A DNA stretch of 64,000 nucleotides from an uncultured Anaerolineales bacterium. Lineage in GTDB: Bacteria > Chloroflexota > Anaerolineae > Anaerolineales > UBA6663. Position 1 is the first letter of the stretch. The number at the start of each line of letters is the position of its first letter. This document shows positions 1-64,000 of this stretch, one piece after another. Location: positions 136,558-200,557 of the forward strand of contig CALFZO010000006.1 in the NCBI GenBank assembly GCA_937952305.1, in the 5' to 3' direction. The notes below the pieces were generated by a model. It saw nothing but the letters and a program-made list of their open reading frames with translations. It was not told where the DNA came from and searched no databases. Made by a program: the position numbers and the translations under genes.

Positions 1-1064
1 GCGGTGACGCGGCGGGTGAGGAAGCGCTTGAGCTCGCGCCGAATCAAGTCCACGGCGCGATCCACGTTGGCGGAGCCGACGCCGGCGTAAGCGTACCAGG
101 CGCCCGGCCCCAGGCCGCCGTTGAGGGCGCTGCCGGCGTAGTAGGCCAGGCCGTTCTTCTCGCGCACTTCGTGGCCGATGCGCCCGCCCATCCCGAAGAC
201 GCCCAGAATGTTGTTGGCCAGGCGGGCGGCCAGGAAACGCGGATGACGGCGGGCCGGGCCGGGCACGCCCAGCAGCACATCGCTCTGGGCTTTGCCGGCC
301 ATGGCGACGTGGCGCTTGACGATCGCGGTCGGGCGGCTGATCTCGGGCAGCGCCGGCAGGTCGCCCTGGGCCGGGTTGGTCCAGTCGCCAAAGTGCTTGG
401 CCACCAGGTCCACCGCGGCCTCGGCCGACACGGCGCCGACCACGGTGACCAGCATCCCGCGCGGGCCGTAGTGCGTGCCGTGGAAACGAATCAGGTCCTC
501 GCGCGTCAGGGCGCGGATGGTCTCGGGATAGCCGTCTTCTTCGATGCTGTAAGGATGGCCGGGGTAGGCCAGCTCATAGAAGGCCTCGCTGGCGCGCGAG
601 CGGGTGTCGTTGGCCTGGATGTTGAGGCGCGTCAGGATCTCGCCGCGCAAGCGCTCGACCTGCTCGGGCGGGAAGGTCGGCCGGCGCAGAGCGTCGGCGG
701 CCAGGCCCAGGATCAGGTCCAGGTCCTCGGCCAGGCTCTTGCCGTAGAAGCCGGAGGTGTGCGTGCCGCCGGACACCGACAGGCTGGCCCCGACCGACTC
801 GATCTGTTCGTAGATCTCGGCGAAGCTGTGGCGCGCGGTGCCGCGCATCAGGGACGCGGCGGTGAAGTCTGAGAGCCCGGCCTGCTCGCGGCCGTGCCAG
901 AGCGCGCCGACGCGCAGGTCGGCGTCCACCACCACCGAAGGGCTGGTGAAGTTCTCGCGGGCCAGCACCACCACGCCGTTGGGCAGTTCCCGCCGGGTGA
1001 TGTCGTCCGGGCCGGGGAGCGAGTTCGCCGCGGTGGTCAGTTTCTTCTCTTTTTTCTTGGGCAT
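1..1064 (-). CDS. M16-family peptidase-like protein, probable non-catalytic partner subunit (partial; C-terminus lies beyond window start)
   Basis: Own minus-strand translation from ATG at 1064-1062: MPKKKEKKLTTAANSLPGPDDITRRELPNGVVVLARENF... The sequence is M16-like, but the zinc-site position reads GLSDFTAASLMRG rather than HxxEH. It is absent from the ORF track because no stop falls inside the window. Confidence 0.75.
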   Translation of the reverse strand, partial: MPKKKEKKLTTAANSLPGPDDITRRELPNGVVVLARENFTSPSVVVDADLRVGALWHGREQAGLSDFTAASLMRGTARHSFAEIYEQIESVGASLSVSGGTHTSGFYGKSLAEDLDLILGLAADALRRPTFPPEQVERLRGEILTRLNIQANDTRSRASEAFYELAYPGHPYSIEEDGYPETIRALTREDLIRFHGTHYGPRGMLVTVVGAVSAEAAVDLVAKHFGDWTNPAQGDLPALPEISRPTAIVKRHVAMAGKAQSDVLLGVPGPARRHPRFLAARLANNILGVFGMGGRIGHEVREKNGLAYYAGSALNGGLGPGAWYAYAGVGSANVDRAVDLIRRELKRFLTRRVT

Positions 1065-1224
1065 CCTGACGGGCGAGGGCGGCCGCCGGCGGTCAAGCCC
1101 GGGGTCCGGCCGTCGCGCTCCTTCCTGAGCTAGGGCCTCGTCCCCCGGAAAGGCTGGACGAGCGCCGCTGGACGCAAAACGGTATTGGCCTGCCGGTCTC
1201 CATCGCGCTCCGATGGAGGCAAGG

Positions 1225-2511
1225 CTAGGCGGGCTGCGCCGGCCGCACATGGCCGACGGTCCGGCTGGTGCGGGCGAGATACTTCTGCGCCACGCGCTGG
1301 ATATCGGCCACGGTCACAGCTTCCAGGCGCGGCAGGTAGTTCTCGAACCAGGTGTAGTCCTGCAGCACTTCGGTGAAGCCCAGCCAGAAGCCCTGATTGG
1401 TGACGCTCTCGGCGCCGTAGGCGAACAGGGCTTTGGCCTGCTTGACGGCCTTGCGCAGCTCGTCGGCGCTGACCGGCTCGCGGCGCATCCGGTCGATCTC
1501 GGCGTCCAGCGCGGCCTCCACCGCCTCCAGCGTCTGGCCGGCGCGCACCGTGGCGAAGACCGAGTACAGGTACGGGTCCACGGTCGGGGTCAGCGTGCCG
1601 CTCACACCGGCGGCCAGCCCGGTCTGGACCAGGGCCTGGTACAGGCGCGACGACTTGTTGCTGGTGCCGCCGCCGCCGAACATATTGAACGACGAGGCGC
1701 CGGCCAGGATGCTGTCCAGCGCCACCATCGGGTAGAAATCCGGATCGGTGGCGGCCGGGGCGTGGTAGGCGAAGGTGACGTAGGCGGTCTCGCCCTCGTC
1801 CGAGATCGTCACGCGGCGCTCGCCCTTCTGGGCCGGCTCGGGCCGCGGCGCCAGCGCCGGCCGCTCCACGGCGGCGTGCTCGCCGAAGAGCGTCTTCAGG
1901 CGGGCCAGCAGCGCCCGCCGGTCGAAGTCGCCGACCGCGACGACGATGGCGTTGTTGGGGGCGTAGTAGTGGTGATAGTGCGCCACCAGGTCCGCGCGCG
2001 TCATCGAGTGCAGGTCGGCCAGGTCGCCGATGACTTCGTGGTGATACGGATGGACGCGGAAGGCCGCGTTCTGGACCTCTTCGCTGAGCCGGAAAGTCGG
2101 CTCGTTCTCGTACATCTGCCGCTCGGAGATGATGACGGTGCGCTCGGACTCCACCTCCTTGGGCGGGAAGAGCGCGGCGCGCATCCGGTCGGCCTCCAGC
2201 CGCAGGGCGTAGTCGATCGTGGCGGCCGGCATGGTCTCAAAGTAGGCCGTCCAGTCGATCCAGGTCATCGCGTTGCGGAAACCGCCGTCGCGCGCGATCT
2301 CGCGGTCGGCCGTGTTGCCCGGGAACTTCTTGGTCCCCTTGAACATCATGTGCTCGACCCAGTGGCTGATCCCGGTGGTGCCGGAGCGCTCGTGGCGCGA
2401 GCCGACGCGGTACCACACCCACCAGGAGATGACCGGGGCGACGTGGACTTCTTTGAGGACGACCGTCAGCCCGTTCTTGAACTTGGTCTTGTAGATCCCG
2501 TTCGTTTTCAT
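1225..2511 (-). CDS. M16-family zinc metallopeptidase (pitrilysin/insulinase type)
   Basis: 428-aa ORF with the inverted zinc motif HxxEH present as GISHWVEHMMFKGT. It lies on the same strand, directly upstream of a second M16-like gene. Confidence 0.9.
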   Translation of the reverse strand: MKTNGIYKTKFKNGLTVVLKEVHVAPVISWWVWYRVGSRHERSGTTGISHWVEHMMFKGTKKFPGNTADREIARDGGFRNAMTWIDWTAYFETMPAATIDYALRLEADRMRAALFPPKEVESERTVIISERQMYENEPTFRLSEEVQNAAFRVHPYHHEVIGDLADLHSMTRADLVAHYHHYYAPNNAIVVAVGDFDRRALLARLKTLFGEHAAVERPALAPRPEPAQKGERRVTISDEGETAYVTFAYHAPAATDPDFYPMVALDSILAGASSFNMFGGGGTSNKSSRLYQALVQTGLAAGVSGTLTPTVDPYLYSVFATVRAGQTLEAVEAALDAEIDRMRREPVSADELRKAVKQAKALFAYGAESVTNQGFWLGFTEVLQDYTWFENYLPRLEAVTVADIQRVAQKYLARTSRTVGHVRPAQPA

Positions 2512-2551
2512 CCGGTCTCCGCTTCCGCCAGCCGGCCGCCCCGGCCCGGCT

Positions 2552-3847
2552 TCAGGCGCGGCCCATGCCGCGGTATTCGAAGCCCAGCTCCTTCAGGCGC
2601 TTGGGGTCGTACAGGTTGCGGCCATCCACCATCACCGGCTTGCGCATGCTGGTCTTGAGACGAGCCAGATCCAGCTGCTTGAACTCGTTCCACTCGGTGC
2701 ACACCACCAGGGCGTCGACGTCCTGGGCGACCTCGTAGGCGTTGGCGCACATCTGCACGCCCGGCATCATGCGCTCGGCGATGTGCATGGCGACCGGGTC
2801 ATAGCCCTTGATCGTGGCGCCCTCGGCCTGCAGCGCGCGCGCGATCTCCACCGACGGCGCGTCACGCATGTCGTCGGTGTTGGGTTTGAAGGCCAGCCCG
2901 AGCAGGCCGATGGTCTTGCCCTTCATGCTGCCGAGCAGCTCGCGCGTCTTGAGGATGACCTGGCGGCGCTGGTACTTGTTGATGTCCATCACGGACTGCA
3001 GCAGCTGCGGGTGCTTGCCCTGCACGGTGGCCATGTAGGCCAGGGCGCGCACGTCCTTGGGGAAGCAGCTGCCGCCCCAGCCCAGGCCGGCGTTGAGGAA
3101 ATGCTTGCCGATGCGCGGGTCGTAGCCCATGCCGGCCGCCACCTCTTTGACGTCGGCGCCGAGCGCCTCGCAGATGTTGGCGATCTCGTTGATGAACGAA
3201 ATCTTGGTGGCCAGGAAGGCGTTGGACGCGTACTTGATCATCTCGGCGGTGCGCAGGTCGGTGACGACGATGGGCGCGCGCAGCGAGAGGTGCAGGTCGG
3301 CCACGCTGTTGGCGGCGGCACGGTCAGTGGAGCCCAGCACGATGCGGGCCGGGTTCATGAAGTCGGAGATGGCCGAGCCCTCGGCCAGAAACTCCGGGCA
3401 CGAGACCACGCTGAACGGGATCGGGTTGGGCTGCTTGCCGCGGACGATATCGGCCACCCAGTCGCCGGTGCCCACCGGCACCGTGGACTTGTTGACGATG
3501 ATCAGCGGCTTCTGCATGTGCTCGGCGATGGCCTCGGCCGCGCTGCGCACGTATTTCAGGTCGGCCTCGCCATCCACGCCTTCCGGCGTGCCCACGGCGA
3601 TGAAAGCGAAATCCGCATCGCGCAGCGCCTCGGTGTAGGAGGTGGTGAAGTCCAGGCGGTCAGCAGCGACGTTGCGCTTGACCATCTCCTCCAGGCCCGG
3701 CTCGTAGATCGGCAGGATGCCCTTCTTGAGGTTCTCGATGCGCTCCGCGCTGATGTCGAGCGCGATCACGCGGTTGCCCAAGTCGGCGAAGCAGGTGCCA
3801 GTCACCAGCCCCACGTACCCCACGCCGACGACGCATATCTTCTTCAC
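2552..3847 (-). CDS. ugd: UDP-glucose 6-dehydrogenase
   Basis: 431 aa with an N-terminal Rossmann motif [12 protein letters not shown] and the catalytic-Cys motif [10 protein letters not shown]. The GTG start is preceded by AAGGAGAG. Confidence 0.9.
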
Positions 3848-3952
3848 AATGGTCTCTCCTTAGGAAAAGAAAACGGGCTCCAGATAGCCGATGCCCAGAG
3901 TACCGAGGATGGTCACTGAGCAACAGTCGCCCGTTTATCCCATTCAACCAGG

Positions 3953-3961
3953 ATCATACCA
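3953..3961 (-). promoter_or_regulatory. Extended -10-like element (TGGTATGAT on minus strand) about 100 nt upstream of ugd
   Basis: The reverse complement of 3953-3961 reads TGGTATGAT. No good -35 was seen. Confidence 0.35.
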
Positions 3962-3993
3962 TATCGGTTATGTCTCATCGACACCCGGCCGCG

Positions 3994-4365
3994 CTAGGCC
4001 CAGCCGCGCGCGGTCAGCTCATCTTCATCATAGCCGAAGTAGTGGCCAAGCTCGTGGACCAGCGTGATGCGGATCTCGCGGCGCAATTCGGCTTCGGTCG
4101 GCGCGGCCTCGAGCAGGGGCCGATAGAACAGGGTGATACGATCCGGCTGGAAATAGACGTCGTCCGGGCGCCGCTCCACCAGCGGCACACCTTCATATAA
4201 GCCCAGCAGGCCCTCACCCTCGGGGTCCTGCTCCGCGGTCGGCGCGTCGGCGACCTCCAGCACGACGCTGGCCGCTTCGGCCCGCAGCTCGTCTGGCAGC
4301 TGCTCCAGCACCGCCTCGGCGATCTGGTAGACCAGGTCTTCAAAATGTCGGCGCGAGATTGGCAT
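3994..4365 (-). CDS. Small metallopeptidase-family protein (zinicin-like, HExxH)
   Basis: 123 aa with a C-terminal LVHELGHYFGYDEDEL motif. Confidence 0.7.
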   Translation of the reverse strand: MPISRRHFEDLVYQIAEAVLEQLPDELRAEAASVVLEVADAPTAEQDPEGEGLLGLYEGVPLVERRPDDVYFQPDRITLFYRPLLEAAPTEAELRREIRITLVHELGHYFGYDEDELTARGWA

Positions 4366-4385
4366 TCAGCGATTCTAGCCGTGAG

Positions 4386-4391
4386 TATAAT
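4386..4391 (+). promoter_or_regulatory. TATAAT -10-like hexamer preceding a ~270-nt structured untranslated region
   Basis: Perfect TATAAT sits in the gap between divergent genes. The next + strand start codon is at 4668. Confidence 0.3.
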
Positions 4392-4667
4392 CTTCCACAA
4401 CCGGCCGGGCAGTTTGCGGGCCTCCGCTGAGAGTCGTCTAATTCAGGCGTGGAGAGCAGCCTGAGCGGAGTGACGCGGAGTCTGGGACGCTGGCCACGCC
4501 GGTCTGATTTGGCAAGGCTGAACGTCTATCCAACCACCGTGGCGTCCCAGACGTGGCGGCCGCGATCACGTTCCCGGCCGCGGCCCGCGCCATCCACGGC
4601 GCCTTGATCCCGGTCCACGGTCCAGATTAACTGACCCGTCCCGCCGTGCGCCCTGGAGTCAATCACA

Positions 4668-5873
4668 GTGCTGGTCTTGGAATTGAGCGCCTTCGCGCTG
4701 ACGGCCTGGCTGGGCCTGTACCTGCTGGGGCGCAACCCGGCTAACCCACAGATGCGCCTGGCCGCGCTGGGAGCGCTGGCTTATGCGCTGGCGCTGGCGG
4801 GTGAGACGCTCGGCGCAGCGCTGGCGCGTGCCGGGACTCCGCTGGCGTCCTGGCTGGCGGCCTGGCTGGCGCCCTGGCGCTGGCCCGTCCTCGGCCTGCC
4901 GGCCATCTTCTGGGCCGGCGCCCTGGTCGCGCTGGGGCGGGCCGGGCCGGGGGCGCGCCCGCGCGGGCCGCTGGCGGCGGTGGCCGTGGCCACGCTTTTC
5001 TTCGGGCTCGGGCTGGGGCTGATCATCTTCCCGTTGAACTGGCTGCCGCGCGGCTGGGCGCTGCTCGCCATCAGCGTCGACCTGGCCGCGCTGGGTCTGG
5101 CTATCGCCGGGCTGGATGCCTTCGCCGAGGGCGAGGCCTTGCGCCCTGAGATGGCGCGCTCGTTTCTGGCCTCGGCCGCCGCCGTCCTGGTCTTTGCCGC
5201 CCCCGTCGCCCTGGTGATCACGACCAGCACCGGGCCAACGCCGCCCATGCTGGCGCTGCTCTTCGGCCTGGCCGCGGCCGCCATCGCCGGGCAAGTCTTC
5301 GCCGACCCGGTCCAGGCCGGCCTGGACCGCTTGGCCTTCTTCCAGGCGCCGCGCCTGCGCCGCGAACGCGCCGACCTGCGCGCCGTGGCCAGCGCCCTGC
5401 CGCGCGCCGACACCGGCCAGGACCCGGCTGCCCTGGACGAAGCCGAGTTCGGGCGGCAGACCCGCCGCGCCCTCAGCCACATGCAGGACCTGGCGCGCCT
5501 GTCCGCCAGCCCGCTGGCGCGGCTGCCGGTCATCACCGCCCGCCTGGCGGCGCGGGGCGCGCGCGACGACAGCCTGGAGCGCGCCCAGGAGCTGCGGGCT
5601 TTGCTGGCCGAGTCCATCCAGCGCCTCAAGCCGCGCGGCGCGGCCGCGTTCGGCACCTCGGACGAGTGGCGCCACTACAACGCCGTCTACTTCCCGTACG
5701 TCGTCGGCCTGCGCCCGTATGCGCGCCGCGCTGACGCCGAGCCGCTGGGCGCGGACGCGCAATCCGCGCTGGACTGGTTCCGCGCCAGCGTGCCGGAACG
5801 CACGCTGTACAACTGGCAGAACGCCGCCGCCCGCCTCATCGCCCAGGACCTGCGCGGTCGGCCCGAGACATAA
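4668..5873 (+). CDS. Hypothetical polytopic membrane protein with a soluble C-terminal domain
   Basis: 401 aa from a GTG start. The N-terminal ~230 aa are hydrophobic helices (LTAWLGLYLLG, LLFGLAAAAIAG). The C-terminal half is charged and helical. The competing minus-strand ORF 4659-5972 is Arg/Gly/Gln junk. Confidence 0.55.
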   Translation: MLVLELSAFALTAWLGLYLLGRNPANPQMRLAALGALAYALALAGETLGAALARAGTPLASWLAAWLAPWRWPVLGLPAIFWAGALVALGRAGPGARPRGPLAAVAVATLFFGLGLGLIIFPLNWLPRGWALLAISVDLAALGLAIAGLDAFAEGEALRPEMARSFLASAAAVLVFAAPVALVITTSTGPTPPMLALLFGLAAAAIAGQVFADPVQAGLDRLAFFQAPRLRRERADLRAVASALPRADTGQDPAALDEAEFGRQTRRALSHMQDLARLSASPLARLPVITARLAARGARDDSLERAQELRALLAESIQRLKPRGAAAFGTSDEWRHYNAVYFPYVVGLRPYARRADAEPLGADAQSALDWFRASVPERTLYNWQNAAARLIAQDLRGRPET

Positions 5874-5970
5874 CCCCCCAACTGGCAGTCGTTGGCACCG
5901 TCCGGCCTGGAACTGGCAGCGCCGGAACGCTAGTCTGTAAGCCAATCTTCTCAATGAAAGGCTTTCAGAC

Positions 5971-6396
5971 ATGACCGCTCAACCCCTGCCCGTGTCCGCC
6001 GACAACTTCCTGCGCCGCGCCCTGCTGGCCGACAGCGTTTTCTCGGCCCTGGCCGGCGCGGCCTGCCTGGCCGCCGGCCAGCCGCTGGCGGCGTTGATGG
6101 GCCTGGCCTCGCCGGTCGCCCTGTCCGGCGTCGCCGCTGTCTGTGCCGCCTACGCGACCGGCCTCGCGCTGATCCTGCGCCAGCGCCCGATCGCGCGGCC
6201 GGCCGCGCTCTTCGTCATCGGCGGCAACAGCGCCTGGGCCGCGGCCAGTTACCTCCTGCTGCTGAGCGGCTGGGTGGCCTTCACGCCGGCAGGTTGGTGG
6301 CTGGTGGCGATCCAGGCCGACCTGGTGGCCGCGCTGGCCATCGCCCAATACCTCGGGCTGCGCCAGAGGGAGGCCGCCGCGCAGGCCGCCTCCTGA
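5971..6396 (+). CDS. Hypothetical small integral membrane protein
   Basis: 141 aa with about four hydrophobic segments. ATG start with GAAAGG upstream. No family recognised. Confidence 0.5.
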   Translation: MTAQPLPVSADNFLRRALLADSVFSALAGAACLAAGQPLAALMGLASPVALSGVAAVCAAYATGLALILRQRPIARPAALFVIGGNSAWAAASYLLLLSGWVAFTPAGWWLVAIQADLVAALAIAQYLGLRQREAAAQAAS

Positions 6397-6420
6397 TCCG
6401 GAGGCCGGCTCCAAGGATCC

Positions 6421-6455
6421 GGCTCTGCGCCTCGCCTCCGTTGAGGCGCAGAGCC
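6421..6455 (+). terminator. GC-rich hairpin after the 5971-6396 gene (13-bp perfect stem, no U tract)
   Basis: GGCTCTGCGCCTC (6421-6433) pairs with GAGGCGCAGAGCC (6443-6455) across a 9-nt loop. Confidence 0.45.
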
Positions 6456-6466
6456 GGCGGGCGCTG

Positions 6467-6475
6467 TGCTACAAT
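6467..6475 (+). promoter_or_regulatory. Extended -10-like element TGCTACAAT upstream of recF
   Basis: TGnTACAAT ends 10 nt before the recF ATG at 6486. No SD sequence lies in between. Confidence 0.4.
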
Positions 6476-6485
6476 CCTCGCGCCC

Positions 6486-7688
6486 ATGCGCGTCCGACAT
6501 CTCTCGCTGACCAATTTCCGCCTGTACGCGCGGCTCGAGTCGCCGCTGCCGGCCGGCCCGCTCATCCTGGTGGGAGCCAATGCCCAGGGCAAGACCAGCC
6601 TGCTGGAAGCCCTGTACTATCTGGCGACGGCCCAATCCCACCATGCCGCCACTGACCGCCAGCTCATCCACTTCTTGGCCCTGGACGAAACCCAGCCGTT
6701 CGCGCGCATCGTGGCCGAGGTGGAGGCACGCCAGGAAGTGCTGCGCGTCGAGATCCGCCTGATCGTGGACCCCGGCAATGGCGACGGCCGGCTGCGCAAA
6801 GAGATCCTGCTCAACGGCGCCAAGAAGCGCGTCGGCGACCTGGCCGGGCGCGTCAACGTGGTGCTCTTCCTGCCGCAAGACATGGCCATCGTGGAGGGCG
6901 CGCCGTCCGACCGCCGCCGGTATCTTGACCTGGCGCTGGCCCAGGTGGACGGCGCTTATCACTTTGCTCTGGGCGAGTACGCCAAAGTGCTCACGCAGCG
7001 CAATGCCCTGCTCAAGCAGCTGCAGGAGCGCGGCGGCAGCCCAGACCAGTTGGACTTCTGGGACGACAAGCTCGGCGAGCTGGCCGGCACGCTGATGGCC
7101 GCGCGCGTCGCGGCCCTGGCCGAGCTGGAGGCGCTGGCCGCGCCCATCCACCGCGACCTGACCGCCGGCCAGAGCGGGCTGCGCCTGGCCTACCATCCGG
7201 CCTTTGACCCGGTGGCGGCGCCGGACGGGCAGCTCGGCCTGCCGCTGCAGGTGCCCGTTCACCGCGTGGGGCTTGCGGCCGCCGACATCGAGGCGCGGCT
7301 CAAAGCGAAACTGCGCGCCTGCCGCGGCGAGGAGATCGCGCGCGGCGCCACCCTGTACGGCCCGCACCGCGACGAACTGCGCTTCGTGGCCAACGGCGTC
7401 GACGTGGGCACCTACGGCTCGCGCGGCCAGGCGCGCACGGCCGTGCTGGCCCTCAAGCTGGCGGAGCTGGCCTGGATGCGCGCGCGCTCCGGCGAGTGGC
7501 CGGTGCTGCTGTTGGACGAAGTGCTGGCCGAGCTGGACGCCAACCGGCGGCGGGACCTGCTTAACCGCCTGGACGGCGCCGAGCAGTGTGTGCTGACGAC
7601 GACCGACCTCAACCTCTTCCCGGACGAGTTCCGCCAGCGCGCCACCGTCTGGCACATCCAGAACGGCCAGGTCGTGCGCGGCCACTGA
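6486..7688 (+). CDS. recF: DNA replication and repair protein RecF
   Basis: An internal ATG of ORF 6294-7688 gives MRVRHLSLTNFRLYARL... Walker A is GANAQGKTSLLEA and the C-terminal LLLDEVLAELD is Walker B/signature-like. The upstream 64 codons overlap the preceding gene and look non-coding. Confidence 0.9.
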   Translation: MRVRHLSLTNFRLYARLESPLPAGPLILVGANAQGKTSLLEALYYLATAQSHHAATDRQLIHFLALDETQPFARIVAEVEARQEVLRVEIRLIVDPGNGDGRLRKEILLNGAKKRVGDLAGRVNVVLFLPQDMAIVEGAPSDRRRYLDLALAQVDGAYHFALGEYAKVLTQRNALLKQLQERGGSPDQLDFWDDKLGELAGTLMAARVAALAELEALAAPIHRDLTAGQSGLRLAYHPAFDPVAAPDGQLGLPLQVPVHRVGLAAADIEARLKAKLRACRGEEIARGATLYGPHRDELRFVANGVDVGTYGSRGQARTAVLALKLAELAWMRARSGEWPVLLLDEVLAELDANRRRDLLNRLDGAEQCVLTTTDLNLFPDEFRQRATVWHIQNGQVVRGH

Positions 7689-7702
7689 CCGCGGCCATAA
7701 AA

Positions 7703-7738
7703 AGAGCGACGGGCCACCTAGCCCGTCGCTCTCGTTTA
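7703..7738. terminator. Bidirectional intrinsic terminator between convergent recF and the HtrA-like gene
   Basis: AGAGCGACGGGC (7703-7714) pairs with GCCCGTCGCTCT (7721-7732), a 12-bp perfect stem. It is flanked by AAAAAG on the left (a T-run for the minus transcript) and CGTTT on the right. Confidence 0.7.
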
Positions 7739-7760
7739 CACCAGCGCCCTCAGCCGGCGC

Positions 7761-8933
7761 CTACGGCCGCTCGCCCAGGATCACCTGCACGTCCTGGCGT
7801 TCACCCCCGCGGATCACCGTCAGCGTCACGGCGTCACCCGGCCGCTTGTTGTTGATCAGGTAGCTCATCAAATCGCCGAGCACGCGCACCTCGCGGCCGT
7901 CCACGGCCACGATCAGATCGCCGTCCCCATTGAACCCGCTGAAGCTGTCCGAGGCCGAGTCCGGCTGCAGGCCGGCCTGGTCGGCCGGGCCGCCGGCCGT
8001 GACCGTGGTTACGTAGGTGCCGCTGGCCTGCGGCAGGTCCAACTGCTCTTGCAGTGAGAGCGACAGCTCCGGCAGGCTGGAGATGCCCAGATACGGATAG
8101 ATGAACTGGCCCTCGGAAATCAGGTAGGGCACCACCTGACGAACGGTGTTGGCGGCCACGGCGTAGCCGACGCCGGCGCCGATGCCGGTCTCGGTGGCGA
8201 TGGCGCGGTTGATGCCGATCACCTCGCCGCTCAAGTTGAGCAGCGGGCCGCCGGAGTTGCCGGGGTTGATGGGCGCGTCCGTCTGCAGGACGTCCGGCGC
8301 CGTGAAGCGGCCGCCGCCGCCTGGGGCGGTGCGATTGCTGCTCAGCGTGCGCCCGGTGCCGGAGATGATGCCGAGCGTCATCGTGCCGGCCTCCCCGAAC
8401 GGGTTGCCGATGGCGATGGCGCGCTGGCCGACGCGCACCTGGTCTGAGTCGGCCAGGACCAGCGGAGTCACATCCGGCGGGATCTCGTCCACCTTAACGA
8501 CTGCCAGGTCGCTGTCTGGGTCGGTGCCCAGCACCCGGCCGCGCGTCTTCAGCCCGGACGGAAAATCCACCTCGATGCTGGTGGCGCCGTCGACGACGTG
8601 CTGGTTGGTAACGATGTGGCCGTCCAGGTCGTACAAGAAGCCGGAGCCCTGGCCGCCGCCGTCGGCGGTCTCCACCAGGAAGGACACCACCGCCGGGTTG
8701 ACGCGGGCGTACAGGTCGATCAGGGCGTCTTCCTCAGACGAGGTGATCGTGAGATTGGTCTGCGGCGCCGCACTGCCGTCCGTGCCCAGCTGCGGCGCGG
8801 GCACGAGCTGGGTGATGACGACGGGCACCGCGGTGGGCTGCGGCGCCGCCGTGGGCGCCAAGCCGCTGCAAGCCAAACCAGCCAGCGCCAAAGCGGTCAC
8901 GGCGAGGGCCGGGAAACGGACAGACGAACGCAT
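7761..8933 (-). CDS. S1C (HtrA/DegP-type) serine protease with C-terminal PDZ domain
   Basis: 390 aa with a signal/lipobox-like N-terminus (LALAGLACSG). Catalytic motifs are TNQHVV, DLAVVKV and GNSGGPLLN, followed by a PDZ-like C-terminus. Confidence 0.9.
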   Translation of the reverse strand: MRSSVRFPALAVTALALAGLACSGLAPTAAPQPTAVPVVITQLVPAPQLGTDGSAAPQTNLTITSSEEDALIDLYARVNPAVVSFLVETADGGGQGSGFLYDLDGHIVTNQHVVDGATSIEVDFPSGLKTRGRVLGTDPDSDLAVVKVDEIPPDVTPLVLADSDQVRVGQRAIAIGNPFGEAGTMTLGIISGTGRTLSSNRTAPGGGGRFTAPDVLQTDAPINPGNSGGPLLNLSGEVIGINRAIATETGIGAGVGYAVAANTVRQVVPYLISEGQFIYPYLGISSLPELSLSLQEQLDLPQASGTYVTTVTAGGPADQAGLQPDSASDSFSGFNGDGDLIVAVDGREVRVLGDLMSYLINNKRPGDAVTLTVIRGGERQDVQVILGERP

Positions 8934-9039
8934 AAGGCCTCCTCAAAGACGCGGCCAAGCCAACCGGGCGGCCGCGTTGTTGTTAATCTAGCGCGGCGAG
9001 ATAAAAGCGGGGTGAGAGTTGGCGTTGTGGGCGGAAAGA

Positions 9040-9969
9040 CTAACCGCCGTGGCGGCGCAGAGCGGCCAACTCCTTGTAGAGCTGGCGTTCCCGGTCGGTG
9101 AGCTGCGTCGGGATGCGCACCACGACGCGGGCGAAGAGGTCGCCGGCAGTGCCGGGCTCGCGCAGCCGCGGCATGCCGCGGCCGGCCAGGCGGAAGGTCT
9201 TGCCGGATTGGGTCTCGGGCGGGATCGAGAGGACGACGTCGCCGGCCAGGGTGGGCACCCGCGCGTCGCCGCCCAGCACGGCCGTGTAGACGTCGACGGG
9301 GACATCCACGCGCAGGTCATCGCCGTCGCGCTCAAAGCGGTCGTGCGCGCGCACGGCCACGTTCAAGAACAGGTCGCCGGCGGGCTGGCCGAGGCCGCCT
9401 TCACCCTTGATGCGCACCCGGGTGCCGGCGCGCGCGCCCTTGGGGATGCTCACCTCCAGGCGCCGTCCGCCCTTCTGCAGGGTGCGCGTCGCGCCGTGGA
9501 AGGCTTCCTCCAGGGTGATCTCCACCGGCTGCTCGATGTCCTCGCCGCGAAAGCCGGCGCGGCTGCGCGCGCTGCCCGCCTCGCCGAAGCCGCGGCCGCC
9601 GCCGAAGAGCGTGTTAAAGAAATCAGAGAAGCCGCCGGCGCCGCCGAACAGGTCGTTCAGGTCGCGCATATCCACGCGCGAGCCGCCGCCGGACGACCAT
9701 TGCGACCAATCAAAGCCGCCGCCCGGCCGGCCGGCCCGCTCCCACTGCTGGTAGCTGCTGCCGAGCCGGTCATACTTGGCGCGCTTATCGGCATCGCCCA
9801 GGACCTCGTAGGCCTCGTTGATGTCCTTGAAGCGGTCCTCGGCCGCCTTGTCGCCGGGGTTCTTGTCCGGGTGATATTTCTGCGCCAGCTTGCGGTAGGC
9901 GCTCTTGATCTCTTTCTCAGTGGCGTTCTTGCCGACGCCCAGCAGTTGGTAGTAGTCCTTATAGTCCAT
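9040..9969 (-). CDS. DnaJ-class co-chaperone without zinc-finger domain (CbpA-like)
   Basis: 309 aa. The J domain reads [33 protein letters not shown], followed by a G/F-rich region and then directly the DnaJ C-terminal domain. No CxxCxGxG repeats are present. Confidence 0.85.
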
Positions 9970-10068
9970 AGTTGGGCTGGCGCGCCTTGAGGCCGGCGAC
10001 GCCCCTCGGGCCCCGGTTACTGTAGCAGAGAATCGTTGGAGGCGTGTAAGAGGCGCCGGACGGCGGCG

Positions 10069-10596
10069 TCAGTTGGCGCGGCGGTCCACCAGGCGCTGCA
10101 TCAGTTCGATCTGCGACTTGTCGCGCAGTTCGACACCCAGCAGCACGGCGCGCCGGCGCGCGTCAGACAGGAAACCGGCCGGCGCGATCAGCACGGCCCG
10201 CTGCGCGCGCAGCGCATCCCGCGCGGCCGCTAGGGCGTCCACCACAGCGGGCGGCGGCGGCTCGCTGCCGGGCAGGCAGCGCACCAGCGTGCTTTGCGTG
10301 TCTTTCAGGACCACCAGTTGCTCCAGGTCCACGCCCGGTTCGCCGCCGGCCACCACCTCATAACCTTGGGCCTTGTAGTAATCGCGCACCAGCCGCACCA
10401 GATCATCCAGCGACTGGCCGATGTTGCTGCGGCTGGCCCGCTTGGGCGGAACGGGCGTCTCCGCCTGACCCCGCCGCTCCAGCCAGACCCGCACGCCGGC
10501 CACCAGCAACACAAACCCCAGCACCGGCAAGGCGATGGCCAGCAGTGTGCCCAGCGACGGCAGACCCAAAAACGAGTCGCGCAACCAATCCGGCAT
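10069..10596 (-). CDS. Membrane-anchored protein with a restriction-endonuclease-like (Mrr_cat-like) C-terminal domain
   Basis: 175 aa with one N-terminal TM helix (LLAIALPVLGFVLLVAGV). The soluble domain resembles the Mrr-type fold (YYKAQGYEV...GVDL...LVRC). The expected (E/Q)xK is not obvious. Confidence 0.45.
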   Translation of the reverse strand: MPDWLRDSFLGLPSLGTLLAIALPVLGFVLLVAGVRVWLERRGQAETPVPPKRASRSNIGQSLDDLVRLVRDYYKAQGYEVVAGGEPGVDLEQLVVLKDTQSTLVRCLPGSEPPPPAVVDALAAARDALRAQRAVLIAPAGFLSDARRRAVLLGVELRDKSQIELMQRLVDRRAN

Positions 10597-10835
10597 AGTT
10601 CTATTTTATCCAGCCCGCCCGGGAGCGCCCATGCTGCCGGCCCGCCCGCTCTCACCGCCTCCTAACCGCGCGGCTGCGTCCGCCGCCGGCGCCGGAAACG
10701 GTATCCGGCCCCCCGCGCTCCGAGGGATTGCGGAGCCAGGGTGGGACGAATGGGCGATGTTTCCCCAGCCAGAACCGCGCATACTCACGGTGACTGGGGT
10801 GATCGTTCAACAAGCCCGGAGGAGATGCTGTGTTG

Positions 10836-10961
10836 ATGATCGCGGCCCTAATCATTGGGGGGATCATTCTGCTGTTCGTGATGTTGAGCGTCGTCGGCGT
10901 CATCACGCCGAGGCCCGGCGACCAAGAGACCAACGCGAGCGGCCTGATCCACCGCCAGTGA
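10836..10961 (+). CDS. Possible 41-aa single-TM micro-protein
   Basis: Own translation: MIAALIIGGIILLFVMLSVVGVITPRPGDQETNASGLIHRQ. GGAGGAG lies 10-16 nt upstream, and an in-frame GTG at 10830 is an alternative start. It is not in the ORF track because it is too short. Confidence 0.25.
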   Translation: MIAALIIGGIILLFVMLSVVGVITPRPGDQETNASGLIHRQ

Positions 10962-11258
10962 GCTGAGACGCCACAGGCGGACGCCACACAACCTGCCGGG
11001 GCCAAGCCCCGACGGGTCCTTACTTTTTAAGGTAACGCCGGCTGCCTGGACCAGGCCAACGGTCCGGCGCCGCGAATATTGGCATAATATCGCTCCTATT
11101 TTGGGGGTGGCCGGCCTTTTGGGGGCGGGACGCGTCCACTATAATTGCCCCCGCTGACCAGTGCCCGGGTTCCGACGTTGGCAATGGGTCGCTGTGGCCG
11201 GAGGCCAGTCCGCGTGACGAGGCCGACCGGCCGTGTTGCCAGGGCACGAGGGTGAGGC

Positions 11259-12467
11259 ATGAAGAGCACAGGTATCAAGAGTTGGGTGATCGGGAGCGTC
11301 ATCGTATTGGCCGTTGGGGGCGCCAGCTTCTGGGTTGTGCCGAACTGGCCGGAGCGCGTGGGCTGGCGTTGGCAGCAGTTCTGGGCCGGCACACGCCGCG
11401 CCGTGCTGCAGCTGCCAGACACACTGCCCACGCCGGCCGTCGCCGCCGTAGCCACTTCAGCCGCCACGGCCACGCCCCCGCTGACAGCGCCCACCGCCAC
11501 GCCGGAGGCCGCCGCCGCGCTGCCGGCCTACCCGGACCAGATGGAGCTGACCGGCTTCACGCAGGTCTGGCAGAAGGTCAACAACTGCGGGCCGGCCACA
11601 CTGGCGATGGCGCTCAGTTACTGGGGCTGGAAAGGCACGCAGGCGAACACCGCCAATGCCCTTAAGCCGGACCCGAACGACCGCAACGTGGCCCCGGCGG
11701 AGATGGCCGCTTACGCCCAGCGCGTAGGCCTGGGCGCTCTGGTGCGCCAGGGCGGCACCGTGGAGACGGCCAAGCGCCTGGTGGCGGCCGGCTTCCCGGT
11801 GGTGGTGGAGACCAGCCTGGTGCTGCCCGAGCAAGGCTGGGAGGGTCATTACACCTTGGTGACCGGGTACTCCGACCCGCACCAGCAGTTCACAACGCAG
11901 GACGCCCTGCGCGGGCCGAATTTTGTGCAGACTTATGCCGACCTTGAGCGCGACTGGCGCGCCTTTAACTTCACTTACATCGTGCTCTATGCGCCGACCC
12001 GCGAGGCCGAAGTGTTGAACGTGCTGGCGGGTGCCGGCCCGGCCGGCGACGCGCAGCGCGCCGCCGAGCGCGCCCGCGCGGAGACCGCCACGCTGTCCGG
12101 CCAGGATCTGGCTTTCGCCTGGTTCAACCTCGGCTCCAGCCTGGCGGCCAGCGCCGACTGGCCGGCGGCCGCGCAGGCCTACGATCAGGCGCGCCAGATC
12201 GGCCTGCCCTGGCGCATGCTCTGGTATCAGCCCACCCCGCTCGAAACCTACTTCCAGGCCGGCCGGTATCAAGACGTGCTGGACCTGGCGGATGCCACCC
12301 TGGCCCAGGCCGATAACATCGAAGAAGTGCTGTACTGGCGCGGACGCGCGCGCCTGGCCCTGGGCGACCGCGACGGCGCCAGCGCCGATTGGCAGGCGGC
12401 GGCCGCGCTCAACCGCAACTTCACCGCCCCGGCTCAAGCCCTGGCTGAACTGGGGGCAACTCCGTGA
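11259..12467 (+). CDS. C39-like cysteine peptidase domain protein with C-terminal TPR repeats, N-terminal membrane anchor
   Basis: 402 aa with an N-terminal TM helix and a P/T/A linker. Peptidase_C39_2-like motifs are QKVNNCGPATLAMALSYWGW and WEGHYTLVTGYSD. The C-terminus is TPR-like. SD GAGGGTGAGG precedes the ATG. Confidence 0.75.
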   Translation: MKSTGIKSWVIGSVIVLAVGGASFWVVPNWPERVGWRWQQFWAGTRRAVLQLPDTLPTPAVAAVATSAATATPPLTAPTATPEAAAALPAYPDQMELTGFTQVWQKVNNCGPATLAMALSYWGWKGTQANTANALKPDPNDRNVAPAEMAAYAQRVGLGALVRQGGTVETAKRLVAAGFPVVVETSLVLPEQGWEGHYTLVTGYSDPHQQFTTQDALRGPNFVQTYADLERDWRAFNFTYIVLYAPTREAEVLNVLAGAGPAGDAQRAAERARAETATLSGQDLAFAWFNLGSSLAASADWPAAAQAYDQARQIGLPWRMLWYQPTPLETYFQAGRYQDVLDLADATLAQADNIEEVLYWRGRARLALGDRDGASADWQAAAALNRNFTAPAQALAELGATP

Positions 12468-13816
12468 CCGAGACCGCGCCCCGCGCCGCCAAGCTGGACC
12501 TGAACACGGCCACGCCCGCAGAACTGGCGGGCCTGCCCGGCCTGACCCCGGCGTTAGCCGAGCAGATCGTGGCGTACCGGCCGTTCACGGCCACTAAGGA
12601 ATTGCTGCGCGTCCCCGGCCTCGAGTTCGAGCTCTTTGAACAGCTCAAGCGGCGCGTTAAGGTCGGTCGGCCGCGCGCCGCCGCGCCCCGCGCCCCGCGC
12701 AAACGCCAGCCCCGCCGCGCGCCGGCTGAGGCCCCGCCGCCGGTCGCCGTCCACGTCCACGTCAACGCCGCCGCCCCCTACGAGACGACGACGTTCCGGA
12801 CCACCGCCGCGCCGCCGCCGCCCATCTCGGAAGTCATCGAGCCGCTGGTCATCGCCGAGCCGGCCCCGCGCACGCCGTTCGGGCGGCAGCTGGCGGCCAC
12901 GCCGACCCGCGCCCTGGTGCCGCTGGGCGCGCAGGTGACCACGGCCCTGTTCGAAAGCTACGCCGGCCCGCGCGTGGTCTTTGCCCTGTTCTCGTTCACG
13001 CTGGCCGCCATCGCGCTGGCGTTCGCCACCGGACGGCTCAGCCTGCGCTGGGACCCCGCCCCGCCCACCAGCGCCCCGGCCGTGATCGCCGCCGCCGCCA
13101 CGCCCACGCTGGAGCCGCTGGCGACGCAGGTCAGCCAGGCCGTGGCCGCCACCCTGGCCGCGCAGCCCAGCCCCACGGCGCCGCCGGAACCAACCGCCAC
13201 GGCCGACCTCCCCGCCGCCACGCCCACGACGGCTTTCATTTCCAACTCCGGGCTGGATGGCGTCGGCGCGCAGATCTTCAACGAGACCTTCATCCCGGCC
13301 GGTTATTGGTCCGTGGGCGAGACCGACTTCAGCAACATCTTTGTGGACACCGGCACCCTGGCCATCCTGGTGAAGACGCCGGGCTCGATCGCCTGGGCCT
13401 TCAACGGCTACTCGGCCGAGGACTTCTATTTTCAAGGCCTGCTGCGCCTGGGCGCGTGCCAGCTCGGCGATTACGGCGGCCTGATCTTCCGCGGCCAGGA
13501 CGATAACAACCTGTATCTCTTCGGCCTGTCCTGCGACGGCCGTTACCGGCTGGTGGAGCGCGCGGGCGGCGAGTTCCGCTTCCTGATCGACTTCACCTTC
13601 ACGCCGGAGGCCAGCACCGGCTCCGGTGCCACCAACTTGCTGGCCGTGCGCGCCGAGGGCCGCAAGCTCAGCCTGTACATCAACGATCAATTTGTGAACG
13701 CCGTCGAAGATGTCGCGCCGAGCCGCGGCTTCTTTGGCGCTTTCGCCAAGGCCGGGACCACCACCAACCTGCGGGTCGATCTAGACGACCTGTCCGCCTG
13801 GTCGCTGGGCCCCTAG
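12464..13816 (+). CDS. ComEA-type helix-hairpin-helix / single-TM / beta-sandwich (lectin-like) protein, paralog 1
   Basis: 450 aa. The N-terminal HhH_3-like region reads LDLNTATPAELAGLPGLTPALAEQIVAYRPF...LLRVPGLEFELFEQL. A TM helix (VVFALFSFTLAAIALAFA) and P/T/A linker follow. The C-terminal ~190 aa resemble a concanavalin-like fold. The GTG start overlaps the upstream stop (GTGA). Confidence 0.7.
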   Translation: MTETAPRAAKLDLNTATPAELAGLPGLTPALAEQIVAYRPFTATKELLRVPGLEFELFEQLKRRVKVGRPRAAAPRAPRKRQPRRAPAEAPPPVAVHVHVNAAAPYETTTFRTTAAPPPPISEVIEPLVIAEPAPRTPFGRQLAATPTRALVPLGAQVTTALFESYAGPRVVFALFSFTLAAIALAFATGRLSLRWDPAPPTSAPAVIAAAATPTLEPLATQVSQAVAATLAAQPSPTAPPEPTATADLPAATPTTAFISNSGLDGVGAQIFNETFIPAGYWSVGETDFSNIFVDTGTLAILVKTPGSIAWAFNGYSAEDFYFQGLLRLGACQLGDYGGLIFRGQDDNNLYLFGLSCDGRYRLVERAGGEFRFLIDFTFTPEASTGSGATNLLAVRAEGRKLSLYINDQFVNAVEDVAPSRGFFGAFAKAGTTTNLRVDLDDLSAWSLGP

Positions 13817-13830
13817 CGCGTGCGCTCGTC

Positions 13831-15660
13831 ATGTCCAAGACACCTTCACCCCGCATTGTGAATCTCAACTCGGCGCCGCCGGACGCGCTGACGCAGCTGC
13901 CCGGCGTCGGGCCAGCGCTGGCCACCCGCATCGTCGCGGCCCGGCCCTTCGCCAGCGTCCGTGACCTGATCCTCGTGCCCGGCGTCGGCCCGCGCCTGTA
14001 CGCGGCCCTGCTGCCCTATCTGACGCTCGACGACAGCGTCGTGACCGCCGCGCCGGAGCCGGCCGAGCCGACACCGCCCGCCGCTGAACTGGTACCGCCG
14101 GCGCCGCTCACTGAGCCCCCGGCCGGGCCGGAGCGGCCCGCCGACCCGGCGGCGTCCCCGGACATCGCCGAGCCGCCCGCCGATCACGCCAGCCCGCCCG
14201 AGTCGCTCGGGTCCGCGCCGCTCGGATCCGCGCCACCCACTGCGGCACCGGCTGAGGCAGCGCCCAGCCCCGACTCAGCCGAGCCAACGGTTGAACCGCG
14301 CCGCCGACCGCGCCACACGCCGCGCCGCCGGACGGTCCGCTCCGAAACCGAGCCGGCAACACCCTCCGTGCCGGACCCGGCGGCGACAACGCCGGCGGCG
14401 ACAACGCCGGCCCTTGAGCCGGAGACGCCCTTGCTTTCCGCCTCGGCGGAACCAGACGACCTCGACCCGTTCCGGCCAACGCCTGAGCCGCCCGCGCTCC
14501 GGGCGGCGCGCCCGGCCGCCTTCTACAGCGCCCAGGGTCCCTTGGCGCAGGCCGCGCCGGCCTCTGAGCCGGCCAGCCGCACCCGCAACCGACTGCTGGA
14601 AGTGCCGGTGCGCACCCGCTGGCGCGTGATGCTGCTGCTGTTCTACGGCATGATCGCGCTGGCGCTGGTGGGCTTGGCCGCGCTCTTCTACGCGGCCTTC
14701 AACCCCACGCTGGCGCTGTCCCCGGCCGCCACCTCCACAGCGGCGCCCACCGGGACGCTGCCCGAGCCGGCCATCACCGCCGTCGTCGCCGCGCCGCCGT
14801 CGGCCACCCTGGCGCCGAGTGCGACTTCACCCGCGCCCAGCGACACGCCCCTGGCCGTGGCCGCCGGGGAGACCGCCACCTCCGCCGTGACGGCCCCGCC
14901 CAGCGAGACGCGGGCGGCCTCGGCCACGCCCAGCCTCACGCCGACGCCCGCGCCCACCGACACCGTCACGCCGCGGCCCAGCTCCACACTCAGCCCCACC
15001 GCCAGCGCCTCGCCCACCAACACGCTCCCGCCGACGGCGACGGCGACGCCCACCGTCACGGCCACGCCGACCGTGGCGCCCACGGCTCCGGCCGGGGCCG
15101 GCGCGCTGCGCTTCCTGGAGACCTTCGATCCGCCGGAATACTACTGGGGCGTCGGCAACACCAACTTCGGCCGCAGCGTGCTCGGCGACGACGAGCTCCA
15201 GATCCAGGCCGGGCGCGCCGCGCTGCTGTACGTCTTCGGCAGCATGGAGCCGTCCGCCGATTTCTATTACCAGGTCACCACGCGCGCCGGCGCCTGCGGC
15301 GAGGGCGACAGCTACGGCCTGCAGGTGCGCGCCGCGGACGACTTCAACTACTACCTCTTCGGCGTGACCTGCGAAGGCCGCCTGCGCATCCAGGTGCTCA
15401 AGGACGGCCAGTACACAGTCCTCGTCAACAGCGATCAGCCCGACCGCAACGTCCGCACCGGCCCGGACGCCATCAACGTACTGGCGGTGCGCGCCCAGGG
15501 CCGGCAGTTCCAGTTCTACGCCAACGGCCGCCTGCTGACGACCCTGACCGACCAGTCACTGACGGCCGCCGGCAAGTTCGGCGTGTACGCGCGCTCGTTC
15601 CGGTCCGCCAGCTTCGAGGTCCACTTCGACGACGTCGCCGCCTGGGACACCGCCGAGTAA
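13831..15660 (+). CDS. ComEA-type helix-hairpin-helix / single-TM / beta-sandwich (lectin-like) protein, paralog 2
   Basis: 609 aa. The HhH_3-like region reads VNLNSAPPDALTQLPGVGPALATRIVAARPF...LILVPGVGPRLYAAL. A long P/A/E-rich region, an Arg-rich stretch and a TM helix (VMLLLFYGMIALALVGLAALFYAAF) follow, then a P/T/S linker. The C-terminal domain aligns to paralog 1 (GDSYGLQVRAADDFNYYLFGVTCEGRLRI versus GDYGGLIFRGQDDNNLYLFGLSCDGRYRL). Confidence 0.7.
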   Translation: MSKTPSPRIVNLNSAPPDALTQLPGVGPALATRIVAARPFASVRDLILVPGVGPRLYAALLPYLTLDDSVVTAAPEPAEPTPPAAELVPPAPLTEPPAGPERPADPAASPDIAEPPADHASPPESLGSAPLGSAPPTAAPAEAAPSPDSAEPTVEPRRRPRHTPRRRTVRSETEPATPSVPDPAATTPAATTPALEPETPLLSASAEPDDLDPFRPTPEPPALRAARPAAFYSAQGPLAQAAPASEPASRTRNRLLEVPVRTRWRVMLLLFYGMIALALVGLAALFYAAFNPTLALSPAATSTAAPTGTLPEPAITAVVAAPPSATLAPSATSPAPSDTPLAVAAGETATSAVTAPPSETRAASATPSLTPTPAPTDTVTPRPSSTLSPTASASPTNTLPPTATATPTVTATPTVAPTAPAGAGALRFLETFDPPEYYWGVGNTNFGRSVLGDDELQIQAGRAALLYVFGSMEPSADFYYQVTTRAGACGEGDSYGLQVRAADDFNYYLFGVTCEGRLRIQVLKDGQYTVLVNSDQPDRNVRTGPDAINVLAVRAQGRQFQFYANGRLLTTLTDQSLTAAGKFGVYARSFRSASFEVHFDDVAAWDTAE

Positions 15661-15684
15661 GCCGCCCGCCTCCGCCCGGACGCG

Positions 15685-15730
15685 AACGCCCTGTGGGAAC
15701 GGCGGAGGCCGCCCAGGGCGTTTGGCTTTA
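15685..15730 (+). terminator. Possible hairpin terminator after HhH paralog 2
   Basis: AACGCCCTG (15685-15693) pairs with CAGGGCGTT (15714-15722), followed by TGGCTTTAAAG. The 20-nt loop contains a second small stem. Confidence 0.3.
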
Positions 15731-15751
15731 AAGTGAAAGTCGGAGGGCAAC

Positions 15752-17053
15752 GTGTCCGACTGGTCCGGCCGCTCGCTCGCAAAGGTCGTGCTGCAACAGC
15801 GCCTGGGCCGTGGCGGCATGGCCGACGTCTACCGGGGCCAGCACACCGGCCTGAACCGGCCAGTGGCCGTGAAGGTGCTGCACAGCTTCCTGGCCGAGGA
15901 GGCGGCCCGGCTGGCGCGCTTCCACGCGGAGGCTCAGGTGGTGGCCGGCCTGCGCCACCCCAACATCGTCCAGGTCTTCGATTTCGACATCGCCGACGAC
16001 CGGCCCTACATCGTCATGGAATGGCTGGACGGCCCGCCGCTGGACCAATACCTGGACCACACGCACGCGGCGGGCCGGCGCCTCCCGCCCGAGACGACGG
16101 CGCGCCTGATTACGGCCCTGGCCAGCGCCCTGGACTACGCCCACGCCCGCAACCTGGTCCACCGCGACGTGAAACCCGCCAACGTCGTCCTGCGCCGCGA
16201 GGCCGGCCGGCTGGACCTGGACGCGTCGCTGCCGCTGGACGTGGAACCGGTGCTGACCGATTTCGGCGTGGCGCGGCTGCAACAGGCCGCCGCCCTGTCC
16301 AGCACGCTCTCGGGCACGCCCGCCTACCTCAGCCCGGAGCAGGCCCAGGGCAAACCCGTCGACGCGCGCGCGGACGTGTACTCGCTGGGCGTAGTGCTGT
16401 ACGAGCTGCTGGCCGGACATCCGCTTTTTGAAGCCGCCGGGGAGGCGCCGGACGGCAACGTCCTGGCGCTGCTCCTCAAGCACATCAGCGAACCGCCGCC
16501 GCGCATTGCCGAGGTGAGCGCGGCCGTCTGGGCCGTGACCGCACGCGCGCTGGCCAAAGCCCCGGAGCAGCGCTTTGCGCGCGCCGGCGACCTGGCCGAG
16601 GCGCTGCTGGACGCCATCTTTGGCCTCAGCGCGCGGCCGCGCTCGGCCGAAACGCCGCCCCTGGCCGGCCTGCTGGATACGCTCGAACTGCTGGTGGCCC
16701 AGGCGCAGGCCTATGAGCGCGCCCTGCCGGCCAGCAACGGGCCGGCGCGCGCCGCCGTCAACCGGCTCAGCGCGCTGGCACGCCAGGCCGCCAACGAGGC
16801 CCGCGATCTGGCCGCCGCAGCGCGCCCCGCGCCGCCGACCGCGCACCCCTTCTCCCCGCGCGAATTCGAAGTGCTCGGCCTGGCCGCTCAGGGCCTCACC
16901 AACAAAGAGATCGCCTATCGCCTGAGCCTCAGCGAGCGCACGGTGCAGTTTCATCTGAACAGCGTCTTCAACAAGACCGGCACCGGTTCGCGGACCGAAG
17001 CCGTGGCGCTGGCCCTGCAGAGCGGCTGGCTGGGGCGCCCGGCCGGCCGCTGA
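15752..17053 (+). CDS. Ser/Thr protein kinase fused to a C-terminal LuxR-type HTH domain
   Basis: 433 aa. Hanks kinase motifs are GRGGMADVY, VAVKVL, HRDVKPANVVL, DFGVARL and GTPAYLSPEQ. The C-terminal FSPREFEVLGLAAQGLTNKEIAYRLSLSERTVQFHLNSVFNKTG is a GerE/LuxR HTH. GTG start with GGAGGG upstream. Confidence 0.85.
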   Translation: MSDWSGRSLAKVVLQQRLGRGGMADVYRGQHTGLNRPVAVKVLHSFLAEEAARLARFHAEAQVVAGLRHPNIVQVFDFDIADDRPYIVMEWLDGPPLDQYLDHTHAAGRRLPPETTARLITALASALDYAHARNLVHRDVKPANVVLRREAGRLDLDASLPLDVEPVLTDFGVARLQQAAALSSTLSGTPAYLSPEQAQGKPVDARADVYSLGVVLYELLAGHPLFEAAGEAPDGNVLALLLKHISEPPPRIAEVSAAVWAVTARALAKAPEQRFARAGDLAEALLDAIFGLSARPRSAETPPLAGLLDTLELLVAQAQAYERALPASNGPARAAVNRLSALARQAANEARDLAAAARPAPPTAHPFSPREFEVLGLAAQGLTNKEIAYRLSLSERTVQFHLNSVFNKTGTGSRTEAVALALQSGWLGRPAGR

Positions 17054-17136
17054 GCGCCGGCGGCTGTGGTCATGGCGGAGGCGGCGCGGGCGCGCCGGCG
17101 CTAAGCTGAGGGTAGATGGCAGAAGGGAGAGACCCG

Positions 17137-18129
17137 ATGACGACCCAGACCAGTTCCGATCCGCTCGCCGCGCTCGAGCCGCTGCTGCAGGATCCCGCCG
17201 TCGTCGAGATCATGATCGACAGCCCCGAGCGCGTGCTGGTGGAACGGCACGGCCGCCTGGAAGAGGCCGGCGTGCGCTTGGCCTCAGCGGAGGCGCTGCG
17301 CGCCCTGGTGGACGCCGTGCTGGCGCTGGGCGGCGAGGCCTTCCGGCCCGGCCAGACCGTCTGCGACACGCGCCTGGAGGATGGCACGCGCGTCCTGGCC
17401 GTGCTGCCGCCGACCGCCGTGGGCGGCCCGTACTTGGTGCTGCGCAAGTTCTACACGCGCGGCATGACCTGGCCGCGCCTGCTGGAATATGGCTCGCTCA
17501 GCCCGGCCGTTTACGATCTGCTGCAGAGCGCCCTGGCCGCCCGGCGCAATCTCCTGGTGACCGGCGGCACGGGCAGCGGCAAGACCACGGTCCTCAACCT
17601 GCTCGCTGAGAGCGTGCCGCCGGACGAACGCGTCATCGTGGTGGGCGAGCGCGCCGACCTGCCGGTGGAGAATCATCCGCGCCGCCTGCACCTCGAGCCG
17701 CACCGCCGCACCGGCCTGAGCTATACGGACCTGCTGTTGACCGCGGCCAAGATGCGGCCGGACCGGCTGGTGTGCGCCGAGTTCAGCGGCCCGGAAGCCT
17801 TGCACGCCCTGCAGCTCGCCAGCACCGGCTACGACGGCAGCCTGATGAGCCTGCACGCCACCGGCCCGGAGGATGCGCTGGCCCGGCTGGAGGCGCTCTG
17901 TCTGATGGCGAATGTGGGGCTTGGTTTGAGCGAGATCCGCGGCGTGATCGCGGCGGCCGTGCACGTGATCACGTGCCAGCGACGCCTGGCGGACGGCGCG
18001 CGCAAGCTGACCGAGATCGTCGAGCTGCGCGGCCTGGAGAACGACCGCTACCTCCTCCAGCCGCTCATGCGCTACGACGAGGCCAGCCGCCAGTTTGAGT
18101 TATTCGGCCGGCCGAGCTGGGCGCGTTGA
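17137..18129 (+). CDS. CpaF/TadA-family (type II/IV secretion) ATPase-like protein
   Basis: Walker A is VTGGTGSGKTTVLNLL, with a T2SSE-like core. I prefer ATG 17137 (AAGGGAGAG upstream) over the in-frame ATG at 17116 listed in the ORF track. Confidence 0.8.
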   Translation: MTTQTSSDPLAALEPLLQDPAVVEIMIDSPERVLVERHGRLEEAGVRLASAEALRALVDAVLALGGEAFRPGQTVCDTRLEDGTRVLAVLPPTAVGGPYLVLRKFYTRGMTWPRLLEYGSLSPAVYDLLQSALAARRNLLVTGGTGSGKTTVLNLLAESVPPDERVIVVGERADLPVENHPRRLHLEPHRRTGLSYTDLLLTAAKMRPDRLVCAEFSGPEALHALQLASTGYDGSLMSLHATGPEDALARLEALCLMANVGLGLSEIRGVIAAAVHVITCQRRLADGARKLTEIVELRGLENDRYLLQPLMRYDEASRQFELFGRPSWAR

Positions 18130-18132
18130 AGC

Positions 18133-19389
18133 CTAGGCCTCGCTCCGGACCTCGGCCCGGACCCACAGCAGCAGCGCCGCGCCGGCCAGCATCAGGACCA
18201 GGCCCAACCCGAAGACCACCGCGAACGGCAGCGCCAAGGTCTGCGCCAGCCACACGCCGATGAAGGGCGCCGCCAGGCCGCGCAAGCCCAGCACCGTCGT
18301 CTGCAAGGCCGAATACTGGCCCAGGCGCTCCGGCGTGGTCAACTGCATCACCGTGTTGAGGGTTCCGATATCCAGGCCGGCGTTGACCACGCCCAGGGCC
18401 GCGAAGGCCGGCGCCAGCATCCAGCCCGAGGTCGCCGCCATGTAGCTGGCCGGGATGACGGCCGCGATCAGGAAGACCAGGCGCGTCACCCAGACGCCGC
18501 CGCGCCGGTCGATCAGGCGGCCCCACAGCGGGTAGCCGGCCAGGAAGAACACCGACTGCACCAGGCCGAGCCAGCCGATCTCGCTGTAGCTCAACCCCAG
18601 CTGATCCACCTGCACCAGCGGATACAGCGCCGACCCGGAGAGCAGGCCGACCCCGAACAGGATCAGGCCGGCCAGGTAGAGACCAAAGCGCCGGTCTTCG
18701 CGCAGGATGCGCCCGAATTCGCTCGGATTGGCCGGCGCGCTCTCCGGCACGTCGGCGTCCGCGAACCGCAGGCGGCTGAACACCAGGGCCGACAACACCG
18801 CCAGGCCCCCCACCACCGGGAACAGCACCTGGTAGCCGGCCGTGTCCAGCAGCCAGCCGGCCAGCGGCGTAACCAACAGGCTGGTGGTGGACATCCCCAC
18901 GCGGATCAGGGCCAGCACCCGGCCGCGCGACCGGGCCGGGTACACGATCTGCATCAGGCGCGTGTAGACGGGCACCGGGAAGCTCTCGGCGATCCAGAAG
19001 AACAGCGTCAGCCAGCCGAGCGCCTGCGCGCCGTTGATAAACGCGATCAGCACGAACAAGCCGCGCGAGATCACCCAGAAGGTTATGCCGAAACGCAGCA
19101 GCCCCTGGCGGCGCGGCATCACCAGCACGCTCACCGACGTCAGCAGGAAGCCAATGAAATTCTGGGCCAGGTAAAACGCGATCCACTCCGGCGAGGCCCC
19201 CAGCCGGCGCAGGACCACCGGCAGGAAGCCCAGCCCGGCCACGAACGGCCCGAACAGCATGGCCGCCACGATCTCGACGCGCATATTGCGCCGGACCAGC
19301 GGTGGCAGCAGCCCGGTGGCGCGCGCCTCCCAGGCCTCCAACGTGGCGCCCAGGGCGCCGAATGGCTCTTTCATCTGCAATGGCCTCAA
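18133..19389 (-). CDS. MFS transporter
   Basis: 418 aa with about 12 hydrophobic helices and MFS-like loops. The ORF-track start is TTG at 19389. ATG at 19374 with GAGG upstream is an alternative. The stop lies 3 nt from the convergent CpaF-like stop. Confidence 0.85.
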   Translation of the reverse strand: MRPLQMKEPFGALGATLEAWEARATGLLPPLVRRNMRVEIVAAMLFGPFVAGLGFLPVVLRRLGASPEWIAFYLAQNFIGFLLTSVSVLVMPRRQGLLRFGITFWVISRGLFVLIAFINGAQALGWLTLFFWIAESFPVPVYTRLMQIVYPARSRGRVLALIRVGMSTTSLLVTPLAGWLLDTAGYQVLFPVVGGLAVLSALVFSRLRFADADVPESAPANPSEFGRILREDRRFGLYLAGLILFGVGLLSGSALYPLVQVDQLGLSYSEIGWLGLVQSVFFLAGYPLWGRLIDRRGGVWVTRLVFLIAAVIPASYMAATSGWMLAPAFAALGVVNAGLDIGTLNTVMQLTTPERLGQYSALQTTVLGLRGLAAPFIGVWLAQTLALPFAVVFGLGLVLMLAGAALLLWVRAEVRSEA

Positions 19390-19480
19390 GGTCGAACTTG
19401 TCTCCCCGACTGTGGCCTCACTACCCCGATCCCGGGCTTGGCCGGGATGGACTCCAGCGGGGAATTGGAGGCTGCAACTT

Positions 19481-19697
19481 GTCTGGGAGGTCGTGCCGGA
19501 CGCACCGGCGCCGGTTGATCAGCGCGCAAAAAGTCGCCGCGAGGCGGCAGGTCCAATGATAGGCGCAATCCGCAAAATCGGCGGTCGGCATCGGTGAGCG
19601 CGGATCGGGCGCGCAGAGTGTCCAGGTGCCGGCCTGGGGCTCAACCGCTTAATCCGGGGCCAGACGGCGGGTTTCGCCGGAAGTCGACCTCCCAGAC
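19481..19697. repeat. 13-bp perfect long-range inverted repeat enclosing ~190 nt of intergenic sequence
   Basis: GTCTGGGAGGTCG (19481-19493) and CGACCTCCCAGAC (19685-19697). A short CCGG/CCGG extension lies inside. Confidence 0.6.
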
Positions 19698-19714
19698 GAC
19701 CGGCCGGCGCGGGT

Positions 19715-19720
19715 TATAAT
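19715..19720 (+). promoter_or_regulatory. TATAAT -10 hexamer 6 nt upstream of the azlC GTG start (leaderless-type arrangement)
   Basis: TATAAT at 19715-19720 and GTG at 19727, with no SD between them. Confidence 0.45.
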
Positions 19721-19726
19721 CCCGCT

Positions 19727-20461
19727 GTGCACGCGCGCTCTCAATTCTTAGCCGGCCTCCGCTCAGAACTTCCCATCGCTCTGGGCGTGATCCCGTTCGG
19801 CCTCATCTACGGCGTGCTGGCCGTCAATGCCGGCCTGCCCGTGAGCGCCGCCCAGGCCATGTCGGCCATCGTCTTCGCCGGCTCGTCCCAGTTCATCGGC
19901 CAGCAGATGATCGGCGCGGGCGCGCCGGCCGCGCTGATCCTGCTCACCACGGCCATCGTCAACCTGCGCCATGTGCTGTACAGCACTTCGGTGGAACCGT
20001 ACCTCAAGCCGCTGGCGCTGCGCTGGAAACTCCTGCTGGCCTACCTGCTCACCGACGAAGCCTACGCCACCACCATCGTCAACTACCAGGCGCCCGGCGC
20101 CGTGACCTTCAAGCACTGGTTCTTCCTGGGCGCCGGCCTCACCCTGTGGACGGTCTGGCAGACCAGCACCGCCATCGGCGTCTTCCTGGGCGCGCAGGTG
20201 CCGGCCAGCTGGGCCCTGGATTTCGCGCTGGCGTTGACGTTCATCGGCCTCGTCTTTCCGGTGCTCAAAGACCGCGCCATGCTGGCGGCGGCGCTCTCAG
20301 CCGGCCTGGTGGCCGTGCTCGCCTACACGTTGCCGCTCAAGCTGGGCCTGATGCTGGCCGCGCTCACCGGTATCCTGGTCGGCGTCGCCGTGGACGCCGC
20401 GGCCGGCCGCGCCCGCCTGGCCGCCATCGAGGACCAATCGTCCTCCTCATCCGGGTCGTAG
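19727..20461 (+). CDS. azlC: AzlC-family branched-chain amino acid permease component
   Basis: 244 aa, polytopic. The AzlC-like N-terminus reads GLRSELPIALGVIPFGLIYGVLAVNAGL...FAGSSQF. Confidence 0.85.
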   Translation: MHARSQFLAGLRSELPIALGVIPFGLIYGVLAVNAGLPVSAAQAMSAIVFAGSSQFIGQQMIGAGAPAALILLTTAIVNLRHVLYSTSVEPYLKPLALRWKLLLAYLLTDEAYATTIVNYQAPGAVTFKHWFFLGAGLTLWTVWQTSTAIGVFLGAQVPASWALDFALALTFIGLVFPVLKDRAMLAAALSAGLVAVLAYTLPLKLGLMLAALTGILVGVAVDAAAGRARLAAIEDQSSSSSGS

Positions 20462-20475
20462 TCAGGAGCAAGCAC

Positions 20476-21180
20476 TTGGACGTTCAGGACAAAGTCGTGC
20501 TCATCACCGGCGCCTCGAGCGGCATCGGCCTGGCGGCCGTGCAGCGCTTCGCTCAGGCCGGCGCGCGGGTGGCCCTGGCCGCCCGCTCCGCCGACAAACT
20601 GGCGGCGCTGGCGCAGACGTTGCCGGGCGCGTTCGCCCTGCCCGCCGACCTGCGCGACCCGGACGCGGTGCGGCGCATGGTGGCCGCCGCGCACGCGCAC
20701 TTCGGCCGGCTGGACGTGCTGATTAACAACGCCGGCCAGGGCCTGCACGTCCCGGTGGAGCACGCCCGGCCCGAGGACTACCGCTCCGTGCTGGAACTCA
20801 ACCTCGTGGCGGTGCTGATCGCCATGCAGGCCGCCATCCCGCTCATGCGCGCCCAGGGCGGCGGCGTCATCGTCAACGTCAGCTCCGGGCTGACCAAGCG
20901 CATCGTCCCCGGCGTCGGGCCGTACGCGTCCACCAAGTACGCGCTCAATGCGCTGACGCTCACGGCCCGCCAGGAACTGGCCGCCGACAACATCCGCGTG
21001 GGGCTCATGATCCCGGGCATCACCGACACCGATTTCGGGCGCAACTCCATCCGGCTGCCCGGCGCGCGCCCCGGCAACTACGCGGCCGGCGACAGCGCGG
21101 AGCATGTGGCCGAGATGCTCCTGGAGGCCGTGCAGACCGAGGCCGCCGAGACGTACGCCAACGCCAGCCGGCCGCGATAG
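20476..21180 (+). CDS. Short-chain dehydrogenase/reductase (SDR)
   Basis: TTG start at 20476 with AGGAG 7 nt upstream. Motifs are KVVLITGASSGIGLA (TGxxxGxG), NNAG and YASTKYAL (YxxxK). The listed ORF 20146-21180 has a junk N-terminal extension overlapping azlC. Confidence 0.85.
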   Translation: MDVQDKVVLITGASSGIGLAAVQRFAQAGARVALAARSADKLAALAQTLPGAFALPADLRDPDAVRRMVAAAHAHFGRLDVLINNAGQGLHVPVEHARPEDYRSVLELNLVAVLIAMQAAIPLMRAQGGGVIVNVSSGLTKRIVPGVGPYASTKYALNALTLTARQELAADNIRVGLMIPGITDTDFGRNSIRLPGARPGNYAAGDSAEHVAEMLLEAVQTEAAETYANASRPR

Positions 21181-21200
21181 CTTCAGACCGCCGCCGTTGA

Positions 21201-21524
21201 TTGATGGCTGGAATGACTCTCTGGTTGCTGCTCCTGGGCATGGGCCTGATCACCTATGCCATCCGGTTGATCCCGATCCTGGCGCTGGAGCGCCGGCCGC
21301 TGCCGCCGCGTCTGCGGCAGGCCCTGCGCTTCGTGCCGCCGGCCGTGCTCTCCGCCATCATCTTCCCGGAGCTGCTCTGGCCCAGCGGCCGGCTCGACGT
21401 CTCGCTCGGCAACGACCGCCTGATCGCGGGCCTGCTCGCCATCGCCGTCGCCGTGTTCTCAAAGAACGTGCTGCTGACTATCGCCGTGGGCATGCTGGCG
21501 CTCTGGGGGCTGCAGACGTTTTGA
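21201..21524 (+). CDS. azlD: AzlD-family branched-chain amino acid transport protein
   Basis: About 105 aa with three to four hydrophobic helices and an AzlD-like LITYAIRLIPILAL motif. The start is ambiguous (TTG 21201, ATG 21204, ATG 21213). Confidence 0.8.
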   Translation: MMAGMTLWLLLLGMGLITYAIRLIPILALERRPLPPRLRQALRFVPPAVLSAIIFPELLWPSGRLDVSLGNDRLIAGLLAIAVAVFSKNVLLTIAVGMLALWGLQTF

Positions 21525-21557
21525 GGCCGGCGGCGTCCGCAAGGAGATGACGACGCC

Positions 21558-22394
21558 ATGTTGACTGTGCCGTTCTCGGACGGGACCGGCGGGCTGAGGC
21601 GCTATCCGGATTTCGCCGCGCGCCACGTGGCTGCGCGCCACGTGGACGTGTGGTGCCCGCCTGCCTACGCGGCCGACCCGGCCGCGCGCTTCCCGGTGAT
21701 CTATATGCACGACGGCCAGAACCTGTTCGATCCGGGGCTGGCGTTCCAGGGGGTCGATTGGGGCGTGGACGAGGCCGTGCGGCGGCTGGAACGGAGCGAG
21801 GGCTGGCCGGGCGCCATCGTGGTCGGCGTCTGGAACACGCCCGCGCGGCGGTGCGAGTATTGTCCGCAGAAGCCGTTCGCGTCGCCGGCCGGCCAGGCCC
21901 TGCTGGCGCACCAGGCGGAGTGGTTGGGCGGCCGGCCGTTCTCGGATCAGTACCTGAAATTCCTGGTGGACGAGCTCAAGCCTCGGATCGACGCCGACTT
22001 TCGCACGCGGCCGGGGCCGGCCGACACGTTCGTGATGGGGTCCAGCATGGGCGGCCTGATCTCGCTGTACGCCCTGGCCGAGTACCCGCACGTCTTCGGC
22101 GGCGCGGGCTGCCTGTCCACCCACTGGCCGGTGGGCGAAACGCTGCTGGTGGATTACTTCAGCGCGGCCCTGCCCGCGCCCGGCCGGCATCGCCTGTATT
22201 TCGACTTCGGCACCACCACGCTGGACGCCGACTACGAGCCGTATCAACGCCGGCTGGACGCCGCCTTGGCCGCCGCCGGTTACCGCGCCGGCCAGGACTG
22301 GCTGACGCGCAAGTTCGACGGGGCCGAGCACTCCGAGCGCGCCTGGCGTGAGCGCGTGGAGGTGCCCCTCGCCTTTCTGTTGAGGCCGCGATGA
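21558..22394 (+). CDS. Putative esterase (alpha/beta hydrolase, esterase-D/enterochelin-esterase-like family)
   Basis: 278 aa with FPVIYMHDGQNLFD and the nucleophile elbow GSSMGG. Confidence 0.8.
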   Translation: MLTVPFSDGTGGLRRYPDFAARHVAARHVDVWCPPAYAADPAARFPVIYMHDGQNLFDPGLAFQGVDWGVDEAVRRLERSEGWPGAIVVGVWNTPARRCEYCPQKPFASPAGQALLAHQAEWLGGRPFSDQYLKFLVDELKPRIDADFRTRPGPADTFVMGSSMGGLISLYALAEYPHVFGGAGCLSTHWPVGETLLVDYFSAALPAPGRHRLYFDFGTTTLDADYEPYQRRLDAALAAAGYRAGQDWLTRKFDGAEHSERAWRERVEVPLAFLLRPR

Positions 22395-23107
22395 AACGCT
22401 ACGTCATCTTCGGAGCCAGCCGCGGCCTGGGCGCGGCGCTGAGCGCGGGCGTGCCGGAACCCGGCGACGTGGCCTGGCTGATTTCGCGCAAACCGCCGGA
22501 GCTGGAGCGCGGCGACGGCGTCCGCCGCCTGTGGATCCAGGCCGATCTGGCCACGCGCGCCGCCCCCACCACGATCGCCGAGGCCCTGTACGGCCAGCCC
22601 ATCGACGTCCTGATCTACAACGCCGGCATCTGGGAGAAGACGGCCTTCTCCGACGCCTACGCCTTCGAGCAGGTGCCGCCGGCCGAGACCGAGCGCGTGC
22701 TGACCGTCAACCTGACGGCGGCCATCCACTGCCTGCAGCGCCTGCTCGCCAACGTGCGCCAGGCTGGCGGCGGCAAGATCATCCTGATCGGCTCCACCTC
22801 CGGGCTGGAGAACGCGCGCGCGCCGGAGGTGGCTTACACCGCCTCCAAGTTCGGGCTGCGCGGCGTGGCCCACGGCCTGCGCGAGGCGGCGCGCCCCGAT
22901 GGCATCGCCGTGACCGTGATCAACCCTGGCACGCTGGCCACCGACGTCGCCTATGAGGCCGGCGCGGCGGCGGCGCTCAGCCGGCACGGCCGCGCGGCCA
23001 TTCCGCTCTCCGATCTGGTGCTGTTGGTGAAGTGCCTGGCGGCGCTGTCGCCGGCGGCCTGCGTCAAAGAGATCGATTTGCCCGCCTTGGACGACCTGGC
23101 GGCTTAA
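22391..23107 (+). CDS. SDR-family oxidoreductase
   Basis: 238 aa with FGASRGLGAA, NAGI and YTASKFGL (YxxxK). The ATGA overlaps the upstream stop. Confidence 0.8.
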   Translation: MKRYVIFGASRGLGAALSAGVPEPGDVAWLISRKPPELERGDGVRRLWIQADLATRAAPTTIAEALYGQPIDVLIYNAGIWEKTAFSDAYAFEQVPPAETERVLTVNLTAAIHCLQRLLANVRQAGGGKIILIGSTSGLENARAPEVAYTASKFGLRGVAHGLREAARPDGIAVTVINPGTLATDVAYEAGAAAALSRHGRAAIPLSDLVLLVKCLAALSPAACVKEIDLPALDDLAA

Positions 23108-23120
23108 TCAGGGAGGACCC

Positions 23121-24122
23121 ATGCATCTCGACGTCACCTTCATGACCAATACCCTCGGCGAGATCGCGGCCCTGGCGCGGGCCGCCGAGGCGCTGGGCTT
23201 CGACGCCGCCTGGACGAGCGAGACCCAGCACGACCCGTTCCTGCCGCTGGCGCTGGTGAGTGAGCACACCTCGCGCCTGCGCTGCGGCACGGCCGTGGCC
23301 ATCGGCTTCGCGCGCAGCCCGCTGACGCTGGCCCACACCAGTTGGGATCTGGCCGAGCTGTCCGGCGGGCGCTTCATGCTCGGGCTGGGCACGCAGGTGA
23401 AGCCGCACATCGAGAAGCGCTTCGGCATGCCCTGGCCGGACAGCCCCGTGAACAAGCTGCGCGAGATGGTGCTGGCGCTGCGCGCCATCTGGAACAGCTG
23501 GCAGACCGGCGAGCGCCTCAATTTCCGCGGCGAGTATTTCAAGCACACGCTGATGACGCCGTTCTTCAACCCCGGGCCGATCCCCCAACCGCACATCCCC
23601 GTCTACATCGCCGGCGTCAACACCGGCCTGGCCCGCTTGTGCGGCGAGGTCTGCGACGGCTTCCACGTCCACCCCTTCCACACCGCCGGCTACCTGCGCG
23701 ACGTGCTCAGGCCCGCCATCGGCGAGGGCGCCGCCAAGGCCGGGCGCGACGCCGGGCGGATCGCGTTGGCGGCCTCGGTGTTCGTGATGACCTCGCCCGC
23801 CGACGAGGCGCTGGCGCGCTCGCAGATCGCGTTCTACGCCTCCACGCCGTCCTACCGGCCGGTGCTGGAACACCACGGCTGGACCGAGGTCGGCGAGCGG
23901 CTGTCCGCGCTGGCCGCGCAGGGCCAGTGGGGCGAGATGCCCGGCCTGGTGAGCGACGCCATGCTCAACGAGTTCGCCCTGGCCGCGCCGCTGGCCGACC
24001 TAGCCGCGCCGCTCCGGGCCCGCTACGCCGGGCTGCTGGACCGCGTCACCCTGTATCGGCCGTTCACGCCGGGGGCCGAGGACGACGCCTGGCGTAAATT
24101 GGCGGCCGGCCTGCAAGAGTAG
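23121..24122 (+). CDS. Luciferase-like monooxygenase (LLM) class oxidoreductase, probably F420-dependent subgroup
   Basis: 333 aa with the LLM TIM-barrel pattern (GFDAAWTSETQHDPF, GRFMLGLGTQV). SD GGGAGG precedes the start. The F420 assignment is by resemblance only. Confidence 0.75.
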   Translation: MHLDVTFMTNTLGEIAALARAAEALGFDAAWTSETQHDPFLPLALVSEHTSRLRCGTAVAIGFARSPLTLAHTSWDLAELSGGRFMLGLGTQVKPHIEKRFGMPWPDSPVNKLREMVLALRAIWNSWQTGERLNFRGEYFKHTLMTPFFNPGPIPQPHIPVYIAGVNTGLARLCGEVCDGFHVHPFHTAGYLRDVLRPAIGEGAAKAGRDAGRIALAASVFVMTSPADEALARSQIAFYASTPSYRPVLEHHGWTEVGERLSALAAQGQWGEMPGLVSDAMLNEFALAAPLADLAAPLRARYAGLLDRVTLYRPFTPGAEDDAWRKLAAGLQE

Positions 24123-24173
24123 TCCGGTCCGCACCGACCCACCGCCCTCAGCATTCATTACTCGGAGATCTGG

Positions 24174-25562
24174 ATGGCCCACTCTCGCCAACCCGGCCGG
24201 CTCTCGTTCCTGACCAAGCTCGCTTACGGCGCCGGCGACACCGGCCCGGCCATCGTTGCCGCCATCAACGGCTTCTTCCTGCTGGATTTCCTCATCAACG
24301 TCGCCGGGCTGCGGCCGGGCACGGCCGGCAACATCTTCCTGCTGGCCAAGGTCTGGGACGCCGTCAACGATCCCCTCGTCGGCTGGCTCACCGACAGGAC
24401 CGTCAGCAAGATGGGCCGCCGGCGGCCGTGGCTGCTCTTCGGAGCGCTGCCCTTCGGCCTGGCCTTCCTGCTGCACTGGATCGTGCCGCCGCTCGGGGAA
24501 GCCGGCAAGTTCTGGTATTACCTCGTCGTCGCCATCCTGCTGGACACGGCCATCACGGCCGTCAACGTGCCGTACGTGGCCCTGACCCCGGAGCTCACAC
24601 CGGATTACGACGAGCGCACGCGGTTGAGCTCGTTCCGCTTCGGCTTCTCGATCCTGGGCGGCGTGCTGGCGGCCTTCTTCCATACCCAGATCGTGAACGC
24701 CTTCGGCGCGAACGTGTACACGGGCAACGCCGTCAGCATCGCGATCTGGGCCGGGGTGAGCGTGGCCGGCTTCCTGGCCACCTTCTTCGGCACGCGCGAG
24801 CCAGACTACGCCACCCACGCCGCCAGCGCCCCGGCCGGGCCGGGTTTCCTGGCCGGGCTGCGCATCGTCTTCAGCAACCGTCCCTTCGTGCTGGTCACCG
24901 TCATCTACCTGCTCTCCTGGCTCACCATCCAGTTCGTCCAGAACAACCTGTTCATCTACGCGCGCGACTGGGTCGGCCTGGACGCCTCCGTCTTCGGCTT
25001 CCTGCTGCTGGCCCTGCAGTTCTCGAGCTTCATCTTCATGCTCATCTGGGCGCGCATCAGCGAGCGCATCGGCAAGAAGGCCGTCTACTACCTGGGCACG
25101 GCCGTCTTCGTGCTGGTCCTGCTCGGCCTGTTCTTCGTCCAGCGCGGCCAGACCACGCTGCTCTTCATCCTGGCCGTCATCGCCGGCGTCGGCGTCGCCG
25201 TGTGCTATCTGATCCCGTGGAGCATGCTGCCGGACGTCATCGAACTGGACGAGCTGGAGACCGGCCAGCGGCGCGAGGGCATCTTCGCCGGCTTCTTCGT
25301 CCTCCTGCAGAAGCTCGGCTTGTCGCTGGGCCTGTTTGTCTCCGGCTGGGTGCTGGACCTGTCCGGCTACATCCGCGCCGAGCCTGGCCAGGCCGTGCCC
25401 GCCCAGCCGGAAAGCGTGCTGCTGGCGCTGCGGGTGCTGGTCGGCCCGGTGGGCGCCATCATCCTGGCCCTCAGCTTCGTGGCCGCCTACCTGTACCCGA
25501 TCACCCGGGAAAAGCACGCCGAGATTCGGGCCCAGCTGCGCGAGCGCGGGCTGCCGAACTGA
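24174..25562 (+). CDS. Glycoside-pentoside-hexuronide (GPH):cation symporter family transporter
   Basis: 462 aa, 12-TM-like. The MelB/GPH N-terminal signature reads KLAYGAGDTG...LLAKVWDAVNDPLVGWLTDRT...GRRRPW. Confidence 0.85.
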   Translation: MAHSRQPGRLSFLTKLAYGAGDTGPAIVAAINGFFLLDFLINVAGLRPGTAGNIFLLAKVWDAVNDPLVGWLTDRTVSKMGRRRPWLLFGALPFGLAFLLHWIVPPLGEAGKFWYYLVVAILLDTAITAVNVPYVALTPELTPDYDERTRLSSFRFGFSILGGVLAAFFHTQIVNAFGANVYTGNAVSIAIWAGVSVAGFLATFFGTREPDYATHAASAPAGPGFLAGLRIVFSNRPFVLVTVIYLLSWLTIQFVQNNLFIYARDWVGLDASVFGFLLLALQFSSFIFMLIWARISERIGKKAVYYLGTAVFVLVLLGLFFVQRGQTTLLFILAVIAGVGVAVCYLIPWSMLPDVIELDELETGQRREGIFAGFFVLLQKLGLSLGLFVSGWVLDLSGYIRAEPGQAVPAQPESVLLALRVLVGPVGAIILALSFVAAYLYPITREKHAEIRAQLRERGLPN

Positions 25563-25583
25563 TCTCTCATCGGTAAACTGCCG

Positions 25584-26690
25584 GTGACACAGCCCTTGTC
25601 TCACCTCATCGTCGACGCCCATCAAGATCTGGCCTGGAACGCGCAGACGTTCGGCCGGGATTACACGCGGCCGGCCCTGGTGACGCGCGAACGGGAACGG
25701 GCCGCCAACAGCCCGGCGCCGCTCCACAACGGCGAAACCCTGCTCGGCCTGGCCGACTTCCTGCTGGGGCGCGTGGCCGTGATCTTCGGCACGCTCTTCG
25801 CGTCGCCGCGCCGCCGGCAGACGGGCGAGTGGGAAACGCTGGTGTATGACGACCCGGCCGGCGCGCACCGCCTGTACGCCCGGCAACTGGATTACTACCA
25901 CCGCCTGGCCGACGAGCACGCCGCCTTCCGCCTGATCGGCAGCCGCGCCGATCTGGAGGCCGTGCTGACGACCTGGGACGGCGACGACCTGGCCCGCCGC
26001 CGCGTTGGGCTGGTGCCTCTGATGGAAGGCGCCGACGCCATCCGCGAGCCCAAGGAGGCCGAGTGGTGGCAGGAGCGCGGCCTGCGCATCGTGGGCCTGG
26101 CCTGGGCCGGCACGCAGTACGCCGGCGGCACCGGCGAGCCCGGCCCGCTCACGGAGCTCGGCCGCCGGCTGCTCGGCGGGCTGGCCGATCTGGGCCTGAT
26201 CCTGGACCTGGCGCACGCCTCGGACGAAAGCTTCCTGGAGGCGCTTGACCGCTTCCCGGGCGTCGCCATCGCTTCGCACGCCAACCCGCGCGCGCTGGTG
26301 CGCAACCCGCGCCGGCCGGAGCGCTTCTTGTCGGACACCATGATCCGGCGGCTGGCCGAGCACGGCGGCGTCGCAGGCGTGGTACCCTGTAATTACTTCC
26401 TGAACGCGCAGTGGACGGCGCGCGACGGCAAGCCCGCCGTCACCCTGGAGGCCGTCGTCGCCGCTATCGATCACGTCTGCCAGATCACCGGCAGCGCCGC
26501 TCACGTCGGCCTCGGCTCCGACTTCGACGGCGGCTTTGGCGTCGCGACCACGCCGGCCGAGATCGACACCATCGCCGACCTGCGCCAACTTGCGCCGCGC
26601 CTGGCCGAACGCGGCTACTCGACCGCCGACGTGGCCGCCATCCTGGGCGGCAACTGGTTGACGGTCTTGCGCCGAGGGCTGCCTGCCTGA
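25584..26690 (+). CDS. Membrane dipeptidase (peptidase family M19)
   Basis: 368 aa from a GTG start. The N-terminal VDAHQDLAW (HxD) and later LDLAHASDESF and ASHANPRAL are M19-like. Confidence 0.85.
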   Translation: MTQPLSHLIVDAHQDLAWNAQTFGRDYTRPALVTRERERAANSPAPLHNGETLLGLADFLLGRVAVIFGTLFASPRRRQTGEWETLVYDDPAGAHRLYARQLDYYHRLADEHAAFRLIGSRADLEAVLTTWDGDDLARRRVGLVPLMEGADAIREPKEAEWWQERGLRIVGLAWAGTQYAGGTGEPGPLTELGRRLLGGLADLGLILDLAHASDESFLEALDRFPGVAIASHANPRALVRNPRRPERFLSDTMIRRLAEHGGVAGVVPCNYFLNAQWTARDGKPAVTLEAVVAAIDHVCQITGSAAHVGLGSDFDGGFGVATTPAEIDTIADLRQLAPRLAERGYSTADVAAILGGNWLTVLRRGLPA

Positions 26691-27154
26691 TGTCTACACC
26701 CCCTCCCGCCCGCGCCTCCGAACCCGGGCCGCCGCGCCACGACCTGCGCCAGAGCGTGCTGGCCCGGCTCGGCGTCGCCAGTGTCGGCGCCGGCTTCGTG
26801 CTCTTTCTGGTCGGCCTGTTCCCGGAGTCGCTCAGCCTGGATTTCACACTCGGGCTGGGGCTGCTGCAGATCACGCTCTTCCTGGTGGGCATCAGCGCCA
26901 TGACGCTGGGCGCCTACATCTACATGTACGCCACCCGCCACCGCGCCATGCCGCGCCGGCTGCGCGAGGACGTCGGCGTGCGGCTGATGGCCACCGGCAT
27001 CGTCGTCGCCTACACCACCGGGCTGGCCGACGTGATCGGCATCGGCACCCATTTCGGCCAGCAGCAGCCGTTTTTCGGCCCGGTCCAGGCCTGGGGCGTG
27101 GCCCTGGGCTTGTTCCTGATCATCGTCGGCATCGGCCTGTATTCGCAACGCTGA
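26690..27154 (+). CDS. Hypothetical small membrane protein
   Basis: The ATG at 26690 overlaps the dipeptidase TGA (TGATG). 154 aa with four hydrophobic helices. The listed ORF 26411-27154 carries a junk N-terminal extension. Confidence 0.5.
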   Translation: MSTPPPARASEPGPPRHDLRQSVLARLGVASVGAGFVLFLVGLFPESLSLDFTLGLGLLQITLFLVGISAMTLGAYIYMYATRHRAMPRRLREDVGVRLMATGIVVAYTTGLADVIGIGTHFGQQQPFFGPVQAWGVALGLFLIIVGIGLYSQR

Positions 27155-27155
27155 C

Positions 27156-27186
27156 CGGCCGGCGCTACGCGGCGGCGCGCCGGCCG
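27156..27186 (+). terminator. GC-rich hairpin after the 26690-27154 gene (no U tract)
   Basis: CGGCCGGCGC (27156-27165) pairs with GCGCCGGCCG (27177-27186). Confidence 0.35.
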
Positions 27187-27196
27187 AGTCTGCCGC

Positions 27197-27202
27197 TATA
27201 AT
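27197..27202 (+). promoter_or_regulatory. TATAAT -10 hexamer upstream of the CBS-domain gene
   Basis: TATAAT at 27197-27202, SD GGAAGGAGAGG at about 27213-27223 and ATG at 27228. Confidence 0.4.
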
Positions 27203-27227
27203 CAAACCGCCTGGAAGGAGAGGCCCC

Positions 27228-27661
27228 ATGAAAGTCCAGAATATCCTGGCTACCAAAGGCTCCAAAGTCCACACCGTCCTGCCCGATCTGCCCATCCGCG
27301 AGGCCACCGCGCTGATGGTCCAGCACAATATCGGCGCGCTGGTCATCGTCGACGCCGCCGGCGCGCTGGTGGGGATCCTGTCGGAGCGCGATATCGTGCG
27401 CGCCGTCGCCCGCAACCAGGACGTCGGCGAGCCGGTCAGCCGTCTCATGACGCGCACCGTGATCGCCGGCTCGCTGCAAGACGATCTCAGCGCCGTGATG
27501 CGGACGATGACCGAGAAGCGCTTCCGCCATCTGCCGGTGGTCGACCACGGCCAACTGGTGGGCATGGTCTCCATCGGCGACCTGGTCAAGGCCCAGCTCG
27601 CGCAGTATCAGGGCGAAATCGAGACCCTGGTGACGCAGATCACCCAGGGGGGATCGCAGCC

Positions 27662-27665
<4 letters not shown>
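27228..27665 (+). CDS. CBS-domain pair protein
   Basis: 145 aa with two CBS repeats (HNIGALVIVDAAGALVGILSERDIV and RFRHLPVVDHGQLVGMVSIGDLV). Confidence 0.85.
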
Positions 27666-29083
<1,418 letters not shown>

Positions 29084-29116
29084 CGGCCTCGGCCGACCGG
29101 CCTCACAACGCTCAAC

Positions 29117-29156
29117 CACCGGCGCGGGAAGCTCTCCCGCGCCGGTGTCATTTCCC
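29117..29156 (+). terminator. Intrinsic terminator-like hairpin after the FprA-type gene
   Basis: CACCGGCGCGGGA (29117-29129) pairs with TCCCGCGCCGGTG (29135-29147), followed by TCATTTCCC. Confidence 0.55.
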
Positions 29157-29271
29157 ATCTCGGACGATTTCGCCCCGAACCACCAACGCGGTCCAACGCA
29201 CGCCATCGCCGGTACCGGAGCCTGCGCCGTAGAGTCAGGCGGCACGCCACAACCTGAAGGGGGTTGCCGCC

Positions 29272-32200
29272 ATGCGCACTCGGCTTTTCTTTGCCTGCCT
29301 GCAAATCGTCGTCGTCGCCGCCGTCCTGATCCTGGGCTGGCCGTCCGTCCCGTCCGCGCGCGCCGACGAGCCCGCCCCGCTGGACGCCTCGCCCACGCTG
29401 GAGGGCACGCTCACCGCGCCGCCGTCCACGGAGACGCCGACGCCCGACCCCGTGACCGCGACTCTTACCGCGGAGCCGGCGGCGACCGGGACCGCTCTGC
29501 CGGAGGGGACTCTGCCGGCGACTGAGGCCGGCAGCCCGACCCCGGCCGCGACCATTGACCCTGGCGCCACCCTAACGGGCGCGCCCGACCCGGCCACGCC
29601 CACGACCACAGTGGCGGCCGCAACCACGGAGCCGGCCGCCACGGCGACAGACCCAGCCACCCCAGCCACCGCGACGGATTCACCGCCGCAGAGCGCCATG
29701 CCGTCCGCGACGCCCATGCCGAGCATAGTCGCGCCCGAGAGCGCCACACCTTCGGCCACGCCCACACTAACCGGGACCGCGACCTTCACGCCCACACCGA
29801 GCGCCACAGCGTCGCCGACGTTCACGCCGACGCCGACGCCATTACCGGCCTCATCCGCCACACCCGCTGTCCTCTCGCCGGAACCGCCGCAGGCTGAGGC
29901 GCCCGCCTCGCGCGCGGGGACGCCGTCCACGACGCTGGTGATCAGCCAGGTCTACGGCGGCGGCGGCAACGCGGGCGCGCCGTACCGCAACGACTTCATC
30001 GAGTTGCGCAACCTCGGGCCGAGCGCCGTGGACCTGGGCGGCTGGTCCGTGCAGTACGCGCCGGCCACCAGCGGCAGCTGGCAGAGCGTGGCGCTGGCCG
30101 GCCTGGTCCAGCCCGGCAGCACCTACTTGCTGCAGTTGGGCTCCGGCGGCGGCGAAGGCGCGGCCCTGCCGGCGCCGGAGGCCGCGCACAGCCTGAACAT
30201 AGCCGCGTCCGCGGGCAAGGTCGCCCTGGTGTCCGAGGCCGCGCCCCTGGCCGGCAGCTGTCCGGACAGCGCCCTCGTCGTCGATTTCCTGGGCTACGGC
30301 GTCACGGCCAGTTGTTACGAGACTGCCCCGACCGGCAATCTGAGCGCCGGCGCCGCCGCCCACCGGATGGGCCCCGCCGACACGGACCACAACGCCGTCG
30401 ACTTCGGCGTGGCCGCGCCCAGCCCGCACGGAAACGTCGTCAGCCCGCCGACCTCAACGACGACCCCGACCCCGACGCCAACGCCAACGGTCACCCCCAC
30501 CCTCCCGGTGACCGTCACCGCCACCGCGACGCCGACCGCGTCTTCCACCATTTCGCCGGCCGCGCCCGGCAGTGTCCTGATCAACGAGGTCGTCACCGAT
30601 CCGCAACAGGATTGGAGCGGCGGCGGCTTCGGCCCGGTGCCGGGCGCCGGCCCGGTCAGCGACACCGACGAATGGATCGAGCTGCTGATCCTGGCCGACG
30701 GCCTGGACCTGACGGCGTGGACGCTGGAGCTGCGCGATGGCTCGGACGTGAGCGGCGATCTGACGGAGGCCGGGGCGTTTCAAGTGGTGCGTTACCTCGG
30801 CGCCGGGTCGGCGGCGGCGACGCGCGCCGGCGACCGGTTGGTCCTCGGCAACGTGCGCGGCAGCGGCACGCTCAACAACGCCGTCACCGTTCAACTTCTC
30901 GACAGCCACGGCGGCCTGATCGACGCCGTGACACTCGGCGGCGGGGCCCCCAGCGGCGACGCCGACAGCGCCGCGGAGGAGGCCGTCGCGCGGCGGCCGG
31001 ACGGCGCCGGCCTGTGGGTGCGCCAGGCAGCCACGCCCGGTCAGGCGAATGATCTCGCGCCGCAGCCGACCCCGACGGCCACGGCCACGGCGACCGTCAC
31101 GCCCACCGCGGCGGCCACGCCCAGCGCTTACCCGGCGGGCGCGGTCCTGATCAACGAGGTCGCCTGGGCGGGCACAGCCGCCTCGGCCAACGACGAGTGG
31201 CTGGAGCTCTTCAACCCCGGCCCGATCCCCATCGCCCTCGCCGGCTGGCGTCTGAGCGACGGCGGCGATATCGACCTCAGCTTCCCGCCTGGCCTGGCTA
31301 TCCCGGCCGGCGGCTTCCTGCTCTTGGAACGCACCGACGACTCGACCATCGCCGATGTGCCGGCCGACCTGCTCTACTCCGGCGGTCTGAGCAACGGCGG
31401 CGAGACTCTGGTTCTGCGGGACGCGACCGGCAGCGTCATCGACATCGCCGCCGGGGCGGGCGGCTGGCCGGCCGGGGACGCCGCGCTGTTCGCGACGATG
31501 GAACGCGCCGGCGGCGGCTGGCGCACCCAGGCCGGGGCCGCCACGGGGCACGCCGCCGATGGCAGCCCGCTGCGCGGGACGCCGCGCGGGCTCAACTCGG
31601 CCTACCGGCCGGCGCCTACGCCGGTGAGCTATCCCGCCACGGTGCTGCTCAACGAAGTCCTGCCAGCGCCCGGCGACGGGTCCGACGAATTCGTGGAAGT
31701 TTTCAACACCGGCGCGGAAGCCGTGGACGTCTCCGGCTGGCAATTGGATGACTCCGCCGGCGGCAGCGCGCCCTTCCATCTCCCCGCCGGCACTGTGGTG
31801 GGGCCGCGCGCGCTGCTGGCCTTCTCCAAGTCCGAGACCGGCCTGGCCTTCAACAATTCTGGCGACACGGCGCGGCTGCTCCATCCCGACGGCGGTGTGG
31901 CGGATGAGTTGGTCTACACCCGCAGCCCCGGCGTGGACGTCAGTTGGGCGCGGGTGCCGGACGGTGGCGCCTGGGCGGCCACCACGCAGGTGACGCCGGG
32001 CCTGCCCAACACCGCCGCGCCGCCGGCGGAGGGCGGGCCGCCGGCCGACTCGGGCGCGCCGGAACAGGAAGCCGCCAGCGTGCCGATCGGTGTCTTCCGC
32101 ACCTGGCCGGCCGGCGCCTGGGCCACCCTGACCGGCCGCGTGACTGTGCCTGCACCGCTGTTTGGGCCGCGCCAGATCTACCTCCAGGATGAGACCGGCG

Positions 32201-32730
32201 GCATCGCGGTCTACCTGGGGCGCGGCGACTGGCCGGCGCTGCCGGTGGGGCAGTCTGTGACCGTGCTCGGTTATTCGCGCGTGCGGAGCGGGCGCTTCGA
32301 ACTCTACGTACGCACGCTGTTCCAGGTGGACGCGCCGCCCATGGAAGGCGGCGCCGGGATTGCGCCAGCACCGGGGCCGGTGGGGCCAGGGACAGCGGGA
32401 TCACTGCTGACCCTGACCGGGCGCGTGGTCAAGCTTGAGTCGACGGCCTTCTGGTTGGACGCCGGCGCCGGTCCGGTGCGCGTGTTCTTCGCCGCCTCTA
32501 CAGGCGTGCGCCGGCCGAAGGTGGCGCGCGGCGACATCTGGACGGTCACCGGAGTGGTGGTGGAGATGACGGCCACCAAAACGCGCGCGGCCGGCTACCA
32601 GTTGCAGCCGCGCTTCGCCGCAGATGTGCAGCCGGTGCGCGCGCGCTACGTGGCCGCGCCCGAGGCGGAGACGCCGACGCCGCCGGAAGAAACACCCCCG
32701 GACGAGGCGGCCCCGTCGCCAACGCCTTAG
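29272..32730 (+). CDS. Secreted multi-domain protein: four lamin-tail-domain (LTD) repeats plus two C-terminal OB-fold-like domains, P/T-rich linkers
   Basis: 1152 aa with a signal peptide (MRTRLFFACLQIVVVAAVLILGWPSVPSARA). LTD signatures are ISQVYGGGGNAGAPYRNDFIELRNLG, VLINEVVTDPQ, VLINEVAWAGTAASANDEWLELFNPG and VLLNEVLPAPGDGSDEFVEVFNTG. The C-terminal ATLTGRVTVPAPLFGPRQIYLQDETGGIAVYL and LTLTGRVVKLESTAFWLDAGAGPVRVFF are OB-like. Confidence 0.8.
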   Translation: MRTRLFFACLQIVVVAAVLILGWPSVPSARADEPAPLDASPTLEGTLTAPPSTETPTPDPVTATLTAEPAATGTALPEGTLPATEAGSPTPAATIDPGATLTGAPDPATPTTTVAAATTEPAATATDPATPATATDSPPQSAMPSATPMPSIVAPESATPSATPTLTGTATFTPTPSATASPTFTPTPTPLPASSATPAVLSPEPPQAEAPASRAGTPSTTLVISQVYGGGGNAGAPYRNDFIELRNLGPSAVDLGGWSVQYAPATSGSWQSVALAGLVQPGSTYLLQLGSGGGEGAALPAPEAAHSLNIAASAGKVALVSEAAPLAGSCPDSALVVDFLGYGVTASCYETAPTGNLSAGAAAHRMGPADTDHNAVDFGVAAPSPHGNVVSPPTSTTTPTPTPTPTVTPTLPVTVTATATPTASSTISPAAPGSVLINEVVTDPQQDWSGGGFGPVPGAGPVSDTDEWIELLILADGLDLTAWTLELRDGSDVSGDLTEAGAFQVVRYLGAGSAAATRAGDRLVLGNVRGSGTLNNAVTVQLLDSHGGLIDAVTLGGGAPSGDADSAAEEAVARRPDGAGLWVRQAATPGQANDLAPQPTPTATATATVTPTAAATPSAYPAGAVLINEVAWAGTAASANDEWLELFNPGPIPIALAGWRLSDGGDIDLSFPPGLAIPAGGFLLLERTDDSTIADVPADLLYSGGLSNGGETLVLRDATGSVIDIAAGAGGWPAGDAALFATMERAGGGWRTQAGAATGHAADGSPLRGTPRGLNSAYRPAPTPVSYPATVLLNEVLPAPGDGSDEFVEVFNTGAEAVDVSGWQLDDSAGGSAPFHLPAGTVVGPRALLAFSKSETGLAFNNSGDTARLLHPDGGVADELVYTRSPGVDVSWARVPDGGAWAATTQVTPGLPNTAAPPAEGGPPADSGAPEQEAASVPIGVFRTWPAGAWATLTGRVTVPAPLFGPRQIYLQDETGGIAVYLGRGDWPALPVGQSVTVLGYSRVRSGRFELYVRTLFQVDAPPMEGGAGIAPAPGPVGPGTAGSLLTLTGRVVKLESTAFWLDAGAGPVRVFFAASTGVRRPKVARGDIWTVTGVVVEMTATKTRAAGYQLQPRFAADVQPVRARYVAAPEAETPTPPEETPPDEAAPSPTP

Positions 32731-33066
32731 GACCGACATATCCCTTGGGGCCGCGCCGCTACGCCGGCGGGTGGGTGGCGCGTTTGGGCAGCCGGCTGGA
32801 AATTGCGCAGACTTCCGTTTGGGGCCGGTCGAGCGCCGCCCAGGCAGGGTGTTTGTGCTAAGATGAATCCAGTTTGACCCCCGCCCTCGCCTTACAACTG
32901 GTGCCCGCTGATCAGGCTCCGTCCGACGGAGCCGGCGTTGTCGTCAAGGCGGCGCGTCCGCGCGCCCTCAAGCGCCGGCTGCGTTGATCAGGAAAGGAGG
33001 GAACCACCGCCAAGCCCGCCGGACAGTCGTATCCAGCGTCCCATCTTCGGCAAAGGAGATCACCCT

Positions 33067-34269
33067 ATGACCATGTCACGCGTCATTCTCCTAGCCGGTC
33101 AGGCCGGCCTCCGGTCTGCCGTCATCCGGATCCTGTTCGCGGGTCTGTTGGCCCTCGGCCTCGCCTCCCCCGCGCTGGCCGAAGCCGCGCCCGCCGCGCC
33201 CATCCCCGGACCATGTGTGGACAGCGTCCTGCCCGGCGGCGCCCTGGCCAAGCTTTGCGTGCCCGCCGCCGGCTGGAACGGCGATCTGGTCCTTTACGCG
33301 CACGGCTACGTCCCGGCCGGCGCGCCGCTGAACGCGTACGAATCCCAGCTGAGTCTGCCGGACGGCACCTATCTGCCGGCCCTGCTGCAGAGCCTCGGGT
33401 ACGCCTTCGCCGCCACCAGCTATCGCGTCAACGGTCTGGCCATCTTGCCCGCCCTGGACGATCTGGAGGAATTAACCGCCGCCTTCAGCGCCCAGTACGG
33501 CCAACCCGGCCACACCTACCTCACCGGCGTCTCCGAAGGCGGCCTGATCACGGCGCTGGCCGTGGAACAGGCGCCCGGCTTGTACGATGGCGGCCTGGCC
33601 ACCTGCGGCCCCCTCGGCGACTTCCGCCAGCAGATCAATTACTTCGGCGACTTCCGCGTGCTGTTCGACTACTTCTTCCCCGGCACGCTGCCGCCCACCG
33701 CCATCAGCATCCCGGCCAGCGTCCCGCTCAACTGGGAGAACGTGTATGTCCCGGTCATCAGCGCCCGGCTCGCCCAAGACCCCCTGGCGGCGGCGGCGTT
33801 GATGCGCACGTCCAACGCGGCCTTTGACACCGCCGACCTGACGACGATCGGCCAGACTACGCTGGGCGTGCTGTGGTACAACGTCTTCGCCACGAACGAC
33901 GCCGCCGCCAAGCTCGGCGGCAACCCGTTCGACAACACCCAGCGCTGGTACAGCGGCTCGCGCAACGACCTGCGCCTCAACCGGCTGGTGGCGCGTTTCC
34001 CGGCCAGCCCGACGGCGCTCGGCAATCTGGGCGCGTATCAGACCTCCGGCCAGCTGACCGTCCCGCTGGTGGCCCTGCACACCACCGCCGACGAGATCGT
34101 GCCCTACGGGCAGGCCCGAACCTATGCGGCCAAGGTCCAAACGTCCGGCGCCGGCCGCTTCACGCTGCTGCCGATCCAGCGCTACGGCCACTGCAACTTC
34201 ACGTCGCAAGAAGTCCTGACGGCCTTTGCCGTGCTGGTGCTGCAGGTCACTGGCCAGGCGCTGCCGTAA
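33067..34269 (+). CDS. Secreted alpha/beta-hydrolase-fold protein
   Basis: ATG at 33067 with AAAGGAGAT upstream and a signal-like N-terminus. Catalytic elements are the nucleophile elbow GVSEGG, an acid TTADEIVP and a His in YGHCNF. The listed ORF starts at 32938 with an implausible extension. Confidence 0.65.
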   Translation: MTMSRVILLAGQAGLRSAVIRILFAGLLALGLASPALAEAAPAAPIPGPCVDSVLPGGALAKLCVPAAGWNGDLVLYAHGYVPAGAPLNAYESQLSLPDGTYLPALLQSLGYAFAATSYRVNGLAILPALDDLEELTAAFSAQYGQPGHTYLTGVSEGGLITALAVEQAPGLYDGGLATCGPLGDFRQQINYFGDFRVLFDYFFPGTLPPTAISIPASVPLNWENVYVPVISARLAQDPLAAAALMRTSNAAFDTADLTTIGQTTLGVLWYNVFATNDAAAKLGGNPFDNTQRWYSGSRNDLRLNRLVARFPASPTALGNLGAYQTSGQLTVPLVALHTTADEIVPYGQARTYAAKVQTSGAGRFTLLPIQRYGHCNFTSQEVLTAFAVLVLQVTGQALP

Positions 34270-34294
34270 GCGACCCTCCCCCGTCAGAGACACA

Positions 34295-34335
34295 ACGCGC
34301 GGCGAGGCCAACACCTCGCCGCGCGTCATTTAATC
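34295..34335. terminator. Hairpin terminator between convergent genes (13-bp perfect stem)
   Basis: ACGCGCGGCGAGG (34295-34307) pairs with CCTCGCCGCGCGT (34314-34326), followed by CATTTAATCG. Confidence 0.6.
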
Positions 34336-34350
34336 GCCGTCGTCCCCGGT

Positions 34351-34722
34351 TCAGCGCTTGCGCGTGGGATCGCCCTTGGTGGTGTTGAGGCGCACCGCCT
34401 GGCGCACCAGCGCCTTGAACGCCGTGGGCCGGATATCCCGCCGGCTGGTCAGCTTGATGTGGCGCATCCGGTCACCGTCCCCTTGCAGCAGACCGCCGGG
34501 GTCGGCCATCTCCGCGCCGCGCCAGAAGCCGAAGTTGATGTGCGCTTTGTGCGCCTTGATGAAGATCAGCGGCCCGCCCTGCTCGTAGACGGGCTGGGCC
34601 CACTTGACGGTCTCGACCGCCTTGGGCGCCGCGCTCCGCACCAGGCGGCGCAGGGCGCTGACGATCTCGGCCTGCTCGGCCGGCAGGGCGCGCACATACT
34701 CGTCGACCGTTCGTGTCGGCAT
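34351..34722 (-). CDS. DUF1801 (YdhG-like) domain protein
   Basis: ATG at 34722 with GGAGG upstream. The sequence reads MPTRTVDEYVRALPAEQAEIVSALRRLVRSAAPKAVETVKWAQPVY... Confidence 0.65.
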   Translation of the reverse strand: MPTRTVDEYVRALPAEQAEIVSALRRLVRSAAPKAVETVKWAQPVYEQGGPLIFIKAHKAHINFGFWRGAEMADPGGLLQGDGDRMRHIKLTSRRDIRPTAFKALVRQAVRLNTTKGDPTRKR

Positions 34723-34736
34723 ACGGCCTCCGCCTC

Positions 34737-35147
34737 TCAGTGGTGCTGCGTCAGGCTGAACCAATTCCCAAAGCCGTCTTTGAAGATCGCCTCCACGCCG
34801 TAGGGCCGGGCCTGCGGCGGAGCGATGAACTCCACGCCCTGGCGCTGCAGTTGTTCATAGGTCGCCTGGCAATCGTCGGTCTCGAACACGCCGGTGCCCA
34901 TCAGCCCGCGCTCCAGGACGGCACGCAGGAGTTTGGCCGATTCTTCGTCCATCATCCCGCCCGGCTGCACAGCGTACAGGATCAACTCCAGGTCCGGCTG
35001 GCCTTTGGGGCCGACGGTCAACCAGCGGAAGCCGCCGTCCAGGCGGAAGTCGGTGCGGACCTCAAAGCCGAGTTTGTGCGTGTAGAAGGCCAGGGCCGCG
35101 TCCTGGTCGGTGACGTAGATGGTGGCGTGCGACAGCTTGGTGATCAT
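34737..35147 (-). CDS. VOC-family (glyoxalase/bleomycin-resistance/dioxygenase) protein
   Basis: 136 aa. The sequence MITKLSHATIYVTDQDAALAFYTHKLGFEV is typical of the VOC fold. Confidence 0.85.
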   Translation of the reverse strand: MITKLSHATIYVTDQDAALAFYTHKLGFEVRTDFRLDGGFRWLTVGPKGQPDLELILYAVQPGGMMDEESAKLLRAVLERGLMGTGVFETDDCQATYEQLQRQGVEFIAPPQARPYGVEAIFKDGFGNWFSLTQHH

Positions 35148-35174
35148 GCTAGCTCTCCTGCGCGTGGATTGCCG

Positions 35175-35489
35175 TTACACACTCAGCCCCTTGGCCCACA
35201 CCGGCCGCGCCAGCCCGACTTCCGGCTGGCCGGCCAGCAATGGGCCGGCCGCTTGCATGTAGCTCCAGAACCAGGGGCGCTGCCCAGCCTGCTCAAACGC
35301 CTCCCGGCTGGAGTAAATCTCGAACAGGTAAAACGTGTCGGCGTCGTTTTCGTCCAGGCAGACGGCCGCCGTCTCCTGCCCGTAGTTCTCGGCCGCATGG
35401 GGCGCCAGGTGTTGCTCATACAGGCGATAGACCGCGTCGCGTTGGCCGGGCAGGGTCTTTGTCTTGATGACGACAGCGAGCTTAGGCAT
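35175..35489 (-). CDS. ABM (antibiotic biosynthesis monooxygenase-like) ferredoxin-fold protein
   Basis: ATG at 35489 with GGAGG upstream. About 104 aa, reading MPKLAVVIKTKTLPGQRDAVYRLYEQHL...FYLFEIYSSREAFEQ. Confidence 0.6.
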   Translation of the reverse strand: MPKLAVVIKTKTLPGQRDAVYRLYEQHLAPHAAENYGQETAAVCLDENDADTFYLFEIYSSREAFEQAGQRPWFWSYMQAAGPLLAGQPEVGLARPVWAKGLSV

Positions 35490-35576
35490 AGTCGGTTGGC
35501 CTCCAGTCAACAAAGGGCGTTGTTGAAGACAGGATAACCGAGGGCCAGAACAGATGTCTTCTCGAAAATTGCGCTG

Positions 35577-36017
35577 TTAGCGGGCTGGCGTATCGGTCGG
35601 CACGCCGGCCATCTGCAGGAAGCAGGCCGGGATGAAGCGCCGGCGCGCCACCATCACCGCCCGGTAGCGCTGCGGCGGCTGACCGACGGCGCGCGTGAAC
35701 AGACTACTGAACGAGCCCAGGCTCTGAAAGCCCACCGCCAGGCAGACCTCGGTCACGGTGAGCCGGCCGGCCGCGAGCAACTCCTTGGCCTTGGCGATGC
35801 GGCGTCTGATCAGGTACTGATGGGGCGTCTGGCCGTAGGCCTGGCGGAAGAGGCGGATGAAGTGGAAGCGCGAGAAGTGGGCTTGCCGCGCGACCCGATC
35901 CAGGTTGAGCGGTCCCGCAAAGTGGGCGTCCATAAGAGCGCGCGCCTGGCGCAGGCGGTGCCGCATCTCAAGGCGGCGGCGTGGCTGACCAGAGAGGCCG
36001 GCGAAAGGAGACCACAT
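35577..36017 (-). CDS. AraC-family transcriptional regulator (HTH domain only)
   Basis: The AraC dual-HTH region reads LNLDRVARQAHFSRFHFIRLFRQAYGQTPHQYLIRRRIAKAKELL...VTEVCLAVGFQSLGSFSSLF. The start is uncertain, with an internal ATG about 17 codons in. Confidence 0.8.
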   Translation of the reverse strand: MWSPFAGLSGQPRRRLEMRHRLRQARALMDAHFAGPLNLDRVARQAHFSRFHFIRLFRQAYGQTPHQYLIRRRIAKAKELLAAGRLTVTEVCLAVGFQSLGSFSSLFTRAVGQPPQRYRAVMVARRRFIPACFLQMAGVPTDTPAR

Positions 36018-36289
36018 AAAGAAGGCGTCTTGACGTCTGAGAGCTGATCGTTATGACGGCGACAACGCATTTATAGCGTGAGGCCGGCCGGGCGTTGGGA
36101 GAAAGTTAGTGCCTGGCGCCGTGCCCGCTGCCGCTTCGCGGATCGATCACGCTATTTTCACTCTAAACCCGCTTGAAGCTGGTTGGCGGGAACCCTATCA
36201 TGACGCCGTCCAATTTCGTGAAGTTGACCAGCGCCATCTTGAACGACCGTCCGGCTTGACTGGGATGCGGCTGGACAAAAGGGGCCACC

Positions 36290-39200
36290 ATGCTCATGCG
36301 TACAGACTACCATCGGATTAGCCAAACGGTTCGGGCCGGCCTGCTGATCAGCGCGGTCTGCCTCTGGCTGGGCGTCCTGCCACAGCCAGCCGCGGCTCTC
36401 AGCGGCGTCCACCAGGTCCCGGCCAACCTGTTGACCAACGGCGGCTTCGAGGCCGGCTCCCTCACTGGCTGGGAGGTCACCGGCAGCCTGTCCGTCACCG
36501 CCGCCGCCGCCGCCACGGGCGCTTACGGCGCGTACATGCCCACCACCGGCCGCCTGGACCAGGTCTTCGCCACCACGCCCGGCCAGGTCTACACCGTCAC
36601 CGCCCGGCTGCGCATCGACCAGCAGATCGTCACGCCCACGTGGGGCGGTCTGCGCTTTCAGGTAGTCAACTCCAGTTGGTCGCAGCGCGCGGCCAGCCCC
36701 TACTACACCACGGCCAACTCGCCGGCCAGCGTGTGGACATTCGTCCAGTTCAGCTTCACGGCCAACACCGCCACCTCGCGCCTGGTCTATGAGAACTTCA
36801 GCGGCGGCGGCCAGTTCCGGGCCTCGGCCGACGACCTCCAGGTCAGCGCCGCGGCGTCCGCGGCGACGGCCACCGCCCTCCCGGCGACGGCCACGCCGTC
36901 CCACACACCCACCGCGCCGGCGCCAACGGCGGCCCCGTCTTCCACCTCCAGCGCGCCGACCGCGACGCCGGCCAGCCCGCTGCCCCCCACGGCCACGCCC
37001 AGCCCCGCCGGGGCGCCGGTCTTCCTGCCGATCGGCGTCGGCTACTCGGACGTGATCCCGCACCAGCTGGTGCGCGCCGGCGACGATCGCGTGTACGCCT
37101 TCGCGGCGCAGCCGTACACCTCGGCCCTGCGCGCTTACTGGACCGCGAATCCCGGTCTGCCGGCCGCCGGCGCCGTCTTCAACACGCTCCTGGTGAACGA
37201 CTCCAGCAACCTCTTGTCCGTCGACGCCGCCTATGACGGCGCCGCGTACATCCACGTGCTGGTCAACACCAACGCCGGCGTCCTCAAAGACTACGTCTTC
37301 GACCTCGCCACGCACACGTTCCGGACGCCGGTGACCCTGGCCAGCGGCAACCCCACCGTCGGCGGCGATTACATCGGCACCAGTGGTGTCTCGGGCCTGT
37401 TCGACCAGAAAGGCGAGCTGCACCTGGCGTACTGGTCCGCCAACCAGCACATCACCCACCAGGCCTTCACCTACGACGCGGCCGCCCATACGCTGACCGC
37501 GGTCGGCGCCGCGGTCCAGGTGGACGCGCTCGGCAGCGCCAATCATCCGGTCCTGGCGATCTCGCCGCTCGATCAATCAGTCACGGTGGCCTGGGTGTCC
37601 CAAGCCACGGCGCCGGCCCGCATCCTGGCCCGGTCCCGCACCGCCCTCGGCAGCTGGGGCGCCGTCGAGACCGTCAGCCTGGCGCCGGTCTGGACCAGCA
37701 CCAACGCGGGCATCAACATTGATCAGGGGCCGAGCTTGCTGATCGACACGGCCGGCACCCGGCACCTGCTTTACATCGAGGACTGGGACACTTCTGGCGA
37801 CTACGGCCGCGTGCATTACGCCGCCAGCACCGGCGGCGGCTGGGCCGACCAGGCTCTGCCGGCCTACTCGCACGACCCGGCCCTGGCCGTGGATGGCGCC
37901 AACCGTCTGTACCTGATAGGTCACGGCCACCCCAACAACGCCCAGCTACAGCCCGGCAACCCGGCCTGCCGCAGCATGGACGAGATGTGCCTGATGCCAC
38001 GCAACAGCGACGGCACCTGGGGGCCCACGCAGCTCTTCGCGCCGCGGCCCGGCCTCGAGTCGTTTGACGCCAGCCCGTCGGTCAAGTGGTCCGTCGTCGG
38101 CTTCAACCGCCCGGAGGCGCTGGAGTTCCTGTTCTTCTCGACACCCTACAACGCCCCGCTGCTCTACTACGGCCGTTTTGAAACCGCCTCGAGCGCGACG
38201 CCCACGCCGCTGCCGACGAACACCGCCACGGCGGCGCCTTCGCAGACGCCGTTACCGACGAACACGCCAACACCGCTACCCACGGCTGCGGCTTCAGCGA
38301 CGCCTTCGCAAACGCCGCCGCCGACAAACACGCCAACACCGCTGCCCACGAATACGGTGTCAGCGACGCCTTCGCAAACGCCGCTGCCGACGAACACGCC
38401 GCCGGCCACGGCTCTCCCAGACCTGATCTTCGCTGATGATTTCGAGGCCGGGTCGCTGCTGGCCTGGACCAGCGCCGTCACCGACAGCGGCGACCTGCGC
38501 GCGGCGTCGGCCGCCGCCCTGGTCGGAGCCAACGGCTTGCAGGCCGTCATCGACGACAACACCGCCGTCTACGTGACCGACGACAACCCTAACGCCGAGC
38601 GCCGTTACCGGGTCCGCTTCTACTTCGACCCCAACTCGGTCACCATGGCCAACAACGACCTGCACGTCCTCCTGTACGGGTACTCGGGCGCCTCCACGGC
38701 CGTCCTGCGGGTGGAGTTCCGGCGCTCGAGCAGCGCCTACCAGTTGCGCGCCGGCCTGCTCAACGACGGCACGAGCTGGACCTCCACCAGCTACGTCACC
38801 GTCAGCGACGCCCCGCACGTCGTCGAGCTCGACTGGCGCGCCTCGGCCGCGGCCGGCGCCAACTCCGGCGGCCTGACCTTCTGGATCGACGGCACCCAGC
38901 GCGCCAACCTGACCGGCACCGACAACGACACCCGCCGCCTGGACCGCGTCCGCCTCGGCGCCGTGACCGGGATCGACGCCGGCACGCGCGGCACCGTCTT
39001 CTTCGACGCCTTCGAGGCGCGCCGCGAGAGCTACATCGGTCCGGCCGCCGGCCCCACGCCCACCGCGACACCCACCACCGTTCCACCGACCGCGACGAGC
39101 CCGGCGCCGACGCTCACGCCCACCGCCAGCGGCGTTCCGCCCACGGCCACTCCGCCCGCGCCCACACCGACCGCCCCGCCGGCCGCCGCCAATCTGCTGA

Positions 39201-39619
39201 ACAACGGCAGCTTTGAGACCGGCTCGCTCGCCGGCTGGGAGGACTACGGCGGCATGTCGGTGCCGGTTTCGGCCGCCTACACCGGCGCCTTTGGCGCCTA
39301 CATGCCCAGCGACGGCCGCATCGACCAGGTCTTCGCCACCACCCCCGGCCAGGTCTACACCGTCACCGCCCGCCTGCGCATCGACCAACAGACCGTCGCG
39401 CCCACCTGGGGCGGCCTGCGCGTCCGCGTGGTCAATGCCACTTGGATGCAGCTCGCCACCAGCCCGCACTTCACACTCGCCAACTCGCCGGCCGGCACGT
39501 GGACGCTCGTCCAGTTCACGTTCACGGCCAACACCGCCACCACCCGCCTCAATTACGAAAACTTCAGCAACGGCGAATATCAGGCCTCGGCCGACGCGTT
39601 CAGCGTGACGGGGCCGTGA
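36290..39619 (+). CDS. Large secreted protein: CBM_4_9-like domain, beta-propeller-like core, P/T repeat linker, LamG/concanavalin-like domain, second CBM_4_9-like domain
   Basis: 1109 aa with a signal peptide. [20 protein letters not shown] and [20 protein letters not shown] open the two CBM-like domains. The centre is rich in WxxxxxV/Y propeller-like repeats. Confidence 0.75.
36557..36655 (+). repeat. Intragenic duplicated segment, copy 1 (N-terminal CBM-like domain)
   Basis: This 99-nt stretch differs from 39323-39421 at only 7 positions (aligned by eye). Confidence 0.8.
38198..38405 (+). repeat. About 3 copies of a 66-nt tandem repeat encoding a P/T-rich linker
   Basis: CCTTCGCA recurs at 38237, 38303 and 38369 (period 66). 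The protein repeat is PSQTP(L/P)[10 protein letters not shown]..(A/V)SAT. Confidence 0.8.
39323..39421 (+). repeat. Intragenic duplicated segment, copy 2 (C-terminal CBM-like domain)
   Basis: See copy 1. The protein reads [23 protein letters not shown] in both copies. Confidence 0.8.
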
Positions 39620-39627
39620 GGCCGCCG

Positions 39628-39668
39628 CCGACGGCCGAGGCGGTGTGCGCCCGCGCCTCGGCCGTCGG
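39628..39668 (+). terminator. Strong GC hairpin after the 36290-39619 gene (15-bp perfect stem, no U tract)
   Basis: CCGACGGCCGAGGCG (39628-39642) pairs with CGCCTCGGCCGTCGG (39654-39668). Confidence 0.5.
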
Positions 39669-39679
39669 CCGGACCCGGA

Positions 39680-39688
39680 TGCTATAAT
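39680..39688 (+). promoter_or_regulatory. Consensus extended -10 (TGCTATAAT) 6 nt upstream of the gatC ATG (leaderless-type arrangement)
   Basis: TGnTATAAT at 39680-39688 and ATG at 39695. No SD is present. Confidence 0.55.
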
Positions 39689-39694
39689 GGGCGC

Positions 39695-39982
39695 ATGACC
39701 CTGTCGCTGGCGGAAATCGAGCACATCGCGGCCCTGGCTCGTCTGCGTCTGACCGACGCCGAGAAGGCCCGTTACCGCGAGCAGCTTTCGGCCGTCCTGG
39801 ATTACATGGCGCGCCTGCGCCAGGTGGACACCACCCACATCGCGCCGACCGCGGCCATGCTGCCCCTGCAAACGGTGCTGCGCCGCGACGAGGTCCAGCC
39901 CTCCCTCTCCCCAGCCGAACTGCTGGCCAATGCGCCGGCCGCCGACGGCGACACCTTCCGCGTGCCGCCGGTGCTGGAGTAG
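39695..39982 (+). CDS. gatC: Asp-tRNA(Asn)/Glu-tRNA(Gln) amidotransferase subunit C
   Basis: 95 aa, reading IEHIAALARLRLTDAEKARYREQLSAVLDYMARLRQVDT. Confidence 0.9.
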   Translation: MTLSLAEIEHIAALARLRLTDAEKARYREQLSAVLDYMARLRQVDTTHIAPTAAMLPLQTVLRRDEVQPSLSPAELLANAPAADGDTFRVPPVLE

Positions 39983-40015
39983 CCCGCCGCCCGCGGGGGA
40001 TATCGGCCGGCCGCC

Positions 40016-41482
40016 ATGCTCACCACCCTGACCCTCAGCGAAGCTGCCGCGCGCTTGCGCGCCGGTGACCTCTCCAGCCAGGAGCTCACCGACGCCTGTC
40101 TGACGCGGCTGGCGGCTCTGGAACCCACGCTGCACGCCTTCATTACGCCGACCCCGGAGCTGGCCCGCGCGGCCGCCCGGGCCGCCGATGCCCGGCTGAC
40201 GGCCTGGCGGCGTGATCCGGCCCAGCCGTTGCCGCCGCTGACCGGGCTGCCGCTGGCCATCAAAGACGTGCTCTGCCTGGCCGGCACGCGCACCACGGCC
40301 GGCTCGCGCATCCTCGAGAACTTCATCGCCCCGTACACGGCCACGGCCGTTCAGCGCGTGCTGGACGCCGGCGGCGTGATCGTGGGCAAGACCAACTGCG
40401 ACGAATTCGCCATGGGGTCGTCCACCGAGAACTCGGCCTATGGCGTCACGCGCAACCCCTGGAATCCGGCCCGCGTGCCGGGCGGCTCGTCGGGAGGCAG
40501 CGCGGCCGCCGTGGCCGCCGGCCTGTGCCTGGGCGCCTTGGGCACAGATACGGGCGGCAGCGTCCGCCAGCCGGCCGCCCTGTGCGGCGTGGCCGGCCTG
40601 AAGACCAGCTACGGCCGCGTCAGCCGCTACGGCCTGATCGCCTACGGCTCATCGCTGGACTCGATCGGACCGCTGGCGCGCAGCGTGGCCGATGTGGCGC
40701 TGCTCTTCGCTGTGATCGCCGGCCACGACCCGCGTGACGCGACCACCTGGCCGGACCCGGTGCCCGCCCTCGCCCCCTGGCCCGCGGACCTGGCCGGCGT
40801 GCGCGTCGGCGTCCCGCGCGAGTACTTCCTGCCCGGCATGCAGCCGGAGGTGGAGCAGGCCGTGCGCGCCGCCATCGCGACGCTGGCCGACCTGGGCGCG
40901 CAGGTAGTGCCGATCACGCTGCCCCACACTGAGTATGCGCTGCCCGTGTATTACCTGATCGCGCCGGCCGAGGCCTCAGCCAACCTGGCCCGCTTCGACG
41001 GCGTGCGTTACGGTCCGCGCGCCGAGGCCGACGCGCTCTGGGACGTGTACGAGGCCACGCGCGGCGCGCGCTTCGGGGCCGAGGTCAAACGCCGCATCAT
41101 GCTCGGCACCTACGCCCTCTCGGCCGGCTATCACGACGCCTATTACGGGCAGGCGCAGAAGGTGCGCACCCTGATCAAGGCCGACTTCGACAACGCCTTC
41201 CAGCAGGTGGACCTGATCGCCTGCCCGGTGGCGCCGACGACGGCCTTCCCGATCGGCGCGAAAACCGACGACCCGCTGGCCATGTATCTGGAAGACGTCT
41301 TCACGCTGCCGCCCAGCCTGGCCGGGATCTGCGGCCTGGCGGTGCCCTGCGGCTTCGACGCCGCCGGCCTGCCGATCGGCCTGCAGTTGCTCGGGCCGGC
41401 GCTGGGCGAGGCCCAGATCTTGCGCGCCGGCCAGGCCTACGAGCAGGCCACCGCTTGGCATCGACAACGACCCCATCTCTAG
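40016..41482 (+). CDS. gatA: Asp-tRNA(Asn)/Glu-tRNA(Gln) amidotransferase subunit A
   Basis: 488 aa with the amidase signature GGSSGGSAAAVAAG and LAIKDVLCLAGTRTTAGSRIL. Confidence 0.95.
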   Translation: MLTTLTLSEAAARLRAGDLSSQELTDACLTRLAALEPTLHAFITPTPELARAAARAADARLTAWRRDPAQPLPPLTGLPLAIKDVLCLAGTRTTAGSRILENFIAPYTATAVQRVLDAGGVIVGKTNCDEFAMGSSTENSAYGVTRNPWNPARVPGGSSGGSAAAVAAGLCLGALGTDTGGSVRQPAALCGVAGLKTSYGRVSRYGLIAYGSSLDSIGPLARSVADVALLFAVIAGHDPRDATTWPDPVPALAPWPADLAGVRVGVPREYFLPGMQPEVEQAVRAAIATLADLGAQVVPITLPHTEYALPVYYLIAPAEASANLARFDGVRYGPRAEADALWDVYEATRGARFGAEVKRRIMLGTYALSAGYHDAYYGQAQKVRTLIKADFDNAFQQVDLIACPVAPTTAFPIGAKTDDPLAMYLEDVFTLPPSLAGICGLAVPCGFDAAGLPIGLQLLGPALGEAQILRAGQAYEQATAWHRQRPHL

Positions 41483-41544
41483 TCTCGCCTCTTGCGGCCT
41501 AGAAATCAGAGACTGGAGACCAGAGTCTGACAAGGACGCCCTAC

Positions 41545-42540
41545 ATGAAAATCATCATCCCGCTCGCCGGCTACGGGAAACGTCTCCGCCCGCACACTTT
41601 CACCAAACCCAAACCGCTGGTCAACGTCGCCGGCAAGCCCGTCCTCGGGCACGTGCTGGATATGTTTCAGACGCTGGACAACGTCGAGGAGATCATCTTC
41701 ATCGTCGGCCACCTGGGCGAGCAGATCGAAGACTACGTCGCCGCCAATTACCCGCACATCCGCGCCAGCTACTACGAGCAGAAAGAGCTTAACGGCCAGT
41801 CCACGGCCATCTACCTGGCGCGCGAGCGGCTGACCGGCGGGCCGATGCTGATGGTCTTCGTCGACACCATCGTCGAGACCGACCTGGCCCGCCTGAAGCA
41901 CGAGACCGCCGACGCGATCGCCTGGGTGAAAGAGGTCGAGGACCCGCGCCGCTTCGGCGTGGCCGAGGTGGGCGCGGACGGCTGGGTGACGCGCCTGATC
42001 GAGAAACCCAAGGATCTGAGCAACAACCTGGTCGTCGTCGGGTTCTACTACTTCAAAGACAGCGCCCTGCTGATCGACTGCATCCGCGAGCAGATCGAGC
42101 AGGACGTGCGCACGCAGAACGAGTACTTCCTGGCGGACGCCGTCAACCTGATGCTCAAGCGCGGCGTGCAGATGCGCGTCCAGAAGGTGGACGTCTGGCA
42201 GGACTGCGGCAAGGTCGAGACGGTCTTGGAGACCAACCGCTACCTGCTCGCGCACGGGCACGACACCGCCGCCACGACCCAGCTGGACGGCTGCGTGATC
42301 GTGCCGCCGGTCAACATCCACCCGACCGCCAAGGTCAAGAACTCGGTCATCGGGCCGTTCGCCACCATCGCGGCCGGCTGCGTGGTGGAGGAAGCCCTGA
42401 TCCAGGACTCGATCCTGGACGAGGGCGCCACGGTGCGTTCGGCCCTGCTCAAGCAGTCGCTGATCGGCCGCGATGCGCGCCTGACCGGGCGCTTCCGCAC
42501 CTTCAACATCGGCGAGGCGTCCGAAGTGGGCTTCGAGTAG
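41545..42540 (+). CDS. Sugar-phosphate nucleotidyltransferase with C-terminal left-handed beta-helix region
   Basis: 331 aa. The N-terminus reads MKIIIPLAGYGKRLRPHTFTKPKPLVNVAGKPVLGHVL. The C-terminus is hexapeptide-repeat-like. Confidence 0.85.
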   Translation: MKIIIPLAGYGKRLRPHTFTKPKPLVNVAGKPVLGHVLDMFQTLDNVEEIIFIVGHLGEQIEDYVAANYPHIRASYYEQKELNGQSTAIYLARERLTGGPMLMVFVDTIVETDLARLKHETADAIAWVKEVEDPRRFGVAEVGADGWVTRLIEKPKDLSNNLVVVGFYYFKDSALLIDCIREQIEQDVRTQNEYFLADAVNLMLKRGVQMRVQKVDVWQDCGKVETVLETNRYLLAHGHDTAATTQLDGCVIVPPVNIHPTAKVKNSVIGPFATIAAGCVVEEALIQDSILDEGATVRSALLKQSLIGRDARLTGRFRTFNIGEASEVGFE

Positions 42541-42560
42541 AGGCCCAAGGCCCGCCGAGC

Positions 42561-42806
42561 ATGCCTCGCGCCGTCGAGTGCCGTTCGGAGTACACCTACG
42601 CCCAGCGGCCGAGCGCCCTCCTCTGGGCGGGCCGGCGCCGGGAGGTGGCGGCGGTGCTGGCCGAGTGGCGCGCGCCGGGCGGCAAGGGCTTCCGCGTGCG
42701 CGCCGTCGACGGCGCAGTTTTTGTGGTGACCTACGTCGAGCAGTTCGACGAGTGGCAGATCCAACTCATAGGAGACGCAAGCCAAACGACACAGGACGCA
42801 GGCTGA
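42561..42806 (+). CDS. Hypothetical small protein
   Basis: 81 aa with non-repetitive composition. It fits exactly between the neighbouring genes. No family recognised. Confidence 0.4.
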   Translation: MPRAVECRSEYTYAQRPSALLWAGRRREVAAVLAEWRAPGGKGFRVRAVDGAVFVVTYVEQFDEWQIQLIGDASQTTQDAG

Positions 42807-42850
42807 GCGCCGGCCGGCGTCCGCCGTCCACTGTCTTTCGTCAGGCCAAT

Positions 42851-44011
42851 ATGCGTAATCTCATCTCGCAACGCGTTCAGTCCGTGCCGCCCTCGGGGAT
42901 TCGCAAGTACTTCGATATCGCCGCCACGATGAAGGACGTCATCTCGCTCGGCATCGGCGAACCGGACTTCGTCACGCCGCCGCCGATCCTGCAGGCCGGC
43001 ATCGAGGCGCTGCAGCGCGGCGAGACCCACTACACCTCCAACTCCGGGATCGCCGAGCTGCGCCGGGCGGTGGCCGCCAACCTGGAGCGCCTGTACGGCG
43101 TGAGCTATGACCCGGAAGCCGAACTGCTGATGACGGTCGGCGTCTCCGAGGCGCTCTACCTGGCCCTGACCGCCCTGCTCGACCCTGGCGACGAGGTCAT
43201 CGTCCCGCAGCCGTGCTTCGTGGCCTACACCGCCGAGGTGGCCTTCGCCGGCGGCGTGCCGGTCACCATCCCGACGCACGTTGAAGACAACTTCCAGGTG
43301 ACGGCCGACGCCATCGCGCGCAAGCTCACACCGCGCACCAAGGCGCTGCTGATCGGCTACCCCAACAACCCCACCGGCGCGGTGATGAGCCGCGAGAACC
43401 TGAGCCAGATCGCGGCGCTGGCCGAGCAGCACGACCTGATCGTGATCTCGGACGAGATCTACGACCGGCTGGTGTACGGCGGAGAGCACGTCTGCTTCGC
43501 GGCGCTGCCGGGCATGCGGGCGCGCACCATCACGCTGGGCGGCTTCTCCAAGAGCCACGCCATGACCGGCTGGCGCCTGGGCTACGCCGCCGGCCCGGCC
43601 GAGATCCTGGGCGCCATGCGCAAGGTCCACCAGTACACGATCATGTCCGCGCCGACCTCGGCACAGTTCGCGGCGCTGGAGGCCTTCAGCAGCGGCGAGC
43701 CCTTCGTCCAGCAGATGGTGGCCGAGTACGACCGCCGCCGCCAACTGCTCGTGAAGGGCCTCAACGCGCTCGGCCTGGACTGTTTCGAGCCCAAGGGCGC
43801 GTTCTACGCGTTCCCGTCGGTGGCCAAGAGCGGCCTGGACGATACCGCTTTCGCCGACACGCTGTTGGACGAGGAGCACGTGGCCGTGGTGCCCGGCTCG
43901 GCCTTCGGCGAGGGCGGCGCCGGCTTCGTGCGGCTGTCTTACGCCACGGCCTACGAGAAGATCGAGGAGGCGCTCAATCGCTTCGAACGCTTCATGCGCC
44001 GGCATGGCTGA
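42851..44011 (+). CDS. Class I/II pyridoxal-phosphate-dependent aminotransferase (aspartate/aromatic type)
   Basis: ATG at 42851 gives MRNLISQRVQSVPPSGIRKYFD... PLP-Lys motif GGFSKSHAMTGWRLGY and NNPTG are present. The listed ORF 42578-44011 has a junk N-terminal extension. Confidence 0.9.
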   Translation: MRNLISQRVQSVPPSGIRKYFDIAATMKDVISLGIGEPDFVTPPPILQAGIEALQRGETHYTSNSGIAELRRAVAANLERLYGVSYDPEAELLMTVGVSEALYLALTALLDPGDEVIVPQPCFVAYTAEVAFAGGVPVTIPTHVEDNFQVTADAIARKLTPRTKALLIGYPNNPTGAVMSRENLSQIAALAEQHDLIVISDEIYDRLVYGGEHVCFAALPGMRARTITLGGFSKSHAMTGWRLGYAAGPAEILGAMRKVHQYTIMSAPTSAQFAALEAFSSGEPFVQQMVAEYDRRRQLLVKGLNALGLDCFEPKGAFYAFPSVAKSGLDDTAFADTLLDEEHVAVVPGSAFGEGGAGFVRLSYATAYEKIEEALNRFERFMRRHG

Positions 44012-44034
44012 GCGGCGCCGCGCCAGACTGGCCC

Positions 44035-44493
44035 ATGCCGGATCGGGATTACACGCACCGCGCCGTCGTCGATAAGCTCGGCCTCCAGCCGGGGATGGCC
44101 GTGCGCGTGGTCGGCGTCCGCGCCAGCACCGCCGGGGCGCGGGAACTGCTGGCGGACGTCGCGGCCCGCACTGGCCGGCGGCCGGTGACGGCGCGCACGC
44201 CCGCCGACGTGGTCCTGTACTGGCCCCGGACGGCGGCCGAGATCGGGCCGACGCTGGCGGCGCTGCGCGGCCAGATCCACCCGGCCGGCGGCATCTGGGT
44301 GATTACGGCCAAACGCGGCTGGGCCAGCGCCAGCGGCCTGGCGTATTTCAATCAGGATCAACTCATCCCGCTGGGCGCGGCCGCGCGCCTGGTGGACAAC
44401 AAGGTGTGCTCGCTCTCCGAGCGGGAGAGCGCCATGCGGTTTGTGATCCGGAGGGACGAACGACCCAAGACGAAGGCCGAAGGCCGGCCCTGA
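44035..44493 (+). CDS. DUF3052-like protein
   Basis: 152 aa with [18 protein letters not shown] at the N-terminus and [23 protein letters not shown] at the C-terminus, resembling DUF3052. Confidence 0.6.
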
Positions 44494-44537
44494 CAGGCCG
44501 CCCTTCGTCTTTCGTCCGCCGTCATCCGTCAGTCGCC

Positions 44538-46040
44538 ATGCCCTACGAACCCGTCATCGGCCTGGAAGTCCATGCCGAGCTGCTGACCCTGTCTAAGATG
44601 TTCTGCGGCTGCGCCGTGGTCACATCCACCGCAGCGCCGCCCAACTCCGTGGTCTGCCCGGTGTGCGCGGGCCTGCCCGGCACGCTGCCGGTGATCAACG
44701 CCCGCGCCGTGGAGTTCGCGCTGCGCGTGGCCGCCGCCTTGAACTGCCGGGTGCCGCCGCTCAACGTCTTCGCGCGCAAGAATTACTTCTACCCGGACCT
44801 GCCCAAGGGCTACCAGATCTCGCAGTACGAGCTGCCCCTGGCCGTGGACGGCTGGCTGGACATCGACACGGCCGCGGGGACCCAGCGGGTGCGCATCCGG
44901 CGCGTCCATCTGGAGGAGGACACCGGCAAGCTCTTCCACGTGGACGCGCGCGACCCGGCCGGCACGCCTGGCTCCCGGGACGGCGAGCACTCGCGCGTGG
45001 ACCTCAACCGGGCCGGCGTCCCGCTGCTCGAGATCGTGTCCGAGCCGGACCTGCACTCGGCCGAGGCCGTCAAAGCCTACTGCGTGGCGCTCCGCAACCT
45101 GCTGCGCTATCTGGACGTCAACTCCGGCGACATGGAGAAGGGCGTCATCCGCTTCGAGCCGAACATCTCCGTGCGCCTGGCCGGCAGCGCCGAGCTGCGC
45201 ACCCGCACCGAACTCAAGAACCTGAACTCGTTCCGCGCCATCGAGCGCGCCACGCTTTTCGAGATCGAGCGCCAGAGCCAGGTCTGGGACAGCGGCGGCC
45301 GCGTGCTCCAGGAGACGCGCGGCTGGGACGAGGCCGCCGGCGTCACCGTGGCCCAGCGCGGCAAGGAGCACGCCCACGACTACCGCTACTTCCCCGAGCC
45401 AGACCTGCCGCCGCTGGCGATCTCGCCGGCCTGGGTCGAGGCCGTCCGCGCCGGCCTGCCGGAACTGCCCGCCGCCAAGCGCGCCCGCTTCGAGAGCGCC
45501 TACGGCCTGAGCCGCTATGACGCCGAGCTGCTGAGCGAAGACCGCGCCGTGGCCGACTACTTCGAACAGGCCGTGGCCGCCCAGCCGCCCGAGCGCCGCC
45601 ATCCGAAAGCCATCGCCAACTGGCTGACGGGCGAGCTGTTCCGGCTGATGAACGCCTCCAGCCAGATGATCGCGCAGGTAAAGGTGACGCCGGCCGACCT
45701 GGCGGCGCTGGTCGAGCTGGTGACGGCCGGCACGCTCAACGTGAACACGGCTAAGACCGTGCTCGGCGCCATGTTCACCAGCGGGCGCGCCCCGGCCGAC
45801 CTGGTGGCCGAGCAGGGCCTGGCCCAGGTGAGCGACACCGCCGCGCTGGAGACGCTGGTGGACGGCGTGCTGGCCGGCCACCCCGAACAGGTGGCCACCT
45901 ATCTGGGCGGCAAGGCGACGGTGGCGCAGTGGTTTTTCGGCCAGGTGATGAAACAGTCGCAGGGGCGCGGCAACCCCCAGGTGATCCGGCGCCTGCTGGA
46001 AGATAAGCTTGAAGCTCTGAAACGTGCGCGCGCCGCCTGA
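44538..46040 (+). CDS. gatB: Asp-tRNA(Asn)/Glu-tRNA(Gln) amidotransferase subunit B
   Basis: ATG at 44538 gives [25 protein letters not shown]..., with a GatB/YqeY C-terminus. The listed ORF starts 44 codons too early. Confidence 0.95.
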
Positions 46041-46120
46041 GGCGCGCTCTTGTTCCGCCGACGCCCGGCCCGGCGCCGCCCACAGCGCCCGGCCGGGATT
46101 GACCATCCCAAGGAGTCTGT

Positions 46121-47410
46121 ATGCCGAAACCAGAGTTCAACCCCTTTGAGGTCGCCCAACGCCAGTTCGACGCCGTCGCCGACAAGCTCAAGCTGGACGA
46201 GCACGTGCGCGCCATCCTGCGCTGGCCGATGCGCGAGTACCGCTTCCAGATCCCGGTGCGCATGGACGACGGCTCGATCAACGTCTACTTCGGCTACCGT
46301 GTCCAGCACAACGACGCGCGCGGCCCGGCCAAGGGCGGCATCCGCTTCCACCCGAATGAGACCGTGGACACGGTCCGGGCGCTGGCGATGTGGATGACGT
46401 GGAAATGCGCGGCCGCCGATATCCCGCTCGGCGGCGGCAAGGGCGGCGTGGTGGTGGACCCGGCCGGCCTGTCGGTGGGCGAGAAGGAGCGCCTGTGCCG
46501 CGGCTTCATCGACGGCATCTGGAAGAACCTCGGCCCGCGCATCGACGTGCCCGCCCCGGATGTGGGCACCACCCCGCAGATGATGGGCTGGATGATGGAC
46601 GAGTACTCCAAACTCACCGGCCAGTATGTGCCGGGCGTGATCACGGGCAAGCCGGTGGGCAGCGGCGGCTCGCTCGGCCGTACGGAGGCCACCGGCTTCG
46701 GCGTCATCCACACCATCCGTGAGGCGCTGCGCCTGCTGCAGTTGGACGGCCGCACCTGCACGGCGTCGGTGCAGGGCTTCGGCAACGTCGGCCAGTATGC
46801 GGCCATCGGCTTCAGCGAGCTCCTGGGCGGCAAGGTGGTGGCCGTCTCGTGCTATGACCGGCACGACAAGACCGCGCACACCTTCTTCAAGCCGGACGGC
46901 CTGGACGCGCGCTTCCTGCAGTCCATCACCGACCAGTACGGCACGATCGACAAGGCCAAGGCCCAGGCGGCCGGCTGCGTGATCGAACCCGGCGACGCCT
47001 GGCTGTCTAAGGACGTGGACGTGCTCATCCCGGCCGCGCTGGAGGGCCAGCTCACCGCCGAGACGGCCGACCAGGTCAGCCGCCAGGTCAAGATCGTGGC
47101 GGAGGGCGCCAACGGCCCGACCACGCCCGAGGCCGACGCCATCTTCCAGAAGCGCGGGCTCTTCCTGATCCCGGACTTCCTGTGCAACGCCGGCGGCGTG
47201 ACGGTCTCGTACTTTGAAAGCGTGCAGAGCGACGCCAACTACTACTGGGAGCACGAGGCCGTGCTGCGCCGGCTGGATCAGAAGATGACGGCCGCCTTCC
47301 AGGGCGTCTCCCAGATGGCGCGCGAGCGCGACGTCTACATGCGCGACGCCGCCTACATGGTCGCGATCGACCGCGTGGTCAAGGCGATGGAATTGCGCGG
47401 CTGGGTGTAG
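46121..47410 (+). CDS. gdhA: Glutamate dehydrogenase (Glu/Leu/Phe/Val dehydrogenase family)
   Basis: 429 aa with GPAKGGIRFHP, the catalytic-Lys region PLGGGKGGV and an NAD(P) fold VQGFGNVG. SD AAGGAG precedes the start. Confidence 0.95.
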   Translation: MPKPEFNPFEVAQRQFDAVADKLKLDEHVRAILRWPMREYRFQIPVRMDDGSINVYFGYRVQHNDARGPAKGGIRFHPNETVDTVRALAMWMTWKCAAADIPLGGGKGGVVVDPAGLSVGEKERLCRGFIDGIWKNLGPRIDVPAPDVGTTPQMMGWMMDEYSKLTGQYVPGVITGKPVGSGGSLGRTEATGFGVIHTIREALRLLQLDGRTCTASVQGFGNVGQYAAIGFSELLGGKVVAVSCYDRHDKTAHTFFKPDGLDARFLQSITDQYGTIDKAKAQAAGCVIEPGDAWLSKDVDVLIPAALEGQLTAETADQVSRQVKIVAEGANGPTTPEADAIFQKRGLFLIPDFLCNAGGVTVSYFESVQSDANYYWEHEAVLRRLDQKMTAAFQGVSQMARERDVYMRDAAYMVAIDRVVKAMELRGWV

Positions 47411-47440
47411 CCGCCGAACCGGCCTCGCCGGATAACGCGC

Positions 47441-47476
47441 CGTGCCCGGCCAATGGCCGGGCACGGCTTTTTCTTT
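47441..47476 (+). terminator. Canonical rho-independent terminator after gdhA
   Basis: CGTGCCCGGCC (47441-47451) pairs with GGCCGGGCACG (47455-47465), an 11-bp perfect stem with a 3-nt loop, followed by GCTTTTTCTTT. Confidence 0.85.
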
Positions 47477-47494
47477 CCCTGTCCTCCCGCGGGG

Positions 47495-50029
47495 TCAGCC
47501 CGCGTCCGGGGCCAGCAGCGCCACCGCCTGGCTGCGCACATCGTCCAGGATCAGCTCAAGGTGGTGCCCCGGCCGAAAATCGGCGACGTCGATCAGGCGC
47601 AGGCAGGCGGCCACCGCCGGGCTGGCCGCCACCCGGTCCAGCAGGCGGTTGGGCGTGCCGGAGAAAAAATCCTGGTTGAAGACTGACTGCGGATCGTCCA
47701 GGCAGACGGCCACCGGGTAGATCTGCGCCTCCATCAGGTCCTGAAAGAAGTGCGTGCCCAGGGACGGCTCCGGCGCCGGCCCATGGCCGCGCCCGGCCAG
47801 CTCCACCAGGGCGCCGGCGTTGTAGATGTCGGCGTAGCTCACGTACACGCCCAGCTCCGGGTTGGTGGTGCCCCAGCGGCCCGGCCCCACCAGGATGTAC
47901 GCCTTCTCGCCCAAAGTAAGGTTGAGCTGCGCGATGGCCTTGGTCAGCTCGGCGCGCCCGGCCGCCGTGGGCAGGACCGAGTAGGCCTCGGGCGCCACGT
48001 AGACCACGTGGCGGATGTGCGGCAGGTAGCCTTGCGGCACCACAAAGCGCGTAGACAGGATGACGCGCTCCGGCGCCAGGTCGCGTGGCAGGGCGGCCAC
48101 GGCCGGCAGCGGCAGCGTGCTTTGCGGCCGGCATTGCAGCAGCGTCAGCGCCACCTGCGGCCGCCCGCCGTCGGCGTCCACCACGCGCACCGTGAACTCC
48201 AGGTCCACGGCCACGTGGTAATGCTCCTCCAACACCCGCAGCATCTGGGCCAGCAGGGCCGCGAAGGAGGTCCGGCGCACCAGGCCATCGAAGGTCAGCA
48301 CCAGGCCGGGGATGTCGCCGGCCAGCAGCGTGCCGCGCGGCGTCGTGAAGAAGCCGTCCGCCTCCAGTTGCGCCAGGTAGCGCAGCGCCGGGTAGTCCGG
48401 CGTCAGGACCTCGGCCACCGGCCGGGTGACCAGCGTGTTGGCCTCCAGGTCGATCAGGTCCACCCAGTGCTGTGAGTAGAAGCGCAGAGCCTCCGGCGAG
48501 TCGTCGGGCTGGAGGGTGGGGTGGCTGAGCGCGATCAGGTGCGGGTAGTCGTTGCCGACGCGGTCGACGGCGCGCGTCCCCAGCCCCCACACCAGCCGCA
48601 CAAAGCCGGCCTCGGGCCGGATGCGCGGCGACCAGCGATACAGGTTGCGGCTGAAGGCCACGCCCGCCCCGAACGGCAGGCAATAACGCCCAAAGCGCTC
48701 GCCCTGCACCACCTGGATCAGGATGGCCATGCGCTCGTCGTAGTCTTGCAGCTTCTTGCTGCGCCGGTAGAGCAGGGCCTCCGGCTTGAGCGTGCTGGCG
48801 TACGTTTGGGCAATGGCCTGCGTCAGCGCCCGCAGGTTCTCGTCCGGCGTCCCCTGGTTGGGACAGAAGAAGCTGTCGTACTTGCCGGCGAAAGAGGTGC
48901 CGAAGTTGTCCTCTAACTGGCTGGACGAGCGCACGATCAGCGGCTGCGCGCCCACGCGCGCCAGCATCGCCTCCAGCTCGCGCACGATCTCGGGCGGGAA
49001 CCCGCCGGCCTGGAACTCGGCCTGGATCTGCGGATACTCCGCCCGGATCTGGTCCTCCGGCTTGTATTTCTGATTGTTCCAGTGCATCAGCCCGTTCATG
49101 GCCATGAACAGGTAGATCAGGTCCGAGCCCAGATAGTAGGACTCGGGCACGCGCACACTGGCGCGCACCGCCGGGTCGGCCGCCGTCTGCAGGATGCGCG
49201 CCGCCAGCCGGAGGCCGGCCGCCTTGCCGCCGATGCGGCCTTGGCCGATCCGGTGCGCGTAGATCTCGGCCAGGTCCGCCAGGGTCAGCCACTCCTTGGC
49301 CACGTTGATGTAGGCGAGTTGATCGCTGATCAGGCGCCGGATCAGGGCGACCTTGATATCGCGCCGGCAGTGCGCCAGGAACTCCTGCTCGCGCGCCGGC
49401 AGCTTCTCGATCGCTTGGGCTTGCGCGAACAGCACGCTCTCCGGGATCAGCTCCGGGTCGGAAAAAGCCAGCAGGTCCTGGACCGCCTGGTCCAGGTCAC
49501 GCGGCGTGGCGCGCTCGCCGCCGGCCCGCTGCCAGATCGGCGCCGAGTGGATCACGCGGCGATGGATCACCAGGCCGTGGCCGCGGCATTGCTGGATGTC
49601 GTCGTCATCCACCATCTGCAGATCAAGCGTAAAGCAGGCCGGGCGTGCGTTGCGGCAGCCATAGCGGCGCCGGCGCTCCGCCAGCCCCGCTTCCAGCGTC
49701 TCCCCCAGGCCGTGCAGGGCCGCGCTCTTGCGTTCCACCCACGCGATCAGGTTGATGCCGCCGCGCCGGCTGCCATCGCCCAGGCCGGCCGCGCCGTCCT
49801 CGCCGGTGCTGCGGTAGATGGCCTTGACGGTCGGGTCCAGCCGGCCGACGAGCTCGCCGACCTGCCGGACCAGGCTGTCACACAGCGCGCCGCAGACGTC
49901 GCAGCGCCCCTCGCGCAGGGCTTGCTGCGCCTGCGGGGCGTTGCCGCCGAACTTGGCCGCCGCGCAATCGGCGACGGCCTGGTCCAGCAGTTGGTCGGCC
50001 AACGCGGGGTCTAGTTCCACGGCGGACAT
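47495..50029 (-). CDS. PPDK_N (PEP/pyruvate-binding, ATP-grasp) domain protein without phosphohistidine swivel or TIM domains, paralog A
   Basis: Motifs are IGGKAAGLRLAARIL and PLIVRSSSQLEDNFGTSFAGKYDSFF, and LLQCRPQS ends the ATP-grasp. The conserved C-terminal GPGRWGTTNPELGV...EPSLGTHFFQDL region is of unknown function. ATG 50029 (AAGGGTGGG upstream) is preferred over GTG 50038. Confidence 0.8.
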   Translation of the reverse strand: MSAVELDPALADQLLDQAVADCAAAKFGGNAPQAQQALREGRCDVCGALCDSLVRQVGELVGRLDPTVKAIYRSTGEDGAAGLGDGSRRGGINLIAWVERKSAALHGLGETLEAGLAERRRRYGCRNARPACFTLDLQMVDDDDIQQCRGHGLVIHRRVIHSAPIWQRAGGERATPRDLDQAVQDLLAFSDPELIPESVLFAQAQAIEKLPAREQEFLAHCRRDIKVALIRRLISDQLAYINVAKEWLTLADLAEIYAHRIGQGRIGGKAAGLRLAARILQTAADPAVRASVRVPESYYLGSDLIYLFMAMNGLMHWNNQKYKPEDQIRAEYPQIQAEFQAGGFPPEIVRELEAMLARVGAQPLIVRSSSQLEDNFGTSFAGKYDSFFCPNQGTPDENLRALTQAIAQTYASTLKPEALLYRRSKKLQDYDERMAILIQVVQGERFGRYCLPFGAGVAFSRNLYRWSPRIRPEAGFVRLVWGLGTRAVDRVGNDYPHLIALSHPTLQPDDSPEALRFYSQHWVDLIDLEANTLVTRPVAEVLTPDYPALRYLAQLEADGFFTTPRGTLLAGDIPGLVLTFDGLVRRTSFAALLAQMLRVLEEHYHVAVDLEFTVRVVDADGGRPQVALTLLQCRPQSTLPLPAVAALPRDLAPERVILSTRFVVPQGYLPHIRHVVYVAPEAYSVLPTAAGRAELTKAIAQLNLTLGEKAYILVGPGRWGTTNPELGVYVSYADIYNAGALVELAGRGHGPAPEPSLGTHFFQDLMEAQIYPVAVCLDDPQSVFNQDFFSGTPNRLLDRVAASPAVAACLRLIDVADFRPGHHLELILDDVRSQAVALLAPDAG

Positions 50030-50068
50030 GCCACCCACCCTTACGATGTCTGCGGCGCGGCCAGAGCG

Positions 50069-50096
50069 CGCTCAACTGAGCGCGCTCAGTTGAGCG
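50069..50096. repeat. 28-bp perfect palindrome spanning the stop codon of the GltS-FMN-like gene
   Basis: CGCTCAACTGAGCG (50069-50082) is immediately followed by CGCTCAGTTGAGCG (50083-50096). Confidence 0.9.
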
Positions 50097-51732
50097 ACGG
50101 CAGCGGCGGCTTGCGGCGCGTCTTGGGCCGCGCGCCGCGCGATCCGGACCGGCGCTCAGACGCGGTGTGCCCGTTGCCCTGGCGCCCCACCGGGGCCAGC
50201 GCCTCCCAGATGGGCAGCGGCCGCTCGTAGCCCGCCAGCTTGAGGCCGGTCAGCGCGGCCGTGTTCATGTCCAGCGCGCGCAGATCCTCGGTGGACAGGT
50301 CGGCGATGGCGCGATGGCCGGAGAGCATGGTCAGGATCTTGACCTCCTCCGCGCAGGCATGGATGAAGTTGGCCAGCTTCTGCCCGGCCGCCAGCGGGTC
50401 CAGGCGGGCGCGCAGTTCGGGCTTCTGGCTGGTGATGCCGTACGGGCAGTTGCCCTTGTGGCAGGCGTAGCAGGCGCGGCAGCCCATGGCGATCTCGGCC
50501 GCGCTGCCGAAACCAACCGCGTCGGCGCCCATGGCCAGGGCCTTGAAGGCGTCCAGGCCGTTGCGCAGGCCGCCCAGCGCGATCAGCTTGACCTGGCGGT
50601 GCACGCCATAGTCCTTCAGCGCCTGGACCGCCGGCGGGAGACAGGCGATGGTGGGGATGCCCACGCCCTGGGTGACGATGTCCGGCGAGCAGCCGGTGCC
50701 GCCCACCAGGCCGTCGATGCTGATGGCGTCGGCGCCGGCTTCGATGCAGGCGGCCACGTCCGCGTACGGGCGCGACGGCCCGAGCTTGAACAGGATCGGC
50801 ACGCGATAATCGGTGACGTCGCGCAGGAACGCCACCATGCGGCGCATGTCCTCCGGCGTCTGCACGTCATAGTAACGGCACGGGCTGAGCGCGTCCGAGC
50901 CCACCGGCACGCCGCGCACGCGTGAGACGGCCTCCGTGACCTTGGAGCCGAGCAGGTGGCCGCCCATGCCGGGTTTAGCGCCCTGGCCGATCTTGACCTC
51001 GACCGCGTCGCCGGCGTTGACGTAGTCCGCCGAGACGCCCCACCGGCCGGTGGACCACTGGATGACGAGGTAGCCGCCCGGGTCCCACTGCTTGTGGGCG
51101 CGGGCCTCATCGGCGTAACCGCGCGCCAGCCACGCCTCGGCCGGCACCAGGCCGCCCTCGCCGGTGTTGGTGGCGATGCCGGTCAGGGCCGCGCCGATGG
51201 CCAGGGCCTGCTTGGCCTCCTGGCTCAGCGCGCCGAACGACATGGCCGCCCACACAAACGGCAGCTTGAGCCGCAGCGGCTGGGAGCAAGTGTCCGCGCC
51301 GATGATCACTTCCAGGTCGCACTCCTCGCGGTACTTGTCGCGCGGCGCCGCGCTGGCGATCTGGCTGGGCACAACCGTGATCGTATCGAAGTTGGGCGTC
51401 GGGCCTTGCGTGCCAAAGCCGCGCAGCAGGTACTCGCCGGTCTGGGCTTTGGCGTGGACTTCTTCCACGGCGGCCAGCGTCCACGGGTAGCGGCTGAGAT
51501 ACTCCGACTCGGCCGGGTTGATGCGGATGGCGTCGGCCGGGCAGAACTCGGCGCAGATCCGGCAGCCCACGCAGGCGTTGTAGTTCTGGATGTGCATCGC
51601 GCCGCTGGCGAGGTCAAGCGCGTACACGCCGTGCGGGCAGACTTCGGCGCAGGTGGCGCACTTGCCCGGCATCTGCGCGTTGAGGCAGGCTTCTTGGTTA
51701 ACACTGATACAAAAGGCGCCTATGACAGCCAT
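50086..51732 (-). CDS. Glutamate-synthase FMN-domain (GltB domain 2-like) protein with N-terminal 2x[4Fe-4S] ferredoxin domain
   Basis: 548 aa with N-terminal CATCAEVCP and CVGCRICAEFCP. GltS motifs are TNTGEGG, KIGQGAKPGMGGHLLG, SIDGLVGGTGCSP, ALGGLRNGLDAFKALAMGADAVGFG and CRACYACHKGNCPYGITSQ. SD GAGGAGG precedes the start. Confidence 0.85.
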   Translation of the reverse strand: MAVIGAFCISVNQEACLNAQMPGKCATCAEVCPHGVYALDLASGAMHIQNYNACVGCRICAEFCPADAIRINPAESEYLSRYPWTLAAVEEVHAKAQTGEYLLRGFGTQGPTPNFDTITVVPSQIASAAPRDKYREECDLEVIIGADTCSQPLRLKLPFVWAAMSFGALSQEAKQALAIGAALTGIATNTGEGGLVPAEAWLARGYADEARAHKQWDPGGYLVIQWSTGRWGVSADYVNAGDAVEVKIGQGAKPGMGGHLLGSKVTEAVSRVRGVPVGSDALSPCRYYDVQTPEDMRRMVAFLRDVTDYRVPILFKLGPSRPYADVAACIEAGADAISIDGLVGGTGCSPDIVTQGVGIPTIACLPPAVQALKDYGVHRQVKLIALGGLRNGLDAFKALAMGADAVGFGSAAEIAMGCRACYACHKGNCPYGITSQKPELRARLDPLAAGQKLANFIHACAEEVKILTMLSGHRAIADLSTEDLRALDMNTAALTGLKLAGYERPLPIWEALAPVGRQGNGHTASERRSGSRGARPKTRRKPPLPSLN

Positions 51733-51742
51733 GGCGTCCTCC

Positions 51743-52393
51743 TCAGTTGTAGAACGGCTTGGGCGACGCGGCCACGACCTTCTGGAAGCGGGCCGGGTCG
51801 GCCGTCAGGCCGTATTGCTCGAAGTAGCCGCGCAGCTTGGCCAGGTCGGCCTCGGTCAGCGGCTCCACGCGCGTGTTGTGGCCGAGGCTCCGCCACGCGC
51901 CGCCGATGTAGACGGTGCCGCGGATCAGGTAGTTGGCGAAGTTGGCGCCGGCGTCCCCGACGATCACCAGATCACCCTTGAGCATGTAGGTGCCGGCCTC
52001 GTCGCCGACGTCGCCAGCCACCAGGATGACGGCGCCCTTGTTCATGGTCGCGGTGAAGTCGCCGGCGTCGCCGCGCACGACGACGGTGCCGCCATAGCAG
52101 TACTGGCCGGCGCCGTAGCCGGCGTCGCCGTCCACGATGACGGTGCCGGCCGTCATGTTGTCGGCCAGATACTGGCCGGCGTTGCGCTGCACGTGCAGGG
52201 TCGCCCCGGCGTTCAGCACGCCCAGGTAGTCGCCGGCGTCGCCCGCGATCTCCACCTGGCCCTGCTTCAACCCGGCCGCCAGGCCGTGCACGTGGGCGGC
52301 GTGCCTCACCGTCACCGGTTCTCCGTTCAGGGAAGCGCGCAGCGCCTGGTTGACGGCGCGCAGGTCTTTGTGTTTGGCGTCAATGGTCTTCAT
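51743..52393 (-). CDS. GXGXG-motif protein (GltB domain 3 / FwdC-like)
   Basis: 216 aa with repeated GDAG/GxGxG turns (IAGDAGDYLG, VDGDAGYGAG, VRGDAGDFTA, VAGDVGDEAG, IVGDAGANFA). SD GGGAGGTGG precedes the start. Confidence 0.85.
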   Translation of the reverse strand: MKTIDAKHKDLRAVNQALRASLNGEPVTVRHAAHVHGLAAGLKQGQVEIAGDAGDYLGVLNAGATLHVQRNAGQYLADNMTAGTVIVDGDAGYGAGQYCYGGTVVVRGDAGDFTATMNKGAVILVAGDVGDEAGTYMLKGDLVIVGDAGANFANYLIRGTVYIGGAWRSLGHNTRVEPLTEADLAKLRGYFEQYGLTADPARFQKVVAASPKPFYN

Positions 52394-52408
52394 CGTCCAC
52401 CTCCCGCC

Positions 52409-53575
52409 TCAACAGCCCGTGCAGCCGTTGCGCGCCCGGGTTGGCGCGCCGGCTCGGCTGGGGGTGCGGTACAGGCGCGTGAACTGCTGGATGGCTTCAC
52501 CACGCTTAAGCGGGTCGGCCAGCGCATCCAGGGCCAGCACGCGCCAATCCTGGAAGGCCTCCGCCCGCGCGCGCCGGTCCTTGTCCCCGGCCGCCGCCGC
52601 CAGCGCGGCTTCGTCCACGTCCCGGCCGGTCTCCAGCAGCCCCATCTGCACCGCGTTGCGCACGAAGACGTCGCCGGCGCGGGTGCGGATAAGCAGGCTG
52701 GCCGCGTCCGCGTTGGCGTCCAGCGTCCCCAGCGCCAGGTCGGCGGATTCGCCCAGGTAGTCATCGCAGCTCGCGCAGCCGGCGCGCGTGTAGGCTTCGG
52801 CCTCCTCGCGCGGGAGGGTGCGGACGCTGCCGTCCCACAGGTGCGCGTTGAGCCAGCGCCGGTCCGGCGAGACCTCCAGCCGCTTCACCTGCTGGCGCGG
52901 CACGCCCAGGCGCTGCACCAACACGTCCTCGATCAACTCCGGGCGGTAGACGCCGGTGCAGAACAGCGCCACCGTCAGGCGCACGGCGTCCTGATACGGC
53001 TTCAGGCGCGGATTGGTGGAAGCCTTGAGCTTGCGGATGGCCTGCGCCGCGCAGGGCGGGCCGACGATGGCGATGTCCTTCAGGCCGCGCTCGAAGACGG
53101 CTTCATTCAGCGCATCCAGCACCGGCGCCCACAGATAGTGCAGGCCCACGCCCTCGGCGATCGCCTCCACCGTGGAGACGACCTCAGTTACGGGCCGCAG
53201 GTCCCACGGGTCCAGGTCCAGCCGGACGACGCCGTCCAGCAGGCCGGCGCTCAGCCCGGCCACCAGGAGGCTGCGCGCGACGTCGTTGGGCGTCCCGCCG
53301 CGCACCGGTCCGCGCGCGCGCGCCGAGACGGTCACCTGGGCCTCCAGCGGCGCCCAGCGCTCCAGGCGCGGGCAGACCGCTTCGCAGAAGTGCTGGCAGA
53401 ACGAGCAGCTGTCCAGCGGGCCTTTGGTGTAGCCGACGGTCTTCAGACGCGCCGCCAGCACGGGATGCTCGCCGCCGTTCCATTGCAGCACCTGCTTGGA
53501 GCAGGCCGCCACGCACAGGCCGCAGCCCGCGCAGCGCTCCAGCGCCCAGACCTCCTTCTCTAATCGTGTCGCCAT
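52409..53575 (-). CDS. FrhB/FdhB-family (coenzyme F420 hydrogenase/dehydrogenase beta-subunit-like) FeS flavoprotein
   Basis: ATG at 53575 with CAGGAGGTGAAAGC upstream. 388 aa with N-terminal Cys motifs CAGCGLCVAAC...CSFCQHFCEAVCP, then IAIVGPPCAAQAIRKL, LFCTGVY and CASCDDYLGESADLALG. The listed ORF 52409-53992 has a 139-codon Arg/Pro junk extension overlapping the upstream gene. Confidence 0.8.
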   Translation of the reverse strand: MATRLEKEVWALERCAGCGLCVAACSKQVLQWNGGEHPVLAARLKTVGYTKGPLDSCSFCQHFCEAVCPRLERWAPLEAQVTVSARARGPVRGGTPNDVARSLLVAGLSAGLLDGVVRLDLDPWDLRPVTEVVSTVEAIAEGVGLHYLWAPVLDALNEAVFERGLKDIAIVGPPCAAQAIRKLKASTNPRLKPYQDAVRLTVALFCTGVYRPELIEDVLVQRLGVPRQQVKRLEVSPDRRWLNAHLWDGSVRTLPREEAEAYTRAGCASCDDYLGESADLALGTLDANADAASLLIRTRAGDVFVRNAVQMGLLETGRDVDEAALAAAAGDKDRRARAEAFQDWRVLALDALADPLKRGEAIQQFTRLYRTPSRAGAPTRARNGCTGC

Positions 53576-53631
53576 GCTTTCACCTCCTGAAGGTGGCGGT
53601 TGATCGGATTGTTGCGAATCGGCCTCAATGT

Positions 53632-55701
53632 TCACGGCCGCCGGTTGGGCGCACCCACCTCGGCCGCCAATTGGCTGGCGGCTGTGGCGAAGCCGCGCCC
53701 GTCGTCGCCGGACAGCGCCAGCCAGCGCAGCCGGCGCGGGTCGACGCCGCGTTCGGCCAGCTGGGCCTGCAACGCCTGGACGCGCTCGTGGGCGAAGCGG
53801 TTGCCCTGGCCGTGATGACATTCGCCGGCCGGGCAGGCCGCCACCAGCACGCCGGCGGCGCCGTTGAGGAACGCCCAGAGCACGTGGTCGCCGCTGAGGC
53901 GGGCCGAACAGCCCAGGCGGATCAGGCGGGTGCTGGCCGGGTACGGCCAGCCGCGCGCCCCGGCAATACCGGCGGCGGCGTCGCCGCTCCACTCGCAGCC
54001 GAAGACCACGACGCGCGGCGCTCCCTCGGCCGTCGCCAGGGCGGCCTCAATCTGCGCGAAGAGCGCGGCGTCCTCGGCGCCGGGCAGCGTCAGCGCGCGC
54101 ACCGGGCAGGCGGCCACGCAGCTGCCGCAGCCCGTGCAGCGGCGCCCGTCCACGCGCACGAGTGAGAGCGGCCCCGGCTGGGCGCTCAGGCTGAGCGCGG
54201 CCTGCGGGCAGGCCTGAACGCATTGCGCGCAGCCCGTGCATAGCGCCTCGTCCAAGGCGGGGATGGGCGCGTCCAATTGCAGGCGGCCCTGGCCGAGGTA
54301 GCGCAGGACGCGCGCGCCGGTGAGATAAGCCTGGAACTCGACTTCGGACACGCTGGCCGGCTGATGCAGGCCGCCCAGCACGAACAGGCCGTCGTCGGCG
54401 TAGCGGCCGGGGCGCAGGCGGAAGCGCCGCTCGATGAGAAAGCCGTCGGCGTCCCGCGGCAGGCCCAGCACGGCGGCCAGCCGGTCCGCGCCCGCCGCCG
54501 GCACCCACGGCAGCGCCAGCACCAATCGGTCGAAGGGCAGCTCGATCAGGTCGCGCGTGGCCGGCAGCGGCACGCTCACCGTCCGCGCGTCGATCACGGG
54601 CGGATGCGCCGGGTCGTAACGCACGAAGGCGACTCCGGCCGCCTGGGCGGCGGCCAGGTCTTGCCAGCCGGCCTCGGCGTCCTCGCCAAGCACCAGGTCC
54701 CGGAACAGCAGCGTCACCTCCGTCGCCGGGTTGAGCTCTTTCACGCGCGCGGCCTGGCGCAGACCGGCGCGGCAGCACACGCGTGAGCAGCGGCCGCCTG
54801 GCCCACGCTCGGCGCACAACTGGATGACGACGTGCTGAAACGGGCAGCCGCCCGCCTCGGCCAGGGCCGCCAGCTCCATCTCAAATTCGGCCTGGGTCCG
54901 GACGCGGGCGCGGGGATACCAGCGGGTGGCGCCCAGCGGCTGCGGCGCGGCGCCCAGCGCGGCCACGATCGCGCCGGCCGGCGTCACCGCCTGGACACCG
55001 GCCTGCTCCCAGGTCACCTGGTATTCGCCGGGCGCGCCGGCGACGGCGATGACCTGGGCGTTGAGCCGGGTCGTGATGAGCGGATGGGCGCGAACGGCCG
55101 CGATGCGGGCCGCGATCTGGTCCTGATCGGCGGCCTCGAAGCTGGGCGAGAGCCCTCCCAGGGCGCCGTCCGGGTCGATCACGGTGACGGGCGTCCCGCC
55201 CTCGGCCAGCGTCAGCGCCACGGTGAGGGCGCCCAGCCCGCCGCCGATGACGACGGCCGCCTTCGTCAGCGGATACGTGCGCGGCGCCGCCGGCGTCAGG
55301 GCCGCCAGACGCGCCGCGCCCATGGCGATCAGGTCGACGGCCTTGGCCTGCGCGGCCTCCGGCTCAGCGGCATGCACGCACGCGCATTGTTCGCGCACGT
55401 CCGCGATGGCGACGGCGTCGGCCGGCAAACCAGCCGCCTGGACCGTGGCGCGGAAGAGCGGCTCCACCAGGCGCGGCGCACAGGCGGCCACCAGCACGCG
55501 GTCCAGGTGCTCGGCCTGGATGGCGGCCTGCAGACGCGCGCGGCCATCCGGCCCGCAGGCGCAGGTCTCGCACGTCACGTGGGCGACGCCAGGCAGATCA
55601 GCGGCGGCGCGCGCCAGCCTCTCCGGCTCCAGCGGCCTCGGCCGGCCGAGCGTGCCGCCGCAATCACAGACGACGATCCCCAGGCGCGGTGAGTCGCTCA
55701 T
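53632..55701 (-). CDS. HdrA-like FAD/FeS protein with C-terminally fused MvhD (methyl-viologen-reducing hydrogenase delta) domain
   Basis: The ATG at 55701 overlaps the upstream stop (ATGA). 689 aa. The HdrA N-domain pattern reads GIVVCDCGG...VLVAACAPRLVEPLF...IADVREQCACVH. FAD fold AAVVIGGGLGALTVALTLAEGG, CSRVCC and the ferredoxin pair CTGCAQCVQACP / CTGCGSCVAACP follow. The MvhD pattern is VVVFGCEWSGD...RLGCSARL...VLVAACPAGECHHGQGN. Confidence 0.8.
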   Translation of the reverse strand: MSDSPRLGIVVCDCGGTLGRPRPLEPERLARAAADLPGVAHVTCETCACGPDGRARLQAAIQAEHLDRVLVAACAPRLVEPLFRATVQAAGLPADAVAIADVREQCACVHAAEPEAAQAKAVDLIAMGAARLAALTPAAPRTYPLTKAAVVIGGGLGALTVALTLAEGGTPVTVIDPDGALGGLSPSFEAADQDQIAARIAAVRAHPLITTRLNAQVIAVAGAPGEYQVTWEQAGVQAVTPAGAIVAALGAAPQPLGATRWYPRARVRTQAEFEMELAALAEAGGCPFQHVVIQLCAERGPGGRCSRVCCRAGLRQAARVKELNPATEVTLLFRDLVLGEDAEAGWQDLAAAQAAGVAFVRYDPAHPPVIDARTVSVPLPATRDLIELPFDRLVLALPWVPAAGADRLAAVLGLPRDADGFLIERRFRLRPGRYADDGLFVLGGLHQPASVSEVEFQAYLTGARVLRYLGQGRLQLDAPIPALDEALCTGCAQCVQACPQAALSLSAQPGPLSLVRVDGRRCTGCGSCVAACPVRALTLPGAEDAALFAQIEAALATAEGAPRVVVFGCEWSGDAAAGIAGARGWPYPASTRLIRLGCSARLSGDHVLWAFLNGAAGVLVAACPAGECHHGQGNRFAHERVQALQAQLAERGVDPRRLRWLALSGDDGRGFATAASQLAAEVGAPNRRP

Positions 55702-56435
55702 CGGGCCTTCTCTTTCTGCGCGGCCGAGGCCGCCGCCGGAGCCAACACCGCCGGCACATCCGCCATGCCGCGCGGCGTCAGGTCCTGGTCGCCGCAGGCC
55801 TGGCAATACTGGCGCGCCTCGTCGGCGCCGGTGTGGAGGCTGCGGAAGCCGGCGACATCGGCCAGGGTCAGGTGGCCGGTAGGGCAGATCAGCACGCACG
55901 TGCCGCAGCCGATACAGGCCGAGGCCGCCGGCTCATCGAAGGGCGGGCTGACCCGTTTGGCCAGGCCGCGCCGGGTGAGGCTGATGGCGCCGACGCCCAC
56001 GATCTCGCGGCAGGCGCGCACGCACAGGCCGCACACCACGCAGGTGTCGGCCTCCGGGCGCCGGTAGCGCGGCGCCTCCACGCCCAAGCTGCGCGCCAGC
56101 GCCTGGATCTCGGGCGAGGTGTATGCACCGGCGAGCAGGAGTTCGGCCGTGATCCGGCGGCTGCGCTGCACCAGGTCTGAGTGCGTGCACACCACCAACC
56201 CCGGCTCACACGGATACGCGCAGGCGGCGGCCAGGCGCGCCGGGCGCGGGCGCCGATCGCCCGGCGGCGGCGGCGCGCTCACCTCCACCACGCACAGCCG
56301 GCAGGCGCCGTAGGGCTTCAACGCCGGATGGTGGCACAGGGTCGGCACGGCGATGCCATGCTCACGGCACGCTTCCAGGAGCGTGCGCCCCTCGGCCACC
56401 TCCACGCTGCGGTCGTCGATCGTCAACTGGATCAT
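55698..56435 (-). CDS. NuoG/HydA N-terminal-like ferredoxin: [2Fe-2S] plus 2x[4Fe-4S], no catalytic domain
   Basis: 245 aa. Fer2_4-like MIQLTIDDRSVEVAEGRTLLEACREHGIAVPTLCHHP...GACRLCVVEV is followed by CVVCGLCVRAC and CIGCGTCVLICP. Confidence 0.8.
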   Translation of the reverse strand: MIQLTIDDRSVEVAEGRTLLEACREHGIAVPTLCHHPALKPYGACRLCVVEVSAPPPPGDRRPRPARLAAACAYPCEPGLVVCTHSDLVQRSRRITAELLLAGAYTSPEIQALARSLGVEAPRYRRPEADTCVVCGLCVRACREIVGVGAISLTRRGLAKRVSPPFDEPAASACIGCGTCVLICPTGHLTLADVAGFRSLHTGADEARQYCQACGDQDLTPRGMADVPAVLAPAAASAAQKEKAR

Positions 56436-56444
56436 GGCGGGGCC

Positions 56445-58346
56445 TCAATTGACCGTGACCGCGTCGAACTTGCACACGCTCTGGCACAGGCCGCAGCGCG
56501 TGCAGACCGCCGGGTCGATGGTGTGGATCTGCTGCTTAGCGCCGTGGATGGCGCCGGCCGGGCAGTTGCGCAGGCAGACCTGACAACCCGAGCACCGCTC
56601 CGGCTGGATGGCGTACGTGATCAGGCCTTTGCAGACCTTGGCCGGGCAGCGCTTGTGCAAGATGTGCGCGTCATACTCGGCGCGGAAGTAACGCAGGGTC
56701 GAGAGGACCGGATTAGGCGCGGTCTGGCCCAGGCCGCACAGCGACGAGCGCTTGATCATCTCGCCCAGCTCCAGCAGGTAATCCACGTCGCCGGGCTGCC
56801 CGTGGCCGGCGCAGATGCGCTCCAGCGTCGCCAGCATGGCCTGTGTGCCCACGCGGCAGGGCACGCACTTGCCGCACGACTCCTCCTGCGTGAACTGCAT
56901 GAAGTAGCGGGCGAAGTCCACCATGCAGGTGTCCTCGTCCGCCACCACCAGGCCGCCCGAGCCGACGATGGCGCCGAGCGCGGTCAGCGATTCATAGTCG
57001 ATGGACGTGTCCAGGTGCTCGGCCGGGATACAGCCGCCGGACGGCCCGCCGATCTGGGCGGCCTTGAAGGCCTTGCCGCCGGGGATGCCGCCGCCGATGT
57101 CGAAGATCAGGCGGCGCAGCGAGATGCCCAGCGGCACCTCCACCAGGCCGGTGTTGTTGATCTTGCCGACCACCGAGAAGATCAGCGTGCCCTTGCTGGT
57201 GGGCGTGCCCAACTGCGCGTACCAGTCCGCGCCGTTGGCCAGGATGAGCGGCACCGCCGCCCAACTCTTGACATTGTTGATGTTGGTCGGTTTGCCCCAC
57301 AGGCCGGCCTCGGCCGGATAAGGCGGGCGCGGGCGCGGCTCGCCCACGCGGCCTTCGATGGACGCCATCAGCGCGGTCTCCTCGCCGCAGACAAAAGCGC
57401 CGCTGCCCAGCCGCACGCTGACCCGAAAATCGAAGCCGGAGCCCAGGATGTTCTCGCCCAACAGGCCGCGCGCCTCGGCCTGGGCGATGGCGGCGCGCAG
57501 GTGCTTGACGGCCAGCGGGTATTCGTTGCGGATGTAGACGAAGCCGCGCCGCGCCCCGATGGCGTACGCGCCGATCAGCATCCCCTCCAGCACGCGGTGG
57601 GGGTTGCCCTCCATGATCGAGCGGTCCATGTAGGCGCCCGGGTCGCCCTCGTCCGCGTTGCAGATCACGTACTTCACGTCGCCGGGCTGACGCCGGCACA
57701 GGTCCCACTTCTGCCCGGTGGGGAAGCCGGCGCCGCCGCGCCCGCGCAGCCCGGAGGCCTTGACTTCGGCGATGACGGCCGCGGGCGTCAGGGCCAGCGC
57801 CTTGGCCAGCGCGGCGTAGCCGCCGGCGGCCACGTAGTCGGCCAGGCTGAGCGGATCGAGCGTGCCGTTCAGGTCCAGCACCAGGCGGTGCTGATGTTTA
57901 TAGAACGGGACCTCGGTCTCATACGGCAGCCGGGCGCCGGACTGCGGCTCGGTGTACAGCAGGCGGTCGAGCACGCGGCCGCCGTCCACAGTGGCCGCCG
58001 CGATCTCGGCGGCATCCTCCGGCTTGACGCGCGTGTACATCAAGCGCTGCGGATGGAGCACCACCAGCGGCCCGCGCTCACAGAACCCGTGGCAGCCGGT
58101 GACGCGCACCGGGCGCCCGTCGCCGCGCGCCGCCAGCTCACGCTGCAGCGCCTGGCAGACGCGCTCGCTGCCGTAGACGCGGCAGCCGGTGCCGCCGCAG
58201 ACCGTGATGGCCGGCTGGTTGGGCTGATCCGCGGCGGTCAGGGCCGCACGCCAATCCGCCAGATCGGCAAGCTGGTGCAGCTGTGGATCGCGGCCATTGG
58301 CCGGCGCTGGCGCGGCTTCCAGCGGGGAGGGCGGGGTCTTAAGCAT
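56445..58346 (-). CDS. NuoF/HydB-like NADH-binding FMN FeS flavoprotein with extra N-terminal thioredoxin-like [2Fe-2S] and C-terminal 2x[4Fe-4S] domains
   Basis: 633 aa with GLRGRGGAGFPTGQKW, NADEGDPGAYMDR and ESCGKCVPCRVG. The N-terminus carries VCGGTGC...CHGFCERGP. The C-terminus carries CSGCQVCLRNCP and CTRCGLCQSVC. Confidence 0.9.
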   Translation of the reverse strand: MLKTPPSPLEAAPAPANGRDPQLHQLADLADWRAALTAADQPNQPAITVCGGTGCRVYGSERVCQALQRELAARGDGRPVRVTGCHGFCERGPLVVLHPQRLMYTRVKPEDAAEIAAATVDGGRVLDRLLYTEPQSGARLPYETEVPFYKHQHRLVLDLNGTLDPLSLADYVAAGGYAALAKALALTPAAVIAEVKASGLRGRGGAGFPTGQKWDLCRRQPGDVKYVICNADEGDPGAYMDRSIMEGNPHRVLEGMLIGAYAIGARRGFVYIRNEYPLAVKHLRAAIAQAEARGLLGENILGSGFDFRVSVRLGSGAFVCGEETALMASIEGRVGEPRPRPPYPAEAGLWGKPTNINNVKSWAAVPLILANGADWYAQLGTPTSKGTLIFSVVGKINNTGLVEVPLGISLRRLIFDIGGGIPGGKAFKAAQIGGPSGGCIPAEHLDTSIDYESLTALGAIVGSGGLVVADEDTCMVDFARYFMQFTQEESCGKCVPCRVGTQAMLATLERICAGHGQPGDVDYLLELGEMIKRSSLCGLGQTAPNPVLSTLRYFRAEYDAHILHKRCPAKVCKGLITYAIQPERCSGCQVCLRNCPAGAIHGAKQQIHTIDPAVCTRCGLCQSVCKFDAVTVN

Positions 58347-58884
58347 GCTGCGCCTCCGCCGCCTGGCGCGTCAGGCGCTTCCAGAGCATTTCGGCCTTGG
58401 GCGCCGTCATCTGCCCGGAGTACTCGCCGTCGGCGACGACGATGGGGCCGAGCGCACAGGCGCCCAGGCAGTTGACGGTCTCGAGCGTGAACTCGCGGTC
58501 GCGCGTGGTGGCGCCGGGGCTGACCCCCAGCCGCGTCGCCAGCCGCTCCAGCACCCGCGGGCTGCCGCGCACGTGGCAGGCCGTGCCCATGCACACCTGC
58601 AGGCAGTGCCGGCCTTTTGGCTTGAGGCTGAAGGCGTTATAGAACGTGGCGACGGCGTAGACGTCGGCGAGCGGGAGGTGGAAGCGCTCGCCGGCCAGGA
58701 TCAGGGCCGCGCGCGGCAGGTAGCGGCAGCGCGCCTGAACCGCCTCCAGCGCGGCGATGACCGAGCCTTCGCCGCGCGCTTCCTGGTCGATGAGCTGGTA
58801 GAGGTCGCCGACCGGCAATAGCATAGCGGGCTGCTCCAGGGGCGACAGCGCCGCGCCGTCGACGCGTCCGGCCAGCCGGTTCAA
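58339..58884 (-). CDS. NuoE/HydC-like thioredoxin-fold [2Fe-2S] protein
   Basis: VATFYNAFSLKPKGRHCLQVCMGTACHVRG...VNCLGACALGP. The start is ambiguous (TTG 58884 or ATG 58824). The stop overlaps the NuoF-like start by 8 nt. Confidence 0.85.
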   Translation of the reverse strand: MNRLAGRVDGAALSPLEQPAMLLPVGDLYQLIDQEARGEGSVIAALEAVQARCRYLPRAALILAGERFHLPLADVYAVATFYNAFSLKPKGRHCLQVCMGTACHVRGSPRVLERLATRLGVSPGATTRDREFTLETVNCLGACALGPIVVADGEYSGQMTAPKAEMLWKRLTRQAAEAQHA

Positions 58885-59077
58885 ACGCCCGGCACGGCCG
58901 CTGCGGCCCGATGAGGATGGCGGATGGGTGTTGCGGCTCGAACGGTGAGGGCGCCCGGCCCGCCGGGGCCTCCGGCCTCAGAGTAATCGGAAGCGCGTGA
59001 GCGCTGCGCGAAGATGGGGCGGCGTTACGTGAGGACTGCGTGAAGAAGCGGGGGGTTGCCGGTCAGCGCGCTCCGGC

Positions 59078-59785
<708 letters not shown>

Positions 59786-59804
59786 ACGCCCTCCCGCCTG
59801 TGCC

Positions 59805-61175
59805 TCACGCCGCCGGGCGCGGCAGAGAAAAGTACAGCGTAGTGCCCTGCCCGGTCTTGCTCTCAACCCAGATCCGGCCGCCGTGCGCCTCGACGATGGC
59901 GCGCGCGATCGGCAGCCCCAGGCCCGCGCCCGGCACGTACGGGCTGCCCGACGACGCGGCGCGGAAGTATTTCTCAAACAGCGGGATCAGGTCCTCCGGC
60001 GCAATGCCGACACCCTGATCGGCCAGGCTGACCACCACGTCGCGCGGCCGCACCTCGCCGCGCACCAGGATCAGGCCGCCGTTGGGCGAGTACTTCACGG
60101 CGTTGTCGAGCAGGTTGCGCAGCACCTGGGTGATCCCGCGCGCGTCGCATTCCAGCACCGGGAAGCCGGGCGGAAAATCGGTCAGCAGGCGATGGCGCTG
60201 CGTCAGGCGCTGGGTCTCGTCCACCAACTGCCGCACCAGGGCGGGCAGGTCCAGCGGCCGGCGCTCGACACGGATCTGGTGGACCTCCAGCAGCACCGAG
60301 TCTAGGATCTCGCGGATCAGGCCCTGCATGTTGTCGCACTCGGCCTCGATCAGGCGCAGGAACTCGGCATGCTTGGCGGCGCTCCAGTCGACCTCTTTGA
60401 GCATGAGCGCGGTGGCGTACCCCTTGATCGCCGTCAGCGGCATGCGCAGCTCGTGGGAGAGGGTGGCCACCAGCTCCCGACGCAGACGCTCGGCTTCGCG
60501 CGCCACGCGCACGGCGTCGGCCTTGGCCGCCAGGCGGGCTTGGCCGATGGCCAGCGCGAGCAGGTCGGCCAGCGTCTGCACAAAGGGCACATCGGCGGGG
60601 CGGAAAGCCGTCGGCCGGGTCCAGGTCTCCAGCACCAACACGCCGAGCTTCTCGCCGTTCATGACGAGCGGCGCGGCCACAGCGCAGCGCGGCGGCGCGT
60701 CCGCGTCCGGGCCGAGGGCCAGGGCCCGCGCCATCGCCACGCGGTTGGCGCAGCGCATGTTGGCCACCGCGGCGGCGGCCTCGGCGGGCGTCGCCAGCAG
60801 GCGGGCCTGGCCGCTGTCGAAGACCTGGCCCGTGATCGATTCGCCCGCGCGCAGGCCCACCGTCTTGAGCAGCGTCAGGTCATAGCCGAAGGCCGCTGCC
60901 GCCCGGAACAGGCCGGCCTCGTGGTCCCACAGCATCACGGCGCCCGTCTCGGCCGGCTCCAGGACATCGACCACGGCGGCCATGACCGCCTGGAGCAGCT
61001 CCGGCAGTTCCAGCCGCGAGGTCAGGATCTTGGCGACCGCGGTCAGCGCCTGCAGTTCGCGCGTCAGGCGCGCCACCGGGAGGTCGTCGCTCAGCGCGCT
61101 CCCAGGCGTTACCGTCTGCATCGCCGGCGGAAATCTCATAATGTTGGCGAATTTCGGACGATATAGACGAAACAA
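59805..61175 (-). CDS. Cytoplasmic GAF-domain sensor histidine kinase
   Basis: No TM segment is present. The GAF-like region (LLQAVMAAVVDVL...GESITGQVF...GVLVLE) is followed by H-box LSHELRMPLTAIKGY and the HATPase N/G boxes (LRNLLDNAVKYSP, DQGVGI, GAGLGLPIA). The start is uncertain (TTG 61175, ATG 61139 or ATG 61121). Confidence 0.85.
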   Translation of the reverse strand: MFRLYRPKFANIMRFPPAMQTVTPGSALSDDLPVARLTRELQALTAVAKILTSRLELPELLQAVMAAVVDVLEPAETGAVMLWDHEAGLFRAAAAFGYDLTLLKTVGLRAGESITGQVFDSGQARLLATPAEAAAAVANMRCANRVAMARALALGPDADAPPRCAVAAPLVMNGEKLGVLVLETWTRPTAFRPADVPFVQTLADLLALAIGQARLAAKADAVRVAREAERLRRELVATLSHELRMPLTAIKGYATALMLKEVDWSAAKHAEFLRLIEAECDNMQGLIREILDSVLLEVHQIRVERRPLDLPALVRQLVDETQRLTQRHRLLTDFPPGFPVLECDARGITQVLRNLLDNAVKYSPNGGLILVRGEVRPRDVVVSLADQGVGIAPEDLIPLFEKYFRAASSGSPYVPGAGLGLPIARAIVEAHGGRIWVESKTGQGTTLYFSLPRPAA

Positions 61176-61324
61176 CCCTCGGCCGGAAGTCCGAGGGCTG
61201 CCAAGGCTGGATCAGAGCAATCGCCACTCCGACATAATCTTCTAGCGCCTTCTCAATCTAGCATAGTCGCCGGCCGCTGTCATGTGAGTTTTGTCCGGCC
61301 GTGTCGAGCGCCGGCTCCGTCGTG

Positions 61325-61330
61325 TAGAAT
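61325..61330 (+). promoter_or_regulatory. TAGAAT -10-like hexamer 6 nt upstream of the ATG of PPDK_N paralog B (leaderless-type arrangement)
   Basis: TAGAAT at 61325-61330 preceded by TG. ATG at 61337 with no SD. Confidence 0.45.
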
Positions 61331-61336
61331 CCGGCC

Positions 61337-63676
61337 ATGACTGAGGCCTACAACGAGCTCCCGAAAATCCTGTCGCTGTATCTGCAGATCACGCAGTATC
61401 CGATCTTGGCGCACCAGATCCGGCGGCGGATGCGCGAGGAGCTGTACCGGCGCGGCGTGATCACGCCAGCCCGGCTGGAGCAGGAGGCGCGGGACAAGGC
61501 CGTGGTCTCGCAGCTGCGCGAGGGCCTGACCGATCCGTTCGGCGAAGAGGACTCGGCCGCCTGGGAGCAGCGCCTGCAGCAGATCCGCGACCACCTGACC
61601 GACTTCTACTTCGCGTACAACCTGCCGCTCGAGCTGTTCCATCGCATCGTGGAGGAGCTGCTGGCCGGCCGGCGCGGCCCAGAGCCGGAGAAAGCGCCGT
61701 CCTGGGACGAGATCACGCTGACTTTCAACCCAGAGCTGGCGCCCGTGGACCTGCTCATCCGCAAGATCGAGCAGTACACCAACCTGCCGGCCGAGGAGCA
61801 GCAGCACGTCCGGCACCACATCGAGGAGATGAGCGTCGTCCTGATCAAGGCCCTGATCAGCGACCAGCTCAGCTTTGTGGGGGTGGCCAAGAAGTGGCTG
61901 GAGGCCAGCGACTTTCACTTCATCCTCAGCCGGCGCATCGGCAGCGGCAAAATCGGCGGCAAGGCGGCCGGCATGCTGCTGGCCTGGAAGATCCTGCAGA
62001 AGGCGACGCCGGAGCTGGCGCCGCAGATCCAGGTGCCGCGCTCGTTCTTCATCGGCGCCGACGTCTTCTACGACTACCTGGCCCTCAACAAGGTCGAGTA
62101 CATCAACCAGAAGTACAAGCCGGCCGACCAGATCCGGGATGAGTACCCGCAGATCCGGGCCGAGTACGAGCAGGGCCGCTTCCCGGAAGAAATCGCCGAC
62201 GCCCTGCGCGACATCCTGCGCCAGGTGGGCGACCGGCCGCTGATCGTGCGCTCGTCCAGCCTGCTGGAGGACAACTTCGGCACCTCCTTCGCCGGCAAGT
62301 ACGACAGCTTCTTCTGCCCCAACCAGGGCACGCTCAAGGAGAACCTGCGCGACCTGACGCTGGCCATCCGCCGCATCTACGCCAGCGTCTACAGCCCGGA
62401 CGCCCTGATCTACCGCCGCCGCATGGGCCTGTTGGACTACGACGAGCGCATGGCCATCCTGCTCCAGGAAGTGCAGGGCGACCGCTACCAGGACTACTTC
62501 TTCCCGACGCTGGCGGGCGTGGCCCTCAGCCGCAGTCCGATCGTGTGGAGCCCGCGCCTGCGCCGCGAAGAGGGCTTCGTGCGGCTGGTGCTCGGGCTGG
62601 GAACGCGGGCCGTGGAGCGCGTCGGCGAGGACTACCCGCGCCTGCTCTTCCTCAGCCACCCGCAGCTGCGCCCGGAGAACACGCCGACCGCCGTCGCGCA
62701 TTACTCGCAGCGCTTCCTGGACGTGATCGACCTGGAGGCCAACCGGCTGGTGACGCTGCCGGTGCAAGAGGTGCTGGACGTGGACTTCCGGCCGCTGCGC
62801 TGGGTGGCCTCGCTCCAGGAGGACGACGCGCTGCTGCCGCTGCGCAGCCTGGGGCCGCGCGTCACCCCGGACCGGCTGGTGCTCACCTTCGATACGCTGC
62901 TCCAGCGCACCGACTTCGTGCCGCTGGTGAAGAGCGCCCTGAGCACCCTGGCCAGACACTACGGTTTTCCGGTGGACGTGGAGTTCGCGGCCGAGATCGA
63001 GCCCACCCTCACCGGGGGCCGGCCCAATGTCGCCTTCTACCTGTTGCAGTGCCGGCCGCAGAGCACCGGGTCGCGCGGCGAAAACATCCGCCCGGTGCCG
63101 ACCAACATCCCGGCCGGCGACCGGTTGTTTGCGACCTCGCGCATGGTGCCCCAGGGCCAGGTGCTGGGGGTGACCCACCTGGTTTACGTCCAGCCGGAAG
63201 CCTATGACCGCGCCGACGCGCGCGGACGCCAGGCGATCGCGCGCCTGATTGGCCACCTCAACAAGGCCCTGGAGGGCCGGACCTTCCTGCTCATCGGGCC
63301 GGGGCGCTGGGGCTCCTCCAACCCGCAGCTGGGCGTGCCGGTGACGTACGCCGACATCTACAACACTCGCGCCCTGGTGGAGATCGCCTTCGGGCGCGGC
63401 GACGCGGCGCCCGAACCGTCTTACGGCACGCACTTCTTCCAGGACCTGGTGGAGACCAACATCTTCCCGCTGGCCCTCTACCCGGACGAACCCGAGGACC
63501 TGCTCAACCGCGCCTTCCTGGACCAGGCCACCAACCGGCTGGCGGAGGTGCTGTCCGGCCAGGCCGCCTTCACCGACGAGGTCCGCGTGATCCATCTCCC
63601 GGCCGAGCTGAACGGCCGCCAGCTCAACCTGCTGATGGACGGTGAACGAGCGCTGGCCTACTTCGTGGACCACTGA
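61337..63676 (+). CDS. PPDK_N (PEP/pyruvate-binding, ATP-grasp) domain protein without phosphohistidine swivel or TIM domains, paralog B
   Basis: 779 aa with IGGKAAGMLLAWKIL, PLIVRSSSLLEDNFGTSFAGKYDSFF, LLQCRPQS and GPGRWGSSNPQLGV...EPSYGTHFFQDL. It is collinear with paralog A from about residue 150 onward. Confidence 0.8.
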   Translation: MTEAYNELPKILSLYLQITQYPILAHQIRRRMREELYRRGVITPARLEQEARDKAVVSQLREGLTDPFGEEDSAAWEQRLQQIRDHLTDFYFAYNLPLELFHRIVEELLAGRRGPEPEKAPSWDEITLTFNPELAPVDLLIRKIEQYTNLPAEEQQHVRHHIEEMSVVLIKALISDQLSFVGVAKKWLEASDFHFILSRRIGSGKIGGKAAGMLLAWKILQKATPELAPQIQVPRSFFIGADVFYDYLALNKVEYINQKYKPADQIRDEYPQIRAEYEQGRFPEEIADALRDILRQVGDRPLIVRSSSLLEDNFGTSFAGKYDSFFCPNQGTLKENLRDLTLAIRRIYASVYSPDALIYRRRMGLLDYDERMAILLQEVQGDRYQDYFFPTLAGVALSRSPIVWSPRLRREEGFVRLVLGLGTRAVERVGEDYPRLLFLSHPQLRPENTPTAVAHYSQRFLDVIDLEANRLVTLPVQEVLDVDFRPLRWVASLQEDDALLPLRSLGPRVTPDRLVLTFDTLLQRTDFVPLVKSALSTLARHYGFPVDVEFAAEIEPTLTGGRPNVAFYLLQCRPQSTGSRGENIRPVPTNIPAGDRLFATSRMVPQGQVLGVTHLVYVQPEAYDRADARGRQAIARLIGHLNKALEGRTFLLIGPGRWGSSNPQLGVPVTYADIYNTRALVEIAFGRGDAAPEPSYGTHFFQDLVETNIFPLALYPDEPEDLLNRAFLDQATNRLAEVLSGQAAFTDEVRVIHLPAELNGRQLNLLMDGERALAYFVDH

Positions 63677-63863
63677 CCGCCCCGGTTGCAGGCGCCGGCG
63701 CGTATTCGACAGTCAAGGAGCGGCGGACCGCCTCGACTCCGGGCCCCAACCGGTTGGCGGCGCCGGCGGGCGGCCGCTGACTCGCCCGCGGCTATGACTC
63801 GTTGTATACTCGGCCCAATCCGAGCGCCGGCCCAACCTATCTCACGCCTCCCAGACTCCGACC

Positions 63864-64000
63864 ATGAAGTTCTCGTGCCTGCAAGAAAACTTAGCTAAAG
63901 GTCTCAGCCTCGTCTCGCGCGCGGTAGCGGCTCGCAGCACCTTGCCCGTGCTCGGCAATATCCTGCTGGCCGCGGACAACGGCCGTCTGCGCCTGTCCGC
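63864..64000 (+). CDS. dnaN: DNA polymerase III beta sliding clamp (partial, N-terminus only)
   Basis: Own translation from ATG 63864: MKFSCLQENLAKGLSLVSRAVAARSTLPVLGNILLAADNGRLRLS, a typical DnaN N-terminus. It runs off the window. Confidence 0.8.
   Translation, partial: MKFSCLQENLAKGLSLVSRAVAARSTLPVLGNILLAADNGRLRLS

Follow-up and report, generated by a model that had tools for sequence, protein, structure and literature searches.

To our knowledge, every characterised glutamate synthase uses glutamine. In the canonical NADPH-dependent GOGAT (GltB/GltD) and the ferredoxin-dependent enzyme of cyanobacteria and plants (Fd-GOGAT), the amidotransferase (GATase), central, FMN-synthase and GXGXG domains are joined, whereas the split 'archaeal-type' GOGAT comprises separate genes for (i) GltB1, the GATase, (ii) GltB2, containing ferredoxin and FMN domains, and (iii) GltB3, the GXGXG subunit. 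In the operons of Pseudodesulfovibrio tunisiensis (L071) and Geobacter hydrogenophilus (L072), taken here as references for the split enzyme, the GATase is a GATase_2 protein of 365-373 aa that has the Cys nucleophile, and further genes encode a small ferredoxin and an NAD(P)H reductase of the Pyr_redox_2 type. N-methylglutamate synthase (MgsABC/GlxBCD) comprises a GATase-like subunit (MgsA), a GXGXG subunit (MgsB) and an FMN subunit (MgsC). In addition, putative F420-dependent glutamate synthases of methanogens (FGltS I and II) and the 'FrhB10' clusters of ANME archaea place an FrhB/FpoF-type subunit beside the GltS subunits (PMC3448663; PMC3087415; PMC9012536). FGltS is proposed to be glutamine-dependent (PMC3448663; PMC3087415), its biochemistry 'remains to be proven' (PMC3087415), and the passages on glutamate synthase in the three papers name no HdrA or Bfu modules (PMC3448663; PMC3087415; PMC9012536).

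On the electron-transfer side, the Bfu family (HydABC-type) comprises (i) BfuB, with an N-terminal [2Fe-2S] cluster, an FMN/NADH site, a [4Fe-4S] cluster and a C-terminal 2x[4Fe-4S] domain, (ii) BfuC, with a [2Fe-2S] cluster, and (iii) BfuA, with [2Fe-2S] and [4Fe-4S] clusters (PMC9304861). The third substrates listed for it are H2O2, pyruvate, CO, aldehydes, aryl-CoA, NADP+, F420, formate and quinones (PMC9304861), a list that does not include 2-oxoglutarate/glutamate. The HdrA of the HdrABC-MvhAGD and HdrA2B2C2 complexes displays N-terminal, TrxR-like FAD and C-terminal ferredoxin domains and, in HdrA2, a fused MvhD; an E356/K409 signature marks the bifurcating FAD, and an inserted ferredoxin domain binds ferredoxin in methanogen Hdr (PMC9430772). 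The benzoyl-CoA reductase BamBCDEFGHI joins NuoEFG-like with HdrA-like and MvhD-like subunits (PMC9430772; PMC9304861) and is thus a precedent for the two kinds of module in one complex.

The GltS pair and its operon

In the window, the 64-kb stretch of DNA analysed here, the earlier note had singled out synthase-half genes at 50086-52393; both minus-strand ORFs exist and match PF01645 and PF01493. The pair was correctly delimited, but the noted span stopped short of five operon genes farther upstream, which supply the missing electron-donor function. The seven genes run on the minus strand from 58824 to 50086 in the order NuoE-like, NuoF-like (HydB/BfuB type), NuoG-N-terminal-like, HdrA-MvhD fusion, FrhB-like, GXGXG and GltS-FMN, either overlapping or spaced by 9-56 nt (Table 1). 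The sole strong terminator sits past a following gene of the PPDK_N type, which is probably an eighth member of the operon, being separated from the GltS gene by 47 nt devoid of a terminator, bounded downstream by the strong hairpin, and placed behind GltS in the same orientation in 20 loci.

Table 1. Position, strand and supporting matches of the operon genes and neighbouring features
Feature	Position	Strand	Evidence
Aminotransferase	42851-44011		
Glutamate dehydrogenase (gdhA), convergent with the operon	46121..47410	+	Pfam
Hairpin resembling a bidirectional terminator, 13 bp stem, 12 GC	47439..47467	.	Between operon end and convergent gdhA
PPDK_N-only (ATP-grasp) protein, 847 aa, probably co-transcribed	47495..50038	-	Only PPDK_N in Pfam
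GltS synthase (FMN) subunit, 548 aa	50086..51732	-	Pfam, PDB alignment
GXGXG beta-helix subunit, 216 aa, separate gene	51743..52393	-	PF01493 E 2e-16
FrhB/FpoF-type subunit, 388 aa, N-terminal 2x[4Fe-4S] + FAD/[4Fe-4S] FrhB core	52409..53575	-	Pfam FrhB_FdhB_N/C + Fer4
HdrA-like flavoprotein fused to MvhD, 689 aa	53632..55701	-	Pfam Pyr_redox_2, Fer4, FlpD
NuoG-N-terminal/HoxU/BfuA-like Fe-S subunit, 245 aa, [2Fe-2S] + 2x[4Fe-4S]	55698..56435	-	Pfam Fer2_4 + Fer4
NuoF/HydB (BfuB)-type NADH-FMN subunit, 633 aa	56445..58346	-	Pfam Complex1_51K, NADH_4Fe-4S; nuoF_fam 484 bits
NuoE/HydC (BfuC)-type [2Fe-2S] subunit, 161 aa, first operon gene	58339..58824	-	2Fe-2S_thioredx E 1e-41; gene call on identical contigs
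OmpR-type response regulator	59078-59785	-	Pfam
GAF-HisKA sensor kinase	59805-61121	-	Pfam

The FMN subunit comprises (i) an N-terminal 4Fe-4S dicluster domain (residues 24-70, 2x[4Fe-4S]) and (ii) a PF01645 Glu_synthase domain (residues 142-472, E 4e-105), its nearest solved structures being Fd-GltS 1LLW (E 7e-46) and Azospirillum GltS alpha. As the earlier note had observed, the ferredoxin domain is N-terminal, the GXGXG domain is a gene of its own, and the synthase-site motifs GEGG, QGAKPGMGGHLLG, GGTGCSP and CRACYACHKGNCPYG all occur in the translation. Alignment to 1LLW, the comparison with characterised GltS that it had proposed, discloses the conservation of E903, Q969, K972 and R992, which from the Fd-GltS and Azospirillum GltS structures we take to be the residues holding and protonating 2-oxoglutarate/2-iminoglutarate; these four residues and four cluster cysteines are invariant in 120 relatives. 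The cluster motif, C418-x2-C-x2-C-x4-C429, preserves all three cysteines of the canonical GOGAT [3Fe-4S] motif (C-x5-C-x4-C) and adds a fourth, so that a [4Fe-4S] cluster is predicted instead. The canonical E975 and Q978 are replaced by Met and His, both invariant among the same relatives, whereas the position of E1013, the residue through which the glutaminase and synthase sites of Fd-GltS are coupled, stays acidic (D/E). With a median identity of 80.5%, the FMN subunit is the most conserved of the operon. The basic C-terminal tail remarked on earlier is present in the translation, but beyond about residue 510 gaps occupy 70-99% of the 120 relatives, and the tail is not a feature of the family.

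The GXGXG subunit, the counterpart of FwdC and of the GltB C-terminal domain, matches the NCBIfam models of FwdC and of the GltB C-terminus, all under cutoff, and in the related loci compared its gene invariably adjoins that of the FMN subunit. By domain content and active-site residues, the pair is recognisable as the synthase half of a glutamate synthase, no NCBIfam equivalog reaching its cutoff for either protein. Compared to canonical GOGAT, the FMN synthase domain (E 1e-43 to 7e-46) and the GXGXG domain are homologous and the 2-oxoglutarate-site residues are the same, whereas the GATase domain, the central domain and GltD are lacking, the cluster motif has four cysteines, not three, E975/Q978 are M/H, and the domains are split into genes. 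Split GOGAT is closer: its FMN and GXGXG genes are likewise separate, and GltB2, 34% identical over the full length, displays the same N-terminal 2x[4Fe-4S] domain, four-Cys motif and hydrophobic-His pair in place of E975/Q978. Here, however, GltB2- and GltB3-like proteins stand without GltB1, and the donor consists of NuoE/NuoF/NuoG', HdrA-MvhD and FrhB-like subunits.

The first three subunits match, by description, the domain set of the BfuCBA core, with a NuoE, a truncated NuoG/HydA N-terminus and a NuoF bearing both an extra N-terminal [2Fe-2S] domain (2Fe-2S_thioredx, 46-117) and a C-terminal 2x[4Fe-4S] domain (Fer4 x2, 580-631) (PMC9304861); the catalytic module is instead of the GltS type. 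In NCBIfam, the NuoG'-like subunit meets HoxU and the FeFe-hydrogenase A6 N-terminus, under cutoff. The HdrA-like protein preserves the N-terminal, TrxR-like FAD and C-terminal ferredoxin domains of HdrA, with MvhD fused at 559-682 as in HdrA2, the nearest NCBIfam model (under cutoff). It aligns with the PDB HdrA (E 8e-65) only at 3-232 and 304-556, residues 233-303 standing opposite HdrA ~245-405, and lacks the inserted ferredoxin domain. R315 occupies the K409 position, where R occurs in 29, D in 6, K in 4 and Q in 3 of the 46 ortholog sequences, and a Glu at 272/276 is probably conserved. The bacterial operon also contains no HdrB/C (CCG) proteins.

The FrhB-like subunit finds its best PDB matches in the beta subunits of F420-reducing hydrogenases (E 1e-25), well above HCAR (9e-5), and may bind F420(H2) or serve as an adaptor that passes electrons to GltS. 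A TIGR03617 F420-dependent LLM oxidoreductase, above cutoff in the same window, suggests that the host makes F420. The architecture described for FGltS(I)-alpha/FpoF matches that of the FrhB-like subunit (PMC3448663). Compared to FGltS, the clusters described here always include the HdrA-MvhD gene, a GATase was not found in them, and the hosts are bacteria; the archaeal relatives, which include a 'Methanosarcinales' MAG, probably belong to the ANME 'FrhB10' group (PMC9012536).

Absence of a GATase in cis across lineages

The earlier note had reported neither a class-II amidotransferase nor a GltD in the window, and the searches agree. Pfam discloses no GATase_2/6/7 and no GltD in any plausible ORF of the window, the sole weak GltD match being an FprA-like reductase (27650-29083), and tblastn with the amidotransferase and central domains of E. 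coli GltB, or with two genuine split-type amidotransferase subunits, returned no match in any frame of the window. The E. coli and split-type GATase queries likewise gave no tblastn match in ~1.07 Mb from 69 related loci. No GATase-like gene of the MgsA type lies in cis in the window or in these loci, and only four related loci carry GltD-like genes within the cluster.

The seven-gene order is intact in 37 of the 39 informative Anaerolineae/Chloroflexota loci, including the cultured isolate Longilinea arvoryzae KOME-1, which contains the full operon; complete genomes with the operon are Longilinea arvoryzae NZ_DF967972, CP070708.1 and OY969578.1. The four-gene core of HdrA/MvhD, FrhB, GXGXG and GltS-FMN recurs in Bathyarchaeia, Methanomassiliicoccales, Promethearchaeota (Asgard) and Geothermarchaeales. 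The input module varies: most bacteria use NuoEF and NuoG', a few loci have either a fusion of NuoF with GltD or a GltD-like protein on its own, and archaea carry HdrCB or no extra genes, while the GXGXG and FMN pair stays constant and the HdrA-FrhB pairing is conserved across the domains of life. Many other GATase-less PF01645 proteins exist, diversely fused to GltD, rubrerythrin or GXGXG.

Candidate reactions of the complex

The upstream operon replaces GltD as the electron supply, which shifts the question from an orphaned half of an enzyme to the catalytic part of a complex that has several flavins and may bifurcate electrons. A synthase half, a flavoprotein operon that feeds it electrons and never a glutamine-splitting subunit together look like an uncharacterised ammonia-using, possibly energy-coupling glutamate enzyme; the literature searched contained no biochemical characterisation of such a complex. 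The best explanation, plausible if short of probable, is an oxidoreductase that interconverts 2-oxoglutarate and glutamate with NH3 and independently of glutamine, acting as the catalytic arm of an Hdr/Bfu complex that contains several flavins and is linked to NAD(H), to ferredoxin and perhaps to F420. Of the three options raised by the earlier note, an ammonia-dependent glutamate-forming enzyme is the best supported, by the invariant 2-oxoglutarate residues, the GDH and aminotransferase neighbours and the failure to find a GATase encoded in cis at any of about 70 loci. The parts of this explanation differ in strength: the operon products very probably form a complex, the FMN subunit probably performs glutamate/2-oxoglutarate chemistry, independence from a GATase is rather likely, and ferredoxin coupling or bifurcation is conceivable, with the balance tilting towards doubt.

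In the proposed mechanism, the operon would encode an iron-sulfur flavoprotein complex of seven subunits, with GltS-FMN and GXGXG as its catalytic arm. At a synthase site of the canonical GltS kind, the FMN subunit would interconvert L-glutamate and 2-oxoglutarate + NH3 + 2e-, the ammonia being free and not derived from glutamine. Electrons would enter or leave the FMN via the three [4Fe-4S] clusters of the same subunit, exchanging with (i) the FrhB-like FAD subunit, (ii) the HdrA-MvhD flavoprotein, and (iii) the NAD(H)-binding, HydABC/Bfu-type NuoE-NuoF-NuoG' module, and ferredoxin might be bound via the C-terminal ferredoxin domain of NuoF. The 2-oxoglutarate + NH4+/glutamate couple lies at about -140 mV. 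Reported potentials are -140 mV for the heterodisulfide, -320/-280 for NADH, -360 for F420 and -420/-500 for ferredoxin (PMC9304861 Table 1). Since the former is close to the potential of the CoM-S-S-CoB heterodisulfide reduced by HdrA complexes, reductive amination could be the exergonic branch of a bifurcation, 2 NADH (or F420H2) + Fd(ox) + 2-OG + NH4+ -> Glu + Fd(red); in the reverse mode, in peptide fermenters, Fd(red) would drive the oxidation of glutamate to NADH. Compared to Hdr, the high-potential acceptor would thus be 2-iminoglutarate at the FMN site and not a disulfide. A broader proposal, speculative and somewhat doubtful, is that HdrA/MvhD-FrhB-GXGXG-GltS(FMN), with the Bfu NADH module in Anaerolineae, might constitute a new flavin-based electron-bifurcating/confurcating class in which heterodisulfide reduction is replaced, as the exergonic branch, by NH3-dependent reductive amination of 2-oxoglutarate (~ -140 mV), Fd(red) instead driving glutamate oxidation to NADH or F420H2 in peptide fermenters (Anaerolineae, Bathyarchaeia, Asgard archaea).

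Several observations count against the best explanation, including the HdrA without its inserted ferredoxin domain, the Arg in place of K409 in most orthologs and the acidic residue at the E1013 position. The Bfu and HdrA modules with a possible F420 site offer electrons more entry points than any simple stoichiometry would call for, biosynthesis is an unusual electron sink in energy conservation, and the adjacency of GDH could be explained by shared nitrogen regulation alone.

The first two of these also favour a linear enzyme of the same NH3 + 2-OG -> Glu chemistry, non-bifurcating and NADH- or F420H2-dependent, in which HdrA, MvhD and the Fe-S proteins would be only wires and ferredoxin no substrate. 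Non-bifurcating HdrA homologues exist (PMC9430772), a few loci carry a GltD-like NAD(P)H module fused to or replacing NuoEF, reminiscent of ordinary NADPH-GOGAT, and the TIGR03617 enzyme of the host means that F420H2 could be a plain donor via FrhB. Such an enzyme is nonetheless rather unlikely, as a linear path from NADH to FMN would need far fewer cofactors than the four flavins and over ten Fe-S clusters predicted here, the HdrA-FrhB pairing is kept across the domains of life, and the additional N- and C-terminal cluster domains of NuoF are reported to be Bfu-specific and absent from non-bifurcating homologues (PMC9304861).

An ordinary glutamine-dependent split GOGAT, with a GltB1-type GATase encoded elsewhere in the genome that docks onto FMN/GXGXG and with the upstream genes only replacing GltD as an NADH- or F420H2-linked supply, is unlikely. 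The resemblance to classical GltB2 and the acidic E1013 position agree with it, as do the putative methanogen FGltS with their FrhB-like fourth subunit and glutamine as the proposed substrate (PMC3448663; PMC3087415). On the other side, the surroundings of the cluster are free of GATase genes in about 70 bacterial and archaeal loci, whereas the classical split operons of Pseudodesulfovibrio and Geobacter do carry GATase_2; the GltS central domain is missing too, and an ammonia tunnel would require a tight stoichiometric partner, normally co-encoded.

Action of the GltS-fold pair on another 2-oxo acid or imine (the least supported of the earlier options) or on a different amine in place of ammonia, the case of N-methylglutamate synthase, or a mainly redox role, is very unlikely: the many GATase-less PF01645 proteins of unknown function and diverse fusion, the JGI naming of some members, the invariant Met and His and the lack of an equivalog at cutoff would fit it, but E903, Q969, K972 and R992 are invariant, the genuine split GOGAT subunit has the Met/His substitution too, the cluster repeatedly has GDH and aminotransferase genes as neighbours, and N-methylglutamate synthase requires the GATase-like MgsA.

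Neighbourhood, hosts and annotation

The neighbours were as previously described, Pfam confirming gdhA, the aminotransferase and gatCAB. In ten related loci a GDH gene follows the GltS gene immediately downstream on the same strand, the Asgard cluster is flanked by GDH genes on both sides, and other archaeal clusters adjoin genes for an aminotransferase or an AsnC-type regulator; these recurrent neighbours point to a link with glutamate metabolism and support the ammonia-using reading. The kinase and response regulator lie directly upstream of the operon and co-directional with it, an arrangement kept in about 26 loci, and are likely its dedicated regulator.

A conserved glutamate synthase that lacks the GATase and is connected to Hdr/Bfu modules of the bifurcation type would be a novelty. 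If the ammonia-using reading holds, GDH and GS-GOGAT would be joined by a third way of assimilating ammonia or of breaking down glutamate. As a bifurcating or confurcating enzyme, the complex would also extend the short list of flavin-based electron-bifurcating reactions by a substrate couple and, in bacteria and archaea alike, give the central metabolism of nitrogen and amino acids a direct tie to the ferredoxin pool. The hosts are abundant, poorly understood anaerobes, comprising digester and sediment Anaerolineae, Bathyarchaeia, Methanomassiliicoccales and Asgard archaea, whose energy and amino-acid metabolism has so far been reconstructed purely from annotation; the cultured Longilinea arvoryzae makes the hypothesis directly testable.

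Domain comparison shows that the N-terminal ~170 aa of the PPDK_N protein correspond to a stand-alone gene behind the GltS gene in other loci. Some members of the FMN-subunit family carry the automatic JGI name 'methylamine-glutamate N-methyltransferase subunit C' ('MgsC'), and other current labels for these genes are 'glutamate synthase-related' and 'alpha-hydroxy-acid oxidizing protein'.

Organization of the operon

The GltS-FMN gene of the window, where the G+C content is 68-75%, encodes all the glutamate synthase (GOGAT) synthase-site motifs quoted in the earlier note, and Pfam bears out both its reading of an N-terminal 2x[4Fe-4S] ferredoxin joined to the GltS FMN domain in one protein and the presence of the GXGXG domain in a separate gene. 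The nearest solved structures to the 548-aa protein are those of Synechocystis Fd-GltS (PDB code, 1LLW; E 7e-46) and of Azospirillum and other NADPH-GltS alpha. The basic C-terminal tail described in the same note is present, but it is no family feature, most of 120 relatives being gapped beyond residue ~510; a functional role was rejected on this lack of conservation, and the tail is, on the alignment, lineage-specific.

The pair closes a compact series of genes on one strand, separated by overlaps or gaps of 4-56 nt (see table). The "half-enzyme" first noticed is therefore real but less isolated than it was pictured, since five upstream operon genes fall outside the span originally noted. 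No subunit of the operon reaches the curated NCBIfam cutoff of any model. Among PDB entries, the FrhB-like protein is much closer to the true F420-binding FrhB (E 1e-25) than to HCAR, the ferredoxin-dependent relative (9e-5).

Features of the operon and of related loci (window numbering; L0xx, numbered related loci, with coordinates within each locus)
Feature	Coordinates	Strand	Remarks
NuoE-like [2Fe-2S] protein	58824-58339	-	
NuoF-like protein	58346-56445	-	extra N-terminal [2Fe-2S] and C-terminal 2x[4Fe-4S], the HydB/BfuB architecture (Pfam)
[2Fe-2S]+2x[4Fe-4S] protein	56435-55698	-	resembles NuoG/HoxU/HydA N-terminus
HdrA fused to MvhD	55701-53632	-	HdrA2 closest NCBIfam model, below cutoff
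FrhB/FpoF-type protein	53575-52409	-	N-terminal 2x[4Fe-4S] domain; FrhB/FpoF closest NCBIfam models, below cutoff
GXGXG protein, 216 aa	51743-52393	-	GXGXG domain, E 2e-16 (Pfam)
GltS-FMN protein, 548 aa	50086-51732	-	PF01645 Glu_synthase, E 4e-105 (residues 142-472); N-terminal 4Fe-4S dicluster domain (Pfam)
PPDK_N-only gene (paralog A)	50038-47495	-	47 nt after GltS-FMN gene, no terminator between
Second PPDK_N-only paralog	61337-63676	+	
Strong hairpin, the sole one	47439-47467		3' of PPDK_N gene, facing convergent gdhA
GAF-histidine kinase and OmpR-type regulator		-	directly upstream of operon
Stand-alone genes like paralog A N-terminus	L037:11589-12107, L042:11515-12081, L044:11496-12083, L070:9562-10119		
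NuoF-GltD-like fusions, ~1060-1117 aa	L037:2066-5248, L044:2342-5695, L042:6027-9305		NAD(P)H/FAD/2x[4Fe-4S]
GltD-like protein, 567 aa	L028:3502-5205		stands in for NuoE/NuoF
~254-aa archaeal protein	L053:1802-2566, L054:1944-2702, L066:10106-10873		Bathyarchaeia and Asgard clusters

The two PPDK_N-only (ATP-grasp) paralogs, neither of which contains a recognizable phosphohistidine swivel domain, lie on either side of the operon plus its regulator genes. In other loci, a stand-alone gene directly after GltS corresponds to the N-terminal ~170 aa of paralog A (motif R-x-G-x-C-x-V-C), a region that matched no Pfam or NCBIfam family and to which a family of 186-aa ORFs found in 12 loci is related; proteins of this type may be accessory or regulatory partners of the complex.

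Glutaminase subunit and active site

The reported absence of an amidotransferase and of GltD from the window holds up: a Pfam scan of every plausible ORF in the 64 kb disclosed neither GltD nor GATase_2/6/7, the domains of the class-II glutamine amidotransferase (GATase) that forms the glutaminase part of GOGAT, and gatCAB are the only glutamine-handling genes recognized. In tblastn searches, the amidotransferase and central domains of E. coli GltB gave no match in any frame of the window, and two genuine split-type GATase subunits gave none at E <= 0.1 in the window and ~1.07 Mb from 69 related loci. The closest known type, the classical split ("archaeal-type") GOGAT, encodes its glutaminase in cis, whereas the clade studied here (the GXGXG and GltS-FMN pair with its HdrA-MvhD and FrhB-like companions) has none in cis in these loci, in bacteria or in archaea. 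Classical operons, as in Pseudodesulfovibrio tunisiensis and Geobacter hydrogenophilus, comprise (i) GltB2 (Fd+FMN), 34% identical to the window GltS-FMN protein, (ii) a ferredoxin, (iii) a Pyr_redox_2 reductase, (iv) a GATase_2 protein of 365-373 aa with its Cys behind a short propeptide, and (v) GXGXG. The absence in cis argues for glutamine independence but is no proof of it. PF01645 proteins that lack a GATase are frequent in other architectures as well, including GXGXG-FMN-GltD fusions and FMN-rubrerythrin.

An FprA/adrenodoxin-reductase-like flavoprotein (27650-29083, +), located outside the operon and devoid of an Fe-S domain, shows weak similarity to GltD, in the latter's N-terminal Rossmann part. 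This Pyr_redox_2 gene was rejected as a hidden GltD, the match being confined to the Rossmann part, far below cutoff, and Fer4_20 being absent.

Comparison with the structurally characterized enzyme places E903, Q969, K972, and R992 of 1LLW at E192, Q250, K253, and R273 of the window protein; following the GltS structure papers, we take these to be the residues around 2-oxoglutarate (2-OG)/2-iminoglutarate and FMN N5. None of the four varies among 120 relatives from bacteria and archaea, so the 2-OG-site substitutions that, according to the earlier note, would argue against glutamate chemistry are not seen at these positions; the E1013 position is occupied by D/E in the same set. Two further features depart from the canonical enzyme: invariant Met256 and His259 replace E975 and Q978, and a fourth cysteine joins the three of the [3Fe-4S] site in a C-x2-C-x2-C-x4-C-P motif that predicts a [4Fe-4S] cluster. 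Canonical long GltB displays E/Q and three cysteines; classical split GltB2 shares the Met/His and four-Cys features, as do most members of the family that are non-canonical. An adaptation to free NH4+, or a marker of GATase-less enzymes, was rejected as their meaning, classical split GltB2, with a GATase in its operon, having I-H and four cysteines; judged from the alignment, they mark the "split" lineage and not glutaminase loss. P0321, the only full-length protein to show this signature, is uninformative on this point because its GATase_2 region lacks the N-terminal Cys.

Conservation in Chloroflexota and archaea

Metagenome contigs from bioreactor sludge contain an identical copy of the 548-aa protein in the same gene order, and GltS-FMN family members with 72-89% identity occur in many Anaerolineae/Chloroflexota MAGs and in the isolate Longilinea arvoryzae KOME-1. 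All seven genes occur in the same order in 37 of the 39 loci with enough upstream sequence, out of 59 genome loci, and the FMN subunit is the best conserved (median identity 80.5% vs 44.5% for HdrA). The same-strand downstream gene is PPDK_N-like in 20 loci and encodes glutamate dehydrogenase (GDH) in 10; all-against-all clustering of ORFs from the 59 loci disclosed no further conserved neighbor family. A search among 1.84 billion representatives placed the entire clade in a single cluster at 50% identity, scoring 634 bits against 442 bits for the next best protein, and the clade is therefore discrete.

Variants include the NuoF-GltD-like fusions of some Anaerolineae and the 567-aa GltD-like protein, which by domain content resemble Nfn-Bfu/Stn-type modules placed ahead of the same HdrA-FrhB-GltS core. 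One such locus, L042, seemingly lacks HdrA/FrhB and has a Fer2 N-terminus and the GXGXG gene in overlapping frames; the gap looks like a deletion or misassembly. In one Anaerolineales sub-group (L010, L014, L015, L017, L019, and L058; first 2.7 kb), an aminotransferase gene and gatB, rather than the kinase/regulator pair, lie directly upstream of nuoE, and the GltS gene is followed by one for GDH; the window's gene set therefore stays together, rearranged. L017 is labelled "Methanosarcinales archaeon" and is 83% identical to Anaerolineae proteins, and is probably a binning contaminant.

The archaeal clusters comprise a four-gene core, HdrA (~1150 aa, with MvhD)-FrhB-GXGXG-GltS-FMN. The genome scan located it in L053, L054, and L056 (Bathyarchaeota) and L055 ("Methanosarcinales"), with FMN subunits 51-53% identical to the window protein, and searches with the L053 protein as query added P0134 (L067, a JGI metagenome contig; 64% identical to the query) and P0148 (Promethearchaeota), P0162 (Geothermarchaeales), P0168 (an NCBI MAG), and P0182 (Methanomassiliicoccales), each 56-57% identical to it. 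HdrC/HdrB genes are present in L053, L067, and L068 and absent from the Methanomassiliicoccales locus L065, the similar L069, and the Promethearchaeota locus L066. Neighbors include an aminotransferase (L065, L069) and AsnC-type regulators (L067, L068); in the latter two loci, small Zn-ribbon-like ORFs of 92-105 aa also lie ahead of the cluster. The Asgard cluster L066 (MAG GCA_048939725.1, 261-12346) is flanked on each side by an ELFV-type (GDH-like) gene, carries another FrhB paralog behind the GltS gene, and lies close to malic enzyme and acetyl-CoA hydrolase/transferase genes.

The ~254-aa protein is 30% identical between Bathyarchaeia and Asgard (255-aa ORF; E 1e-31) and has no counterpart in the bacterial operon. 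The upstream 254-aa ORF of Bathyarchaeia was dismissed as a cryptic GATase, with no Pfam/NCBIfam match and no similarity to the GATase queries.

Proposed electron coupling and other genes of the window

The invariant 2-OG-site residues and the recurring GDH/aminotransferase neighbors support 2-OG/glutamate as the putative substrate pair. HdrA-MvhD is the bifurcating module of methanogen Hdr, and FrhB-type subunits form the F420 site of Frh, Fsr, and Fpo. Judging from the genes, the seven proteins would form one complex with the GltS FMN site at one terminus and an NAD(H) site supplied by the NuoF-type subunit, whose extra cluster domains are a described hallmark of the bifurcating BfuBC core (PMC9304861). 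The BamB-I benzoyl-CoA reductase offers a precedent for NuoEFG-like, HdrA-like, and MvhD-like subunits in one complex (PMC9430772; PMC9304861), and the proposed FGltS(I)-alpha, in the passage of PMC3448663 that deals with it, has the same architecture as the window FrhB-type subunit. A luciferase-like oxidoreductase (23133-24122, +) passes the cutoff of TIGR03617 (437 bits; cutoff 278), a family of the F420-dependent LLM class, which suggests that the organism makes or uses coenzyme F420.

The 2-OG + NH4+/Glu couple lies at about -140 mV in standard tables. This value equals the -140 mV quoted for the heterodisulfide couple of Hdr, to be set against NADH (about -320/-280 mV), F420 (about -360 mV), and ferredoxin (-420 to -500 mV) (PMC9304861). 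Reductive amination could accordingly serve as the exergonic branch that drives the reduction of ferredoxin by NADH or F420H2. In the opposite direction, reduced ferredoxin could pull an otherwise unfavorable glutamate oxidation to NADH, which would be in keeping with peptide fermentation by Anaerolineae, Bathyarchaeia, and Asgard archaea. Bifurcation is plausible rather than indicated, because the window HdrA lacks the inserted ferredoxin domain and the K409 position (HdrA numbering), described as a bifurcation signature residue (PMC9430772), is Arg in most orthologs; a linear, non-bifurcating enzyme dependent on NADH/F420H2 is a serious rival.

For methanogens, glutamate synthases that depend on F420, contain an FrhB-like subunit, and use glutamine have been proposed and are still unproven (PMC3448663; PMC3087415), and a sentence by Chadwick et al. 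places ANME "FrhB10" paralogs in clusters with glutamate synthase subunits as "potentially a third group" (PMC9012536); the archaeal clusters found here probably correspond to the latter. A survey of Bfu enzymes lists many third substrates, 2-oxoglutarate/glutamate not included (PMC9304861), and a 2025 survey of HdrA clusters in methane-metabolizing archaea mentions glutamate synthase only via a GltD insertion. Apart from the FrhB10/ANME sentence, a search of the full-text literature returned no study characterizing a GltS that is linked to Hdr or Bfu or dependent on ammonia. The system, known here from its genes, is a member of the GltS family that combines a novel electron module with the lack of a glutaminase in cis, and it is kept as a cluster across two domains of life; it is more interesting than an orphan half-enzyme, and offers a concrete hypothesis that can be tested in a cultured host, L. 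arvoryzae KOME-1.

Elsewhere in the window, tandem paralogs (12449-13816, + and ~13830-15660, +) share one layout: a ComEA-like helix-hairpin-helix domain at the N terminus, then a long linker rich in Pro/Ala/Thr that includes a membrane segment, and at the C terminus a ~170-aa domain (…YLFG…C.GR.R…), similar in the two, that matched no Pfam family. In addition, two very large secreted proteins with Thr/Pro-rich linkers are encoded at 29233-32730 (+) and 36260-39619 (+), one with three lamin-tail (LTD) domains and the other with a near-identical CBM_4_9-like domain at each end.

What the first reader, a model, noticed from the sequence alone, without database searches (positions are those of the whole stretch)
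53632..55701. Divergent HdrA: MvhD fused in cis, only one ferredoxin-type Cys pair, FAD-proximal Cys motif not visible
The following are seen in the sequence:
- The HdrA N-domain pattern is present (GIVVCDCGG, VAACAPRL, VREQCACVH).
- The FAD GxGxxG motif and CSRVCC are present.
- One CxxCxxCxxxCP pair is present (CTGCAQCVQACP / CTGCGSCVAACP).
- A full MvhD-like domain occupies roughly 53707-54018.

Between the FAD fold and CSRVCC I find no second ferredoxin insert. The position where methanogen HdrA carries a Cys-containing motif shortly after the FAD fold reads LGGLSPSFEAADQDQ. In the Mvh-Hdr structure, as I recall it, the inserted ferredoxin domain lies on the low-potential branch. Its absence, together with the cis-fused MvhD, would imply different wiring from canonical HdrA. 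It also leaves open whether this flavin bifurcates at all.
Basis: partly seen in the sequence, partly recalled or inferred. Interest (0 to 1): 0.6.

Follow-up and report, generated by a model that had tools for sequence, protein, structure and literature searches.

The report
HdrA–MvhD hub of glutamate-synthase operon
The gene is a real, conserved, trimmed-down relative of the methanogen flavoprotein HdrA with MvhD fused on; in Anaerolineae it sits not with a heterodisulfide reductase but in a conserved operon between an NADH/ferredoxin module and a split glutamate synthase, an enzyme combination I could not find described.

Summary
Window 53632-55701 (-) encodes a 689-aa HdrA-family protein. 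It has:
- an N-terminal 4-Cys domain;
- an FAD/thioredoxin-reductase domain carrying the C…CSxVCC cluster;
- one C-terminal 2x[4Fe-4S] domain;
- a fused MvhD domain (Pfam FlpD, E 1e-30).

The inserted ferredoxin domain (M. thermolithotrophicus residues ~241-319) and the Cys194/Cys197 motif are absent. They are absent in all 84 aligned relatives, so this is a clade trait, not decay.

Each missing or added feature is already known in other HdrA relatives (HdrA2 'type Ia', QmoB, ANME paralogues, sHdrA). The protein alone is therefore a new member of a known kind.

The context is the interesting part. In 7 independent loci, at 35-60% HdrA identity and including cultured Longilinea arvoryzae, the gene is fourth in a tight operon:
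1. NuoE-like
2. NuoF-like of the electron-bifurcating 'BfuB' type
3. short BfuA
4. HdrA-MvhD
5. FrhB-like
6. GXGXG
7. glutamate-synthase FMN subunit

There is no HdrBC. I read HdrA-MvhD as the electron hub between a Bfu-type NADH/ferredoxin module and an FrhB-type glutamate synthase, with its own low-potential exit lost. Whether its FAD bifurcates remains open. Eight full-text literature searches found no description of this operon.

The parts
53632..55701 (-). HdrA-MvhD fusion gene (689 aa + stop); the finding itself
   Evidence: ORF, RBS, ATGA overlap. (Pfam FlpD, Fer4, Pyr_redox_2). (PDB HdrA, E 1e-62 to 1e-65). (AF2, pLDDT 90.5, pTM 0.87). (Foldseek top hits are all HdrA chains, E ~1e-41).
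55297..55701 (-). N-terminal (MvhD-like) domain, aa 1-135, with four conserved Cys (12, 14, 49, 74); predicted [4Fe-4S]
   Evidence: These Cys align to Mt Cys11/13/46/71 and are conserved in 82-84 of 84 relatives. Cys106 is conserved in only 43%.
54292..55296 (-). FAD/thioredoxin-reductase-like domain, aa 136-470. Dinucleotide motif at aa 150-156. [4Fe-4S] ligands Cys296, 305, 309, 310. E274 (= Mt E356) and R315 (= Mt K409).
55120..55131 (-). Position equivalent to the Cys194-x-x-Cys197 motif of methanogen HdrA; here A-D-Q-D (aa 191-194), no Cys
   Evidence: The family has R/D/S/A and Q/E/R/A at these two columns.
54997..55011 (-). Approximate junction (aa ~231-235) where the inserted 2x[4Fe-4S] ferredoxin domain of methanogen HdrA (Mt 241-319) is missing
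   Evidence: The gap is present in all 84 family members.
54034..54291 (-). C-terminal ferredoxin domain, aa 471-556, two CxxCxxCxxxCP motifs (Cys488-498, Cys522-532); 2x[4Fe-4S]
   Evidence: Cys 96-100% conserved.
53635..54033 (-). Fused MvhD (FlpD) domain, aa 557-689, Cys569, 598, 623, 628; predicted [2Fe-2S]
   Evidence: PF02662, E 1.1e-30. (MvhD/VhuD chains). (four Cys 99-100% conserved).
58339..58824 (-). NuoE/HoxE/BfuC-like [2Fe-2S] subunit (161 aa); first gene of the operon
56445..58346 (-). NuoF-like FMN subunit of the BfuB/HydB type (633 aa): N-terminal thioredoxin-like [2Fe-2S], FMN, [4Fe-4S], C-terminal 2x[4Fe-4S]
   Evidence: best PDB hit is 7t2r_B (bifurcating NiFe-HydABCSL subunit B), E 3e-248 over the full length, followed by HydB and NfnB-Bfu. 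Complex I Nqo1 matches the core only. (Cys motifs).
55698..56435 (-). Short BfuA/HoxU/NuoG-N-terminal-like subunit (245 aa): one [2Fe-2S] and two CxxCxxCxxxC motifs
   Evidence: (best hit 9mqx_A, a 247-aa NuoG-like protein, E 1e-39).
52409..53575 (-). FrhB/FpoF/Fsr-N-like flavoprotein (388 aa): N-terminal 2x[4Fe-4S] plus FrhB_N/FrhB_C (FAD, [4Fe-4S]; possible F420 site)
   Evidence: more than 120 clusters, nearly all of 388 aa, at 64-80% identity.
51743..52393 (-). GXGXG beta-helix protein (216 aa), homologous to the C-terminal domain of the glutamate synthase large subunit and to FwdC
50086..51732 (-). Glutamate-synthase FMN-domain subunit (548 aa) with N-terminal 2x[4Fe-4S] and a CxxCxxCxxxxC cluster motif
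   Evidence: PF01645, E 4e-105. (aligns to GltS large chains, residues ~845-1197)..
47495..50029 (-). PPDK_N (ATP-grasp/PEP-synthase N-domain) protein, 844 aa, 56 nt downstream of the GltS gene. Possibly the last gene of the operon; role unknown.
   Evidence: full-length homologue in L005 and L006; short partial matches in L001 and L007. (no terminator-like site before it; strong hairpin after it at 47439-47467).
59078..61121 (-). GAF-HisKA-HATPase sensor kinase (59805-61121) and OmpR-type response regulator (59078-59785) directly upstream. Conserved with the operon.

Best explanation
**What it is.** The gene encodes a functional HdrA-family iron-sulfur flavoprotein of an Anaerolineae/Chloroflexota clade. 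Predicted cofactors are FAD, four [4Fe-4S] clusters and one [2Fe-2S] cluster.

**What it is not.** It is not a heterodisulfide reductase subunit. It is the fourth product of a conserved operon: NuoE/BfuC, NuoF/BfuB, short BfuA, HdrA-MvhD, FrhB-like, GXGXG, glutamate-synthase FMN subunit.

**Proposed role.** It most likely acts as the electron hub of one multi-flavin complex. That complex joins a Bfu-type NAD(H)/ferredoxin module to an FrhB-type ('FGltS-like') split glutamate synthase.

**Proposed flow (inferred, not shown)**
1. NADH is oxidised at the BfuB FMN.
2. [quoted passage not shown]
3. They reach the HdrA FAD.
4. They leave through the thioredoxin-reductase-domain [4Fe-4S].
5. They enter the 2x[4Fe-4S] domains of the FrhB-like and GltS subunits, which stand where HdrC stands in methanogens.
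6. They reach the GltS FMN, which reduces 2-iminoglutarate to glutamate.

**Energetics.** The 2-oxoglutarate/glutamate couple lies near the potential of the CoM-S-S-CoB couple it replaces.

**Ferredoxin coupling.** This clade lacks HdrA's own low-potential exit (inserted ferredoxin domain and Cys194/197). I therefore expect any ferredoxin coupling to use the C-terminal ferredoxin domain of BfuB. The N-terminal HdrA cluster would act as a gate or relay.

**Net reaction I think most likely:** 2 NADH + Fd(ox) + 2-oxoglutarate + NH3 (or Gln) -> 2 NAD+ + Fd(red) + glutamate, reversible.

**Unresolved.** The docking topology is open: Bfu at MvhD with FrhB/GltS at the HdrC site, or the reverse. The direction of the reaction is also open.
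For: **Shown**
- Domain and ligand map of HdrA-MvhD, conserved across 84 relatives.
- Confident AF2 model (pLDDT 90.5, pTM 0.87). Its best structural matches are all HdrA chains, TM up to 0.70.
- Flavin-site E356 is kept. K409 is conservatively Arg.
- Operon order is conserved in 7 independent loci at 35-60% HdrA identity, including Longilinea arvoryzae.
- Gene spacing is -8 to +56 nt, with an ATGA overlap between BfuA and HdrA.
- No HdrB/HdrC/CCG-domain gene occurs within 10 kb in any locus.
- The NuoF-like subunit is of the bifurcating BfuB/HydB type over its full length. The BfuA-like subunit carries three clusters, as described for Bfu clade 45 (PMC9304861).
- An HdrA module combined with BfuABC has a precedent in Bam-Bfu (PMC9304861).
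- An FrhB-like subunit with two extra N-terminal clusters next to GltS subunits matches the putative FGltS(I) of methanogens (PMC3448663).
- The GltS FMN domain matches strongly and keeps its cluster motif.
- A related HdrA without insert and without MvhD (P0298) also follows NuoF-like and BfuA-like genes.

**From established knowledge**
- E0' of CoM-S-S-CoB is -140 mV, NADH -320 mV, Fd -420 mV (PMC5861303).
- The 2-oxoglutarate+NH4+/glutamate couple is about -0.12 to -0.14 V (my own knowledge).
Against: - No protein-protein contact, cofactor or activity was tested. The complex is inferred from synteny alone.
- No glutamine-amidotransferase (GATase_2) gene lies in or near the operon. A classical Gln-dependent GOGAT reaction is therefore not assured.
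- HdrA-MvhD is the least conserved subunit (60/52/45/36% against 86/75/69/63% for BfuB). That would fit a mere wire or scaffold.
- A BfuBC core could do ferredoxin coupling without any HdrA, so the need for HdrA is unexplained.
- In solved methanogen complexes, FrhB-family input modules (FdhAB) dock at the MvhD/VhuD side (PMC13518236). That would invert my proposed topology.
- The same contig encodes an F420-dependent LLM oxidoreductase scoring above cut-off. F420 may therefore be a real substrate of the FrhB-like subunit.
Confidence: 0.55

Rival explanations
1. The HdrA FAD is itself the bifurcating flavin. [quoted passage not shown] The high-potential electron goes via the thioredoxin-reductase-domain cluster to FrhB/GltS. 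The low-potential electron leaves through the N-terminal-domain [4Fe-4S] directly to ferredoxin or to BfuB, without an inserted ferredoxin domain.
For: - The N-terminal domain and its four Cys are retained in 82-84 of 84 relatives.
- E356 is kept and K409 is conservatively Arg.
- The N-terminal cluster lies on the low-potential route in methanogen HdrA (PMC9012536; PMC13518236).
- The 2-oxoglutarate/glutamate potential is close to that of the heterodisulfide.
Against: - The Cys194/197 element, which either ligates that cluster or relays between FAD and it over ~33 A, is absent in the whole clade (PMC13518236).
- No second HdrA-like gene is present to supply it, unlike the tandem arrangement seen for P0383.
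- Combined with a confurcating Bfu core, the net ferredoxin balance would be zero.
Confidence: 0.2
2. The complex is F420-linked. The FrhB-like subunit exchanges hydride with F420. The Bfu plus HdrA-MvhD part then acts as an NADH/ferredoxin:F420 oxidoreductase (as proposed for 'F420-Bfu', or like HdrA2B2C2 using F420H2). It feeds an F420H2-dependent glutamate synthase.
For: - The FrhB-like protein matches FrhB, FpoF and Fsr-N.
- It is the kind of subunit assigned to putative FGltS(I) (PMC3448663).
- The window encodes a TIGR03617 F420-dependent LLM oxidoreductase, 437 bits against a cut-off of 278.
- The best NCBIfam model for the HdrA is the F420H2-using HdrA2.
- The FrhB-like subunit is strongly conserved, with nearly all relatives 388 aa long and 64-80% identical.
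Against: - F420-binding residues were not examined.
- No F420 biosynthesis genes were seen in the window.
- Every NCBIfam FrhB/FpoF score is far below cut-off.
- FrhB-family proteins also occur as F420-independent modules (my own knowledge).
Confidence: 0.15
3. HdrA-MvhD is only a non-bifurcating wire or scaffold, and the whole assembly is a plain NADH-dependent glutamate synthase with no ferredoxin coupling.
For: - It is the least conserved subunit.
- The low-potential branch is lost.
- sHdrA of Hyphomicrobium shows that HdrA-like proteins can be reduced forms (6tjr hit).
Against: - The NuoF-like subunit keeps all extra clusters that mark bifurcating BfuB/HydB enzymes and that non-bifurcating NuoF/Nqo1 lack (PMC9304861).
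- Four flavins and ~19 clusters is an extravagant apparatus for a reaction that GltBD does with two subunits.
Confidence: 0.12
4. It is a subunit of a conventional heterodisulfide (or DsrC-type disulfide) reductase whose HdrBC partners are encoded elsewhere. The neighbouring genes are separate enzymes.
For: The HdrA fold and the cluster that contacts HdrC are conserved.
Against: - No HdrB/C/D gene lies within 10 kb in 7 loci.
- The same seven genes stay together in the same order down to 35% HdrA identity, with overlapping or near-abutting reading frames.
Confidence: 0.04

Closest known systems
Methanogen HdrA of MvhADG-HdrABC / Fdh-Hdr-Fmd / Elp-Hdr complexes (PDB 5ODC, 7BKB, 8RVU)
   Same: - Best sequence and fold match.
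- N-terminal 4-Cys domain, FAD domain with the C…CSxVCC cluster, and C-terminal 2x[4Fe-4S] domain.
- E356 conserved.
   Different: - No inserted ferredoxin domain and no Cys194/Cys197.
- K409 is Arg.
- MvhD is fused.
- No HdrBC partner.
- Only ~25% identity.
HdrA2 of Methanosarcina acetivorans HdrA2B2C2 ('type Ia' HdrA, MvhD-fused)
   Same: - C-terminal MvhD fusion.
- Best NCBIfam model (NF040770, E 4e-115).
- Fusion class described in PMC12054007.
   Different: - Score of 385 bits against a cut-off of 1100, so it is not an equivalog.
- HdrA2 works with HdrB2C2 on CoM-S-S-CoB.
- The window protein lacks the insert (model residues ~240-395 are unmatched).
QmoB of sulfate reducers (QmoABC)
   Same: HdrA-like flavoprotein with a C-terminal MvhD-like domain and no HdrB partner (PMC3333476). 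A 28%-identical same-length archaeal relative (P0383) sits in a QmoA/QmoB-like tandem.
   Different: - No QmoA-like second HdrA, no QmoC and no aprAB nearby.
Bam-Bfu (class II benzoyl-CoA reductase BamB-I) and the Bfu family (HydABC-like)
   Same: A BfuABC-type NuoEFG-like module is combined with an HdrA-type module in one gene cluster (PMC9304861). The BfuB here is full-length homologous to solved bifurcating BfuB/HydB.
   Different: - The terminal module is FrhB plus split glutamate synthase, not a tungsten benzoyl-CoA reductase.
- No HdrBC/D-like BamCD.
- MvhD is fused rather than separate.
- This third-substrate type is not among those listed in that paper.
[quoted passage not shown]
   Same: An FrhB homologue with two extra N-terminal [4Fe-4S] clusters is encoded next to glutamate synthase subunits (PMC3448663).
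   Different: - Bacterial.
- Embedded behind Bfu and HdrA-MvhD genes.
- F420 use is untested.
- FGltS itself has never been purified (PMC3087415).

Membership tests
HdrA family (FAD/FeS subunit of soluble heterodisulfide reductase and relatives) | Thioredoxin-reductase-like FAD domain carrying the C-x(n)-CSxVCC [4Fe-4S] site | tested here: met
   Cys296/305/309/310 align to Mt Cys386/399/403/404 and are conserved in 81-82 of 84 relatives. The fold matches HdrA chains at E ~1e-41.
HdrA family (FAD/FeS subunit of soluble heterodisulfide reductase and relatives) | N-terminal MvhD-like domain with conserved Cys for a [4Fe-4S] cluster | tested here: met
   Cys12/14/49/74 = Mt Cys11/13/46/71.
Canonical methanogen-type (bifurcating) HdrA | Inserted 2x[4Fe-4S] ferredoxin domain (Mt ~237-313) forming the low-potential exit | tested here: not met
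   Absent in the query and in all 84 relatives.
Canonical methanogen-type (bifurcating) HdrA | Cys194-x-x-Cys(Sec)197 motif next to the FAD fold | tested here: not met
   A191/D194 in the query. No conserved Cys in the family.
Canonical methanogen-type (bifurcating) HdrA | Flavin-site residues E356 and K409 | tested here: inconclusive
   E274 aligns with E356 (E in 63/84). R315 aligns with K409 (R 62, Q 15, K 3 of 84). The charge is conserved in most relatives, but the effect on flavin potentials is unknown.
Canonical methanogen-type (bifurcating) HdrA | Genomic or physical association with HdrB and HdrC (CCG-domain disulfide reductase) | tested here: not met
   No such gene within 10 kb in 7 loci.
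NCBIfam equivalogs HdrA2 (NF040770) / HdrA (NF041778, NF041891) | Whole-protein score above the curated cut-off | tested here: not met
   385, 221 and 211 bits against cut-offs of 1100, 1400 and 1300.
MvhD / FlpD (PF02662) | Profile match above the gathering score and four conserved Cys for the [2Fe-2S] cluster | tested here: met
   106.5 bits against 22.3, covering aa 564-682. Cys569/598/623/628 are 99-100% conserved. MvhD/VhuD PDB chains match.
Bfu family (BfuABC/HydABC-type bifurcating core), for the operon | NuoF-like BfuB with extra N-terminal [2Fe-2S] and C-terminal 2x[4Fe-4S], plus NuoE-like BfuC and BfuA | tested here: met
   (full-length match to 7t2r_B, 8a6t_B, 7q4v_B, 9n5u_B).
Bfu family (BfuABC/HydABC-type bifurcating core), for the operon | Electron-bifurcating activity with NAD(H), ferredoxin and a third substrate | not testable with these tools
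   Needs enzyme assays.
FGltS(I)-type / archaeal split glutamate synthase, for the downstream genes | FrhB homologue with two N-terminal [4Fe-4S] clusters adjacent to the GltS FMN-domain and GXGXG subunits | tested here: met
   definition in PMC3448663.
FGltS(I)-type / archaeal split glutamate synthase, for the downstream genes | Glutamine amidotransferase (GATase_2) subunit | tested here: not met
   None was found among the operon genes or within 10 kb in the loci examined. One could be encoded elsewhere in the genome.
QmoB | Co-occurrence with QmoA, QmoC and aprAB | tested here: not met
   None in the window ORFs scanned or in related loci.

The most novel reading that the evidence does not exclude
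The operon encodes a previously undescribed seven-subunit, four-flavin, ~19-cluster enzyme that couples the 2-oxoglutarate/glutamate couple to NAD(H) and ferredoxin. It would be an electron-bifurcating glutamate synthase or, in reverse, a confurcating glutamate oxidase. A trimmed HdrA-MvhD would link a Bfu flavobicluster core to an FrhB-type glutamate synthase. Nitrogen assimilation or amino-acid fermentation in Anaerolineae, which are abundant in anaerobic digesters, would then be directly energy-coupled. HdrA would be shown to serve a non-disulfide terminal reaction.
Probability: 0.3. Interest if true: 0.8.

Novelty: new variant of a known kind. Interest (0 to 1): 0.55.

Why it matters
HdrA is one of only four known kinds of electron-bifurcating module. 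Which parts of it are needed for bifurcation is still debated, for example the role of Cys/Sec197 and of the mobile N-terminal domain.

This clade is a natural deletion experiment:
- it has lost both the inserted ferredoxin domain and the Cys194/197 element;
- it keeps everything else;
- it is wired to a different terminal enzyme and to a second, Bfu-type, bifurcation-capable module.

If the complex is real, it would:
- extend the Bfu and HdrA families to amino-acid and nitrogen metabolism;
- give the long-hypothesised FrhB-type glutamate synthase a bacterial, culturable test case (Longilinea arvoryzae);
- bear on the energy budget of Anaerolineae, which are common in anaerobic digesters.

If the HdrA is only a wire, the finding is a modest addition to the known diversity of HdrA architectures.

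Tried and rejected
- **Longer GTG start (55899).** Rejected. It overlaps the BfuA-like gene, and homologues start at the ATG.
- **The missing insert or Cys motif is an assembly or decay artefact.** Rejected. The identical protein occurs on independent ENA and JGI contigs, and the features are fixed in 84 relatives.
- **Genome-contig scan with the single protein.** It found only one true relative (L001) plus one spurious ferredoxin hit (L002). Context had to come from the look-up of encoding contigs instead.
- **AFDB50 fold search.** Not available, so I could not test whether annotated QmoB or HdrA2 models are the closest full-length folds.
- **Model coordinates.** Cys-Cys and cluster-FAD distances in the AF2 model could not be measured, and no multimer prediction was possible.
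- **Multiple alignment with long double-HdrA proteins** (P0088-P0119). Only partly interpretable, because fused or permuted HdrA units confuse the columns. I used it only to note that insert-less and Cys197-less HdrA units are common.
- **Appel et al. 2021 review of HdrA modules.** Not held. It may already list this architecture.
- **Literature searches for the operon.** Searches found nothing. Searches gave background only.
- **Second protein-database search (FrhB-like).** It returned only the same tight family among the 120 listed and no outgroups, so it did not place the subunit relative to archaeal FGltS alpha.


Full report
**1. The observation**

The region 53632-55899 (-) is one open frame. 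The gene starts at the ATG at 55701. That ATG is preceded by GAAAGAGAAGG and overlaps the TGA of the upstream gene as ATGA. The product is 689 aa. Gene callers on two independent public contigs chose the same product: ENA ERZ936873 (bioreactor sludge) and JGI 3300006417. The window is ~70% G+C, and third-position G+C supports this frame.

Pfam finds FlpD/MvhD at aa 564-682 (E 1.1e-30), a 2x[4Fe-4S] domain at aa 483-538, and a pyridine-nucleotide-disulfide-oxidoreductase N-terminal segment at aa 149-257.

Against all PDB sequences, the best matches are the HdrA chains of solved Mvh-Hdr, Elp-Hdr and Fdh-Hdr-Fmd complexes (E 1e-52 to 1e-65). They align in two blocks, which leaves ~70 query residues opposite ~160 HdrA residues. 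Separate MvhD/VhuD chains match aa 559-682.

**2. Mapping onto the structurally characterised HdrA**

I rebuilt the M. thermolithotrophicus HdrA sequence (5ODC_A, residues 1-650) from HMMER alignments. The numbering reproduces the published E356 and K409. I then aligned it with the query and 83 relatives.

| Feature in Mt HdrA | Query | Family (84 sequences) |
|---|---|---|
| Residues 241-319 (inserted ferredoxin domain, 8 Cys) | absent | absent in all |
| Cys194 / Cys197 | A191 / D194 | mostly R and Q/E |
| N-domain Cys11/13/46/71 | Cys12/14/49/74 | 82-84 conserved |
| FAD-domain cluster Cys386/399/403/404 | Cys296/305/309/310 | 81-82 conserved |
| E356 | E274 | E in 63 |
| K409 | R315 | R 62, Q 15, K 3 |

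Both C-terminal CxxCxxCxxxCP motifs and the four MvhD Cys (569, 598, 623, 628) are essentially invariant.

The predicted cofactor set is therefore FAD, four [4Fe-4S] clusters and one [2Fe-2S] cluster. Canonical HdrA has six [4Fe-4S] clusters.

An AlphaFold2 model built on an 80-sequence alignment is confident (mean pLDDT 90.5, pTM 0.87). Its top Foldseek hits in the PDB are exclusively HdrA chains (E ~1e-41; TM 0.69-0.70 to 8rvy_A and 7bkd_A). The reduced sHdrA of Hyphomicrobium comes next. Conservation is even across the domains, and none looks degenerate.

**3. What the missing pieces mean**

[quoted passage not shown] They leave the FAD by two routes (PMC9012536; PMC13518236):
  - through the thioredoxin-reductase-domain cluster to HdrC/HdrB (high potential);
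  - through the N-terminal cluster and the inserted ferredoxin domain to ferredoxin (low potential).
- Cys197 is described as a ligand of the partner protomer's N-terminal cluster (PMC9012536). Alternatively, as a Cys/Sec197 pair, it is a possible relay between FAD and that cluster (PMC13518236).
- The clade here keeps the entry route and the high-potential exit. It has lost the end of the low-potential route.
- None of these traits is unprecedented:
  - MvhD fusion defines 'type Ia' HdrA/HdrA2 (PMC12054007) and occurs in QmoB (PMC3333476).
  - Domain and Cys197 losses are catalogued in ANME paralogues (PMC9012536).
- A search of 1.84 billion cluster representatives shows many same-length single-block relatives at 28-48% identity. 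It also shows ~555-aa versions without MvhD.

**4. The neighbourhood**

The gene is the fourth of seven closely spaced genes on the minus strand:

| # | Coordinates | Product |
|---|---|---|
| 1 | 58339-58824 | NuoE-like |
| 2 | 56445-58346 | NuoF-like |
| 3 | 55698-56435 | [2Fe-2S] + 2x[4Fe-4S] HoxU/NuoG-N-terminal-like |
| 4 | 53632-55701 | HdrA-MvhD |
| 5 | 52409-53575 | 2x[4Fe-4S] + FrhB-like |
| 6 | 51743-52393 | GXGXG domain protein |
| 7 | 50086-51732 | 2x[4Fe-4S] + glutamate-synthase FMN domain |

- Spacings run from -8 to +56 nt.
- A GAF sensor kinase and an OmpR-type regulator lie upstream. A PPDK_N-domain protein lies 56 nt downstream.
- No terminator-like site interrupts the operon. 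A strong hairpin follows the PPDK_N gene.
- The same order recurs in seven independent loci:
  - the window's own contig;
  - P0002 (60% HdrA identity);
  - P0004 (52%);
  - L001, an Anaerolineae MAG (52%);
  - Longilinea arvoryzae (45%);
  - P0086 (36%);
  - P0257 (35%).
- None of these loci has an HdrB/HdrC gene within 10 kb.

**5. The partners**

- **NuoF-like subunit.** It matches, over its full length, the BfuB/HydB subunits of solved electron-bifurcating enzymes: 7t2r_B (E 3e-248), then 8a6t_B, 7q4v_B, 9n5u_B and 7p5h_B. Complex I Nqo1/NuoF matches only the core. Its sequence shows the extra N-terminal [2Fe-2S] and C-terminal 2x[4Fe-4S] motifs. These are the features that define the Bfu family (PMC9304861).
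- **BfuA-like subunit.** It has three clusters, as described for Bfu clade 45. That clade includes Bam-Bfu, the one known case of a BfuABC module combined with an HdrA module.
- **FrhB-like subunit.**
  - It resembles FrhB, FpoF and Fsr-N.
  - It is very strongly conserved, at 64-80% identity in more than 120 clusters, nearly all 388 aa long.
- **GltS subunit.** It aligns to residues ~845-1197 of solved glutamate synthases. It carries a four-Cys version of the cluster motif.
- **No amidotransferase.** No glutamine amidotransferase gene is present.
- **Relative conservation.** Across loci, HdrA-MvhD is always the least conserved subunit.

**6. Mechanism**

I propose that the seven proteins form one complex in which HdrA-MvhD is the hub. 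The high-potential exit of HdrA feeds the ferredoxin-like domains of FrhB/GltS in place of HdrC. The terminal reaction is reduction of 2-iminoglutarate, or its reverse. Its potential (~-0.13 V, my own knowledge) is close to that of CoM-S-S-CoB (-140 mV, PMC5861303).

The clade lacks HdrA's own ferredoxin exit, while BfuB keeps the ferredoxin-interacting domain. I therefore expect ferredoxin coupling to occur at the Bfu core. The net reaction would be 2 NADH + Fd(ox) + 2-oxoglutarate + NH3 -> 2 NAD+ + Fd(red) + Glu, or the reverse in amino-acid fermentation.

What is shown:
- domain content;
- ligand conservation;
- synteny.

What is inferred:
- the complex itself;
- the order of modules;
- the direction and the stoichiometry.

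The topology could be inverted. FrhB-family input modules (FdhAB) dock on the MvhD/VhuD side in methanogens (PMC13518236). F420 may also be a substrate, because the same contig encodes a TIGR03617 F420-dependent oxidoreductase scoring above cut-off.

A tandem arrangement, with Bfu confurcation followed by HdrA bifurcation, would cancel out in ferredoxin. This is one reason I do not favour a canonical bifurcating role for this FAD.

**7. Comparison and novelty**

The protein is a member of the HdrA superfamily, but not of the canonical bifurcating heterodisulfide-reductase HdrA. Four tested features are not met:
- the inserted ferredoxin domain;
- Cys194/197;
- an HdrBC partner;
- the NCBIfam cut-offs.

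On its own it is a new member of a known range of architectures. The operon is a new variant of the Bfu/HdrA construction kit, namely Bfu core plus HdrA-MvhD plus FrhB-type split glutamate synthase.

I could not find this operon in 8 full-text searches, nor in the Bfu family survey.

**8. Verdict**

- The main value lies in the conserved context.
- Interest is 0.55.

Noticed in passing
L001 2661-6014 (Anaerolineae bacterium HOT.MB2.62, JAIMBM010000017.1): In this relative's copy of the operon, the NuoF/BfuB homologue is a 1117-aa ORF. Its C-terminal 2x[4Fe-4S] domain is replaced by a GltD/NfnB-like module (Fer4_20 + Pyr_redox_2). GltD is the natural electron-donor subunit of glutamate synthase. 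This strengthens the link to GltS and suggests an NAD(P)H site in that lineage.
   Followed up: partly
window 47495-50029 (-) and 61337-63676 (+): Two large paralogous proteins (844 and 779 aa) flank the operon. Their only recognisable domain is PPDK_N (the ATP-grasp domain of PEP synthase). A full-length homologue of the downstream one follows the GltS gene in L005 and L006, with short partial matches in L001 and L007. Function unknown.
   Followed up: partly
window 23031-24122 (+): TIGR03617-family F420-dependent luciferase-like oxidoreductase, 437 bits against a cut-off of 278. This suggests the organism uses coenzyme F420, which bears on the FrhB-like subunit.
   Followed up: partly
window 53632-58824 compared with L001, L005-L008: Within the operon, HdrA-MvhD is consistently the fastest-evolving subunit (60/52/45/36% identity). 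BfuB, GltS and GXGXG stay at 58-86%. The FrhB-like subunit is 388 aa in nearly all of more than 120 clusters.
   Followed up: yes
window 59078-61121 (-): A GAF-domain histidine kinase and an OmpR-type response regulator are conserved immediately upstream of the operon in six of the seven loci, including the 35%-identity locus L010. The signal is unknown.
   Followed up: partly
window 50086-51732 (-), aa ~416-430: The GltS FMN subunit has CxxCxxCxxxxC (four Cys). Fd- and NADPH-dependent glutamate synthases carry the three-Cys [3Fe-4S] motif at this site, so this could be a [4Fe-4S] cluster instead (motif comparison from my own knowledge).
   Followed up: no
window 46121-47410 (+) and 47439-47467: A glutamate dehydrogenase gene converges on the operon end. 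A perfect 13-bp G+C-rich hairpin with a T-tail lies between the two. GDH is also adjacent in the 60%-identity locus L005.
   Followed up: no
window 39620-46040 (+): gatC and gatA are separated from gatB by a nucleotidyl-transferase gene and a class I/II aminotransferase gene.
   Followed up: no
L012 and L013: More distant insert-less HdrA relatives occur in two other contexts.
- L012: a 555-aa form without MvhD directly follows NuoF-like and BfuA-like genes.
- L013: a 706-aa MvhD-fused form on an archaeal contig follows a 445-aa second HdrA-like gene, a QmoA/QmoB-like tandem.

   Followed up: partly
window 15737-17053 (+); 29233-32730 (+); 36260-39619 (+): - A Ser/Thr protein kinase fused to a LuxR-type HTH.
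- A 1165-aa protein with three lamin-tail domains.
- A 1119-aa protein with CBM_4_9 domains.

These are unrelated to the finding.
   Followed up: no
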